From a virus (lineage: Duplodnaviria; Caudoviricetes), in the IMG/VR virus record IMGVR_UViG_3300036856_000017, positions 1 through 45,754 of that record: a stretch of 45,754 bases of DNA; one strand, given 5' to 3'. Both the position numbers and the translations under genes were made by a program. Positions 1 to 45,754 of the stretch are shown piece by piece (within the stretch, counting starts at the first letter, position 1; each line of letters starts with the position of its first letter). A model generated the notes under the pieces. That model was not told the origin of the DNA, did no database searches, and saw only the letters and a list, made by a program, of their open reading frames with translations.

Positions 1-187
1 GTCAGTGGTCTGCCTGGCAATCCGTCGTTGACCCGCCCCCCTACCGCAACACAGAGTGACGATCGCGCGAGCAGCAGCGCCAGGCCTGACCGGCTGTCAC
101 TGAGCACGCGACCCAGGCAGCGGCACGAGCCCCGAGGCAAGCGCGGCACTCCCTCACCGCTGCCGTCACCGCGGCCAGCCACGACCG

Positions 188-484
188 TCAGGAACTCCGG
201 TGCGTGGCGCGGTTGCAGCGGCGGTGCTCGGGTCCTGACCAGCCGGAACGATCTGGCAAGTGACCAAGGTCCCATTTAGCATCTGGAAGGATCTGCCTAG
301 AGGACTCAAGGCAGGCAGCAGCCATGCACCACCCGTCGCCAGCATCTATAACCGGCTGCCACCTGGCACGCTCGGCCTGGTGACGGCTGTCGTAACCACG
401 GCTGGCTGTCGTACCGCGACAGCCGTCACACCGTGACCCGCGAACTAGCCGGCCGCAGCCGCCCGTACACGGACGCAGCGCCAT
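188..484 (-). CDS. HNH-like endonuclease, probable cos-packaging accessory
   Basis: N-terminal Cys motifs, WDLGH...GPEHRRCNR motif, GGAG RBS, last gene before the junction with terS. Confidence 0.8.
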   Translation of the reverse strand: MALRPCTGGCGRLVRGSRCDGCRGTTASRGYDSRHQAERARWQPVIDAGDGWCMAAACLESSRQILPDAKWDLGHLPDRSGWSGPEHRRCNRATHRSS

Positions 485-508
485 GCGGTCTCCAGATGTG
501 GATCACGG

Positions 509-568
509 GGCACTCAGGGGCAAGCACCTGAGCAAGCGGGATGACTCAGGCACTCAAGTACCTGAGCA
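509..568. repeat. Imperfect direct repeat GGCACTCA...AAG(C/T)ACCTGAGCA, two copies, upstream of the HNH gene
   Basis: ggcactcaggggcaagcacctgagca and ggcactcaagtacctgagca seen directly. Confidence 0.6.
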
Positions 569-574
569 TGCGAA

Positions 575-600
575 TGGCCCCAGGGATTGCCTGGAGCCAT
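575..600 (-). terminator. Stem-loop, possible terminator or attenuator
   Basis: ATGGCCCCAGG...CCTGGAGCCAT inverted repeat with one mismatch; no strong U tract. Confidence 0.5.
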
Positions 601-626
601 GTCGCGAACCTTAGGATTCATCTTGA

Positions 627-647
627 TGCATAGCTGTCAACTATGCA
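627..647. promoter_or_regulatory. 21-bp palindromic operator-like site overlapping a minus-strand TTGACA
   Basis: TGCATAG-CTGTCAA-CTATGCA in an AT-richer intergenic region. Confidence 0.6.
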
Positions 648-678
648 AGTCACCACGCAAGCAGCAGTTGCGCCATCG

Positions 679-894
679 TCAGGCTGGCCAGGCATAGTTC
701 GGAGAGACGCCGTACTCCAGGAGCGCGGGCTTGCCGTTCTTGCGGCTGCACAGACTCTCAACCTTGACGTAGGCGAGTTTGTACGGGATGCCGAATTCGT
801 CCATGAGCGCTTCCACTACGCCGGGTCCACGATGGTCGCGCCACGCCTGCGCTAGCTGCACGACGCGCTCATCAGGGATGTCCTTGCATTGCAT
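679..894 (-). CDS. Hypothetical phage protein (MQCKDIPDERVV...)
   Basis: Follows the upstream gene closely; plausible composition; true start placed inside the listed 120-aa ORF. Confidence 0.6.
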   Translation of the reverse strand: MQCKDIPDERVVQLAQAWRDHRGPGVVEALMDEFGIPYKLAYVKVESLCSRKNGKPALLEYGVSPNYAWPA

Positions 895-899
895 CGCTA

Positions 900-1319
900 C
901 TACGGCTTCCACTCCTGCCGGTAGTCCGGGTGGTCGCTCCATACGGCGGCCAGCTGGACGACGGCGAAGCGCAGGGCACCGACAGCGCTCCTGACAAGGT
1001 CGTAGGTTTCGCGCTCGGACAGGAGTTCGCGGGATTCGCAATACTGCCTGACGATTTCCCGCTTGGCCTCGACCTCGCGGAGCACGCGGACCGGGTCGCT
1101 ATTGCCGATGTGGATGGCGAGCGCCAGATCATCTGGCAGCGGGTTACCGTGCCGGCAGTAGGCGATAATGCGCCCGAGGGCGCCGTCAGCCTCGCGAACG
1201 CGGACCTCACAGAGCGAGCCCGTGAAGTCCCACGCCTCGCCGCCAGCATTGCGCGCCGCCAGCTCATCATCGTCCAGCCGGGCCGTGATGAACGCGATCA
1301 GCTCATCCATGTCTTTCAT
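900..1319 (-). CDS. DUF6221-like protein
   Basis: LIAFITARLDDDE...DPVRVLREVEAKR...LAAVWSDHPDYRQEW signature; ATGA coupling at 1316-1319. Confidence 0.8.
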   Translation of the reverse strand: MKDMDELIAFITARLDDDELAARNAGGEAWDFTGSLCEVRVREADGALGRIIAYCRHGNPLPDDLALAIHIGNSDPVRVLREVEAKREIVRQYCESRELLSERETYDLVRSAVGALRFAVVQLAAVWSDHPDYRQEWKP

Positions 1320-2128
1320 CCTCTCACCTGGCTCCGCTGCGCGTGCAGCGCGAGCACCTCGGACAGCGCGTACACGCCGCCGGGTCTTGGTATGAGACGT
1401 CCCCGTGACGCCCACGAGGTGATCGTTCCCCGCGGCAGCGCGATGCCGATCCTTGCCAGGGCACCCGAGATCTCGCCCGCGCTGCCGAGCACGTCGGCGG
1501 CCGCCGCACGGTCACGGCGCCTGGCTGCCAGCGCCACCGCCAGCATCCCGCACTGGCAGCGCACCTCGTCAGCGCCCAGTTCGGCGAGCAGCTGCGCGCC
1601 GCACGTCTCGCACATCCCGGCCGGGACGCGCTCCGGCTTGCGGTCGATCACGGCGGCAGCACCGGCAGTGGCGCTGGTGACGCCGTGCAGCATGTCCGCC
1701 GCCCATTCCCGCTGCCGGATCGCGGGCAGCATGAACAGCAGCCACCGGGCCATGTCCGCGATGGTGTCGCGCGGCCAGCGGGAAAGCCGGATCGCCTCGC
1801 ACGAGCCGTGACGGCAGGCGCGGCATGCCGGGCCGCAGCGCTCCGGCTCGTGCTCCAGCAGCACGCGCACCCATCCGGACAGCTCGTTCGCCAGCGCGTC
1901 CCGTGACTCCATCGCGGCCATGTCGAGCGGCGGCCCGGATTCGGGAACGCGCCTCGATCCGCCGCCGCTGCCGCGCACGGTGAGGCGCGCGACCGCGTCG
2001 TCCAGGTCGGCGCTGATGCTGGCGGCGAACTCCAGCGAGGACCGGAGGCGCGCTGTACACGAGCGGCACAAACGAGCATCGGGGCTCGGCTGGCCGCACG
2101 CGCACAGCGGCGTCTGCGGGCTGGTCAC
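1316..2128 (-). CDS. Zn-finger plus C-terminal HTH protein, candidate late-gene regulator
   Basis: Several CxC/CxxC motifs; C-terminal GTITSWASRGRL HTH-like segment; position near the end of the early arm. Confidence 0.7.
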   Translation of the reverse strand: MTSPQTPLCACGQPSPDARLCRSCTARLRSSLEFAASISADLDDAVARLTVRGSGGGSRRVPESGPPLDMAAMESRDALANELSGWVRVLLEHEPERCGPACRACRHGSCEAIRLSRWPRDTIADMARWLLFMLPAIRQREWAADMLHGVTSATAGAAAVIDRKPERVPAGMCETCGAQLLAELGADEVRCQCGMLAVALAARRRDRAAAADVLGSAGEISGALARIGIALPRGTITSWASRGRLIPRPGGVYALSEVLALHAQRSQVRG

Positions 2129-2278
2129 TCAGCGGCTCTTCCGGGAGCACCAGCCGCACGTCTTGGCGTGGCGCCTGAACAGCGGCCTCCAGCGGCATCC
2201 GCAGCGGCAGTCACACCGCCGCCAGATGGCCATGCGCACCAGGCGGCGCTCCAGCGGGATACGGCGAGTCTCGGCCAT
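2129..2278 (-). CDS. 49-aa Arg/Cys-rich microprotein (MAETRRIPLERR...CDCRCGC...CGWC)
   Basis: Translated by hand; TGATG coupling upstream and abuts the next start. Confidence 0.6.
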   Translation of the reverse strand: MAETRRIPLERRLVRMAIWRRCDCRCGCRWRPLFRRHAKTCGWCSRKSR

Positions 2279-2841
2279 CACGCCTGCGGGATCTCCGGCG
2301 CGTCGGGCGCGGTCTGCGGGATGCCTGGCGGGCTCGCCACGATGGCATCCGGCGCGGGCTGGCCGCTGGCCGGGTCGGTCACCGTCGCGAGCTTCGCCTC
2401 GAACGCCGCAACCTCCTCCGGCGACAGTGCGGCCAGCTCGGGCGGCGTGATGACCGCCTGCGGCGCGGTCTTGCGCGCCTCCGCCTGGCGCAGCATGTCG
2501 GTGGCGCCCTGGATCAGCTCGGCGGGCACGCCCGCATTGCTGGCCCTCAGCGCCGCCTCCACGAACTCGTCAAGCACGGGGTCGCTGACGATGCGCTCCA
2601 GCAGCGGCAGGGCGTGCTCGATGCCAGCGCCGATCTCGGCGACCTGGTGCTCAAGCGACGTCTTGGCGGTGTCGATGTGCAGGATGGCGGAGTGGACGGC
2701 CTGCGCCAGCGTGGATGGCTGGCGCGCGGCGGGTGCGGTGTCGGACGCGGTCATGGGATGCGGCTCCTGGTTCGGGTGCTCGTGGTGGATGAGGGCGGCT
2801 AGGTGCGGGTGATCGCGGGCGATGTCGTCGAGGATGTTCAC
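2278..2841 (-). CDS. Hypothetical protein
   Basis: GTGA-coupled start; helical Ala-rich body with Pro-rich tail. Confidence 0.7.
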   Translation of the reverse strand: MNILDDIARDHPHLAALIHHEHPNQEPHPMTASDTAPAARQPSTLAQAVHSAILHIDTAKTSLEHQVAEIGAGIEHALPLLERIVSDPVLDEFVEAALRASNAGVPAELIQGATDMLRQAEARKTAPQAVITPPELAALSPEEVAAFEAKLATVTDPASGQPAPDAIVASPPGIPQTAPDAPEIPQA

Positions 2842-2930
2842 GGGTGCTCCCACATTTCGTGCCAGATCCAGCACGCGCTGACGAAGGCCAGCAGCAGCAG
2901 CGCGGCGACGGCGAGCTTGATGAGGGTCAC
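2838..2930 (-). CDS. 30-aa single-TM microprotein (MTLIKLAVAALLLLAFVSACWIWHEMWEHP)
   Basis: GTGA coupling at both ends; hydrophobic helix. Confidence 0.6.
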   Translation of the reverse strand: MTLIKLAVAALLLLAFVSACWIWHEMWEHP

Positions 2931-3253
2931 GGCTGGTCTCCGAGGATGGCGCGGATCTCCTGCGCCCAGTGCAGCTCGGCTTCGGACGTGTCGGTCGGCA
3001 CCGCCGCGAACTGCTCCAGCGTGGAGGCGAGACCGGCAAATCGCTTCCGCATCGCGCCGAGTTGCCTGCGCGCGCCGCTGGCAACGATCGCGGTGTCGGC
3101 GATGTCGGTCCATGCCTCACGCTCGCCGGGGCTCACCTCGGAAGGCTGGCGAAGACCTTCGCCCAAGGAAATGTCGTAGGCCATGCGTGCCGCCTCGCCG
3201 GGCGTGGCGGGCTGCTGGGAAATGTCTTCGGGCGTGATTCCGGTCATTGTCAT
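2927..3253 (-). CDS. Hypothetical protein
   Basis: AGGAG RBS; coupled to the next gene. Confidence 0.7.
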   Translation of the reverse strand: MTMTGITPEDISQQPATPGEAARMAYDISLGEGLRQPSEVSPGEREAWTDIADTAIVASGARRQLGAMRKRFAGLASTLEQFAAVPTDTSEAELHWAQEIRAILGDQP

Positions 3254-3257
3254 TCTC

Positions 3258-3494
3258 CTAATGGCTAAGTGCTTTCAGCGACGGCGGCAATTCGCCGTCG
3301 TACCACAGCTTGTTCTCGGCCTTGATCATCCGGGCTTTCTCGGCGGGGCTTATCTTCCATTCAATGCAGCGGTCCCGGAAGTAGTCGATGCGGTCGCAGT
3401 GCTCCTTCCAGTTCGCGGCTTTGACGAGGTACGGGCATTCGGCGACGTGGTGGCCGACTTCGAGGCAGTGAAAGCAGGCGAGTGTTTCGGTCAT
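3258..3494 (-). CDS. CCHC zinc-knuckle protein
   Basis: CFHCLEVGHHVAEC fits CX2CX4HX4C; ATGA coupling to the rep stop. Confidence 0.75.
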   Translation of the reverse strand: MTETLACFHCLEVGHHVAECPYLVKAANWKEHCDRIDYFRDRCIEWKISPAEKARMIKAENKLWYDGELPPSLKALSH

Positions 3495-4666
3495 GGCACG
3501 GCCTGGGCCAGCGGATGGCATGCCGGGCATCGGCGGGGCGGATCATCGCCGAGCAGGCGGGTGCGCTCATCGCACTCGCCGCACCACGGCGGCTTCGCGG
3601 CGACGGCGGGCGAGCCCTCTGGGCTCGCTCGCCCGGCGGCGACGCGGGAAGGGACCGGAACACCGTTCTTTGGTGTTCCGTCCCTTCGGGACGGGGTCGT
3701 GTGACTCACGCCGTTGTCACCCCGTGAGTCACGGCGTGACGAATGTGCCTGTCTACTGCGTCTTTGCCGTTCCGCTGCAGCCTTCCGCTCGTTTTCCACA
3801 GCCTCTTTCGTCGGGTTCTTGCTCTCCCACTCGTGGAACTTCCAGCCGCCGCCGCGACGCTTCTCCCACAGCCCCGAAGCCACTAGCTCCGCCGCCAGCT
3901 CTGAAGAGCCGCCGAGCGAGGCGAGATCCTGCGGGCGCACGACACCGTTCGTCAAGTGCGCACTAGACCAGGATCCGGCCGTCACCCACAAACCCCTTGC
4001 TGAAAGCGACGTTGAAAGCGTCTTGGGATGGCTGTGGAAGCCGTCGTCAACACGGAACCAGGGCATTAAGACTATGGTTCCCTTCCGGAATGGATCTTCG
4101 TACGGCTGCTCTTTCCAGTTGTCGAACCGCATCTCGCCATTGGCCGCGAAATGGCCGGTGAACTTCTCCCGGCATTTGCGGCAGCGCATGGAGAAGCGCG
4201 GAATGCACCACTGGTAGGCGCAGCAGCTAAGGCATTCGGTGAGCAGTGCGGGATATCCGAGTGCGCCGCCCCACTGCATGTAGCTCTCCCAGGTGAACAG
4301 CGAGAGCTTGCGGTGCATCGGCGGGTATCCGATGAGGACGATGGTTTCCGGGTGGTTCTCCTTCGCGTACTCGCGGGTCTTGTCGAGGCGCTGCATGTGC
4401 GGTCCCTTGACCTCGATGACGGTGGCCAGCTCGGGCAGCCGGAAGTCCGGCAGGTACTTCACGCCTGACGGAAGTTCGGCCAGTTCCTGCTCGTACTCCC
4501 AGCGGATGCCGTACCGGTCCAGCGTGGTCGCCCATCCGGCCTCCAGCCGGGACCGGAAGTGCGTCCCGGCGTAGTCGGTCGGGATGGAGTCGGTGACCTT
4601 GCGCGGGCCCGCTTCGAGATGGGCGACGATCGCGGCGTGCGGCCCGAGCGGTTCGGCGCCCATCAC
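3491..4666 (-). CDS. PD-(D/E)XK nuclease fused in frame to a phage replication initiator (Rep-like part starts at ATG 4066)
   Basis: FRSRLEA.WA...YLPDF...IEVKG nuclease motif; MPWFRVDDGFHSHPK initiator-type N-terminus; C-terminal WCGECD...CPACHP. Confidence 0.75.
   Translation of the reverse strand: MMGAEPLGPHAAIVAHLEAGPRKVTDSIPTDYAGTHFRSRLEAGWATTLDRYGIRWEYEQELAELPSGVKYLPDFRLPELATVIEVKGPHMQRLDKTREYAKENHPETIVLIGYPPMHRKLSLFTWESYMQWGGALGYPALLTECLSCCAYQWCIPRFSMRCRKCREKFTGHFAANGEMRFDNWKEQPYEDPFRKGTIVLMPWFRVDDGFHSHPKTLSTSLSARGLWVTAGSWSSAHLTNGVVRPQDLASLGGSSELAAELVASGLWEKRRGGGWKFHEWESKNPTKEAVENERKAAAERQRRSRQAHSSRRDSRGDNGVSHTTPSRRDGTPKNGVPVPSRVAAGRASPEGSPAVAAKPPWCGECDERTRLLGDDPPRRCPACHPLAQAVP
3700..3740. 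repeat. GTGAC/GTCAC iteron cluster, candidate replication origin inside rep
   Basis: GTGACTCACGCCGTTGTCACCCCGTGAGTCACGGCGTGAC. Confidence 0.65.
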
Positions 4667-4923
4667 GTGCACATCCAGCAGCCGCCCATGCCCGTCCAGC
4701 TCACCTCGTGCAGCTCGCACCACTCCCCGCCGGGCGGCTTCAGGCCGGGCGCGCAGTCCGTCGCCGCGATGATGCCGTGCCCCTTGCCGTCGTGGAAGGC
4801 GATGTTGCGCTCATATGCGGCCTCGGTGTCGGCGGCGAGCTGCTCGCGGACGGTCTTCTGCCACTGGCTCTCGCCCAGGCCGAGCAGCGCCCGGGCCCGG
4901 TCCACGCGGTCGTAGACGCTCAC
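4663..4923 (-). CDS. Hypothetical protein with C-terminal Cys/His motif
   Basis: Coupled both sides; WCELH...CWMC. Confidence 0.65.
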   Translation of the reverse strand: MSVYDRVDRARALLGLGESQWQKTVREQLAADTEAAYERNIAFHDGKGHGIIAATDCAPGLKPPGGEWCELHEVSWTGMGGCWMCT

Positions 4924-5081
4924 GTCTCCCCCTCGTGTGGTGCGTCGTCAAGCGCCCACCAGATGCCGTCCACGCCGTCATGGTGGAGCGGTCCGGGATG
5001 GCCGTCCGGCAGGCCGCAGATGAGCTGCGTCTGCTCATCGTCGTCAGTGCTGACGAAGGCGAGCGCCTGGCAGTCGCTCAC
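4920..5081 (-). CDS. 53-aa C...CxLxxGHxGxxH microprotein
   Basis: Hand translation MSDCQALAF...ICGLPDGHPGPLHH...; GTGA coupling both ends. Confidence 0.65.
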   Translation of the reverse strand: MSDCQALAFVSTDDDEQTQLICGLPDGHPGPLHHDGVDGIWWALDDAPHEGET

Positions 5082-5527
5082 GGCGTCGCCTCCCGCACGG
5101 TGATGACCGCGCCGGGCAGCTGGCCGAGGCTGGCATACCGCTTGCGCGCGGCGAGGTCGGTGACCTGGCCGTCATCGTCGTAGAGCACGCCCGTGAAGCT
5201 GTCGAGCACGGCGCGGGCCAGCTTGTCGCTGTCGAACCTGCTGACGGGATACGCCGGCGCGGTGTCGCGCAGCAGCGAGGCGTTGCGGCCGGTGCGGTAG
5301 TGCGACGGCGGCCGCGGTAGCCACAGGGTCATGCCGATGTCGATGGCGACGGGGCGACCCAGGAACGACATCCCGGCCGCCCTCGCCTTGCGGGTGACGG
5401 CGTTACGCCACTCCTGCAGCCGCTCCGGGTTGTCGTGCACGATGACGGCCTTGCCGCCGCGCACGAACGCCTTAACCGATCCCTCCGGCCACGGCGTGCC
5501 GTGGACCGTGATCGTGATCTCAGCCAC
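5078..5527 (-). CDS. rusA: RusA-family Holliday junction resolvase
   Basis: GTPWPEGS N-terminus; DSDKLARAVLDS...DDGQV catalytic Asp motif. Confidence 0.9.
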   Translation of the reverse strand: MAEITITVHGTPWPEGSVKAFVRGGKAVIVHDNPERLQEWRNAVTRKARAAGMSFLGRPVAIDIGMTLWLPRPPSHYRTGRNASLLRDTAPAYPVSRFDSDKLARAVLDSFTGVLYDDDGQVTDLAARKRYASLGQLPGAVITVREATP

Positions 5528-5864
5528 GGTCGGCCTGCTGCCGGTGCCGCTCGATGCATTCGAGAGCCGTCATGCCGTTGATGCGGATCCTCGGCGCGTG
5601 ATCGCGAGCGAGCAGCAGCGCCTCATCCAAGTCGAAGCGGTGCGCGGCGAGCCAGTCGTCCTCGCGGTTCGACGGCGACGGCTCGTAATCCCACTCGTCG
5701 TCGGTGCCGAGGCATGGGCCGCCGTCACCGCCCCGGATGACTGCCCATTTCCCGTGGCCGCGATCAGTGACCGATACGGACCACATGTAGGCGTCGATGT
5801 TGTCAGCCATATCCTCTGGCCACGCGGTGACCAGGTATGACGTGGCGACGACCCTGACTTCCAT
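5520..5864 (-). CDS. Hypothetical phage protein
   Basis: GGAAGGA RBS; WDYEPSPSNREDDWL...RFDLDEAL segment; overlaps the rusA start. Confidence 0.7.
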   Translation of the reverse strand: MEVRVVATSYLVTAWPEDMADNIDAYMWSVSVTDRGHGKWAVIRGGDGGPCLGTDDEWDYEPSPSNREDDWLAAHRFDLDEALLLARDHAPRIRINGMTALECIERHRQQADRG

Positions 5865-5895
5865 TCGGTTCGGTATCCTTCCTGGGTCGGGTGGG

Positions 5896-5927
5896 TGAGC
5901 CCGCCGTGCACCAGCGCGGCGGGCTCA
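5896..5927 (-). terminator. Intergenic stem-loop
   Basis: TGAGCCCGCCG...CGGCGGGCTCA. Confidence 0.6.
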
Positions 5928-5933
5928 GTGCTG

Positions 5934-6569
5934 TCAGAACGGCCCGTCGTTGTCGAACACGGAGACGTACCGGTCGGAGGCCCAGCGGATTACGCGCCCC
6001 TTGGCGGCGCTGTCGAGGGTCTCCAGCGCGTCGGCCACGGTCGCGATGACCTGTATCTCCGGGTCGTAGCTGAGCGGCTCGTCCAACTCGTCCGGCGCGT
6101 CGTCGTCCGCATGCGGGGGCGCGTGCATCCCGCAGTCGGGGCACACGATCGGCTCGTCGTCGTCCACCATCAGGGGCGTGCTCATGAGGCTCGCGGCGAG
6201 CCCGTTGAGAACGTCACACTGATGTCCATCGGTGAGCCCGGACATGATGCGCCGGGCGCGCCTGACGGCCTCGTCCACGGTGGTGGCGCGCGGGTCCACC
6301 GGGTCCGGCTCGTCGCCGTCGTCCGGCGCGTGCTCGCGATGCCACTCGCACCGCTCGGCCGACGTGCACGCGCAGGCGTTCTCTGGCATCGCCGTGTACA
6401 GCGCCGTCAGGATCTTGCTGGCGACGAACCCGGAGTTGAACAGCTTCGCGTACAGGACGCCGTTCTCCGGCTTCGCGGTGTCGGCATCAACGCCGACGGT
6501 CAGCCCGGTGAGGATTCTGCGGATGGCGCTGTTGGCGTCGTCGCGGCTGAGGTGGAGGTCACTCGCCAT
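5934..6569 (-). CDS. Hypothetical acidic protein
   Basis: AAGGAG RBS; Cys/His motifs and acidic linkers. Confidence 0.7.
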   Translation of the reverse strand: MASDLHLSRDDANSAIRRILTGLTVGVDADTAKPENGVLYAKLFNSGFVASKILTALYTAMPENACACTSAERCEWHREHAPDDGDEPDPVDPRATTVDEAVRRARRIMSGLTDGHQCDVLNGLAASLMSTPLMVDDDEPIVCPDCGMHAPPHADDDAPDELDEPLSYDPEIQVIATVADALETLDSAAKGRVIRWASDRYVSVFDNDGPF

Positions 6570-6759
6570 GGCCGTGCTCCTTGTCGTAGTCCTCGCTGGC
6601 GCCCGTGGCGTCGAGCACGTTCCGGATGTGCTGCCGGGCCTGCGCCCTGGTGAGCCGCCACGGGCCGACCGTGATCAGGTCGTGGTCCACCCCGGTGGGG
6701 ATGTCGTCGCCGTCGTATGAGCGGACCGGGGCGCCGATGCGGCGAACAGTGCTAGCCAC
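6559..6759 (-). CDS. Hypothetical protein
   Basis: GTG start overlapping the previous stop region. Confidence 0.55.
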   Translation of the reverse strand: MASTVRRIGAPVRSYDGDDIPTGVDHDLITVGPWRLTRAQARQHIRNVLDATGASEDYDKEHGHGE

Positions 6760-6973
6760 GGTCGGCCCCCTGCCCCGGCATCGCGGCGCGGTCGAGATAC
6801 TCCCGGAACTGGTCGAGCGCGGCGGCGTCAAGCTCGACGCCCGGCCACTCCTCCTCTTCGTCGTCCCATGCGCCGAACAGGACCCAGGCCTTCCCGCCGC
6901 TGGTGCCGACCTGGAGCCTGTTGCCGTCCCCGTCGGCGACGAGGCCGATCTGCGTCCAGTCGTCGTCAGGCAT
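6752..6973 (-). CDS. Small acidic protein (MPDDDWTQIG...)
   Basis: GAGGTG RBS; overlaps the recT stop. Confidence 0.65.
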   Translation of the reverse strand: MPDDDWTQIGLVADGDGNRLQVGTSGGKAWVLFGAWDDEEEEWPGVELDAAALDQFREYLDRAAMPGQGADRG

Positions 6974-7946
6974 CGCCGGGCACCTCGCCGTCCGCCGCGG
7001 CCGCAGCCAGGGCGGCGATGAGGTCGCCGCGGTTCTCGAACGCGGCGAGGATGCCGGTGAGGTCGGCGGCGGGGGTGCCGTCAGGCAGCAGCAGGCGCGC
7101 GGCCTCGCTGACCTCGCCCGGGTCCATGATGAGCCGCAGCGCCTGCTTCCTGATGCCCTCGGTGACCCACGCGGGCCACTGCTCCTCGGCGCTCTCCGGC
7201 TCCTGCGGCACGACTTCGGACGCGACCGGCTGCGGCTTGCGCGTCCGGATCTGCTCGGCGGTGGCGCGCTGCGGCGCTGGCGGGGCATCCTCGGCGAGCG
7301 GCGCCACGTCTTCGAGCAGCAGGCCGGACAGGTCCTGCGGGAACGCCCGGCGCAGCACGTCGGCCTCACAGCACTTCTCGATCATGTGGGCGGGCTTCTC
7401 CGTCCACATCTTGTTCAGGTTGCCGTCCTTCTTGCGCTGGCAGTACTCGTTGAAGCGGAGCGTGCTGGAGAACCTGCGGCCGTCGACCTTGATCGCGACC
7501 GTGCACGCCGCGGGCGGCTCGTCCCACAGCCACACGCCGAGCGCTTGGCCGTCGGCGGTGTACCAGACGGTGTCCTCGTACTCGACGCGCACGCCGTCGC
7601 GCTTGGCGATGCGGTCCCGGATGAGCCGGTAGCCGTCGATGCCGGTCTGCGTGGTGGGCTTGCTGACGAACTTGCCGTTCTCGTTCGACGGCCGGTAGAT
7701 GAGGTAGATCTGCCGGGCGAACGGGTCCAGCCCGGTGCGCTGGCACTGGTGCAGGAACACGCCCAGCTCGGCGGAGCTGGCCTCCTTGGGGATGCCCATG
7801 GCCACGAGGGCGGCGTGCTGGTTCTTGTCCCACATCGTCTGCCCGGCGCGCAGGGCGAGCGCCGCGGACTGCTGCGCTGCGGCGCGCTGCGGCGCGCTGC
7901 TGCGGGTGGCGAGGTCAGTAGAGCGGGGTGATTCCGTGGAAGTCAT
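6966..7946 (-). CDS. recT: Single-strand annealing protein, Bet/RecT family
   Basis: FLHQCQRTGLDPFARQIY...QTGIDGYRLI...PAHMIEKCCEADVLRRAFP. Confidence 0.9.
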   Translation of the reverse strand: MTSTESPRSTDLATRSSAPQRAAAQQSAALALRAGQTMWDKNQHAALVAMGIPKEASSAELGVFLHQCQRTGLDPFARQIYLIYRPSNENGKFVSKPTTQTGIDGYRLIRDRIAKRDGVRVEYEDTVWYTADGQALGVWLWDEPPAACTVAIKVDGRRFSSTLRFNEYCQRKKDGNLNKMWTEKPAHMIEKCCEADVLRRAFPQDLSGLLLEDVAPLAEDAPPAPQRATAEQIRTRKPQPVASEVVPQEPESAEEQWPAWVTEGIRKQALRLIMDPGEVSEAARLLLPDGTPAADLTGILAAFENRGDLIAALAAAAADGEVPGDA

Positions 7947-8802
7947 TGATGATCCTTTCGGCGCGTACGCGCTGGTATCCGGTAAGGGGAAGGTCGTCGA
8001 TCTCGTCGGACCATGCGGGCCACACGCCCGCTTCGGTGCACCCGGCGTAGATCTCGCTGGCCTGGCGGCACAGCTCGGCGCCTACCTCGAGGTCGCGGGG
8101 CAGCAGCCGGTGTTCCTGCACGAGGTACGGGGGCTCTGTCTGCACGACGACGAAGACGAAGTCGATCTCTTGCGGGTCGCACTTCAGGCAGGCGGCGAGG
8201 CCCTGCCGGTAGTGCGGGTCCTGCATGAAGTAGCCGAAGTCGCCGGCCGACTTGCTGCGGGCGTCCGGGCTGGCGTCGGCGGCGGTCTTGAAGTCGACGA
8301 TCGTGGGCGTCTCGCCGATGTACGTGAGCCAGTCCATGCGCCCGCGGTGCCAGCAGTACTCGTCCTGCCAGAACATGGACACCTCGGCGTCCCCGTCGCT
8401 GAACAGCGCGGCGGCGTTCGGGCGCGAGTGGACGGCGATAGCGATGGCCGCGGCCTCGGCGTAGTCCTTCGCGAGCATCGGCACCTTGCCAGCGGCGATG
8501 GCCTCGGCCTCGGCTTCCTTGTACGCCTTGGTGCGCCGGTCGGCGAAGTCGAGGACGGCGATGTCCGCCCCGGTGCCGAGGACCAGGCCGTGGACGGTGG
8601 TCCCGAGGTCCATGGCCTTGCTGGCGCGGTGCGGGTGCTTGCGGTCGTAGTCGTAGATGGCGGGGCAGCCGGGCGGCAGCAGCTTCTTCATGCCGCTGAC
8701 GGACAGGCTTCCCTCCGGGACGGGGTCACGGTGGTAGGCGTCCTCCGGCACGTCCGGGTAGAGACCTGGCGTCTCGACGGTGCCCGTAAAAATCTCAGGC
8801 AT
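7915..8802 (-). CDS. recE: RecE/ExoVIII-like PD-(D/E)XK exonuclease (DUF3799-like)
   Basis: LSVSGMKKLL, GTTVH, RGRMDW...IVDFKT, YFMQ; paired with the annealing protein. Confidence 0.88.
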   Translation of the reverse strand: MPEIFTGTVETPGLYPDVPEDAYHRDPVPEGSLSVSGMKKLLPPGCPAIYDYDRKHPHRASKAMDLGTTVHGLVLGTGADIAVLDFADRRTKAYKEAEAEAIAAGKVPMLAKDYAEAAAIAIAVHSRPNAAALFSDGDAEVSMFWQDEYCWHRGRMDWLTYIGETPTIVDFKTAADASPDARSKSAGDFGYFMQDPHYRQGLAACLKCDPQEIDFVFVVVQTEPPYLVQEHRLLPRDLEVGAELCRQASEIYAGCTEAGVWPAWSDEIDDLPLTGYQRVRAERIINDFHGITPLY

Positions 8803-9022
8803 CGTGCGTCCCGGGGTCGACGCGGCGGACGGGCATGACGATCCACTCGTCGTGCATGTGGACGCCGATTTCCCGGAGCTGCTTGGCGCCGTTGTCGGCG
8901 GCGGCCTTGGTGGGGTACGGACCGAAGACGCCGAGGATGCCGCTCCCGTCGGCGTACTTGGCGATGGCGCACCAGCGTGTTCCGGTGGCCCAGGGCCCGG
9001 GGGTAGTGGTCGTGAGGTCCAT
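8795..9022 (-). CDS. Hypothetical protein (MDLTTTTPGPW...)
   Basis: TAATG coupling; TPGPW motif. Confidence 0.65.
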   Translation of the reverse strand: MDLTTTTPGPWATGTRWCAIAKYADGSGILGVFGPYPTKAAADNGAKQLREIGVHMHDEWIVMPVRRVDPGTHDA

Positions 9023-9099
9023 TACGCCTTCCCCCCGTGGCAGCTCGGGCAGTAGCAGTGGTGGGTGCCGATGCAATCCGGCCCGCACCCGGCCTTCAT
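9022..9099 (-). CDS. 25-aa Cys/His-rich peptide MKAGCGPDCIGTHHCYCPSCHGGKA
   Basis: Hand translation; ATGA at start and TAATG at stop. Confidence 0.6.
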   Translation of the reverse strand: MKAGCGPDCIGTHHCYCPSCHGGKA

Positions 9100-9350
9100 G
9101 AGTCCCTCCTGACGGGCAGCATCCGGCAGTCGGACGCGCCGCAGTCGCGGTCACAGCAGCAGTCCCGCGGGTCGACGCCGCTGACGGACCGCCAGCCGGG
9201 CGAGCACCAGGGACAGTCACGCGGGTCCGGCGGTGTCTCCCGTGCGGGCGGCGCGGGCGGCCCCACCTCAGCGAAGTGCTTGCGGAGCTGACGCCGGAGC
9301 TTCCGTGTCCGCCACTGGCTGACGGTGAGCTGCCACAGGGCGATGATCAT
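9096..9350 (-). CDS. Cys-rich hypothetical protein
   Basis: DPRDC twice, CPWC, CCCDRDC; coupled. Confidence 0.65.
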   Translation of the reverse strand: MIIALWQLTVSQWRTRKLRRQLRKHFAEVGPPAPPARETPPDPRDCPWCSPGWRSVSGVDPRDCCCDRDCGASDCRMLPVRRDS

Positions 9351-9676
9351 GATGCTTCCTCCAGTCCGAGCATGGCGAGCAGCTCGGCACGCTCACGGTC
9401 GTCGGCGGCGTGCCTGGCGACGATCTCGGCGGCGGTGCGGATGGTTCCGGGATCGAGGTCCACGACGGCGCGCAGGTGCCCGCGCCGCCGCACGCCCTCG
9501 CCTTCGGGGCGCGCTTGCGCCCTGCGCTGGCGGACGGCGCGGTACACCTGCTCAAGCGCCTCGGCAGACTTGTGTGACCCCTTGTGGCCTGCGGGCCGTC
9601 CGCAGGTGCTGCCCTTGGCGTGGGCTGCCGCGACCGGCAGTCCGCAGCGCGGGCCCTTGGCGTAGTCGCGCGTCAC
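9347..9676 (-). CDS. Hypothetical protein with C...CGRPAGHKGSH motif
   Basis: GTGA and ATGA coupling. Confidence 0.65.
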   Translation of the reverse strand: MTRDYAKGPRCGLPVAAAHAKGSTCGRPAGHKGSHKSAEALEQVYRAVRQRRAQARPEGEGVRRRGHLRAVVDLDPGTIRTAAEIVARHAADDRERAELLAMLGLEEAS

Positions 9677-9915
9677 ATCGCCCCCTGGCATTTCCGGCAG
9701 GTGACGGCGTCGCGGTCACTGGTGACCTCGACCGGGACGCCGCTGGGCGCGGGCCGTCCGCAGCGCGGATAGCCGCTGTTTTCGGTGTCCAGGTGGACGC
9801 GGCGCAGGGGCGCGTCAAGGAACGGCGTGCGCGTGTCCTTGCCGGTGCCCCGGTAGACGTAGCCGCACGTCTCCGGCAGCCCGTTGCGGCTGCCTTGCGG
9901 TGGCGGGCTGATCAC
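9673..9915 (-). CDS. Small Cys-containing protein (...CG...VTCRKC)
   Basis: GTGA coupling both ends. Confidence 0.6.
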   Translation of the reverse strand: MISPPPQGSRNGLPETCGYVYRGTGKDTRTPFLDAPLRRVHLDTENSGYPRCGRPAPSGVPVEVTSDRDAVTCRKCQGAM

Positions 9916-10013
9916 GGCGCCACCTCCCGCCGGATGTGCTGACAGATCTGGCACACCCACTCCATGCCGCCGTTCGGCGTCGGTTCGTGGACGTAGTAGT
10001 GGGCACACCTCAT
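9912..10013 (-). CDS. 33-aa zinc-ribbon-like peptide (MRCAHYY...CQICQH)
   Basis: GGAGG RBS; coupled both ends. Confidence 0.6.
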   Translation of the reverse strand: MRCAHYYVHEPTPNGGMEWVCQICQHIRREVAP

Positions 10014-10207
10014 GACGTCACCTCCGTGACGTCGAACAGCGCGGCCTGGGGCGTCTTCGCGGGCTGGTGGCACTTGCACGTGCAGTCGCGGTAGGTGCAT
10101 CCGGCGTGATTCATCTCGCGGATACGGCACGGGTCGCCTTTGCCGTTCAGCCTCTCGGTGAGGTTGCCGCCGGTCTCCAGCCAGAGCCGGTTCAGTTCGT
10201 CGGTCAC
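10010..10207 (-). CDS. Small Cys/His protein (C...H..C....CTCKCH)
   Basis: GGAGG RBS; coupled. Confidence 0.62.
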   Translation of the reverse strand: MTDELNRLWLETGGNLTERLNGKGDPCRIREMNHAGCTYRDCTCKCHQPAKTPQAALFDVTEVTS

Positions 10208-10608
10208 GATGCCCGCCTCCTCGGCAGCCCGGACGCGTGGCGCCCGTGCCCCGTCCGCATGTCGCCCGGCAGCCGGTGCGGCGGCAGCACCGCGTGCCCC
10301 CCGGTCCCGTCCCGCCGCGCAACCCGGATCGCCTCGGCCAGCTGCTCCCCGGCTTCCTCCTGCTCGAGGCGCGCGAGGGTCACCGGGTACGGGCCGAGAT
10401 AGCACTCGTAGTCCGGGATGAGCAGGACCGCCCCCGAAGCGGGGGGAACAGGGGCGGTCCGCTGGTCCCGCCACGCACCCCGGGGAAGCCGGTGCGCGGC
10501 GGGCGTCTTGCGGGGGCGCTGGCAGGCCATCAGCAGCAGCGCCAGGAGGGCGAGGTCGGCGGCGAGGATGATCAGCCCGCGCGGCGGGATGACGGCGGTC
10601 CAGGTCAT
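10204..10608 (-). CDS. Membrane-anchored hypothetical protein
   Basis: N-terminal hydrophobic helix GLIILAADLALLALLLMA; ATGA coupling. Confidence 0.6.
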   Translation of the reverse strand: MTWTAVIPPRGLIILAADLALLALLLMACQRPRKTPAAHRLPRGAWRDQRTAPVPPASGAVLLIPDYECYLGPYPVTLARLEQEEAGEQLAEAIRVARRDGTGGHAVLPPHRLPGDMRTGHGRHASGLPRRRAS

Positions 10609-10901
10609 GGCCCCTCGATTCCGGCCAGCTTCAGCCAGCGGTCGTAGGTGGCGGCGTCGGCGGTGGCAACGCGGTTGCCGTTGACGATGCGCCGGAAGTC
10701 GCTCAGTACCTCGGACAGCAAGGCCCGCTGCTGGTCGCACTCGGCCCGCAGCATGACGATGGTGGGCTCGACGCGGAGCGCCACCTCGCACGCGCCGCGT
10801 TCCCGTGCCCGCCGCGTGTCCGGGTCCAGCAGGTCCCACGGGACGGCGTCGGGGTTGCGGTGGTTGCACGTCTCGTAGTCGATCTGCCCCAGCGTGGTCA
10901 T
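10605..10901 (-). CDS. Hypothetical protein
   Basis: GGAGG RBS; ATGA coupling. Confidence 0.65.
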   Translation of the reverse strand: MTTLGQIDYETCNHRNPDAVPWDLLDPDTRRARERGACEVALRVEPTIVMLRAECDQQRALLSEVLSDFRRIVNGNRVATADAATYDRWLKLAGIEGP

Positions 10902-11212
10902 GACGTCGCCTCCAGCACCTTGCGCAGGTCTGCGGCGTGGTTGGCGTAGATCAGCGTGCGGACGTTCCAGCGCTCCCATGCGGCGTCACGTTCGGCGGCG
11001 TTGTACGCCTCGTCGCGGTAGCGCAGCGCACTGGCCGATGCCTGCTCCCAGCTGACCGCGAGGTCCGTGAGGGCGGCGCGGACGGCGTTGAGCTTGCGCT
11101 CGGTCTCGGCCGCGCGCTTCGCGGCGGCGTCGTAGGCGCTCATCAGGCCGGCCACGCGGGCGCGGTCCTGCTTGATCCCGGCGACGACGGAGGCGACCTT
11201 GTCGGCGCTCAT
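10898..11212 (-). CDS. Hypothetical coiled-coil protein
   Basis: ATGA coupling both ends. Confidence 0.7.
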   Translation of the reverse strand: MSADKVASVVAGIKQDRARVAGLMSAYDAAAKRAAETERKLNAVRAALTDLAVSWEQASASALRYRDEAYNAAERDAAWERWNVRTLIYANHAADLRKVLEATS

Positions 11213-11880
11213 CGCTGGTCCCTGGCGGGCACGGAGGGCAGGTGGCCGTTCAGCGTGGCGATGACCGTCGCGGCGCTGATGGGCTCCTCCGGCCCGTCGA
11301 TCGCCAGCGTCATCAGCGTGTCCGTGATGATCTCGGGCTTGGGGACGCGCGTCAGGTGGTCGTTGTCGCTGGCGATCAGGTGCTCGATCCCGGCCCAGTC
11401 GGCGACGCTCTGGCGCTGCTCATCCGTCCAGCCGTCGATAACCTCGCGCGGGATGTCGATGCTGACCATCAGCAGCAGGTCATGCACGACCTGCGTGGTC
11501 AGCTCCGGCTCCGGGTCGCCGCTGTAGTCGGTGGGGTCGTCCCCGCCGTCGTCGTCGTACGCGTCGCCGTAGTCGGACGGGAGCATGCGCGGCTCCGGCA
11601 CCTGATGCAGCGGCGAGCGCCTCAGCTGCCCGCAGGTGTCGCAGTGGCCGAGGTGCTCCTCGGGGGCGTACTCGTGCCGCTGCCCGCTGAGCGTGGCCTC
11701 GAAGCGGCGCTTCATGATGGCGGCCGCCTTGATCAGCGCGTCGATCTCGGCGAGGGTCATGAAGTTGAAGGCGGCGTTGCTGCTGCCGAGTTCGAGGACG
11801 GCGAACGGGTCCTCGCTGCCGGGGTTGACCTCGGACTTGATGGCGTCAGCCCTGACGCTGATGCTGAGGTGTGCCTGCAT
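11209..11880 (-). CDS. Hypothetical protein
   Basis: AGGAG RBS; HCDTC motif. Confidence 0.72.
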   Translation of the reverse strand: MQAHLSISVRADAIKSEVNPGSEDPFAVLELGSSNAAFNFMTLAEIDALIKAAAIMKRRFEATLSGQRHEYAPEEHLGHCDTCGQLRRSPLHQVPEPRMLPSDYGDAYDDDGGDDPTDYSGDPEPELTTQVVHDLLLMVSIDIPREVIDGWTDEQRQSVADWAGIEHLIASDNDHLTRVPKPEIITDTLMTLAIDGPEEPISAATVIATLNGHLPSVPARDQR

Positions 11881-11936
11881 GTGATGCTCCTGTTATCTTG
11901 GAGGTGTCCCGGCGGGGTGATGCTCCGGCCGGTAGG

Positions 11937-11959
11937 GGCTCCCGTCTGCAGCGGGAGCC
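11937..11959 (-). terminator. Stem-loop just after the xis-like gene
   Basis: GGCTCCCG-tctgcag-CGGGAGCC. Confidence 0.6.
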
Positions 11960-11963
11960 TCTT

Positions 11964-12152
11964 TTACGTGGTGGCGACGAGGGCGCGCTTCTCCCACGCC
12001 TCGACCTCGGTGAGCCGGTAGCGGACGAACTTGCCGCCGTCCGCGATGTAGGCGGGACCGCGCTTGTCGCGCCGCCACTCAGCGAGCGTCTGCCTGGAGA
12101 CGCGGAGCCGGTCGGCGAGTTCCTCGCTGGTGAGGTGACGGACGGGCGGCAT
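11964..12152 (-). CDS. xis: Excisionase/AlpA-like HTH_17 protein
   Basis: LTSEELADRLRVSRQTLAEWRR..RGPAY....VRYRLTEVEAW; TGATG coupling. Confidence 0.78.
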   Translation of the reverse strand: MPPVRHLTSEELADRLRVSRQTLAEWRRDKRGPAYIADGGKFVRYRLTEVEAWEKRALVATT

Positions 12153-12343
12153 CAGGACGCCTCCGTCGCGGGCACGACGCGGTTCCGCTCGATGTAGGCG
12201 GCAAACGACTCTTCGGTGATCCGCAGCGGGGCGTTCGGCGCACCGGAGGTCTTGATCGCGGCCAGCTCGCCCGAGCGGACGAGGTTGAAGACCGTCTTCT
12301 TGGTGACGCGCAGCCTGGCGGAGATTTCGTCGACCGTGAGCAT
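12152..12343 (-). CDS. HTH_17 DNA-binding protein (Cro- or Xis-like)
   Basis: MLTVDEISARLRVTKKTVFNLVRSGELAAIK; divergent from the repressor. Confidence 0.8.
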   Translation of the reverse strand: MLTVDEISARLRVTKKTVFNLVRSGELAAIKTSGAPNAPLRITEESFAAYIERNRVVPATEAS

Positions 12344-12385
12344 CAGGTTTCCCTGGTTTGCGTCGGCTTTCGTTCCATGAACGCA

Positions 12386-12415
12386 ACCCTAGGACATCCG
12401 ACGCAGACCGGTCAA
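12386..12415 (-). promoter_or_regulatory. Early lytic promoter
   Basis: TTGACC-18 nt-TAGGGT on the minus strand; predicted start site near ATG 12378. Confidence 0.7.
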
Positions 12416-12480
12416 GAAATCTGAGGAAATCTAAAGTACTTAAAAGTAACGATTTGGCCCCTAGGCTGGGATGGCCTACC

Positions 12481-12510
12481 TTGCTTTGCCTTACTTTTCC
12501 TGGGCATCAT
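12481..12510 (+). promoter_or_regulatory. Repressor promoter, probably leaderless
   Basis: TTGCTT-18 nt-CATCAT ending 6 nt before GTG 12517; no RBS. Confidence 0.5.
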
Positions 12511-12516
12511 GAAGAC

Positions 12517-12870
12517 GTGAACATCCCGCTAGGTACAGCCATCAAGCGAGCGCGGGAGCGAAAGAGATGGACTCAGCGCCAGCTAGCCGCCGCGCTCGGC
12601 GTAAGCACGAAGACGGTCGACAACTGGGAAAACGGACGCACCACTCCGCAAAGCTCGATGGGTGCCCTAGAGGAGGTGCTCGGCATCGGCGCCGACCGCG
12701 AGCCGGAACCGGAGCTTGACCCCGGCCTGCTCGAAAAGATCCGCCAGACCATCCCCCCAGATGATCAGCAGCGCGTTATAGACGCGATCCTCGCGACGAT
12801 GCGCGGTACTCCCCCGAGCGGACCACCCGCAGAGGATTGGGGCGGGGCCTCGGGACGGAAGACCGGGTGA
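12517..12870 (+). CDS. XRE-family immunity repressor
   Basis: IKRARERKRWTQRQLAAALGVSTKTVDNWENGRTTP; divergent from the early operon and upstream of int. Confidence 0.88.
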   Translation: MNIPLGTAIKRARERKRWTQRQLAAALGVSTKTVDNWENGRTTPQSSMGALEEVLGIGADREPEPELDPGLLEKIRQTIPPDDQQRVIDAILATMRGTPPSGPPAEDWGGASGRKTG

Positions 12871-13108
12871 CGTTCGCTATCGTCAGCAGCAGCAGTTCGT
12901 CACGTGCGTCCCTGGCCGCCTGCGCGTCCTTGGACGCTCGCGCGTGCCAGCACTGGCCGGCCACCACTGTCCCGGCAACCCACGCGGACAGGAGCACGTT
13001 CATCGCCCGCGCAGGGAACGGAATCCACTCCAGCTGCGCGAGGACCAGGCCCAGCGAGACAGCGGCAGTGGTAGTGGTTGACCTGACGGCAATGTCCATT
13101 GGACGCAT
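12776..13108 (-). CDS. Possible membrane protein convergent with and overlapping the repressor gene
   Basis: Two hydrophobic segments; GGGGG purine run upstream; fills the repressor-int gap. Confidence 0.5.
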   Translation of the reverse strand: MRPMDIAVRSTTTTAAVSLGLVLAQLEWIPFPARAMNVLLSAWVAGTVVAGQCWHARASKDAQAARDARDELLLLTIANVTRSSVPRPRPNPLRVVRSGEYRASSRGSRL

Positions 13109-13264
13109 GCATTCCCCCGAATGTCTAGTTGATGTACGAATGTGACGCGCCGGTTACGGCGTAAGTTGTCCTGTTGCACGATATTCACCGAAATTTCTCA
13201 ACACTGTATGAGTAGTCACGGTTAGTCCTGGATACAGCCGGATGCATCCGGCCGGAGCGGAGCG

Positions 13265-14623
13265 TTGATGGCGGTCTACGACCAGTGGCACAAGGCGCCG
13301 GCGCCTGGCGATGCCCCGTGCTCGTGCGGGACGCGCAAGAACCCGCTCTACCCGTCGTCGCGCCACAAGACGGGCAAGCGCTGGCAGGTCCGCTGGTACG
13401 AGCCGGACGGCAAGGTGAAGCAGCCGAAGAAGAACTTCGGCTTGCGCGTCGGCCGCAACCCGGAGGTCCACGCCGACGCGTTCAACGCACTGGTCGAGCG
13501 CCACATCGATGTCGAGGGCGGGTTCGACCCGGACGCGGGGAACATCACCTTCGAGGCGTACGCCGAGGACTGGCGCAAGACCCGCGGCGGCCTGGACGAC
13601 AACGAGGCCGCGGCGCTCGAGGGACGCCTCCGGCTGCACGCCTACCAGGACCCGGACACTCCCGGCCGCACGCGCCGCGGCGGCGTCAGTATCGGGCAGC
13701 GGAAGATGCGCGACCTGGCGAAGCGCCCGTCGCTGATCCAGGGCTGGATTCAGTCGATGCCGCTGGCGGAGGCGTCCGCGCGGCTGGTGGTCATGGACGT
13801 GTCGGCGGTGTTCCGGTCTGCGGTCGACGACGGGGCGGTGCCGCGCGACCCGGTGCGCGTGTCCAGCGTGGACCGGCCGCCCGCGGGGCGCACGAAGGCC
13901 CGGCCGTGGCCGCGTGAGCATGTCGTCGCGATGGCGGCGGCACTGGACCCGCGGATCGCCATCGTGCCGTACCTCGGCGCGGGGACCGGCGCGCGGCAGG
14001 GCGAGATGCTCGGGCTTGGCGCCGACGACATCCGGTTCCTCGGGCGCGACCCGCGGGTGAGCTATGTCCGCCAGGTGAAGATCGTCGGCCGGCGGGTATG
14101 CTTCGCCCCGCTGAAGAACGGCAAGGAGCACCGGCCGCCGCTGTCGCCGTCCCTTGCCGGCCGGCTGGCGGCGCACATGGCGGAGTTCCCGCCCGTGGCC
14201 GTGACGCTGCCGTGGTACGACCCGGACGACAAGGAGCGCCACGGGAAGCCGGTGACGGTGCGGCTGGTGCTGACGACGGCGGACGGCGGCGCGTGGCGGC
14301 GGGACGCGTTCAACCGGCGCTGGCGGGCCGCGCAGGAGGCCGCGGGGATCGTCACGCGGGAGCCCGGCGAGAAGCGCCCCGCGGCGCGGCAGGATGGCTG
14401 TCACGCGCTGCGGCACACGTACGCGTCGGCGCAGCTGCGGCACAAGGTGGACATCGTGCGGGTGGCGGCGTGGATGGGCGATGACCCGGAAACGGTGTGG
14501 AAAACCTACGCGCACCTGATGCCGGATCAGGACGACGACGACGGCCGGGAGGCGGTCGACGCGCTGCTCGCTCCGGAGCCACTTGCCCCGGATATGCCCC
14601 GTGAGGCGGATGGCGGCACGTAA
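13265..14623 (+). CDS. int: Tyrosine integrase
   Basis: TGARQGEMLGL (R), HALRHTYAS (HxxR), TYAH (Y); N-terminal GKRWQVRW arm-binding-type segment. Confidence 0.95.
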   Translation: MMAVYDQWHKAPAPGDAPCSCGTRKNPLYPSSRHKTGKRWQVRWYEPDGKVKQPKKNFGLRVGRNPEVHADAFNALVERHIDVEGGFDPDAGNITFEAYAEDWRKTRGGLDDNEAAALEGRLRLHAYQDPDTPGRTRRGGVSIGQRKMRDLAKRPSLIQGWIQSMPLAEASARLVVMDVSAVFRSAVDDGAVPRDPVRVSSVDRPPAGRTKARPWPREHVVAMAAALDPRIAIVPYLGAGTGARQGEMLGLGADDIRFLGRDPRVSYVRQVKIVGRRVCFAPLKNGKEHRPPLSPSLAGRLAAHMAEFPPVAVTLPWYDPDDKERHGKPVTVRLVLTTADGGAWRRDAFNRRWRAAQEAAGIVTREPGEKRPAARQDGCHALRHTYASAQLRHKVDIVRVAAWMGDDPETVWKTYAHLMPDQDDDDGREAVDALLAPEPLAPDMPREADGGT

Positions 14624-14773
14624 TGCCTGGCAGGAGCGGTGCGGATCACATTTTCATGATGTGGGCGGGGTGCAGGCCAGAGATTCAGTCCCTGTCTGAC
14701 CTGCCAGGATTCATATCTATTCTATGGTTTGCTATCGGGTTCATTCGGTTGCGCCTTGCCCCGGACTTGCCCC
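14582..14773. other. attP: core flanked by arm-type repeats
   Basis: CTTGCCCCGGATATGCCCC (14582-14600) and CTTGCCCCGGACTTGCCCC (14755-14773) flank CACAT-TTTCATG-ATGTG (14647-14663), an inverted repeat around a 7-bp spacer. Confidence 0.78.
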
Positions 14774-15010
14774 CGACCGCCAGCTGACGTATGTCCCGCT
14801 GCCGGGCAGCTTCGTCACCAGCTTGCGTTCGGCGAGTTCGTCGATGGCCTTGCGCATGGTCCCCTCGCCGACGTCGTGCTGATCAGCCAGCCCCCCGCGG
14901 ACCCGCAGCTGCGTGCCGAACGGCAGCTCGCCGGACTTGATGCGGTGCTCGATGTCGTCGGCGACCACTCGCCATTTGTAATCGATCGGCGCATCTTCCT
15001 GCTCTGACAT
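14741..15010 (-). CDS. GntR-family winged-HTH regulator (KorSA/TraR-like)
   Basis: VADDIEHRIKSGEL..GTQL....LA....V...TMRKAIDELAERKLV..LPGSGTYV; TACGGT -10 just upstream of the ATG. Confidence 0.88.
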   Translation of the reverse strand: MSEQEDAPIDYKWRVVADDIEHRIKSGELPFGTQLRVRGGLADQHDVGEGTMRKAIDELAERKLVTKLPGSGTYVSWRSGASPGQGATE

Positions 15011-15052
15011 GCGGCACACCGTAACTGGCACGTGACCAGCATAGATGACCGG

Positions 15053-15070
15053 GGCAGGCTTATACCTGCC
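15053..15070. promoter_or_regulatory. Inverted repeat between divergent promoters, candidate GntR operator
   Basis: GGCAGG-cttata-CCTGCC; nearby ATCCAG direct repeat. Confidence 0.45.
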
Positions 15071-15116
15071 GCGCCCCGTACTATCCAGCTACATCCAGGT
15101 GTTGTACGCTGCGCTC

Positions 15117-15311
15117 ATGGCCTGGCTACCATCATGCAACCACGAGCCCGCCGCCGACTCTCCGCCGCGCAAGTACGACGGCCAGGTAGGCAAGCAGCAG
15201 TACTCCGTGTGCAAGCTCTGCGAAAAGCCGATCGTCCTGTTCTCTGACGACGGCCGGTGGATGCAGTCGACCACGACGAATCACCCGTACCTCTCGCAGG
15301 CCGCTGAATAA
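15117..15311 (+). CDS. 64-aa Zn-ribbon-like protein
   Basis: CNH...CKLC; TACGCT -10 ending 6 nt before the ATG. Confidence 0.6.
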   Translation: MAWLPSCNHEPAADSPPRKYDGQVGKQQYSVCKLCEKPIVLFSDDGRWMQSTTTNHPYLSQAAE

Positions 15312-15387
15312 CTGAAGCGGGCCACCCGAGCGGATGAAAGCCGCCGGATGGCCCTAACCCGAACCTTGATCAAGCCAAGGATGGGCT

Positions 15388-16116
15388 GTGACAGAACTTA
15401 CCGACAATCGTCGAGAGCGCACAAGGGCTCTGGCCGCATGGCTCCAGGCGATTCCGAAACCTCGCTGGCCGCGGCGGTCCGACGTGCCCGCGGCCGCGCC
15501 GGGTGGCGTGGTGCTCCGGTTCCGGACGGCCGCCCTGTGGGCGATCGCCGCCCTGATCACCGCGGCGTCCGCAGCGTCGTTCAGCGAGTCCTACCGCGGG
15601 CTGCTGTCATGGGCGCTCCGGCATGGCCTCGCCGGATTCTGGGCCGCCGCCTTCCCTGTCCAGGTCGACACCTTCATCGCGGTCGGCGAGCTGGTGCTCT
15701 TCGTCGCGATGGTCGACCAGTGGGACTGGCCGAGAAAGCTCGGCGCGTGGGCGGTCGCGCTGCTCGGTCTCGCGATCTCGGTCGCCGGGAACATCGGGCA
15801 CCTGGCCGCCGCCGACCTCTCGTCACGTGCCACGGCCGGAGTGCCGCCGCTGGCCGCGTTCGCCGCGCTGTGGCTCGGGCTGACCGTACTGAAGAGCGTT
15901 ATCTCCCGCCGGGCGGAGCGGCCCGCTCCTGACACGGTGCTGCCCGAGGTGCCCACCGACAACGAGGTCGCGGCGCTCCTGGCGCTGAGAGCCACCACCT
16001 ACGCCGGGAATCCCCTTAGCGCGAGGGCACTGGAAGCGCAGTTTGGTTTGTCCCGTGCGCAGTCGACCAAAGTGCGTCAGCTCGTCCTTGCGAAGGTCAA
16101 CGGGAGCGCGCCGTGA
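15388..16116 (+). CDS. DUF2637/SpdA-like membrane protein of actinomycete conjugative elements
   Basis: About four TM segments with SFSESY..L...A, PVQVD, ISVAGNIGH and VPPLAA motifs; C-terminal HTH-like LSARALEAQFGLSR; GTGA-coupled to traB. Confidence 0.82.
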   Translation: MTELTDNRRERTRALAAWLQAIPKPRWPRRSDVPAAAPGGVVLRFRTAALWAIAALITAASAASFSESYRGLLSWALRHGLAGFWAAAFPVQVDTFIAVGELVLFVAMVDQWDWPRKLGAWAVALLGLAISVAGNIGHLAAADLSSRATAGVPPLAAFAALWLGLTVLKSVISRRAERPAPDTVLPEVPTDNEVAALLALRATTYAGNPLSARALEAQFGLSRAQSTKVRQLVLAKVNGSAP

Positions 16117-18197
16117 GTGACCAGCTGCCCGCCGTCCCAGATGACGAAGTGCTCGAGGGTGAAGTAGTCGCCAGCCCGCGCCACCCGGTGGCCAGGGTGG
16201 TCCGCGTGGTCGTCGTGGTGGTGCGTCACGAGCACGTCCAGCGCGGCGGCCGCCACATGGCCTACATCCCGCTCGGCGCCTATGTGGTCGGCCGGCGCAT
16301 CTGGGACGCCCGGACGACGGCCCGCTTTGAGAGGTACATCAGGGCGGCCGAGGCGGGCGGCGACCATGAGTCGATGGTCCGCTGGGAGGAGCTGCGGCAG
16401 AAGTTTTTGAACGACCGCCACAAGCGCCGGATGGAGCGGCGGCACTCGACACTGGAGGCGTTCCGGGCAGCGCCGTTCATCGCGGGCGGCACGGTCGGCG
16501 TCTTGGGCAGCATCGGCATCTTCATGGCCATCGCCGAGCACCGGTTCGGCGAGATCGCCGTCCCGTTCGTGGCGGTGGCGCACCTGGTCATGCTGGTCAT
16601 CCTCGTCGTGTCCGTGTCGTGGGGCCCGTTCGTGATCGGCGCCCCGTGGATCGGCCTCGCGATGCTGTGGTGGATAGGCAAGCGCCACGCGCAGGGCATG
16701 ACGGGCGGCTGGCTCGCCGCGGCGCAGCCGGACGGCGAGGACGGCGGCATGGTCGTGACGGCCGACACGATCGTCCTCGCCCTGCAGCACATGCCGGTAC
16801 CGGCGCTGAAGACGGCATTCAAGGACGGGTGGATACCGCAGTTCACGACGACGCCCGTCCGCGACGGCCAGGGCTACGAGGCCGAGTTCAGCGTCCCCCT
16901 CGGGGTGACGGCGGAACAGATTGCCGACGCGAACAAGGTGCTGGCCAGGAACCTGCACCGGGACGAACACGAGTCGTGGCCGTCCGCGGGGCCGCCGGGT
17001 TACGTGAAGCTGTGGGTGGCGGACCGGGGCGCGCTGAATCGCGCGGCACCGGAGTACCCGCTGCTGCACTCCGGCACGGCTGACGTATTCAAGGGCGTGC
17101 CGGGCGGGGTGACCGCCCGCGGGGATGAGATCGTCGCTCCTGTCGTCGGCAACAACGGCGTGCTCGGCGGCATGATGGGGCAGGGCAAAAGCAACGCCGC
17201 GCGGGTGCTGATGCTCGGCTGCGCCACTGACCCGATCTGCTCGCTGGACGCCTGGGTGTTCGCGAACAACGGCGACTTCGATGCCTACGCGCCGCGGCTG
17301 GCCCGGTATGAGAAGGGCCTCGACGATGACGTGATCGCCGCCGCCGTGGAGCGCCTGCATGAGCTGTACCGCTGGGTGGGCGAGCGTGAGGAGATGCTGG
17401 CCGACCTGGGTGCGAAGAAGGTCAGCCGGGAACTGGCCCAGCAGTACCCGGAGCTGCGCCCGCACGTCGCCCTGTTCAGCGAGTGCCACGAGCTGTTCGG
17501 CCACAAGGAGGACGGCAAGCTCTCCGACATGGCGAAGATGGCCGCTGAGCTGGTCATCAAGACCATCAAGCGGGCACGCAAGACGGGCATCGTCCTGTGG
17601 TTCGACACGCAGTCCAGCCGCAAGGAGGCCATCCCGCCCGCCCTCGTCGAGCTGGTGTCCGTCAACTGCTGTTTCGCCGTCAAGACGTGGCGCAGCAACG
17701 ATGGCTTCCTGGGTGATGGCAGCTTCCAGCGGGGCATCAGGGCGACGGAGCTGCGGCCGGGCCGGGACCGCGGCACGTCGCTCGTGACCGGTGTCAGCGA
17801 CGCTCAGTTCGAGCTGCTGAAGTGGTACTTCGTCGCGGTCGACGACGACACCGGGTTCGACGCGGCCGCCGACGTGATCAAGCGCTGCATGCAGCGCGTT
17901 GACCCGCGCACGCCGGTCGCCTCGAGCACGCCGGTCGCGATCGAGGCCAGGGACCTGCTGACAGACCTTGATGCCGTGCTCGGCAGCGAGCGCGCGCGCC
18001 TGGCCGACGTGCCCGCGCTGCTGCGGGACCTGGCGCCGCACTGGCCGGCGTACCGCACCGGGGCGCTGAACGGCGTGCGGCTGCGCGAGCTGCTGGACAA
18101 GGAAGGCGTGCGAGTGAAGACGACGGGCGGGATCCTGTGGCTGGATCCGCCGGACGTGCGCGACGTGCTCCGGCAGCGGAGTGAGTTGGATGACTGA
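16113..18197 (+). CDS. traB: TraB-type FtsK/SpoIIIE DNA translocase
   Basis: N-terminal TM hairpin, Walker A GMMGQGKS, Walker-B-like VALFSECHELF, ARKTGI...TQ motif, C-terminal wHTH-like domain. Confidence 0.9.
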   Translation: MSDQLPAVPDDEVLEGEVVASPRHPVARVVRVVVVVVRHEHVQRGGRHMAYIPLGAYVVGRRIWDARTTARFERYIRAAEAGGDHESMVRWEELRQKFLNDRHKRRMERRHSTLEAFRAAPFIAGGTVGVLGSIGIFMAIAEHRFGEIAVPFVAVAHLVMLVILVVSVSWGPFVIGAPWIGLAMLWWIGKRHAQGMTGGWLAAAQPDGEDGGMVVTADTIVLALQHMPVPALKTAFKDGWIPQFTTTPVRDGQGYEAEFSVPLGVTAEQIADANKVLARNLHRDEHESWPSAGPPGYVKLWVADRGALNRAAPEYPLLHSGTADVFKGVPGGVTARGDEIVAPVVGNNGVLGGMMGQGKSNAARVLMLGCATDPICSLDAWVFANNGDFDAYAPRLARYEKGLDDDVIAAAVERLHELYRWVGEREEMLADLGAKKVSRELAQQYPELRPHVALFSECHELFGHKEDGKLSDMAKMAAELVIKTIKRARKTGIVLWFDTQSSRKEAIPPALVELVSVNCCFAVKTWRSNDGFLGDGSFQRGIRATELRPGRDRGTSLVTGVSDAQFELLKWYFVAVDDDTGFDAAADVIKRCMQRVDPRTPVASSTPVAIEARDLLTDLDAVLGSERARLADVPALLRDLAPHWPAYRTGALNGVRLRELLDKEGVRVKTTGGILWLDPPDVRDVLRQRSELDD

Positions 18198-18241
18198 CGT
18201 ATCCCCGGATGCCGCCCTGGGGCATGCCGGACGAGGCCCGC

Positions 18242-18331
18242 CCCACTCGCGGAAACGACCCAACTCGGCCCACTTCCGCAGGTCAGCGGGGGTGTTGGCC
18301 GGTGATTCACATAGATGGAATATCCAACTCG
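18242..18331 (+). repeat. 8-bp imperfect direct repeats after traB, candidate clt/TRS
   Basis: CCCACTCG 18242, CCAACTCG 18260, CCCACTTC 18269, CCAACTCG 18324. Confidence 0.45.
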
Positions 18332-18352
18332 GAAACAGAGGAGACAACCCAG

Positions 18353-18553
18353 ATGAGCAAGCTCTCCAAGGAGACCAACGACAGGCTCGGCCGGATCATG
18401 GACCGGAAGGGAACCAATTCCCTCTCGAACAAAGAGATCCGGCAGGCTGTCGCGGCCGTAGACGACTCTGGCCACCTCGACGCGGCAGAGCACAAGTTCG
18501 TCAGCGAGCTGCAGGCCGCATTCGATGACGGGAAATTCCACGCCTGGCGGTAA
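18353..18553 (+). CDS. 66-aa hypothetical protein
   Basis: GAGGAG RBS. Confidence 0.7.
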   Translation: MSKLSKETNDRLGRIMDRKGTNSLSNKEIRQAVAAVDDSGHLDAAEHKFVSELQAAFDDGKFHAWR

Positions 18554-18581
18554 GCCGGGCCACGCAACAGGAGGTAACACG

Positions 18582-18728
18582 ATGGGACTGTTCAGCAACG
18601 ACCCGAAGTTCGAGGCGCTGCGCAAGATCCGCGAGGACGAGGGCTATGACGGGTGGCTCGACCAGAACAACAACAAGGTCAAGGACGTGGACAAGTGGGC
18701 CGAGGAGAAGAAGGGATGGTGGAAGTAG
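18582..18728 (+). CDS. 48-aa protein (MGLFSNDPK...GYDGWLDQ...)
   Basis: AGGAGG RBS. Confidence 0.72.
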   Translation: MGLFSNDPKFEALRKIREDEGYDGWLDQNNNKVKDVDKWAEEKKGWWK

Positions 18729-18730
18729 CC

Positions 18731-18934
18731 GTGGGCATCCGCAGCCAGCAGGTGGCGAAGCTCGCCGCCGCATACGAAGAGCGCGGCCGGGCTCTCAGCG
18801 AGTCCGGCAGGAACAGCGGCGCGTTCTACGACGCCGCACGGGCGGTCGGCAAGCTGCACGACTCCTCCACGGTAGCGGAGTGCGAGGCCGCGCAGGCGCA
18901 GGCCTACGGACGCCCGCAAGCGGAAGGGAGGTAA
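18731..18934 (+). CDS. 67-aa hypothetical protein
   Basis: GTG 2 nt after the previous stop. Confidence 0.6.
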   Translation: MGIRSQQVAKLAAAYEERGRALSESGRNSGAFYDAARAVGKLHDSSTVAECEAAQAQAYGRPQAEGR

Positions 18935-18938
18935 TCCG

Positions 18939-19157
18939 ATGGGATGGTTCAGCAGCAAGCCGGAGGAGCCCGCATCGCCGCCACGGCGGGACCGGGTCAG
19001 GCAGGTCATGCAGGCGTACATGGAGGAGTCCGACGCCGACCCGGACGGTCCCGGCGCCCGCGCTGCGGCGGAGAAGCTCAGCGCGGCGCGGCGCGGCGGA
19101 ACGACGGACGCCGAGTATCAGGCCGGGATCGCCGCGGCGCGGCGGAACGGCTACTGA
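18939..19157 (+). CDS. 72-aa protein (MGWFSSKP...)
   Basis: GGGAGG RBS. Confidence 0.72.
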   Translation: MGWFSSKPEEPASPPRRDRVRQVMQAYMEESDADPDGPGARAAAEKLSAARRGGTTDAEYQAGIAAARRNGY

Positions 19158-19192
19158 GATGAGAGCGTGCGGCGGCTGATAGCGCCGCGCGG

Positions 19193-19226
19193 GCCCGCCC
19201 CGGATCGCGAGTCCGGGGCGGGCTTT
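19193..19226 (+). terminator. Intrinsic terminator closing the tra operon
   Basis: GCCCGCCCCGGA...TCCGGGGCGGGC followed by TTT, between convergent genes. Confidence 0.75.
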
Positions 19227-19232
19227 CCGCTG

Positions 19233-19427
19233 TCAGCGGCCGATGGTGAGGCCCCATTCCTCGATGAGGTCCACCAGCTTCTTCGCCTCGATCTCGTCCT
19301 CGTCGGTGGGCTCGTACAGCTCGACAGTTCCGTCGTCGGGCCGGTTGTAGAGGCCCTCCAGGAACTCGCGGACGGGCTTCACCGTCTCTGCGATGGTCTT
19401 CGTCTCGGTCTTGGTCTGGTCTGCCAT
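19233..19427 (-). CDS. 64-aa acidic protein
   Basis: GAGAGGGGG RBS; Asp/Glu-rich. Confidence 0.7.
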   Translation of the reverse strand: MADQTKTETKTIAETVKPVREFLEGLYNRPDDGTVELYEPTDEDEIEAKKLVDLIEEWGLTIGR

Positions 19428-19517
19428 TGTCGCCCCCTCTCGCCTGCTGATGACTCCAATCTACATAAGTTGGCCACGCATGGCAAGCTTTCTGGCCACA
19501 TGTGGTATGGTTTTCTC

Positions 19518-19898
19518 ATGAGCACAGCAGACGAGAAACTGGCGGCACTTCAGGAAATGGTGGTATGGCGCGACTGGAACAAGCGCCGAGACGAGATCGT
19601 GCGCGCTGCGGACAGGGCAGGCTACAGCCAGCGCGACATAGCCGACGCGATGGAGATCAGCAGGCCGACCGTGGACAAGGCGCTGAAGCAGGACCTGAAC
19701 GTCCGTTATCACTCGGAGGTCTGCCACGATCGCGTGACATCCCACACCTGGGAGTCGTCGGGCAGGGCGTGCGGCACGGCGGAGGAGATCAGCAGGGCGC
19801 CTGCCTACATGCGCGAGGACTGGAAGCAGGCCCGCGAGATGGAAGGGCTGAGCTGGCAAGACATCGCGGCGGACGCCGGGGTTGACCTGGACGTCTAG
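19518..19898 (+). CDS. HTH DNA-binding protein
   Basis: GYSQRDIADAMEISRPTVDKAL plus a second LSWQDIA half-motif; TGGTATGGT extended -10 just upstream. Confidence 0.72.
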   Translation: MSTADEKLAALQEMVVWRDWNKRRDEIVRAADRAGYSQRDIADAMEISRPTVDKALKQDLNVRYHSEVCHDRVTSHTWESSGRACGTAEEISRAPAYMREDWKQAREMEGLSWQDIAADAGVDLDV

Positions 19899-19903
19899 AA
19901 CGC

Positions 19904-19937
19904 GAAAACGCCCCCGGCTCACCTCCGGGGGCGTTTC
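19904..19937. terminator. Probable bidirectional terminator at the end of the lysis operon
   Basis: GAAAACGCCCCCGG...CCGGGGGCGTTTC between convergent genes. Confidence 0.8.
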
Positions 19938-19971
19938 ACGTTCTGCAACCTTGTCGCGCTCAGCCTACCAG

Positions 19972-20868
19972 CTACGCCGTGATCCTGAGCGATGCGTGCG
20001 GCGGGGCCACGCTGCCCCCGTCGGCCCACACCCGGATCTCGTACTGCCATCCCCTGTGCAGCTTGATGGTGCCGGTCGTTCCGGACACGGCTCCCGGCAC
20101 GATCACGCCGTTGTCCTGCACCGCCTCCAGTGTGTACCCGCTCGGCGTCTTGCTTCCTCCCACGGCCGGTGGCGCGCTCCACGTGAAGTTCCGGATCACC
20201 TCGGTCCCCTCGGCAAGGTGCGCCGGGGCGGCGAACTGGTCGCCCGCGGGCACCGGAGCGGGGGGCGCAGCGCCCGGCCGCGGCCACTGGCCGAAGTCAT
20301 CGCCAGGGCCGAGCACCTTGATGCTGTGCCAGAATGCCGCCTGGTTGACGTCAACGGTAGCCGGGCCGACGTGGACGTTATAGGACACCTGGCGGATGTC
20401 CGCGCGCGGATCCCAGGCGCCGCCCGAGCCGCCCGACGTCTGCCACCCGTACCGGATCACGCCGGAATCGAATAGCGACTTGATCACGGAGTACTGCCCG
20501 TACCCGCCGCTGCGCGCAAGTCCGATGACGCCGTTAACCCCGCGCATGTAGGCGACCGGGTTGGTACCGGCCGCCACGGGGACGTCCTGAGCGAAGAACA
20601 CGGTGGCGCCGGTCGCGCCGACGCGGGCAAGCTCGGCCTCGGCCGCCTTGGCGTCCGTGACGCCCTGAGCCTGCGTGTACTCGTTGCCGGTGGTCTCCCA
20701 GACGAACACGACCGGGATCCCGGCAGCCTTGTAGTTGGCGACTTCAGCCGCGCTGATGTCTTTGCTGTTCCCGCCAGACAGGTAGCGGCAGACGTAGTGG
20801 TATCCGGCTGCCTTGATCTGCGCGGCGGTCAGCCCGCCGCCGAACGAGAAGTCGATTCCGAGAAGCAT
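19972..20868 (-). CDS. Endolysin: DUF1906/GH25-like glycoside hydrolase with FN3-like C-terminus
   Basis: GIDFS...IKAAGY..VCRYLS...VVFVWET...FFAQD...WQT...VDVN; Pro linker; FTW.AP...GYTL...YEIRVWA. Confidence 0.87.
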   Translation of the reverse strand: MLLGIDFSFGGGLTAAQIKAAGYHYVCRYLSGGNSKDISAAEVANYKAAGIPVVFVWETTGNEYTQAQGVTDAKAAEAELARVGATGATVFFAQDVPVAAGTNPVAYMRGVNGVIGLARSGGYGQYSVIKSLFDSGVIRYGWQTSGGSGGAWDPRADIRQVSYNVHVGPATVDVNQAAFWHSIKVLGPGDDFGQWPRPGAAPPAPVPAGDQFAAPAHLAEGTEVIRNFTWSAPPAVGGSKTPSGYTLEAVQDNGVIVPGAVSGTTGTIKLHRGWQYEIRVWADGGSVAPPHASLRITA

Positions 20869-21155
20869 CAGATGAACTCCGTTTCTGCTACGGCCCACGC
20901 CACGGAGTCCCGTCCGTAGCGCTGGCGGATCCTCGCGGCTTCCGTCGCGGCGTCCTTCGCGGTGTGCTCGTCCTCGAACACCATGCACCAGCACGCGTTC
21001 TGCCACGGGTCATCGGGCAGCGACCGCCAGTTCCCGTGGACCTGGACCGCCCCCGGCAGGACGTCGCGCTCGATGTCCCTGACGAAGTCTGCCCACTGCA
21101 TCTGCGTCAGCTTGTCGTCGCTGTTGCCGATGGACAGGTAGACGGTGACGCTCAT
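20868..21155 (-). CDS. Hypothetical phage protein (SIGNSDDKLTQ..W)
   Basis: Coupled both ends. Confidence 0.75.
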   Translation of the reverse strand: MSVTVYLSIGNSDDKLTQMQWADFVRDIERDVLPGAVQVHGNWRSLPDDPWQNACWCMVFEDEHTAKDAATEAARIRQRYGRDSVAWAVAETEFI

Positions 21156-21298
21156 GCGGTGGCCACCTGCACGGTGTAGGCCGCGGCGAACGCGGCGAGG
21201 GCACCCGCCGTGAACATGCCGCGGACCGCGGGAACGACGGCGGCGATGACGGCGAGGATGACGGCAATGATGCCGAGAGCGACGGACAGGGTTTTCAT
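21152..21298 (-). CDS. 48-aa two-TM protein, holin candidate
   Basis: Hand translation MKTLSVALGIIAVILAVIAAVVPAVRGMFTAGALAAFAAAYTVQVATA; ATGA coupling both ends. Confidence 0.65.
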   Translation of the reverse strand: MKTLSVALGIIAVILAVIAAVVPAVRGMFTAGALAAFAAAYTVQVATA

Positions 21299-21615
21299 GC
21301 GTCTACCAGCTCTCCGTTAGTGATGAACCCGTGCCACGGATTGGCCGGGTCGGTGTCGTTGATCGATGGCGTGACCGTGAGCGCCGGAGCCTCGCCGGTC
21401 ACCGTCCAGTACGCCCCGTCCTGCGCGGGGAGGCTGGAGTACCAGACGACGCGGTTCGGCAGCACGACCGCCCAGCATTCGTGGTCGCGCCACATGTCGC
21501 CGGGCTTGAGGTCCGCGCCCGAGCCGGGCACGTCTGCCGCCACGGGGTCATCGGACGCGGGCAGAACAGGTCCGCCGATATCCGGGGTATCGATGATGCG
21601 GAGCGGGATTGGCAT
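21295..21615 (-). CDS. DUF6527-like protein
   Basis: WTVTG....LTVTPSI....WHGFITNGEL; AGGAGG RBS. Confidence 0.7.
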   Translation of the reverse strand: MPIPLRIIDTPDIGGPVLPASDDPVAADVPGSGADLKPGDMWRDHECWAVVLPNRVVWYSSLPAQDGAYWTVTGEAPALTVTPSINDTDPANPWHGFITNGELVDA

Positions 21616-21623
21616 CTGACCTC

Positions 21624-21959
21624 CTAGCAGTGGAACTGACGGGACAGGATCACGAACCGCTGGTGCACGGCGTACTGCTCGGCGGCCGCGTGCTGGGACG
21701 GGTTCTTCGGCCTGACCACCGGCAGCCCCGCGAATGGCGCGATGACGCCGCACAGGTCCCGCTGCTGCTGCGTCAGCGCCTGGCGCCAGTGCGCGTCGTC
21801 CTGCGTCAGCGCCTGATGCCAGTTGGCGTTATCGGCGCTGGTCTGATGCGCGCTGTAGGCGCCCGAGCCGCCACCCGCGAGCAGCGACAGCAGCGCGAGC
21901 ACGACGTAAGCGTGCCGGACCCGGCGGCGGCGGGTTACCTGCTTCTCTGGGGTGCTCAT
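21624..21959 (-). CDS. Membrane-anchored lysis-region protein ending in Cys
   Basis: Basic N-terminus, TM helix, W.QALTQ twice, two Cys. Confidence 0.7.
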   Translation of the reverse strand: MSTPEKQVTRRRRVRHAYVVLALLSLLAGGGSGAYSAHQTSADNANWHQALTQDDAHWRQALTQQQRDLCGVIAPFAGLPVVRPKNPSQHAAAEQYAVHQRFVILSRQFHC

Positions 21960-22251
21960 CCGGCGACCCCCCATGCGGCAACACAGGCGGCGATGAGGGC
22001 GGCGGCGCAGACGATGACGGCGACTCGCCATGCTGGATGGAGGACGGGCCGGACAGCAGCTGATAGCTGTGCAGCGCCCCCTCTGCCGCCAGCAGGATCA
22101 GCGCCCCGGTGACGATCGTGCTGTTCGGGGCGGCCGCCTGGACCTGCGAGACGAACCCGTACGCTCCCAGGCCCAGGGCCACGACGTCCCGGACCACCGG
22201 GAACGCTATCGCCTGCCACCAGGTCGCTGACGTAGTCGGCTGCCATTTCAC
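21829..22251 (-). CDS. Two-TM holin-like protein
   Basis: RDVVALGLGAYGF and IVTGALILLAA segments then Ser/Pro tail; GTGA coupling; overlaps the next gene. Confidence 0.55.
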   Translation of the reverse strand: MKWQPTTSATWWQAIAFPVVRDVVALGLGAYGFVSQVQAAAPNSTIVTGALILLAAEGALHSYQLLSGPSSIQHGESPSSSAPPPSSPPVLPHGGSPDEHPREAGNPPPPGPARLRRARAAVAARGWRLGRLQRASDQRR

Positions 22252-22547
22252 CGAACCTCACTCTCAGTTGCTCGTGCCGCTGCGCGGTGCGCCGCGTGGA
22301 TGTCTCGTTCCGTGCGCCGCTTGTGCGGGTGATGCCGGTAGCACGCCCGCTCCCCGGCCGCCGTCGTGCGCCGGGCGTACCAGTAGCAGCCGGTGACGTA
22401 GCACTGGTTGTGCCACCAGAACAGCAGCCCGGCCACGATGCCGCTGCCGAGCCAGGTCAGGAGGATGCCCCCGGCGCCCGAGAGGAACAGGTAGACGGGA
22501 CCGGACGGATTGTCCATCCCCAGCCAGTGGGAGAGCAGGTGCGTCAT
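22248..22547 (-). CDS. Membrane protein with Cys/His C-terminal motif
   Basis: TM segment then CYVTGC...CYRHHPH; ATGA coupling. Confidence 0.68.
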   Translation of the reverse strand: MTHLLSHWLGMDNPSGPVYLFLSGAGGILLTWLGSGIVAGLLFWWHNQCYVTGCYWYARRTTAAGERACYRHHPHKRRTERDIHAAHRAAARATESEVR

Positions 22548-23047
22548 CTCGGCTTCTGGAGAAGATCCGCCAATGCGCCAGGGGTGACGAATCCCGGCCA
22601 GCGCCCGTCGTCGAACAGCTTCATGCCCGCAGCGGCATATGCCGCATCGCAAAGTTGCGAGCAGATCATGTGGCCCGACGACGCCACGTACGCCTTCAGG
22701 AAGGGCAGCGGCAGATGCAGCCGGTGAGCGACCAGCGCGAAGTAGTCGACGGCGCTGTACGGCGTGCCGACGTAGCCGTGAGCCGCCTTGATGATGTCCT
22801 GCCGCTGTTGGTCCGTCAGCGGGATCTTGCCCGATGACCACAGGACGTCGCTGTAGTGCAGCGGCACGAGGGCCGCGCCGCCGGGCTCGGCCTCCACGAT
22901 CTGGCCGCCGCCGACGAACACGAACGCGTGCTCGTAATCCTCGCCGCCGTCGCCGTTGAGCAGCTGCCCGAACCTGATCAGCTTGCCGACGTCGCCGGAG
23001 ATCTGCGTCAGCCCGAAATCGCCCGGCTGCGGATCCGTGCGGCCCAT
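22544..23047 (-). CDS. Permuted NlpC/P60 papain-like amidase
   Basis: QPGD...YEHA...IVEAEPGG...GTPY...ICSQL with His before Cys; TGATG coupling. Confidence 0.85.
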   Translation of the reverse strand: MGRTDPQPGDFGLTQISGDVGKLIRFGQLLNGDGGEDYEHAFVFVGGGQIVEAEPGGAALVPLHYSDVLWSSGKIPLTDQQRQDIIKAAHGYVGTPYSAVDYFALVAHRLHLPLPFLKAYVASSGHMICSQLCDAAYAAAGMKLFDDGRWPGFVTPGALADLLQKPR

Positions 23048-25077
23048 CAGTCCAGCCACCATTTCCACGTCGGCGCGGCGCTGTAGGTCAGTGCGACGGT
23101 GCCCCCGGCCGGGACGTCGATGATCGGGTTCACGGTGCTGCCCGACTGCATCGCGGTGCCGTTGACCGAGATGCCGGTGACGGTGCCGGTGACATAGACC
23201 GTGGCGTCGCGCCACGACGTGTTCGTCGCCGCGACAGTGGTCGCCGGGACAGCGGGAGCACCGGACCAGAGGCCGCGCGGCCTGCCGTCGTTGATGACTT
23301 TCAGGCCTGCCGCGCCGATGACGATCGGGTCGCGGCCGTCCACCGTGTTGCTCCAGTGGATCTCACCAAGGAAGGCGTTGCCCGGGTCGGAAATGTCGAA
23401 GCCGCCGCCGCCGGATGCTGTCGCGGACGTTTCCGTCGCCCACTCGCCGATGTGCACAACGGCCTTCCCGGTGCCGCCGCCCAGGTATTCCATACCGCCC
23501 TGGTAACCCTCGGCGGTCACGTGGTTGATAGTCAATCCGTGACCGCTAGTGCTATCGGTGACTGACACGATCCGGGCCGCATAGAGGGCCTTCAGGACAT
23601 CGATTTTCGTATGCTCCGATGGGCCGGAAATGCTGGTGCGGAACCCAGATGACTCGAAGCTGGACAGGAAGCTGTCCGCGTTGTTGCCCTTCACCGGCAG
23701 CCGCAGGCCGCATCCCAGGCGGCTCCCGAAGATCGTGGAGTCGTTGAAGATACTCAGCAGCAACGGTCCTGTGCCCTCCGCCGCCTGAGCGAACACCTTG
23801 GCAGAGCAGCCCCCGCCCCCGATGCCGGTGGCGTAGCTGAAGTCGAATGCCGTGACGTTGGTGTACACCGGTGCGACGACCATAATGTCGCGGAACACCG
23901 GCTTGACGTTGACGAACGTCGGGCTGATCGCGCCCGCCATACCGGACTCCGGGGTCGGGGTCCCGAAGACACTCTGGAACCCGTACGTCGCGTCGGCAGT
24001 GGACGGGGCGGGCTTCATCGACACGACCGCCGACCCGGCGACGTTCGGGATCGTACTGTTCCAGTAGTCGTTGTGGTCCACGACGCCGGCGCCCTTGAAG
24101 GCGAGGACGAGCTTGCGCCCGTTGTTGTTCGATGGGGCCGGGATGGGGATCTGCGCGTTGTAGAGCGCGGTGCCGTCGTTGGACTGAGTCAGGCCCGCGA
24201 CGATGTAGATCGCGTCGGAGAACAGCACCTCGGCGTAGTAGTCGTGCGCCTCGGCGTAGGTCTTCGCCGCCGCGACAGCGGCGTTGATCGCCGTGTTGAC
24301 GTCCGTCCCGAAAACCGCGTTCAGGCCGGTCGCGGTCGCGGTGATCGCGATCGGGGTGCCGTCGATCGTGACGGAGGTCCCGCTGATGGCGGTGATCGTC
24401 CCGATCGCCGCCGAGTCGACCCCGCGCGCCCCGTTGATCATGACCCACTGGCCGACGATCGCCGCCGCCGAGATCGTCGCGGACGTGAACGTGTCGGTCC
24501 CGTTCGTCGCGACGTCCGTGGCGATCTTGCCGTAGGTCACGCTTCCGTGATCCTCCGGCCGGAACTGCCACGGCCGGAACTGCGGCGGCACGTTGCCCAG
24601 CTCGTTCGCGGGCACCTGCCCGGAGCCGTCCACGCTCGCCGCGCCCACGTCGGACGCGATGAGGGTGACCGCGCCGGTCTTCCCGTTCACGGACGACACG
24701 CCGCCGCCGCCAGCGGTGCCTCCGGCGGCGACCAGCGCCGAGAGGTCCACGGTCTCCCCGAGGCTGCTCGGCAGCTGGATCTTGTACGTGCGCTGCGCCC
24801 ACCCGGTGATCTTCTCCGTCACCGTGTACTGGAAGCCGGACGGGTTCAGGTCCGCATTGTCGGTGCAGGGCAGCGTGATGCCGGACATCCCGTTCGTCAT
24901 CAGCTGCCCGTTCGACACCCCGGCGACAGCGGGGCCGCCGAAGGCGACCTTGCCGGTGCTGTCGGTAATCACGCCGCCGGGGTCGAACGTGACCGTCCCG
25001 CCGGACGCGGGAGTGCCGTCAATGCTGAAGTATGAGCCGGTAACCAGGATCGCGGTCAGGTCCCCAGGCAGGGCCAT
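23047..25077 (-). CDS. Tail fibre/spike, probable receptor-binding protein with beta-helix-like region
   Basis: VSSVNGKTGAVTL linker; GTD...AINAAV beta-helix entry motif; Gly/Thr-rich; last tail gene. Confidence 0.78.
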   Translation of the reverse strand: MALPGDLTAILVTGSYFSIDGTPASGGTVTFDPGGVITDSTGKVAFGGPAVAGVSNGQLMTNGMSGITLPCTDNADLNPSGFQYTVTEKITGWAQRTYKIQLPSSLGETVDLSALVAAGGTAGGGGVSSVNGKTGAVTLIASDVGAASVDGSGQVPANELGNVPPQFRPWQFRPEDHGSVTYGKIATDVATNGTDTFTSATISAAAIVGQWVMINGARGVDSAAIGTITAISGTSVTIDGTPIAITATATGLNAVFGTDVNTAINAAVAAAKTYAEAHDYYAEVLFSDAIYIVAGLTQSNDGTALYNAQIPIPAPSNNNGRKLVLAFKGAGVVDHNDYWNSTIPNVAGSAVVSMKPAPSTADATYGFQSVFGTPTPESGMAGAISPTFVNVKPVFRDIMVVAPVYTNVTAFDFSYATGIGGGGCSAKVFAQAAEGTGPLLLSIFNDSTIFGSRLGCGLRLPVKGNNADSFLSSFESSGFRTSISGPSEHTKIDVLKALYAARIVSVTDSTSGHGLTINHVTAEGYQGGMEYLGGGTGKAVVHIGEWATETSATASGGGGFDISDPGNAFLGEIHWSNTVDGRDPIVIGAAGLKVINDGRPRGLWSGAPAVPATTVAATNTSWRDATVYVTGTVTGISVNGTAMQSGSTVNPIIDVPAGGTVALTYSAAPTWKWWLD

Positions 25078-25107
25078 GTGTGATGTCTCCTCAGTGATGC
25101 GGGCCGG

Positions 25108-26070
25108 TTAAAGGGGCGTGCCGACCGAGTACAGGCCGGATCCGATGGCGAAGCTCGCGGTGGTGGCGAACCCGAAGCAGCTGACGACTCCGGCGGAACT
25201 GACCCGCAGGGCCGCGCTCTCGTTGTTGTAGCCGGACAGGATCCGCTGCCGGTCAGTGTGGGCGTACAGCACCCGGTCTGCCGGCGGGCAGTAGGCCGCG
25301 GGCAGGGGATGGCCGAGGACCGTCGTGCCGTCGGCGGTGTAGGTGCCCCCGGCCGTGGTCAGGTTGAACTCGGCGAAAACGATCCCCGGAAAGACGAATT
25401 TGTACCGGAAGAAGTTCGGGGCAGTGTGGGCCGTCCAGCCGGGGACGCCGTCGCCGCCGTCCTGCCACGTGTCGGCCCGGTAGACGGTCTGCCACGCCGC
25501 GCCGGGCGCGTCAGACATGAGCAGGTTGCCGGTGTCCGGCTGGATCAGCAGGCTTGCCCGGTCCAGGACCGGCGTCCCCGCAGTGGACGGCATCACCGCG
25601 ATCGGGCTGCTGATCTTCAGCCGCTCATCGACGAGGGCCGACAGTGACCCGTCCAATCCGGTGGTCCAGTGCGCGATCGGCAGGTCCCAGAGGCCGGTGC
25701 TGGTCTGCGTGACCGCGGGGATAGCCGGGGTCGGCGCCGGAGTGCCCGTGATGACGGTCGGGACGATGAACCCCGCTGCGGTGGACGCGGCCCGGTTCAG
25801 CCGAAGCACCAGGCGGTCAATCCGGTTCTGCGATGACGCCGCCGGGATCGACGTGTACGTCGGCGTGCTGACGGGCTTGTAAAACGCCCGGACGATCGCG
25901 CCGCCCGGCTGGATCACGACGTTTCGGCCGGAGTCGTCCAGGCTCGGCAGCATCTCCGAGCCCTCGCCCGGGATGATGCCGGAGCCCATCGCCGGATGGA
26001 AGAACTCCTCCCACTGGCCGACCGTCGACATCGCGGAGATGCCTGGCACTGGATAGGCGTCGTCTGCCAT
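25108..26070 (-). CDS. Minor tail protein
   Basis: NRIDRLVLRL...WDLPIA...LVDER N-terminal module. Confidence 0.8.
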   Translation of the reverse strand: MADDAYPVPGISAMSTVGQWEEFFHPAMGSGIIPGEGSEMLPSLDDSGRNVVIQPGGAIVRAFYKPVSTPTYTSIPAASSQNRIDRLVLRLNRAASTAAGFIVPTVITGTPAPTPAIPAVTQTSTGLWDLPIAHWTTGLDGSLSALVDERLKISSPIAVMPSTAGTPVLDRASLLIQPDTGNLLMSDAPGAAWQTVYRADTWQDGGDGVPGWTAHTAPNFFRYKFVFPGIVFAEFNLTTAGGTYTADGTTVLGHPLPAAYCPPADRVLYAHTDRQRILSGYNNESAALRVSSAGVVSCFGFATTASFAIGSGLYSVGTPL

Positions 26071-27267
26071 CTACGGTGTCCTCTTCTGCAGCTCGTTGAT
26101 CTTGCGCTTCACGATGGTCAGCTGGTTGGTCAGGTCGTTGGCGCTGGCGGTCTGCGTCGTGGTGCCTACGTTGAACTGGATCAGCCGCGTCCCGGCCGAC
26201 GCGTCCGCCTCGATGTGCACGGAGCTGATCACGTCCGTGATGACCGTCCCCGGGCGCGTCGGGTCCACGATCGTCACGATGTCGCCGCGCCTCACCGTCT
26301 GCGGGTAGCGCACCTGCGGCGTCTCCACGATCGTCACGTTGCGGGCGTACTGGCGGCGCCCCGCGGTGAGCGCAGCCTGCCCGGCCTGCGTCATCGTCGC
26401 CGCGTCCGACGTGCTCGAGGAGTCCACCGCCTGGCGCACGATCATCCGCCACGACTGCGCCGAGACGCTGTCGTCGACTTCGGTCACCACCTGCGCCGCG
26501 CCGGTTCCCGCGCCGAGCACCACCGCATGGGTGAGCGTCGGCATTGAGACGGTGCTGTCGATCGTGGTCAGCGTCCCGGCCTCGCGGGAGAACCGCATCC
26601 GGCTCGTGAGGTCGCGCGGCTCGTAGACGTCGAACACCAGCGTGGAGCCCGACTGGAGCACCTCGGCGCCGAGGTTGGAGCCCGCGTTCGAGATGGTCTG
26701 GATGATGTCCAGCAGGCCATTGAACCGGGCCGTGAACGAGACGGTGTCGCCGCGGCCCTGGTCGGTGGCGACGGTCACCGTCCGCGCCAGCGGGGCGCTC
26801 GCGTCCCCGCGCGCCGTCGCCCGCGTGCTGCCCACGTTCGCGGCCACGTAGTGCTTGATGACCGTCTCGGCGGCATGCGACGTCTGCACGTCCTGGTAGG
26901 TGCTGCCCGACTGCCCGGTCGCGTTCAGCGCCGGGTTCGGGTAGGCGATCTCGTTCGCGACGATCACCAGGTCATCTGCGCCGGTGACGGTGATCGTTCC
27001 CGGACCGCCGTCGCTGGCGGCCGTCCAGGACCGCGGGCCGTCGTCCTCAATGGGACCCGACAGCAGTTCCTGTCCCCAGCGCAGCAGGATCACGCCCCAG
27101 CCGGGGCCGATCTTGTCCAGCACTGACGGGATCGCGGGCAGCGTCAGCGTCCAGGCCGACACGTCCGCGTGCCGGTGGTCCAGCACCAGCGTCTTCCACG
27201 GCAGGTAGCCGCGCCGGACCAGGTCCGGGTCCCGGCTGATGACCTGCCACTCCTGCGAGCTCACCAT
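26071..27267 (-). CDS. Minor tail/baseplate hub protein (Gp37/Tal-like)
   Basis: Position after Dit; AETVIKHYVAANVG, FDVYEPRD, GDIVT. Confidence 0.82.
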   Translation of the reverse strand: MVSSQEWQVISRDPDLVRRGYLPWKTLVLDHRHADVSAWTLTLPAIPSVLDKIGPGWGVILLRWGQELLSGPIEDDGPRSWTAASDGGPGTITVTGADDLVIVANEIAYPNPALNATGQSGSTYQDVQTSHAAETVIKHYVAANVGSTRATARGDASAPLARTVTVATDQGRGDTVSFTARFNGLLDIIQTISNAGSNLGAEVLQSGSTLVFDVYEPRDLTSRMRFSREAGTLTTIDSTVSMPTLTHAVVLGAGTGAAQVVTEVDDSVSAQSWRMIVRQAVDSSSTSDAATMTQAGQAALTAGRRQYARNVTIVETPQVRYPQTVRRGDIVTIVDPTRPGTVITDVISSVHIEADASAGTRLIQFNVGTTTQTASANDLTNQLTIVKRKINELQKRTP

Positions 27268-28187
27268 GCGCCGAGATACCTCGGCGCGAACGTCACCGTG
27301 ACGCTGCTGGCGGCGGTCGCGCCGGTCACCGTGATGGCCAGGTTCGTGTCACCCGGCGGCAGCGTCCAGAAATCGGGGTAGTCCGCCAGGTGCGGCCACC
27401 AGTCCGTGCCCGTCTGGTCAGTGGCGGTCAGTCCCGTCAGCGGGGCGAGCTCGACCGGCCGGCAGTCCACGGTCACGGTCGTGCCCGATCCGATCGCCGC
27501 GGTGAACGCGTACGACTGGCCGGTGTCGGCGTTCTCGATCGTCACCGTACCGGGACCGGTGATCGACCAGACGGGATAAGCGTCGGTGTCGCCCGGGTTC
27601 GTGACCGCGCTCGAGCCGATGACCGCGCCGGAGCCGAGCAGCACCGGCGGCATCGGGGGCACCCCGGCCGAGGACGGGGCGAGCTGCCAGGTCCGGCTGA
27701 CCGCGTCGCCTTCCCATGTCGGGACCGGCGCGTAGAACTGCAGGTTCGGCAGCGCGCACCATCCCGCGGCCACGTCGTCGACGTCGGATTCGGTCGGCGT
27801 CGCGCCGCCCTGGTAGTACGCGGCCAGCGACCGCGCCGAGGCGTCCGGCAGCTGCACGGTGACGCGGCCCGGCACCGGCAGCCCTGTCGCGGAGTCCACC
27901 GGGTGGCGCAGCGTCGCCTGCAGCGCCCGGAGCCGCGCCAGGTAGGTAGCGGCGTCCGGCCCCATCACGTACAGCGGGACGGTCATCAGGCGCGGCTGGA
28001 CGCGGTGCGTGCGCACCAGCGAGGACCCGTCCCACATGGCGTCACTGACGATCTGAGCGTCCACCGGGCCGAATCCGGTCCGGCCCGTCGTGCTGATGTA
28101 GCCGCCCTCGCTGTCGGTCAGGCCGATCGTCACTCCGGCCGCGCTCGTCCACGAGATGGCCTTCGATGCCCAGTCCGCCACCGTCAC
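27261..28187 (-). CDS. Distal tail protein (Dit-like)
   Basis: Immediately after the tape measure; NPGDTDAYPVWSITGP, FWTLPPG. Confidence 0.82.
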   Translation of the reverse strand: MTVADWASKAISWTSAAGVTIGLTDSEGGYISTTGRTGFGPVDAQIVSDAMWDGSSLVRTHRVQPRLMTVPLYVMGPDAATYLARLRALQATLRHPVDSATGLPVPGRVTVQLPDASARSLAAYYQGGATPTESDVDDVAAGWCALPNLQFYAPVPTWEGDAVSRTWQLAPSSAGVPPMPPVLLGSGAVIGSSAVTNPGDTDAYPVWSITGPGTVTIENADTGQSYAFTAAIGSGTTVTVDCRPVELAPLTGLTATDQTGTDWWPHLADYPDFWTLPPGDTNLAITVTGATAASSVTVTFAPRYLGAW

Positions 28188-31100
28188 CGCCTGGCCAGGC
28201 GCACCTGGCGCGAGGCCATGGTCAGCGCGTTCTCGATGTCCGCCTGCGTCGTGAAGCCCGGCACGTGGTGCACGTGCATCTCGCCGACAAGCGGGCCGTC
28301 GCCGCCCCTGGTGCCGAGCGCCGCGGACTGCTCCGGGGAAAGGATCTGGCCGGGCCGGTCGAACATGGCCAGCTCGGGACCGCGGTCGCCGGTAACCATG
28401 AGCTGCCCCGCGGCGAACTTGCCGCCGTGCCCGTAGTGCGGGAGCTTGCTCGCCGGGACGCCCAGCCAGCGGGCGACCTCCCGGCCCATCGTGGCGCCGA
28501 GGCTCTTCATCTGCTTCTCCAGCGCCGCCTGCTGGGACTTGAATCCGTCCACGACCGCCGACCCGTACACGGCGACCGCGGCACTGTGCGCCACGCTTCC
28601 GGCGGCGGCGTTGATGGCCGAATCGGCGGCGTTGATCTGCTTGATGACCGACGATCCGCCGGACAGCATCGCCTGCGCGTAGGTGTAGCCGTCATCCGGA
28701 CCGAGGGCTACGACCTGCTGGATCAGCGACGCCGACAGCCCGGCCTTCCGGAGCTGGCCGAGTGCCCCGGCGAACTTGCTCAGCTGGGCAAGCTTCGCCT
28801 GGAGCTGGGGCGCGAGGCCGCCGCCCTTCTGGAACGGGTCGACGGTGAGGTTCGACAGGGCGCCGTAGCCGGACAGGCTGGAGGCCACCGACGACTGATA
28901 GGACGCGGCGGCGTTGTGCTGGCTGGTCAGCGTGGACAGCTTGTTCACCAGGCCGGTCAGCTGCCTGGACTGCCCGGCGATGACGTTCTCCGCCCATGCC
29001 GCCGGGCGCCCGCTGTAGTACTTCTGGATCGCCTTGACGGCGGCGGACTGCTCGGCCGCGATCTTGCTGAGCGTGGTGACGGTGCCGGACAGGTACGCGT
29101 CGACAACAGGCAACGCGGTATTCTGCTCGGCAGTCCTCGCGGACGCGCGCCGCTTCGCCGCGGCCGCTTCTGCCCGGTCCGCGGCAGCTTCCACCGCCGC
29201 CGCGTGCCGTTCCGCCGCGGTCAGCGTCCCGGTGGCATACCCGGCCATGCCGCTGGCTGCCGCGCGCATCGAGTCGCCGTGGGACAGGACCGTCTCGCCA
29301 CCGTGGAAGTTCACGAGCTCCCGGCCCTGCTCGCCGACCCATGCCCAGCCGGGCCTGGCACCCGGGGTGCCCTTCGCGTACCAGTTGAACGCCTGCTCGT
29401 GCGCCCAGGCCGCCGCCGGGCTGCCGTACCGCTGCGCGATATAGTCCAGCAATCCGATGGCCTGCCCCTGAGCCGTGCTGGGATTGCCTCCCGGCCACTG
29501 GTCGTACCAGCTCGGGCCGGTGATGCCCTGGGCGATTCCGTACGCGCCAGACGACGGGTTGCGGGCGTTCAGGTTCCAGCCCGCCTCGCGCATCTCAACG
29601 GCATTCAGCGCGTTCCACTGCGCGCCGGTCCAGCCCCGGGCGGCGGCCATCTGCTGCACCAGCTTCTGGACCGCGCCCGCCGAGCCTCCCGCGGCAGCCG
29701 CCGCCGCAGCTCCGAGGCCGCCGAGGCCGGTAAGCGGGGAGCCGCCGCTGCCGAAGAGCGAGCCGAGCGCGGACAGGGCCTTCGCTGGCAGGTTCGTAAG
29801 GGACACCATGCCCTTTTGCGCGATCGCGCCGAGGGCGTTCGGCATGCTGCCGAAGATCTTCTTGACCATCCCGGTGACGTCGTGGCTCATCATGCCCTTG
29901 AACAGGCCGGACATCAGGTGGCTGCCGAGCCCGGCCATGACGGTCGATGGGGACTTGATGCCGAAGAAGCTCTTGACCGCGCCGACGATCGGGTCGACGA
30001 TCGTGGACTTGATCCAGCCGCCGATGCCCCGCATGGCGCCGCTAATGCCGCCCAGCAGGCCACGGATGATATCGCCGCCGTGGCCGGTCAGCCAGCTTCC
30101 GGCTTTGGCGAAGTTGCCGATGATCCAGCCGCCGATTTTCGTGATCCAGCTCCACGCGGCAGCCCACTGCGCCTTCTGCCCGTTCCAGAGGCCCGAGATC
30201 ACGTCACGTCCGTGCCCCAGGAGCCACGACGCTGCCTTAGCGAAGGCCGACCCTATCCAGCCGCCGATCTTGGTCACCCACGACCATGCCTGTGCCCACT
30301 GCGCCTTCTGGCCGTCCCACAGGCCCCGGATGATGTCGGTGCCCTTGGACAGCAGCCAGGAACCGGCCTTCGCGAAAACGCTGCCGATCCAGCCGCCGAT
30401 TTTCCCCAGCCAGGCGAATTCGAGTTCCCATTCCATCTTCGCCCCGCCCCAGAGGCCGCCGAGGATGTCACCTCCGGCCTTGAGCAGCCATTTTCCGGCC
30501 TTGATGAACGGGGCGGCCATCCACTCGTTGATCTTGCCCAGCCAGCGCAGCAGGAACGAGAGGCCGTCCTCCGCCCCGTACCACAGGCCGAGGAGGATCG
30601 ATTCGCCCTTGCTCACGAGCCAGTCCTGCGGCTTCGCGAAATAGGCGAGGATCTTTTCGCCGAGTGGGCCGAACAGCTTCTTGAGGATCCCGCCTAGCGC
30701 GGACTCCATCATGGTGCCGGCCTTCTCCAGCGGGCCCAGGAACACCTTCAGCAGCGGGCCGAGAAAGGGGATCTTGTCGAAGATCTGCAGGATGAGGCCG
30801 CCCACCCGGCCGATCGGGATGATCGACGAGAGGAAGAGCAGCATGTCCATCGGGTGATGGATCGCCTCGGAGATGAGCGCCATCGGGAGCTGGACGACGA
30901 GCCCGACCGCCAGGCCGACGGCCACGTTCGCGAAGGCTTTCCCCATCGACGTCCAGTTGATCTTGCCCAGCAGCGTCAGGAACGCGGCGCCGATCTTCTG
31001 CGCGCCGGTGACGGCGGAGCTGATGATGTTGGAGAAGACCTGCCCCCAGTCGATCTTCTTGACCGCATTCATGATGGTGTCGATGAAGCTGGGGGGCGCC

Positions 31101-32698
31101 TTCGGTGCCGGTGGCGCCGGGACCTTGAACGGGTTCGCCGACGGCACGTTGAACAGGTCCGATGCGTTCTTCACGCCTCGCGGCAGCACCGGCTTCAGCG
31201 GCACCAGCACCGTGTCCAGCGCCCGCTGGCTGAATAGGTCCGATGCGTTCTTCACGCCCTTGGGCATGACCAGCTTCGCGGGGATCAGGACGGGCTTCTG
31301 TGACAGGCCGAGCAGGTCCGCCGCGCTCTTCGCGCCCTTCGGGAGAGTCAGCTTCACCGGGGCGAGCACGGTGCCCTGCCGCGGCAGGTTGAACAAGTCG
31401 GCGGCGTTCTTGATGCCCTTCGGCATCATCGGCTTCGCCACGATCGGTATGGGCGCCGGCTTGATCCCCAGGAGGTTCTTAAGCCACTGCTCGGCCTCCG
31501 AGACGTCCTTCTTGATCTTGTCCACCGGGATCAGCCCGGAGACCTTGCCAGCCCAGGCCGACACGACGGGGATAGCTGTCTTGTTGAGGAATGACACGAA
31601 CGCGGTCACCGGCGGCAGCAGCGCCAGGCCGATCTTGATCCCGACGGCATCGAGGCCGCCCCGGAGCATAGCGAACTGCTGCGACGCGGTCTGCTGCGTG
31701 GCCTGCCATTCCGAGCCGAATTTCGTCGCGCCCTGGCTCAGCACCGCCTGCTTGCTGTTCAGCCGGTCAACCTGGTCGATCAGAACGCCGATGCCGGAAC
31801 CGGCCTTCTTTCCGAACAGCTCGGTGATGATCTGGCCGTACTGGGTCGCGGGGATGCCTGCGGCCTTCAGGTGCTGCGACAGCAGGTCGATCGTCGCGAC
31901 GGTGCCGTGCAGGCTCTGGTACTTGCCGAGCTCGCCGACCTGAAGGCCAAGCTCCTTCAGCGCGGGACCCGCCGTCTTGGCCTGCACCGCGATCGCCTGA
32001 ACGGCTATCCGGAGCTGCGTGCCAGCCTCAGCGCCGCGGATGTTGTTGTCACCGAAGGTCGCCAGGGCAGCGCCCACGTCGTTCAGCGTGGACCCGTAGA
32101 GCTTGACGTTGCTCAGGAAGCCGGTGCCCATGGCGTCGGCGAGATCCTGCATCTTCATGTCGCCGGCGCCGACGGTGGCGTTCAGCACGCCCATCGCGGA
32201 CTGGTAATTCTGGACACCGGGGATGCCGGACGCGATTGCGGCACCGAGGGCGTTGGTGACGTCGACCAGGTCGGCGCCGCCGACCCTGGCGCCCTCCGCC
32301 GCGATCTTCACGGCGTTCAGCATCTGCGGGCCGGTCGCTCCCATGCTCGCCATGTTCGACGCCACGTGATAGAACGACTCGGCGAGAGAGTCCGGGTTCT
32401 GGCCGACCTTCCCGGCAAGGTCCAGCACGCCCTGGGACAGTCCGGCGATCTTGGACTGCGCCACCCCGGCCTGCGTATGGATCCTCTCCATCGACGCCTG
32501 GAAAGTGACCGCGGACTTGACCGACTCCACCCCGATCGCCACGGCGCCCGCGGCCATGGCGGCGCCCGCCAGCACGGCCGCCTTGCCGAGGTTGGACAGC
32601 CTGCCGTGCAGGCCGTCGGCGGAGTCCCCGGCCTTCTTGAGTGCCGGAGACAGGCTGTCACGGCCGATGAGGTCATAGATGACGCTGACAGTCGACAT
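28184..32698 (-). CDS. Tape measure protein with C-terminal lytic transglycosylase-like domain
   Basis: 1504 aa; Ala/Gly-rich; 44-aa Trp-periodic repeats; REAGWN..ARNPSSGAYGIAQ motif near 29400-29620. Confidence 0.93.
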   Translation of the reverse strand: MSTVSVIYDLIGRDSLSPALKKAGDSADGLHGRLSNLGKAAVLAGAAMAAGAVAIGVESVKSAVTFQASMERIHTQAGVAQSKIAGLSQGVLDLAGKVGQNPDSLAESFYHVASNMASMGATGPQMLNAVKIAAEGARVGGADLVDVTNALGAAIASGIPGVQNYQSAMGVLNATVGAGDMKMQDLADAMGTGFLSNVKLYGSTLNDVGAALATFGDNNIRGAEAGTQLRIAVQAIAVQAKTAGPALKELGLQVGELGKYQSLHGTVATIDLLSQHLKAAGIPATQYGQIITELFGKKAGSGIGVLIDQVDRLNSKQAVLSQGATKFGSEWQATQQTASQQFAMLRGGLDAVGIKIGLALLPPVTAFVSFLNKTAIPVVSAWAGKVSGLIPVDKIKKDVSEAEQWLKNLLGIKPAPIPIVAKPMMPKGIKNAADLFNLPRQGTVLAPVKLTLPKGAKSAADLLGLSQKPVLIPAKLVMPKGVKNASDLFSQRALDTVLVPLKPVLPRGVKNASDLFNVPSANPFKVPAPPAPKAPPSFIDTIMNAVKKIDWGQVFSNIISSAVTGAQKIGAAFLTLLGKINWTSMGKAFANVAVGLAVGLVVQLPMALISEAIHHPMDMLLFLSSIIPIGRVGGLILQIFDKIPFLGPLLKVFLGPLEKAGTMMESALGGILKKLFGPLGEKILAYFAKPQDWLVSKGESILLGLWYGAEDGLSFLLRWLGKINEWMAAPFIKAGKWLLKAGGDILGGLWGGAKMEWELEFAWLGKIGGWIGSVFAKAGSWLLSKGTDIIRGLWDGQKAQWAQAWSWVTKIGGWIGSAFAKAASWLLGHGRDVISGLWNGQKAQWAAAWSWITKIGGWIIGNFAKAGSWLTGHGGDIIRGLLGGISGAMRGIGGWIKSTIVDPIVGAVKSFFGIKSPSTVMAGLGSHLMSGLFKGMMSHDVTGMVKKIFGSMPNALGAIAQKGMVSLTNLPAKALSALGSLFGSGGSPLTGLGGLGAAAAAAAGGSAGAVQKLVQQMAAARGWTGAQWNALNAVEMREAGWNLNARNPSSGAYGIAQGITGPSWYDQWPGGNPSTAQGQAIGLLDYIAQRYGSPAAAWAHEQAFNWYAKGTPGARPGWAWVGEQGRELVNFHGGETVLSHGDSMRAAASGMAGYATGTLTAAERHAAAVEAAADRAEAAAAKRRASARTAEQNTALPVVDAYLSGTVTTLSKIAAEQSAAVKAIQKYYSGRPAAWAENVIAGQSRQLTGLVNKLSTLTSQHNAAASYQSSVASSLSGYGALSNLTVDPFQKGGGLAPQLQAKLAQLSKFAGALGQLRKAGLSASLIQQVVALGPDDGYTYAQAMLSGGSSVIKQINAADSAINAAAGSVAHSAAVAVYGSAVVDGFKSQQAALEKQMKSLGATMGREVARWLGVPASKLPHYGHGGKFAAGQLMVTGDRGPELAMFDRPGQILSPEQSAALGTRGGDGPLVGEMHVHHVPGFTTQADIENALTMASRQVRLARR

Positions 32699-32718
32699 GA
32701 CCGGGGACCTCCTCTCCG

Positions 32719-33281
32719 CTATTCAGATTCCGGCGTCCACACAGGACGTCCCTCGCGCTCGAGGCGCTCGCGTTCCTCGTCCTCCAGCCGCAGCCGGTAT
32801 TCCGCCATCCACTCGGTGAGCTCGGCCGAGTCGACGCGGGCGAGCAGTTCCCGGACGGTGCAGCCGAGCTTCTCGGCTAGCTGGAAGTAGAACCGTCGCT
32901 CGGGTCGTCCTCGGAGGGTTTTCCCATCTCCTCCACGTCGTCCTCGTTGATCCGGGACAACTTCGCGGCGACCTCGAAGATGCGGTCGAGCGCGGCGGCC
33001 GACTTCTTCCCCAGCGCGCTCACGTCCTGATCGGAGAAAATCCGCTCGCCCTCGTCATCGACGACGGATCGGGCCACGAGCTTGGCGCGGATGTTCGCCG
33101 CGTTGCGGACCATATTTTTGCCGCGCTGCTGGTACATCGACGACTCAAACGCGTCGCGCTCGGTGCCTGTCAGTGCCCGGACGCGGACCGTCCCGCCCCA
33201 CTCGGGGACGTCCATGTCCTCGTACTCCATGTCGTCCGCGTCGAGGATCGCGGCACGGGACAGCAGTGGTGATTTCGCCAT
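32719..33281 (-). CDS. Tail assembly chaperone (short form stops at 32877; long form made by -1 frameshift)
   Basis: VPEWGGTVRVRALTG; slippery G GGA AAA at 32925-32919; -1 frame reads GKTLRGRPERRFYFQLAEKLGCTVRELL...ELTEWMAEY to a stop at 32719. Confidence 0.9.
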
Positions 33282-33399
33282 GGTGGTTCCTTTGCATGCG
33301 GGATGGTTGCGGGAATGCGGGAGGCAGAACCCGCCAGGACGGCGCCCCGCCGCTCACCGGTCCCGCGGCCGGATCGCGGCATGCCGCCCTGGCGGGGCT

Positions 33400-33873
33400 T
33401 TAGGTGATCTGGCGCGTGATGTTGCCGACGACCTTGTTCACGGCGATCTTCGCCGCCGGGCCGCCCGCGCGCATGACCGGGAAGAAGTACGGGTGCGACT
33501 CCTGAGGCACCCACACGTTGTCGTCGCCGAAGACAGGATGGCGCCACTTCTTGGTGCCTTCCATCATCGCGGGCAGCGACTTCTCCTTGTCCGGCATCTT
33601 CGCGGTGGACATGAGGATGCTGACCTGCGCGTTCCTCCCGACGGTCCGGACGCGCAGCGTGACAGCCTTCTGCAGCCTGCCGCGCAGCCCGGTCGACTTC
33701 GGGCCCTTGACCGGAATTGCGGCGATGGAAGCGCGGACAGCCGGGACAAACGGTTTGGCCACGGCGCGCAGCTCCGTCCGGAACTGCGCCGAGACCTCCT
33801 TGTCCCCGGCCTTCCGCAGCTTGCGCGATACCGTCCTCAGATCCTGGCCCGACGCGCGGATGCTGATGCTCAC
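33400..33873 (-). CDS. Tail completion/neck protein (HK97 gp10-like)
   Basis: Basic; TGLRGRL...WRHPVFG...PYFFP; GTGA-coupled to the tail tube gene. Confidence 0.65.
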   Translation of the reverse strand: MSISIRASGQDLRTVSRKLRKAGDKEVSAQFRTELRAVAKPFVPAVRASIAAIPVKGPKSTGLRGRLQKAVTLRVRTVGRNAQVSILMSTAKMPDKEKSLPAMMEGTKKWRHPVFGDDNVWVPQESHPYFFPVMRAGGPAAKIAVNKVVGNITRQIT

Positions 33874-34355
33874 GACGCCGGGATGACCACGTTCTCGATC
33901 GGCACCGCGGTGACCGCGAAGTCGACTGTGACGGTGCCCGCGTTGGTCGTGGTGACGTCCTTCGGGACGCTGGTCACCGTCACCGGGAACACGTCCATCA
34001 GGTGGCCGGGCGTGTCGCCCTCCCATAGCACGCAGACGAATCCGGCGGTGTCGCGCGGCAGCAGCTGCCGCACGTCCTGGCTGTCCTCGCTGGTGTACAT
34101 GGTGATCGACGACGACGCGGCGGTGATCTGGCCCGGGATGTCCGGGGCGAACCGGTTGGCCAGGTCCGGGACGCTGATCGTCGCCGACGCGACCGAGAAC
34201 CCGGCCATGGCGCTGATCTCGCCTGTCAGGTTCGTGCCCGCGTCCAGCTCGGCGCGGGTCGGGGCGTTCTTGTTCGCGATCGCTGGCACCCAGTACACCT
34301 CGCGTGTACCGGGCGGGTAATAGCGTGTGCTCGCGGCTAGAGGCGTGGCTACCAC
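33870..34355 (-). CDS. Major tail (tube) protein
   Basis: WVPAIA...APTRAELDAGTNLT...GF...DVFPV; AGGAG RBS. Confidence 0.85.
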   Translation of the reverse strand: MVATPLAASTRYYPPGTREVYWVPAIANKNAPTRAELDAGTNLTGEISAMAGFSVASATISVPDLANRFAPDIPGQITAASSSITMYTSEDSQDVRQLLPRDTAGFVCVLWEGDTPGHLMDVFPVTVTSVPKDVTTTNAGTVTVDFAVTAVPIENVVIPAS

Positions 34356-34358
34356 GGC

Positions 34359-34682
34359 TTATTCTCCTGTCTCGTTCTGCCCGCCCGGCGGCGGGACGTC
34401 TTGCGGGGAAGGATCTGCGGGCGGGGACTGCGGGATGCCGTACGTGCCGGTCACCGGGTCGGGCACCGCGGGCGCGGGGTCAGGCGCGGGCGCCGCGGGC
34501 TGCGGGAGATCCTGCGGCGCCGTCGTCGTCGGCGCTGGCTGCACGGGCTGCGGCGGCGGCGCGGGCTTCGGCGGTGCGATCTCTGTCCAGCCGCTGCGCA
34601 GGTGATGGGCGAGCGCCGAGCGGGCGATCCGCGCCCGCAGGCGGGTGACCGGATGCTCAACCCAGGTCCAGTCGCCGTCCAT
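34359..34682 (-). CDS. Small protein with Pro-rich tail
   Basis: Short domain ending SGWTEI then Pro/Ala/Thr/Gln low complexity; TGATG coupling. Confidence 0.72.
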   Translation of the reverse strand: MDGDWTWVEHPVTRLRARIARSALAHHLRSGWTEIAPPKPAPPPQPVQPAPTTTAPQDLPQPAAPAPDPAPAVPDPVTGTYGIPQSPPADPSPQDVPPPGGQNETGE

Positions 34683-35020
34683 CAGGACGCCCGGATCACG
34701 GCGACGTCCACGGACGTGACGGCGTCGTAAGTGAACGTCGCCAGGCCGGTGGTCGGCGACTTGTAGAGGTCCAGCAGCGGGATGAAGCCGGTGTCGCCAG
34801 CGGGCACGACTACCGCCCGCGACGCGACAGACAGGCTGTCAATCGTCTCCGGGACGGCCAGCGTCACCGTGTGCGGGGCCGAGTCGCCGTTCTTGACCAG
34901 GAGCACGACGCCGGAGCCAGTCGGGGCCTTGTCGCCGCCGGACGCGGTCGCCGCGGCGTAGTCCGACGTGCCCAGCGAGAGGCCCCCGTGGGGGATCACC
35001 TTGACCGGGAGAGTTGCCAT
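34682..35020 (-). CDS. Beta-rich virion protein, possible decoration protein
   Basis: GAAAGG RBS; LLVKNG....TVTL...VVVPAG. Confidence 0.7.
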   Translation of the reverse strand: MATLPVKVIPHGGLSLGTSDYAAATASGGDKAPTGSGVVLLVKNGDSAPHTVTLAVPETIDSLSVASRAVVVPAGDTGFIPLLDLYKSPTTGLATFTYDAVTSVDVAVIRAS

Positions 35021-35112
35021 TGAGAGCCTTTCAGGGTAGGTAGCTGCGCCGGTGAACCACCGGACGGCGGGGCGCGTCTTACTGACCGGGAGCACGGAAG
35101 GACGGGGCGATC

Positions 35113-35361
35113 ATGAGCGATAGCGGAACGGACGACAGGAACCGGCTTAGCGGCTGGGCGGTGCTGGTCATCGCGGTCATCTGCACGGCGTACTGGCTGA
35201 CGCGGGCCGGAGTGCTCAGCAGCGAGCTGGCGGTCATCCTCGGCGCAGCGGCGGCCGCGGTGATCCTTGCGGTAGGCGGGACGGTCAGGAGCCGGGCGCG
35301 CCGCAGGCGGGAGCTGAACGGACGGCTCGCCGCCGCCATGCGCCGGGCCGCGGAGCGCTAG
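35113..35361 (+). CDS. Two-TM protein on the opposite strand inside the virion operon
   Basis: Two hydrophobic helices and a basic tail; purine-rich upstream; fills a gap; stop overlaps the neighbour's stop (CTAG). Confidence 0.6.
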   Translation: MSDSGTDDRNRLSGWAVLVIAVICTAYWLTRAGVLSSELAVILGAAAAAVILAVGGTVRSRARRRRELNGRLAAAMRRAAER

Positions 35362-35849
35362 CGCCTCGTCCAGCCATCGCACACGACCTCGAACATGATG
35401 TTGACGAGCGCGCCCCGCGAGGTCTGCGACCGCGTCGTTGCGTGATTGCCCAAGCTCGCCATCGCCACCGCGCCGCCGAGCTTCTTGTCCGCCGCCACCG
35501 CCGCGCCGACCGCCGCCAGCAGGTCGTACGCGCGGGCCGTGGCCGCGGTGACATCCTTGTCTCCGTTCAGGACGGCGATCAGGCTCCGGATCGGGTACTG
35601 CTCCCGTACCGGCAGCAGGGCCAGATTCGCGTCCAGCGTCGCGGTCACGTCGATCTCGGGCTGCTCCGGCTCCGGGTACGCGCCCGTACGGGACATCGTC
35701 TCTCCGGTGAAGCCGACCATGATGACCTCGAGCGCAGTGCTCTCGCTGACCGCCGGGCCGTCGTAGACCTCGACGCCCTCCAGCTCCTGCGCCTTCAGCG
35801 CGGCCACCAGGCCCGCGATGGCGCCCGGGACGGTCGACGCCCACGCCAT
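35358..35849 (-). CDS. Tail terminator-like head-tail protein
   Basis: VEVYDGP motif; position; TGATG coupling. Confidence 0.7.
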   Translation of the reverse strand: MAWASTVPGAIAGLVAALKAQELEGVEVYDGPAVSESTALEVIMVGFTGETMSRTGAYPEPEQPEIDVTATLDANLALLPVREQYPIRSLIAVLNGDKDVTAATARAYDLLAAVGAAVAADKKLGGAVAMASLGNHATTRSQTSRGALVNIMFEVVCDGWTRR

Positions 35850-36670
35850 CAGGCCACCGCCGGACGGGGCGGCCCGAGCCACTCGCGGACCTTGCGGGGC
35901 AGCATGAACATCTGCTTGAAGTCCCCGGCCTCCTCAGGCCCGATGACGCCGCCGCCGATGACGCCCGGGCCGCGCTGCGTCTCCCATACGTGCTGCAGCA
36001 GCACCTCTCCGGCCTGCTGCAGGTTGTAGGGGATCACCCGGTAGCCCGCCGTGTAGGCGTAGTTCAGGTGGCCCGCCAGCGACTGCCCCCGGTACAGCTT
36101 CACGATCCCGGTGTCCGGGTCGGGCGGGATCACGTCTGTGGTCACGTCCCACGTGTGCGTGCCGTCCCAGCGGGCGAGGGAATCCAGGCTGATCACCGGC
36201 AGCCGCCACAGGCGCAGCCGCGACGGGTGATGATTCTCCTCGGCCGTGACCGTGAACTGCCTCGCGACGATGACCTCATTTTTCTCGCGCTCCAGCACCT
36301 CGGTCATGCCTGCCAGCCACCAGCGCAGCTCCTCATCCGCAGAGGTGCTGGTGATGCCGAGGAACTGCTTCGCGTCCGTCAGCGACACGATGGACGGCAG
36401 CGTTGAGTCGTCGGCGACCTCGAGCACGTCGGCATAGGCGGCGGCCGGGCCGGTCGCGAGCCATTGCAGGACGTGGCGGCCCGCCATGGACGGCGTGAAG
36501 CTAGCCGTGTACGAGCCGATGACCGCGGGCGGGTTCGGGACCGTCGCCTGCACGGAGGTGCCGTCCGGCTGCGTGACCGTCAGCGTGACGGTGCTCGCGT
36601 TCGCCGGGTTCCCGTCCGCGTCATAGACGCGGAACGGCTCGGCCTCGACGGTATCGCCGACGTCAATCAC
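35849..36670 (-). CDS. Head-tail adaptor with N-terminal Ig-like extension
   Basis: IVSLTDAKQFLGI...DEEL, YTAGY..IP, HVWETQRG; beta-rich first ~85 aa. Confidence 0.82.
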   Translation of the reverse strand: MIDVGDTVEAEPFRVYDADGNPANASTVTLTVTQPDGTSVQATVPNPPAVIGSYTASFTPSMAGRHVLQWLATGPAAAYADVLEVADDSTLPSIVSLTDAKQFLGITSTSADEELRWWLAGMTEVLEREKNEVIVARQFTVTAEENHHPSRLRLWRLPVISLDSLARWDGTHTWDVTTDVIPPDPDTGIVKLYRGQSLAGHLNYAYTAGYRVIPYNLQQAGEVLLQHVWETQRGPGVIGGGVIGPEEAGDFKQMFMLPRKVREWLGPPRPAVA

Positions 36671-36993
36671 TTCGCCGGAGCCGCCGGGGGCTGCGCGGGA
36701 GCCGGTGTCGCGGCCGGAACGGGCGCAGGGGGCGCTGCTGGAGCCGGAGCAGGAGCGGCCGGAGCGGGCGCTGGGACCTCCGCAGGCGGGGGCGTGGCGG
36801 CCTTCGCGGGCGCCGCCTTGGGCTCGGGCTCGACGTCGAAATCGACGGCGAGCGGGGCGAACAGGTGCGGGTATGACTCCAGCACCGAAGCGCCGGCGCA
36901 GGCGATCATGCCCGGGGTGATGGCCGTCCGCGTGCCGTTCAGGGTGATGACTGCCCCCTGCTGCGCGACGAACAGGTCATTCGCTGCTGCCAT
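36667..36993 (-). CDS. Small protein with Pro/Ala-rich tail
   Basis: GAGAGGA RBS; YPHLFAPL then (PA)n. Confidence 0.75.
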   Translation of the reverse strand: MAAANDLFVAQQGAVITLNGTRTAITPGMIACAGASVLESYPHLFAPLAVDFDVEPEPKAAPAKAATPPPAEVPAPAPAAPAPAPAAPPAPVPAATPAPAQPPAAPAK

Positions 36994-37004
36994 GGTCGGT
37001 CCTC

Positions 37005-37724
37005 TCATGCTGCCTGCTCGCGCAGCGCGCGGACAGTGGCTATGTCGGCTGCCATCCGGGCAGACCGCCAGTGCTCGTATGCCTGCTGGTCGCGGGCGCC
37101 GCCTGCTTCCGCTTCCGCATAGGTGGCATCCCTGGTGGCCAGCTGCGGCCGGGTGAGGTAGTGGACGTGCTCGATGACCACGCCCGGAACGTACGCCAGG
37201 CAGCCCGCGCCCCTGGCGATGTCGGCCCACACGTTGTCCACGTAGAAGTGGTTCAGCGTCGGCTCGCACATCCACCCGAGCGACCGGACGATGTCCGCCG
37301 AGATGACGGCGGCCTCGGGGATGTCGCTGCGCCGCTTGTCATCCGGGTAGGCGATGCCCGTGCCGCCCATCGCGTCAAGAGCAGCCAGCAGGAGCGAATC
37401 CCAGCCCTCAGTGCGCGGCACGTGGTCATCGCCCAGTGACGCCAGCGCCCGGAACCGCTGCGTGGCAAGCGGCGGCGTGAAGCAGCTCCCCGCCAGGAAG
37501 TTGGTCCAGGCCGCGAGGCCCCTGCGCGGGCCGAACTGCACGATGATCCCGGCCGCTGGATCTCTGATCGACGCGTATTCGGCTGCGGCCGGGTCGTCGA
37601 GGTCCGCGCCGATGAGGAACGTCGTGTCGGCCGTCGCCAGGCGCCGCGCCTCGCCGAGCATGTGCGCCAGGCGCTCCGGGCGCCCTCGCGACGGGACGAT
37701 TACGGCCAGGTCCCCTAGGGGCAC
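37005..37724 (-). CDS. GT-A fold (GT2-like) glycosyltransferase
   Basis: LAVIVPSRGRP, LGDDH acidic motif, HFYVDN, IEHVH. Confidence 0.87.
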   Translation of the reverse strand: MPLGDLAVIVPSRGRPERLAHMLGEARRLATADTTFLIGADLDDPAAAEYASIRDPAAGIIVQFGPRRGLAAWTNFLAGSCFTPPLATQRFRALASLGDDHVPRTEGWDSLLLAALDAMGGTGIAYPDDKRRSDIPEAAVISADIVRSLGWMCEPTLNHFYVDNVWADIARGAGCLAYVPGVVIEHVHYLTRPQLATRDATYAEAEAGGARDQQAYEHWRSARMAADIATVRALREQAA

Positions 37725-38857
37725 AGTCTTTCCTCCAGGATGTCCAGGACCGGCTTCCAGTGCTCGGCGGTGACACGGTCCGCGTCGTAGGCCAGCGCGT
37801 GCTCCCGCGCCTTCGCCGACTTCGCGTGATAGGGCGCGCCGCGCTCATAGGCTCGCTCGTAGATCTTCGCCACGTCCGCGATCCGCGGCGTCCGCCACCA
37901 GGCGGCATGCAGCGGAGACCACTCCGGCTCGCCCGGCACCTTCCATCCGCATCCGACCTCGGACATCGCGCTGCCGGCAGTGACGACGGTGGGGACCCCG
38001 CACGCCTGCGCCTCCATTATCGCGACACCGAACCCCTCAGCCCTGGAGCACCCGCTGTACAGGTCCCAGGCGGCCGTGGTCGCGGCTATCTGCTCTGCGG
38101 TCAGCATGCCGGCCGTCATCGCGTACTCATCGCTCCACGCGACGGCGCCGCCGATGCCGAGGTCGCGGGCGATGCCCTTCAGGTTGATGCCGCGGTCATC
38201 CTTGGCGATCGTGTGCGCGTACAGCAGCGTGTCCGGGTGCTTCTTGTGCAGCCGCGCGAACGCCGCCAGCTGAACCGTCCACGCCTTGCGGTCCGACTTC
38301 GACGCGTTGGCCGCGTTCATGCCGATCACGAACCGGCCGGCGAACGCGTCCGGACGATCGTCGCCCGGGCCGAACACCGCGGTATCCACGCCGTGCGGCA
38401 CGTACAGCGCGTTATGGCCGGACCGGACAAGCATCCGGGTGCCATGGCGCGACATCGCGATGGGCACGCCGCCCGTCGCCGTCAGCGCCAGGTGGTCGCG
38501 CAGGCTCATCCCGCGCGCCTGGAGGCCGTCGCCGTCGTCGGTGTCGACGGGCATCCAGTGCGCCAGCGGCAAGTCCTTCAGCGGCTCGGGGTCCATCGCC
38601 CAGACGTCGCCCAGCGTGATGACGATGTCCGCGCCAAAGTGCCTCGCGTGCCCCGACAGGACGTCGCTGCCGTACGGGTGACGGCCCGACGGGTAGACGG
38701 TGTGGCCGTGCCACTCGCCGACCGCGCCTGTCTGGCCGTAGAACGCCGAGATGGCGACCTCGTGGCCGAGGGCGGCGATACGGGGCACGAACAGCGCGGT
38801 CTGCTGGCCGTAGCCGGTGCCGACCGCGGGGGAATTGGAATGCCAGAGGATTTTCAC
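37715..38857 (-). CDS. GT-B fold (GT4-like) glycosyltransferase
   Basis: MKILW.S..P...TGYG, VPHGVDT, RKAW, EGFGVAIMEAQACGVP (EX7E). Confidence 0.92.
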   Translation of the reverse strand: MKILWHSNSPAVGTGYGQQTALFVPRIAALGHEVAISAFYGQTGAVGEWHGHTVYPSGRHPYGSDVLSGHARHFGADIVITLGDVWAMDPEPLKDLPLAHWMPVDTDDGDGLQARGMSLRDHLALTATGGVPIAMSRHGTRMLVRSGHNALYVPHGVDTAVFGPGDDRPDAFAGRFVIGMNAANASKSDRKAWTVQLAAFARLHKKHPDTLLYAHTIAKDDRGINLKGIARDLGIGGAVAWSDEYAMTAGMLTAEQIAATTAAWDLYSGCSRAEGFGVAIMEAQACGVPTVVTAGSAMSEVGCGWKVPGEPEWSPLHAAWWRTPRIADVAKIYERAYERGAPYHAKSAKAREHALAYDADRVTAEHWKPVLDILEERLCP

Positions 38858-38874
38858 GGGATCTCCGGTAGGTC

Positions 38875-38909
38875 CCGGCCGGGGAAGGGGGACACCTCCC
38901 CGGCCGGGC
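38875..38909 (-). terminator. Stem-loop after the major capsid gene
   Basis: CCCGGCCGGGGA...TCCCCGGCCGGG. Confidence 0.7.
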
Positions 38910-38914
38910 GCTGG

Positions 38915-41626
38915 TTACCTGGTCTGCAGGAAACGGAAGGCGTTCGGCACGAGCACCTGGGAGGAGTTCCTCCACAGGGCGTAGATGCCGCGCTCGCCCT
39001 GCGGCATCGCGGGGGTACCGGCGGAGGCGCCGGTCGCGAACACGTGCGGCACGAGCTCCACGCTCATCCCGATCCGGTCGACGATAATGAAGTGCCTGAA
39101 GTCGCCGAGGACCAGGATCTGGCTGCCGGACGTGAGGACGCCCGCCATGTTGGAGTTCTGGTAGGCGCTATAGCCGAGCAGTTCCGCTGGCTGGCCCTGG
39201 GACGGGCGCGACCACGGGTCCCCGGCAGACGATGCCAGCTGGGTGAACGTCTGGCGGATGGTGTTGTATCCGGTCTTGGAGGCCAGCATCACGGCCTGAT
39301 CGATGAACCGGGGCGGGATCGCGTCCTCCAGCGCGTACACGTCGCCCGGCGCGACCGCGGCGGTCCCGGCGGTCGTCACCTGCTGCGCCGTGCCCGCGAT
39401 GCCGGTCATGACGCCCTGCGGAATGTCGCCGGTCCCGGCGCCGGTCAGGAACGTGGTTGCTTCCTCCACGTCCTTGGCGTCGGCGAGCATCATGGCGATC
39501 TCCGCCATGAGGCCGTTCCAGTCCTGTTCCGTCTCGATCGAGAACGGAACGAATGCCTGGACGCGGGTCGGCGCGACGCCGGGCTGTCCCAGGGTCGGGG
39601 CGCCGTCGCTGGCAGCCGCCAGCTCGTTCGAGCGGGTCACCGTGATGCCCGCGCTGGTGACGCCCTGCCATTCCTTGCCGACGATCTGCTCCACGCGCGA
39701 AATGGTCCGCAGCGCGTTGATCGCGCCGCTGGACGTCAGGATCACCGTCGGGTCCAGCTGGTACGGCACCGGGTAGGAGCCGGGCGACCACGACGCCGGG
39801 GTGCCCTGCTGGAGTGCCCGCTGCTCAGCCTGCCCCAGCATCGCCGGGTTCTGCGAGATCAGCAGCTTGCCGAACGCGCTGCGGTACTCCGGCGAGCCGG
39901 TCAGCAGCATGTTCCGCGCCAGCGTGTCCGGCTCATCGACCTTGGCGATCAGCCGCTCCAGGCGCCCCTTCACCGCGGCGTCATCCTCGGGCGCACCCGG
40001 GAACGTCGCCTCGTCGATCGACCACTTGGCCCGCTCGCGGTACACGCGGCCAAGGTCGTCCAGGCTGCGCGCCTCACTGCGCGCCGAGGCCACGTCGTAG
40101 AGGTTCTCCGGACGCCCCTTGTTCAGCGCCGGGGCGCGGCCGTAGCTGCGGGTCTGGCTGCGCGAGCCGCTGTCCTGGCCGTAGCCAGCGCCCTGGTCGG
40201 CGCCGGGCACGGTCGCGGCCGGGTTCCTCTCGGCGAGGGCGGCCAGGTAGGTCGCGCGGTAGCTGACGTCTTCGATCGCCGCCTCGTGGACCTTCCGCTC
40301 CTTGTCCAGGTCGGTCCACTCGGACCGCGCGGCCTCGTCCAGGACGCCGCCGGAGAACTGGGTGTCGATCTCGGTGAAGCGGTTCTTGATCTCACCGAGT
40401 CGCGCCGCCCGCTCATCCACCGTCATCTGACGGTCACTCATAGCCCCTCCTTCAGGGGTAGTCGCTTCCTTGGTCACCGGGTGCGTGGGCGGCCCGGGCT
40501 GGACGGGCGCGGCCGGAACCGTTCCGGTGCGCTGTCCTCCCCCGCTGTCAGCGGGGTGGTCCTTGTGCCAGTCATCCATGTGCGCCTGCAAGTGCGCCTT
40601 CACCGCCGTCTCGTCACCGGCAGACAGCGGCGGGTCCAGCTGGCCGGCGCGTGCGAGCGCGGCTCGGACGCCGTTGATGTTCGCCGCGCCGGGCGTGCCG
40701 TCGGCGGCCACCATGTGGTGCGGCAGCTTCCACGAGCCGCGGGTGTCCGGCAGGTCGTCGTGGTCCGGGTCCGGGCCCGACGCGTCATACCAGGCATAGA
40801 CCGCGAGGTACTTCTCCGCGTCGGGACGCCCCTTGATGTCCGGCAGCCGCGACGTGTTCTCGCCCGCGTCCCACGGCACGTCGACGACGTCCGTGTGATG
40901 CACCGGGACGCCGGTTCGCTCATGCGCCGCGGGCGGCTCCGGGACGGCCCGCGCCTGCGGGTGGTCCACGTGGATCGTCACCGTCGTGCGCTCCGGCTGG
41001 TCGTCTTCGCCTTCCATCAGCATCTCCCTGTTGCGGACACCGACGATCGCCGCGTCCTGATAGGCCGGGAATGGCGTGGGCCCGTACTCAATGAGCGCGA
41101 TCTCCTTGCGGGTGACCAGCGTCCGCTGGCCGCTCCGGGACGGGTAATAAGGGCCGCGGTCCGGGTCGGACTGCAGGAACACGCCCGTGAACGACTGGCC
41201 GGTAATGTCGCCGTTGCGGATCGACTCGAGCACGTCATCGGCGAGCTGGGTCTTGTTGTAGCGGGAAACCGTCAGCAGGCCCGTGCCGTCCGCTCGGGGC
41301 GGCTCAACCGGGCTGCCCAGCGGGACCGATCCCCGGTCGCTCGGCGTCCCCTGCAGCGTCCGGCCGTGATGGTAGAAGACGCCGATCTTGCGCGACCTGT
41401 CCGCCACCGACCGGTCGAATGCGGGGTCGTCGATCTGCTCTTCATAGTCGCCATCGGAATCGACGATCGGGACCGGCTTCCTGAACACCGCCGCGTAGGC
41501 GACGACCGTCCGGCCGTCACCGCCCTTGGCCCGGGACAGGATCTCGATGTCCCGCAGCGGGAATGCACGCGTCGCCAGCAGCGACGAATCGCCTTCCAGT
41601 GCGCGCCGGACGCGCCCGTTACTCAT
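38915..41626 (-). CDS. HK97-type prohead protease fused in frame to the major capsid protein (internal capsid start ATG 40441)
   Basis: YAAVF...YHHG...GQSFTG...EYGPTPFPAY protease motifs; capsid region ending GDFRHFIIVDRIGM...AFRFL; GAAGGAGG RBS before ATG 40441. Confidence 0.9.
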   Translation of the reverse strand: MSNGRVRRALEGDSSLLATRAFPLRDIEILSRAKGGDGRTVVAYAAVFRKPVPIVDSDGDYEEQIDDPAFDRSVADRSRKIGVFYHHGRTLQGTPSDRGSVPLGSPVEPPRADGTGLLTVSRYNKTQLADDVLESIRNGDITGQSFTGVFLQSDPDRGPYYPSRSGQRTLVTRKEIALIEYGPTPFPAYQDAAIVGVRNREMLMEGEDDQPERTTVTIHVDHPQARAVPEPPAAHERTGVPVHHTDVVDVPWDAGENTSRLPDIKGRPDAEKYLAVYAWYDASGPDPDHDDLPDTRGSWKLPHHMVAADGTPGAANINGVRAALARAGQLDPPLSAGDETAVKAHLQAHMDDWHKDHPADSGGGQRTGTVPAAPVQPGPPTHPVTKEATTPEGGAMSDRQMTVDERAARLGEIKNRFTEIDTQFSGGVLDEAARSEWTDLDKERKVHEAAIEDVSYRATYLAALAERNPAATVPGADQGAGYGQDSGSRSQTRSYGRAPALNKGRPENLYDVASARSEARSLDDLGRVYRERAKWSIDEATFPGAPEDDAAVKGRLERLIAKVDEPDTLARNMLLTGSPEYRSAFGKLLISQNPAMLGQAEQRALQQGTPASWSPGSYPVPYQLDPTVILTSSGAINALRTISRVEQIVGKEWQGVTSAGITVTRSNELAAASDGAPTLGQPGVAPTRVQAFVPFSIETEQDWNGLMAEIAMMLADAKDVEEATTFLTGAGTGDIPQGVMTGIAGTAQQVTTAGTAAVAPGDVYALEDAIPPRFIDQAVMLASKTGYNTIRQTFTQLASSAGDPWSRPSQGQPAELLGYSAYQNSNMAGVLTSGSQILVLGDFRHFIIVDRIGMSVELVPHVFATGASAGTPAMPQGERGIYALWRNSSQVLVPNAFRFLQTR

Positions 41627-43001
41627 TGCCGCCATCACCTCCGTCCTCGATGTCCTCGCTGTCGTCCGCGGGCGGCAGCACAGGGGTATCCGGCGTCGGG
41701 GAGCTGCCCGGCGGCTGAAGCTGGACCGAGGTAAGACCGGAGTGCTTCAGCATCCCCCAGTCGTTGTTCTGGACGGCCTTCACCGCCGATTCCGGGGTGA
41801 AGCCGTCCTTTATCAAGCCGCCGATCGTCGCGGCCTCCTGCGTCTGGATGGTGGCGATGTCGCCCTCGTCCTGGCGCATGAACGGCACCCGCGTGTCCGG
41901 CCACAGGTTCGCGCCCGCCGGCATGTTGACCACGGACTCGAGGGCCGAGGCCGCGGCACGCCACAGGTGCCAGATCGTGCCGTCCGAAAACCGGCGCCGG
42001 GCCGAGTTGAAGTTCCCGGCATTCAGGGCGCTGCCCTGCAGCCCCTCGGAGAAGCCCACCCATGACGGAGGGACGCCCGCCGCGGCGGCGAGGCGCGATT
42101 CGGCCTTGCCCTGGATCGCCGCATACTCCATATCCCTGAACGACGAGCCGACCGTCGTGACATCCGCGCCGCCGCCGAGGAACAGCGTCTTCCACGCGTT
42201 GAAGGCTCCGCGGTGCTCCTCCTCCATCAGCTCCTTGAACGCCTTCACCCGCGTGATATCAAGGCTGGCGTCGAACTTGATGGCCATGTTCGGTGTCGCG
42301 GCGTTCGCGTAGAAGCGCGTCTTGTGCTCGGTGGCGAGCGAGTCGCCCTCCAGCTCCTTGATTACCGGCGTAATCCAGCTCTGGCCGAGGAAGTGATAGA
42401 ACGGGTCGGGAATCGGCGCGTAGTGCGCGACCGAGCCCGGGTCGTAAAACGTCGGGCGGCTCGACGGCGGCGTGTACAGGTAGCCCGCGACCGTGCAGTC
42501 CGGCGCGTCGGCCGGGGACTCGGCATCGGTCTCGGAACCGAGGATGATCGTGATGAACTCCGGCCGCAGCCGCGACAGCGTGTCCGGCCGCGTCCGGATG
42601 ATGTAGCTGTTGCCCGCGAGGCTGCCATCGACCTCCATCACCGACAGCAGCCGGACCGTGGACCCGTTCACCCACGGCTTCTCCAGGATCTGGAGATCGG
42701 CCGTGCCGAACAGGTCGCCGGGCATGGATCCGGTCATCCGGGTGAACTGGAAAGCCACCTGGCTGAACACCTGCAGCCGCGCCTGTATCAGCGCGAAGAT
42801 CGGGCCCGACTCCTTGTAGGCGCCGACAGCCGACAGTGCCACCCGCTCGCGGTCGACGCTGCCCAGCGTCGTCTGGACGACCGGATAGGCGAGGCCGCCG
42901 AAGTTGAAGAAGTTCGCGTAGTCGTTGATCGACAGCGACGACTCCGACCGCCGCGACAGCGCCGCCGACGCCCTGGCGCTAACCCGCTCAGGCAGGCCCA
43001 C
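41619..43001 (-). CDS. Portal protein (HK97 family)
   Basis: LAGNSY, FYANAATP, FLGGGAD, AAAGVPP..VG; position between terL and the protease. Confidence 0.9.
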   Translation of the reverse strand: MGLPERVSARASAALSRRSESSLSINDYANFFNFGGLAYPVVQTTLGSVDRERVALSAVGAYKESGPIFALIQARLQVFSQVAFQFTRMTGSMPGDLFGTADLQILEKPWVNGSTVRLLSVMEVDGSLAGNSYIIRTRPDTLSRLRPEFITIILGSETDAESPADAPDCTVAGYLYTPPSSRPTFYDPGSVAHYAPIPDPFYHFLGQSWITPVIKELEGDSLATEHKTRFYANAATPNMAIKFDASLDITRVKAFKELMEEEHRGAFNAWKTLFLGGGADVTTVGSSFRDMEYAAIQGKAESRLAAAAGVPPSWVGFSEGLQGSALNAGNFNSARRRFSDGTIWHLWRAAASALESVVNMPAGANLWPDTRVPFMRQDEGDIATIQTQEAATIGGLIKDGFTPESAVKAVQNNDWGMLKHSGLTSVQLQPPGSSPTPDTPVLPPADDSEDIEDGGDGGNE

Positions 43002-43209
43002 GGGCATCCTTGCGGGCCGAATTCCAGCCCTCGGCCAGCGCGAACACGCACCATACGGCCATGAACCACAGGATGCGGACGATCTTGAACGCAAGCCAGC
43101 CGAGGCCGAACAGCAGCCCGGCGATCAGCGCCACAGCGACAGCGAGGGGATTCGCCTGCCGGGCCCGCTCCGTGATGCGGCCGACCGGGACCGCGTCCAG
43201 CACCGTCAT
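42988..43209 (-). CDS. Small membrane protein upstream of portal
   Basis: Long hydrophobic stretch; ATGA coupling. Confidence 0.75.
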   Translation of the reverse strand: MTVLDAVPVGRITERARQANPLAVAVALIAGLLFGLGWLAFKIVRILWFMAVWCVFALAEGWNSARKDARGPA

Positions 43210-43361
43210 GACGCCTTCTCCGGGACCGGGAGCTTGATGGGACCGGCAGGCCAGTGCACCACAGGCAGTGACGGCCGGTCATCGCCCCTGTGCACCAGCT
43301 GCACGGCGGCCGGGTAGCTGCCGGGCTGCCAGTTCCCGGAGGTTCCCTCGGCAAGCGCCAT
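43206..43361 (-). CDS. 51-aa protein resembling the predicted mature N-terminus of the capsid protein
   Basis: TGATG at start and ATGA at stop; MALAEGTSGNWQPGSYPAAVQL. Confidence 0.65.
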   Translation of the reverse strand: MALAEGTSGNWQPGSYPAAVQLVHRGDDRPSLPVVHWPAGPIKLPVPEKAS

Positions 43362-43678
43362 CAGGCACGCTCCGGCCAGTGCCAGGTGCCGCCGCCGTAC
43401 GACCTCTGCCCGCACAGGACAGCGATGCCGGACGCCGTTTCGGTAGCGCCCTCATGTGGCAGCGTGTGATTCACGCCGCCGTCGTACGGGTTGGTGCGGT
43501 TGAAGAACATCCCGGTCGGGTTGAGCACGCAGAGGCCGATGGTCTGCGGATTCTCGACGTTCTCCGGGACTTCGGTGACGATCGCGGCACGGCACTCCTT
43601 GCCGTACTCGCCGCCCGGCGTGCCGTAGCTGACGTAGTGGACGATCCGGCCCACTGAAGGCTTCTGCATACGATCCAC
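43361..43678 (-). CDS. Hypothetical phage protein (PSVGRIVHYV...RAAIVTEV...GTWHWPE)
   Basis: Motif familiar from actinophages; AAGGAG RBS. Confidence 0.8.
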   Translation of the reverse strand: MDRMQKPSVGRIVHYVSYGTPGGEYGKECRAAIVTEVPENVENPQTIGLCVLNPTGMFFNRTNPYDGGVNHTLPHEGATETASGIAVLCGQRSYGGGTWHWPERA

Positions 43679-43681
43679 TCC

Positions 43682-45265
43682 TTATCGTCCGAACATCACG
43701 AACGGGTCGGCCACGGTGCTGCCGTGCTCTATCGCCCACGCCCGCGCCTCATGCGCCAGCACACCGGCTACTGATCCGTCAATCAGCAGCCCGTCGCCGC
43801 GCTTGGCCAGCTTCAGGTAATGCGTGGCGAGGGAGTAGTCCTCGCCCGGCCGCGGCTTCTTCCTGCCACCCTTGACCACCACGGCGTTCCGGAAGTGCGT
43901 GCTCAGCTTCGGCGAGCCGCCGTGCGTGATCTCCAGGTTCCCGAACGCCGTGCTGAACCGCTCAATCGAGCCGTCCATCCGCTGTTCCTGGTTGGTCGGC
44001 CACTCGACCACGCGATGCTCGCCGTACTTCGCCGCCCACGCGTCGAGGTAGTCCTGCCACCTGTAGGGGTCGCAGAACATCACCGTCACGTCGTAGGCGC
44101 CGAACGTCTCGGCGACCGTCCGGTCCACCTGCACCGACGGCACCCGCCAGTCGCGGGGCGCATCGGCCGGCCGTTCCCAGATGCCGATCTCGAACAGCCG
44201 CGCGTCCGATATGCGGGACGCGATCAACGCGGTCGCGTCCCGGTACTTGCTGCCGTCAAACCCGAGGGCGATCCGCTCACCCGGCGCCAGCACCTCGCCC
44301 GGCCGGGCTTGCAGGTCCCAGCGGACCGGGTCGACGAACGCGCTCTCGCCGGTCACGATCTCGTTCAGGAAGAACCGGCGGCGGTCCGCCTCCAGGTGCG
44401 CCGCCGAGCGGGCCTCGTGCATGATCCGGCCGCGCACGTTCACCCAGCCGCCGCGCTCGATAGCGCTGTCGCCGTACTGGCGGAGCAGTTCGCGGTACAG
44501 CGCCTCGTCGTCGGACAGGTCGTCTACGCGCTTCGGCTCCACGGTGTCGATGTAGACCCGCTCGTTCGCGCTGTCGGCCGTCACCTGCGCCTCGGAGCCC
44601 TCCGTCGGGTCCCACGCGTTCGTGAGCTCCAGCCAGCGGCCGTCCATGCCCGCGATGTTCCGCTTGACCGCTCCGGCCAATCGTCGGAAACCGCCCTGCA
44701 GCGTCCACAGGTGGCTCTCCGTCAGCGTGGCGAACGTCATCCGCTGGCCCAGCCGAGCCCTGGCCGAGGCCGTCACGGGCTCGATCGTGCCGCCGGATGG
44801 CAGCTTGACCCGCGTCTCGCCCGCGTCCATGCCCGGGAGGTTCACCAGCGGGCCCAGCCTGATCATGTCCAGGAGCGGCAGGTAGGTGTTGTCGGTCTGC
44901 TCCTCCGACGTCCCCAGGCACGGGATGTATGGCGTCGGGTACGGGGCGCCCACCGGTTCCCCTGCGGCATCCCAGCCGTCGAAGCGGGCGGGCCCCTGCG
45001 CCTCGGCGAGGATGATCGCGGCGCCGAACGGGTCCTTGCCCCACTTCTGAGAGCGGCGGAGCTGGCCGCCGTAGCAGAGCAGGCACTCCTGCGCCTGGTC
45101 GATGCGGTAGTACCGCAGCAGGAACCGCCACATCTCGTCCGTCAGCCGGTACTGCTCGCCGCGGCGGTAACCGTCCGGGATGACGACGTTCGCCTCGATC
45201 CACTCGCCGATGCCGTAGCCCAGCGTCGGGAACTCGCCGGGCTCAGACGGGCCGCGCCACGGCAT
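43682..45265 (-). CDS. terL: Terminase large subunit
   Basis: Start MPWRGP; RSQKWGKD Walker-A-like; LTESHLW; RRFFLN; LGFDGS..RDAT; IDG nuclease motifs. Confidence 0.93.
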   Translation of the reverse strand: MPWRGPSEPGEFPTLGYGIGEWIEANVVIPDGYRRGEQYRLTDEMWRFLLRYYRIDQAQECLLCYGGQLRRSQKWGKDPFGAAIILAEAQGPARFDGWDAAGEPVGAPYPTPYIPCLGTSEEQTDNTYLPLLDMIRLGPLVNLPGMDAGETRVKLPSGGTIEPVTASARARLGQRMTFATLTESHLWTLQGGFRRLAGAVKRNIAGMDGRWLELTNAWDPTEGSEAQVTADSANERVYIDTVEPKRVDDLSDDEALYRELLRQYGDSAIERGGWVNVRGRIMHEARSAAHLEADRRRFFLNEIVTGESAFVDPVRWDLQARPGEVLAPGERIALGFDGSKYRDATALIASRISDARLFEIGIWERPADAPRDWRVPSVQVDRTVAETFGAYDVTVMFCDPYRWQDYLDAWAAKYGEHRVVEWPTNQEQRMDGSIERFSTAFGNLEITHGGSPKLSTHFRNAVVVKGGRKKPRPGEDYSLATHYLKLAKRGDGLLIDGSVAGVLAHEARAWAIEHGSTVADPFVMFGR

Positions 45266-45666
45266 AAAACGGCCTTGATGCGCTTCCGGACGTCCGAAAC
45301 GGCCCGCTGCTCGGCCATTTCGTCGTCCACGATCTCCCACAGGAGCAGGCGCATGGCCTTCGGGGTCAATCCTAGCCTGTCCTCGAGTTGCCGGGCTTCC
45401 GCGAGGGCCTTCATCGGGGCGTCGCGCTTCTCCGCCTCGATCATCAGGCGGCAGTAGCGGGCCACGGTGCGCGTCCAGCCGAGTTTTTCCCACGCGACGG
45501 CCTGCGGAGTGCGCCAGAGACGCTCCCACGCGCCCCTTTCGGCCGCCGAACCGCGCCCGGAGAGCGGCCACGGCGGGATTTCGCCGCTCCGGCCCTCCGC
45601 GGGGAGCTTCACCGGTCCCGAGCGCGCGTTGCGGCGAGCGGGGTCGAACTTCGGGATCTGCGGCAC
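45142..45666 (-). CDS. terS: Terminase small subunit
   Basis: AGGAGG RBS; W..LWRTPQA.AW...EARQLEDRLGLTP; directly upstream of terL. Confidence 0.85.
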   Translation of the reverse strand: MPQIPKFDPARRNARSGPVKLPAEGRSGEIPPWPLSGRGSAAERGAWERLWRTPQAVAWEKLGWTRTVARYCRLMIEAEKRDAPMKALAEARQLEDRLGLTPKAMRLLLWEIVDDEMAEQRAVSDVRKRIKAVLCRGAARLSPASSRRWATASASGSRRTSSSRTVTAAASSTG

Positions 45667-45754
45667 GGGACCTCCTTTTGTTACGGAAAGTGACGAAAAT
45701 GGCTAGGGTGGTCACCCTAAGGAGCGTGGCGAAACGTACAAATTGCGAGTTAGG

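Follow-up and report, generated by a model that had tools for sequence, protein, structure and literature searches.

The 45.8 kb window analysed here, that is the whole 45,754-nt stretch of DNA, is a temperate tailed phage from soil, recognised by Pfam and PHROG matches to terminase, portal, capsid, tail, lysin and integrase genes, and it carries an intact AICE-related cassette which, on balance, probably carries phage dsDNA between hyphae, or past the cross-walls of one mycelium, without virions. Because the pump gene is intact and accompanied by a likely docking site, the phage genome may pass between cells without particles. The evidence supports the view that phage genomes repeatedly include this cassette, which has its own clt-like site.

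The predicted translocase, its adjoining repeat element and neighbouring genes

The 694-aa tra reading frame (Table 1) is free of stops, and its product is predicted, from hydropathy only, to be anchored at the N-terminus by two TM segments (122-140 and 148-166). Walker A (GMMGQGKS) is intact and Walker B reads LFSE; this hhhhSE form, with Ser for the Mg-binding Asp, is found in 53/53 intact family rows, AICE-type loci included, and in 31/31 aligned proteins. The Tra model has the FtsK motor fold, matching FtsK 6t8o in Foldseek (E 1.3e-9) and FtsK and TcpA with VIA Z scores of 20-22 (2ius: Z 20.4, rmsd 5.2, 321 aligned). The C-terminal domain, residues 608-694, is modelled (pLDDT 89) with a helix-strand-helix-helix-hairpin topology, its top Foldseek rows being mostly winged-helix proteins at a best, non-significant E of 0.16. 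The intact, membrane-anchored FtsK-type ATPase of the preliminary description is therefore borne out. The HMM comparison proposed there was divided, giving no match to Pfam FtsK (PF01580) but a single PHROG match, to phrog_1358 (E 2.3e-7).

Table 1. Features of the window that bear on the cassette and its phage context
Feature	Coordinates	Strand	Evidence or content
Phage-type replication initiator	3491-4723		phrog_2447
Excisionase-like HTH (phage)	12152..12343	-	phrog_2907 E 7.9e-7
CI-like repressor	12529..12870	+	PF01381 E 3.9e-12
Tyrosine integrase, only one found	13268..14623	+	PF00589 E 1.2e-7; phrog_1 single match
Putative attP: two arm-type repeats, core between them	14584..14773	.	repeats 14584-14600, 14757-14773
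Short HTH-only GntR regulator	14741..15010	-	PF00392 E 1.8e-12; no UTRA match
88-aa ORF, CxxC present	15045..15311	+	no Pfam or PHROG match
DUF2637-like membrane protein, 4 predicted TM	15388..16116	+	PF10935 20.4 bits; phrog_733 E 1.4e-6; hydropathy
TraB/Tra-type FtsK-fold DNA translocase, 694 aa	16113..18197	+	2 TM, motor domain, C-terminal winged-helix-like domain
clt-like element, candidate Tra docking site	18174..18348	+	CC[A/C]ACT repeats around CCGCAGGTCAG core
Small ORF 1, 66 aa	18353..18553	+	GGAG-type RBS; no family (Pfam, PHROG)
Small ORF 2, 48 aa	18582..18728	+	GGAGG RBS
Small ORF 3, 67 aa	18731..18934	+	codon changes in X2
Small ORF 4, 72 aa	18939..19157	+	GGAGG RBS
GC-rich 14-bp hairpin, terminator-like, no U-tract	19192..19224	.	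RNA fold
Endolysin, opens lysis/tail block adjoining module	19972..20868	-	PF08924 E 3.9e-17; phrog_13480
Virion operon	23047..45666	-	Pfam/PHROG

Single-sequence searches with Tra returned no match in IMG/VR, cultured phages or PDB sequences, and an alignment-based search matched 14 IMG/VR loci. Tra shares 28% identity with pSVH1 TraB over 310 aa (E 5e-24) and 36% with pCM32 Tra over 358 aa (E 1e-58). Trees were obtained with FastTree and a 22-row IQ-TREE run, leaving out 12-13 frameshifted or partial family loci, L063 and the duplicates L005 and L009. In the 66-row tree, whose deeper order is limited by long branches, the window falls in a clade (support 100) with 17 AICE-type loci, pCM32 Tra is sister to this clade and FtsK stands apart. 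A topology that unites the Tra family and chromosomal FtsK fails the AU test (p-AU 0.020). The phylogeny called for earlier thus supports, at the level of sequence, grouping of the ATPase with AICE and plasmid Tra proteins, not with chromosomal FtsK. No member of the Tra clade was identified here as an experimentally tested translocase. Values of dN/dS for tra against seven relatives, and in two other pairs, range from 0.31 to 0.64 and are given little weight because synonymous sites are near saturation at a GC3 of 0.92.

The clt-like element is conserved directly 3' of the tra stop codon across the family. A profile trained on the post-stop DNA of 51 GTDB (bacterial) loci has one match in the window (18174-18333, 20.5 bits, E 3.5e-5), the best control score in 10 resampled genomes being 5.5 bits. 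The same profile matches pCM32 directly after tra (55.8 bits) and 70 of 80 metagenome loci, and it scores 64 bits in G032, the window's element scoring below most relatives, and an earlier version gave a match beside tra in 10/10 viral records as well as in L012 and L013. A degenerate repeat pattern has six matches at the element, the genome maximum, a count that is not independent; we relied on the profile test because the pattern was picked after the loci had been viewed. Perfect 8-bp direct-repeat clusters number zero in the module. Among relatives, CTAAC, CTCAC and CCCT repeats occur. Judged from sequence conservation, this repeat site likely docks the pump, and the candidate is now delimited to about 170 bp. 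The element was missing from the preliminary description. According to PMC9513070, a clt had not been described for the model AICE pSAM2.

The neighbouring genes conform in part to what had been described. A GTGA overlap at 16113-16116 does couple the membrane protein gene to tra. The protein itself, previously called DUF2637/Spd-like, retains its four predicted TM segments and a weak DUF2637 signal, its 20.4 bits falling below the PF10935 cut-off of 22.8 bits that is passed by the tra neighbours in G001, G003, G004 and G007; homology with SpdB2 is so far not supported, and no BLAST similarity to pSVH1 SpdB2, itself without a Pfam match, was detected. Similarly, the supposed Zn-ribbon ORF has the CxxC but no family match. 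The four small ORFs are present and their closing hairpin was found, but it lacks a U-tract and was not listed by the terminator scan; a promoter scan detected none upstream of the operon. In a second strain (X2, below), ORF 2 has three synonymous and two non-synonymous codon changes, ORF 3 five and two, respectively, and ORF 4 an in-frame 3-base deletion.

Upstream, the arm repeats TGCCCCGGAN{1,2}TGCCCC at 14584 and 14757 are the sole two in the window and were absent from 100 shuffles, and G016, a complete TraB-free phage, has an equal arrangement after its related integrase. A search of 301 genomes of G015's order gave no attB, using one guessed 23-nt core, possibly wrongly chosen, with up to 2 mismatches. 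The GntR gene lies beside attP on the minus strand, as stated previously, and consists of an HTH only (89-96 aa). Its equation with KorSA/TraR is not supported: it has no UTRA domain, and the attP of G016 is flanked by GntR genes at the equivalent position, in an int-attP-GntR order without tra. UTRA is present in TraR of pSVH1 and pJV1 and absent from the short GntR of pCM32. The gene is either a repressor of the module or a part of the int/attP cassette.

Phage backbone and recurrence of the cassette

Phage genes called in the window comprise TerL, portal, protease and capsid, tail tube, tape measure, Dit/Tal, endolysin, RecE/RecT, Xis and CI. The virion operon encodes tail fibre, Tal, Dit, tape measure, tail tube and head-tail adaptor, together with two glycosyltransferases, protease and capsid, portal, TerL and TerS. 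All marks of a temperate tailed phage (TerL, portal, HK97 capsid, tail, lysin, Int and CI) are found. An AICE would share the integrase and attP, here a tyrosine integrase with attP-like arms, but would have no virion genes, and the head, tail and lysis sets of the window are complete. RepSA, RepAM and Prim-Pol gave no match in the window, a linear record of 55% CheckV completeness that may be incomplete, and the RepSA and RepAM controls also matched nowhere. ParA/AAA_31 likewise had no match in this possibly incomplete record, with a positive control of 14/14, so no stable plasmid state is evident. Because there is a single integrase and no AICE Rep match, the cassette is not part of an independently inserted AICE, as the preliminary description had concluded. 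The host is likely a filamentous actinomycete, and likely of the Streptosporangiales or a neighbouring group, since the nearest Tra relatives by sequence are from Trebonia, Streptosporangiaceae and Actinomadura.

Run X1, a possible source, has two overlapping contigs, one covering 9000-17515 and the other 17486-27000, with 0 differences. A near-identical strain in run X2, from a second soil sample with another study code, shows 7 codon differences in tra, of which 6 are synonymous, and its module frames are also intact, in agreement with the undamaged reading frames reported before. Of the junctions singled out earlier for checking, those at 19230 and 19970 are spanned in X2, where 14642-14773 is a gap; the left junction of the module is bridged only by the probable source run X1. 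Run X3, a small share, was counted as no evidence.

Genomes combining phage genes with a traB-like gene, for which a search had been suggested, do exist. TerL is nearby or on the same record in 7/14 IMG/VR loci (G003, G004, G007, G008, G010, G049 and L009=L021), representing three different PHROG terminase families, and a further 6/14 have other virion or lysis genes; the module is found in unrelated phage backbones. The cultured Pseudonocardia alni harbours pPaSha2, a circular 41.9 kb molecule with integrase, DUF2637-FtsK, holin, terminase, portal and capsid genes. Among TerL/Int relatives of the window, 3/28 carry the module, as do 2/10 of the near-complete ones, one of which the tra search had already turned up. 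The module is accessory to the phage. Virion genes lie close by in 12 rows of a 15-row Tra subclade, a pattern suggesting that the cassette has resided in phages for a long time.

Proposed transfer and competing explanations

By analogy with pSVH1 TraB, as presented in the accessible part of PMC4447253, the TraB-type pump would form a membrane hexamer, its C-terminal winged-helix-like domain would bind the CC[A/C]ACT repeats and ATP hydrolysis would pump DNA. The substrate would most likely be the circle produced by excision or brought in by a new infection, copied by the phage initiator and not by an AICE Rep. Alternatively, the integrated prophage might exit with flanking chromosome, a cis-mobilisation hypothesised for AICEs in the part of PMC11571958 available. 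Int and CI would then establish a lysogen in the recipient. The cassette lies beyond attP with its own upstream region, which would place it at the prophage end and make it expressible apart from the lytic genes.

Weighing against this reading, a CI/Xis prophage that excises is normally committed to lysis. Action of the pump only inside the host's own mycelium, in which phage DNA would cross cross-walls to give a bigger burst or a lysogenised colony with no mating, requires no lysis-free excised state, and we regard this restricted role as unlikely. The DUF2637-like gene has a counterpart among PHROG families (phrog_733). According to PMC4447253, a part in spreading phage DNA has been proposed for the SpdB2 homologues of phiC31 and VWB, and TraB is linked to spread inside the mycelium. 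The tra and clt-like pairing of AICE-type loci is, however, kept in the phage, and tra plus clt form the minimal set for inter-strain transfer of pWTY27 in the available part of PMC3583192. Intramycelial use and inter-strain transfer are not mutually exclusive.

Still less probable is a moron repurposed for host chromosome mobilisation, for inhibition of neighbour growth (Kil/pock) or for use of the membrane ATPase, with its changed Walker B, in exclusion or defence. The cassette is indeed accessory and patchy, it occupies the position typical of morons, between attP and the lysis genes, its Walker B is non-canonical and distant FtsK-like genes occur in mycobacteriophages (51 Mycobacterium phage records), the hosts of which are not known for TraB conjugation. 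The SE of Walker B is not phage-specific, however, because RepAM/Prim-Pol AICE-type loci have the identical motif, and the cis element, needless for a protein-only function, is kept in every tested phage copy of the clade. Recent accidental capture of an AICE or remnant without benefit, or an assembly chimera, is very improbable and largely refuted: X2 does not span 14642-14773, 12-13 family loci are frameshifted or partial and the record is linear at 55% CheckV completeness, but the GC3 of tra (0.92) resembles that of phage genes (0.88-0.95), the frames are intact in X2, the same slot is occupied in numerous unrelated phages and also in the complete assembly of an isolate, and the subclade rows mostly lie near virion genes (12/15).

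Virion-free transfer of phage DNA is thus the reading we favour. As a tentative extension, phages that integrate in filamentous actinomycetes, along with small satellite-like elements, may form a widespread self-conjugating class, repeatedly acquiring AICE Tra and clt, in which a prophage, possibly with chromosome, moves between mycelia and needs no receptor, lysis or virion to do so; the element would be the first defined clt of the clade, its repeat type covarying with the recognition helix predicted for Tra. Were the cassette functional, virion receptors would not be the sole determinant of how far these soil phages spread and which hosts they reach, and prophages would rank beside AICEs in driving large-scale DNA exchange among actinomycetes.

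Comparison with known systems

The concept of a conjugating phage is already known from the precedent of pZL12. This Streptomyces plasmid-phage is reportedly the subject of a paper by Zhong et al. (2010, J Bacteriol 192:3747). Its conjugal transfer is described in the accessible part of PMC3583192, and it is also cited in those of PMC4487206 and PMC5431353. Like the window, ZL12 (GQ919031) is a tailed-phage genome with an FtsK/SpoIIIE-like gene (pZL12.71c) and a GntR gene, but it is 90 kb, has parAB and GntR-UTRA and is kept as a plasmid, whereas the window is about 46 kb with no parA match, Int/Xis/CI and attP-like arms. The two Tra proteins are unrelated in sequence, with no tblastn match in the phage collection and a long separate branch in the tree, and ZL12 is without the window's clt-like element. 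In the literature covered, in which subscription journals are thinly represented, no description of integrating actinophages with TraB and clt was found.

AICEs with RepAM or Prim-Pol, which correspond to the pMEA100/pSE211/SLP1-type clades of Ghinet et al. 2011 (PMC3218068) and are represented here by pCM32 and 19 GTDB loci, have the Tra family, DUF2637 neighbour, short GntR and conserved post-tra element in common with the window. The window differs in having no AICE Rep match, a full virion and lysis set and its integrase upstream of tra, the AICE order being att-tra-rep-xis-int.

The TraB/clt/Spd/TraR systems of pSVH1 and pJV1, in which traB is the sole gene crucial for pSVH1 transfer according to the part of PMC4447253 available, resemble the cassette in their membrane-anchored FtsK-type translocase with a small C-terminal domain, adjoining repeat site, four-TM partner and divergent GntR. 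However, Tra is only 28% identical to pSVH1 TraB, with Walker B SE in place of DE in pSVH1/pJV1, and the repeats next to it, degenerate 5-6-mers that flank a core and run in either orientation, contrast with perfect 8-bp direct repeats. The window's GntR lacks UTRA and its DUF2637-like partner is not alignable to SpdB2 of pSVH1.

In pPaSha2 (CP052773.1, from Pseudonocardia alni Shahu), deposited as a plasmid, Tra belongs to a sister clade (32% identity) and the clt-like profile scores 3.8 bits, the element being absent. In other respects it is alike, a circular tailed phage with an integrase, DUF2637 and FtsK genes overlapping by 4 nt beside a holin, RecE/Bet and an HK97-type head, so that a cultured host with the same architecture exists.

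Phage genome and module anatomy

The window is a linear virus record of 45,754 bases (CheckV 55%) with the gene set of a temperate tailed phage: RecE/RecT, RusA, a replication initiator, Xis, CI and a single tyrosine integrase on the left, lysin, tail, head and terminase genes on the right. Two arm-type repeats, seen in 0 of 100 shuffles of the window, likely mark attP, and the module lies between attP and the lysin gene. The ends may be physical genome ends despite the CheckV value, because the two contigs of sequencing run X1, possibly the source, sum to almost exactly the record length. Short words of one type are abundant at both ends. Two glycosyltransferase genes immediately follow the capsid gene, and a similar glycosyltransferase-type gene with a nucleotide-sugar epimerase is found at the matching position of G004, a related phage, possibly reflecting virion glycosylation. 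A single 907-aa frame encodes both prohead protease and major capsid.

Positions of features in the window
Feature	Position
GTCAC/GTGAC/GTTAG-like short words	1-500; 45670-45754
Arm-type repeats	14584; 14757
tra (+)	16113..18197
Tract of X2 differences	16322-16355
Walker B codons	17473-17493
Post-stop profile match	18174-18333
Tract of X2 differences	18838-18843
Two glycosyltransferase genes	37005-38857
Prohead protease/major capsid frame	38915-41638

The preliminary description placed a GntR gene beside attP, followed by a Zn-ribbon ORF, a DUF2637/Spd-like gene, a 694-aa ATPase ORF and four small ORFs closed by a terminator. The short GntR gene (PF00392, E 1.8e-12), the ATPase ORF and its GTGA overlap with the DUF2637-like gene are present. 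The supposed Zn-ribbon ORF (88 aa) belongs to no family, the DUF2637 match is weak (20.4 bits against a cut-off of 22.8) and Spd identity was not confirmed, while the four ORFs are followed by a 14-bp hairpin where the terminator had been proposed. An AICE Rep was again not found: in the window, a record that may be incomplete, RepSA and RepAM (both searched without a responding control), Prim-Pol and also ParA gave no match.

G016, a complete 38-kb phage with the closest integrase found (57% identical), carries at L098:8770-9650 int, arm repeats like those at the window's attP and two GntR genes that are likewise short; it has no tra, suggesting that the window GntR may belong to the attP cassette. 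However, short divergent GntR genes precede tra in related loci G002 and G007 and in the AICE pCM32.

That the module is a passenger or an assembly artefact is highly improbable. In X1 the region is spanned by two long contigs overlapping within tra with 0 differences. Run X2 comes from a different sample and study code, possibly of the same campaign given the shared year and habitat, and contains a near-identical strain. Its contigs include one that starts in the second half of tra and ends at 19782 and one that continues from 19761 into the tail genes, but no X2 contig bridges 14642-14773. X2 tra differs by 9 bases, 8 within a 34-bp tract, and by 7 codons, 6 synonymous; GC3 of tra is 0.92, in line with the phage genes. 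The X2 differences cluster in short tracts, as would be expected for recombination with related modules. The module is real, intact-looking and recurrent.

The Tra family and its recurrence

Relatives of the ATPase numbered 681 at E<=0.001 among 7,994 scored candidates, and identity is 36% to pCM32 Tra and 28% to pSVH1 TraB. Two TM segments are predicted and the predicted model resembles FtsK motor structures; the last 87 residues are confidently modelled with a winged-helix-like topology, the Foldseek matches being mostly winged-helix proteins, none significant. The TraB-type assignment is borne out by a 66-row tree, built after excluding two duplicates and 13 loci that were broken or partial, in which the ATPase joins 17 AICE-type loci in a clade with full support whose sister is pCM32 Tra. 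A tree forcing the Tra family and chromosomal FtsK into one group was rejected (p-AU 0.020). Walker B reads hhhhSE, not hhhhDE, in 53/53 intact family rows, a point against the TraB-type reading. Since this Asp to Ser change extends throughout the Tra clade and is shared by AICE-type loci, the alignment identifies it as a clade trait rather than decay, ATPase activity itself being predicted.

TerL, from three PHROG terminase families, is near tra or on the same record in 7 of 14 IMG/VR loci; six further loci have other virion or lysis genes, the remaining one being L007. Most copies occupy a slot between integration/immunity and lysis/tail genes, the exceptions G008 and L021 having the module upstream of terL. 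The related phage G004 (TerL 71%) is complete at 53.9 kb, and its tra crosses the record origin. Pseudonocardia alni Shahu, a cultured strain with a complete assembly, contains a 41.9-kb circle with matching layout and a Tra of a sister clade; this circle, CP052773.1 (L095), is deposited as a Pseudonocardia plasmid, yet is a tailed-phage genome with DUF2637-FtsK. Among 53 GTDB loci, an AICE-type Rep lies within 10 kb in 19 and virion genes occur in at least six, a classing made with a limited query set and leaving other loci outside both classes. Virion genes lie near 12 rows of the 15-row subclade that includes the window. The module is accessory, Tra occurring in 3/28 records chosen by TerL or integrase and in 2/10 near-complete records of that set, one of the two known beforehand.

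Two small satellite-like elements, L004 (G001) and L193:1700-15230 (G043), share Tra and the clt-like site and carry a D5 primase and integrase. G001 (16,056 bp, direct terminal repeats) encodes a tape-measure-like protein and head protease and gave no match to the window's TerL; the L193 element has a capsid gene and weak TerS and is integrated beside host genes. Both may be phage satellites that have a conjugation route of their own.

A candidate clt downstream of tra

An element absent from the preliminary description sits directly 3' of the tra stop codon, where in most family members CTAAC/CTCAC-type repeats flank a GCAGGTCA core. A profile trained solely on post-stop DNA of 51 GTDB loci has a single match in the window (20.5 bits, E 3.5e-5; best score in 10 resampled genomes, 5.5 bits). 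It matches pCM32 immediately downstream of tra and 70/80 metagenome loci, with no match in pSVH1, pJV1 or ZL12; an earlier profile, which took in the last tra codons, matched beside tra in 12/12 viral sequences tested. By analogy, position and repeats fit clt as outlined in parts of PMC4447253 and PMC3583192, making the element a candidate clt.

In the 105 of 134 loci with at least three repeats, the second residue past the predicted recognition-helix start is Gly in 55/61 CTAAC-type and Ala in 17/27 CTCAC-type loci, a covariation that is suggestive only, as relatives are not independent. Amycolatopsis loci L049, L051 and L053 instead have TTCCCT/TCCCT repeats downstream of tra, and their predicted recognition helix differs.

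Proposed transfer and comparison with known systems

Beyond the observed gene anatomy, family, cis element and recurrence, we consider it reasonably probable that phage DNA moves independently of virions by a TraB/clt mechanism. Tra would form a hexamer, bind the clt-like repeats and pump DNA using ATP, with the module expressed without lysis; the substrate would be the excised circle or, by cis-mobilisation, a hypothesis raised in part of PMC11571958, the integrated prophage. Spread confined to the host mycelium is an unlikely alternative, and a different moron function is somewhat less likely still. Virion-independent transfer is a testable idea and the concept has published precedent.

Related reports concern a Streptococcus conjugative prophage (PMC4260502) and phage-ICE tandems (PMC13651849). 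An integrating plasmid-phage of Nonomuraea is described in PMC5431353, the sections consulted not mentioning TraB, and SpdB2 homologues on phiC31 and VWB are suggested to aid phage DNA spread (PMC4447253). ZL12, a phage record, has an FtsK-like gene, GntR-UTRA and parAB, and its conjugal transfer requires tra and two adjoining genes, according to part of PMC3583192. The window differs from a pZL12-type phage-plasmid because it has no parA match, and from an AICE because it has virion genes and no Rep match; its predicted behaviour is AICE-like for transfer and that of a temperate phage in all else.
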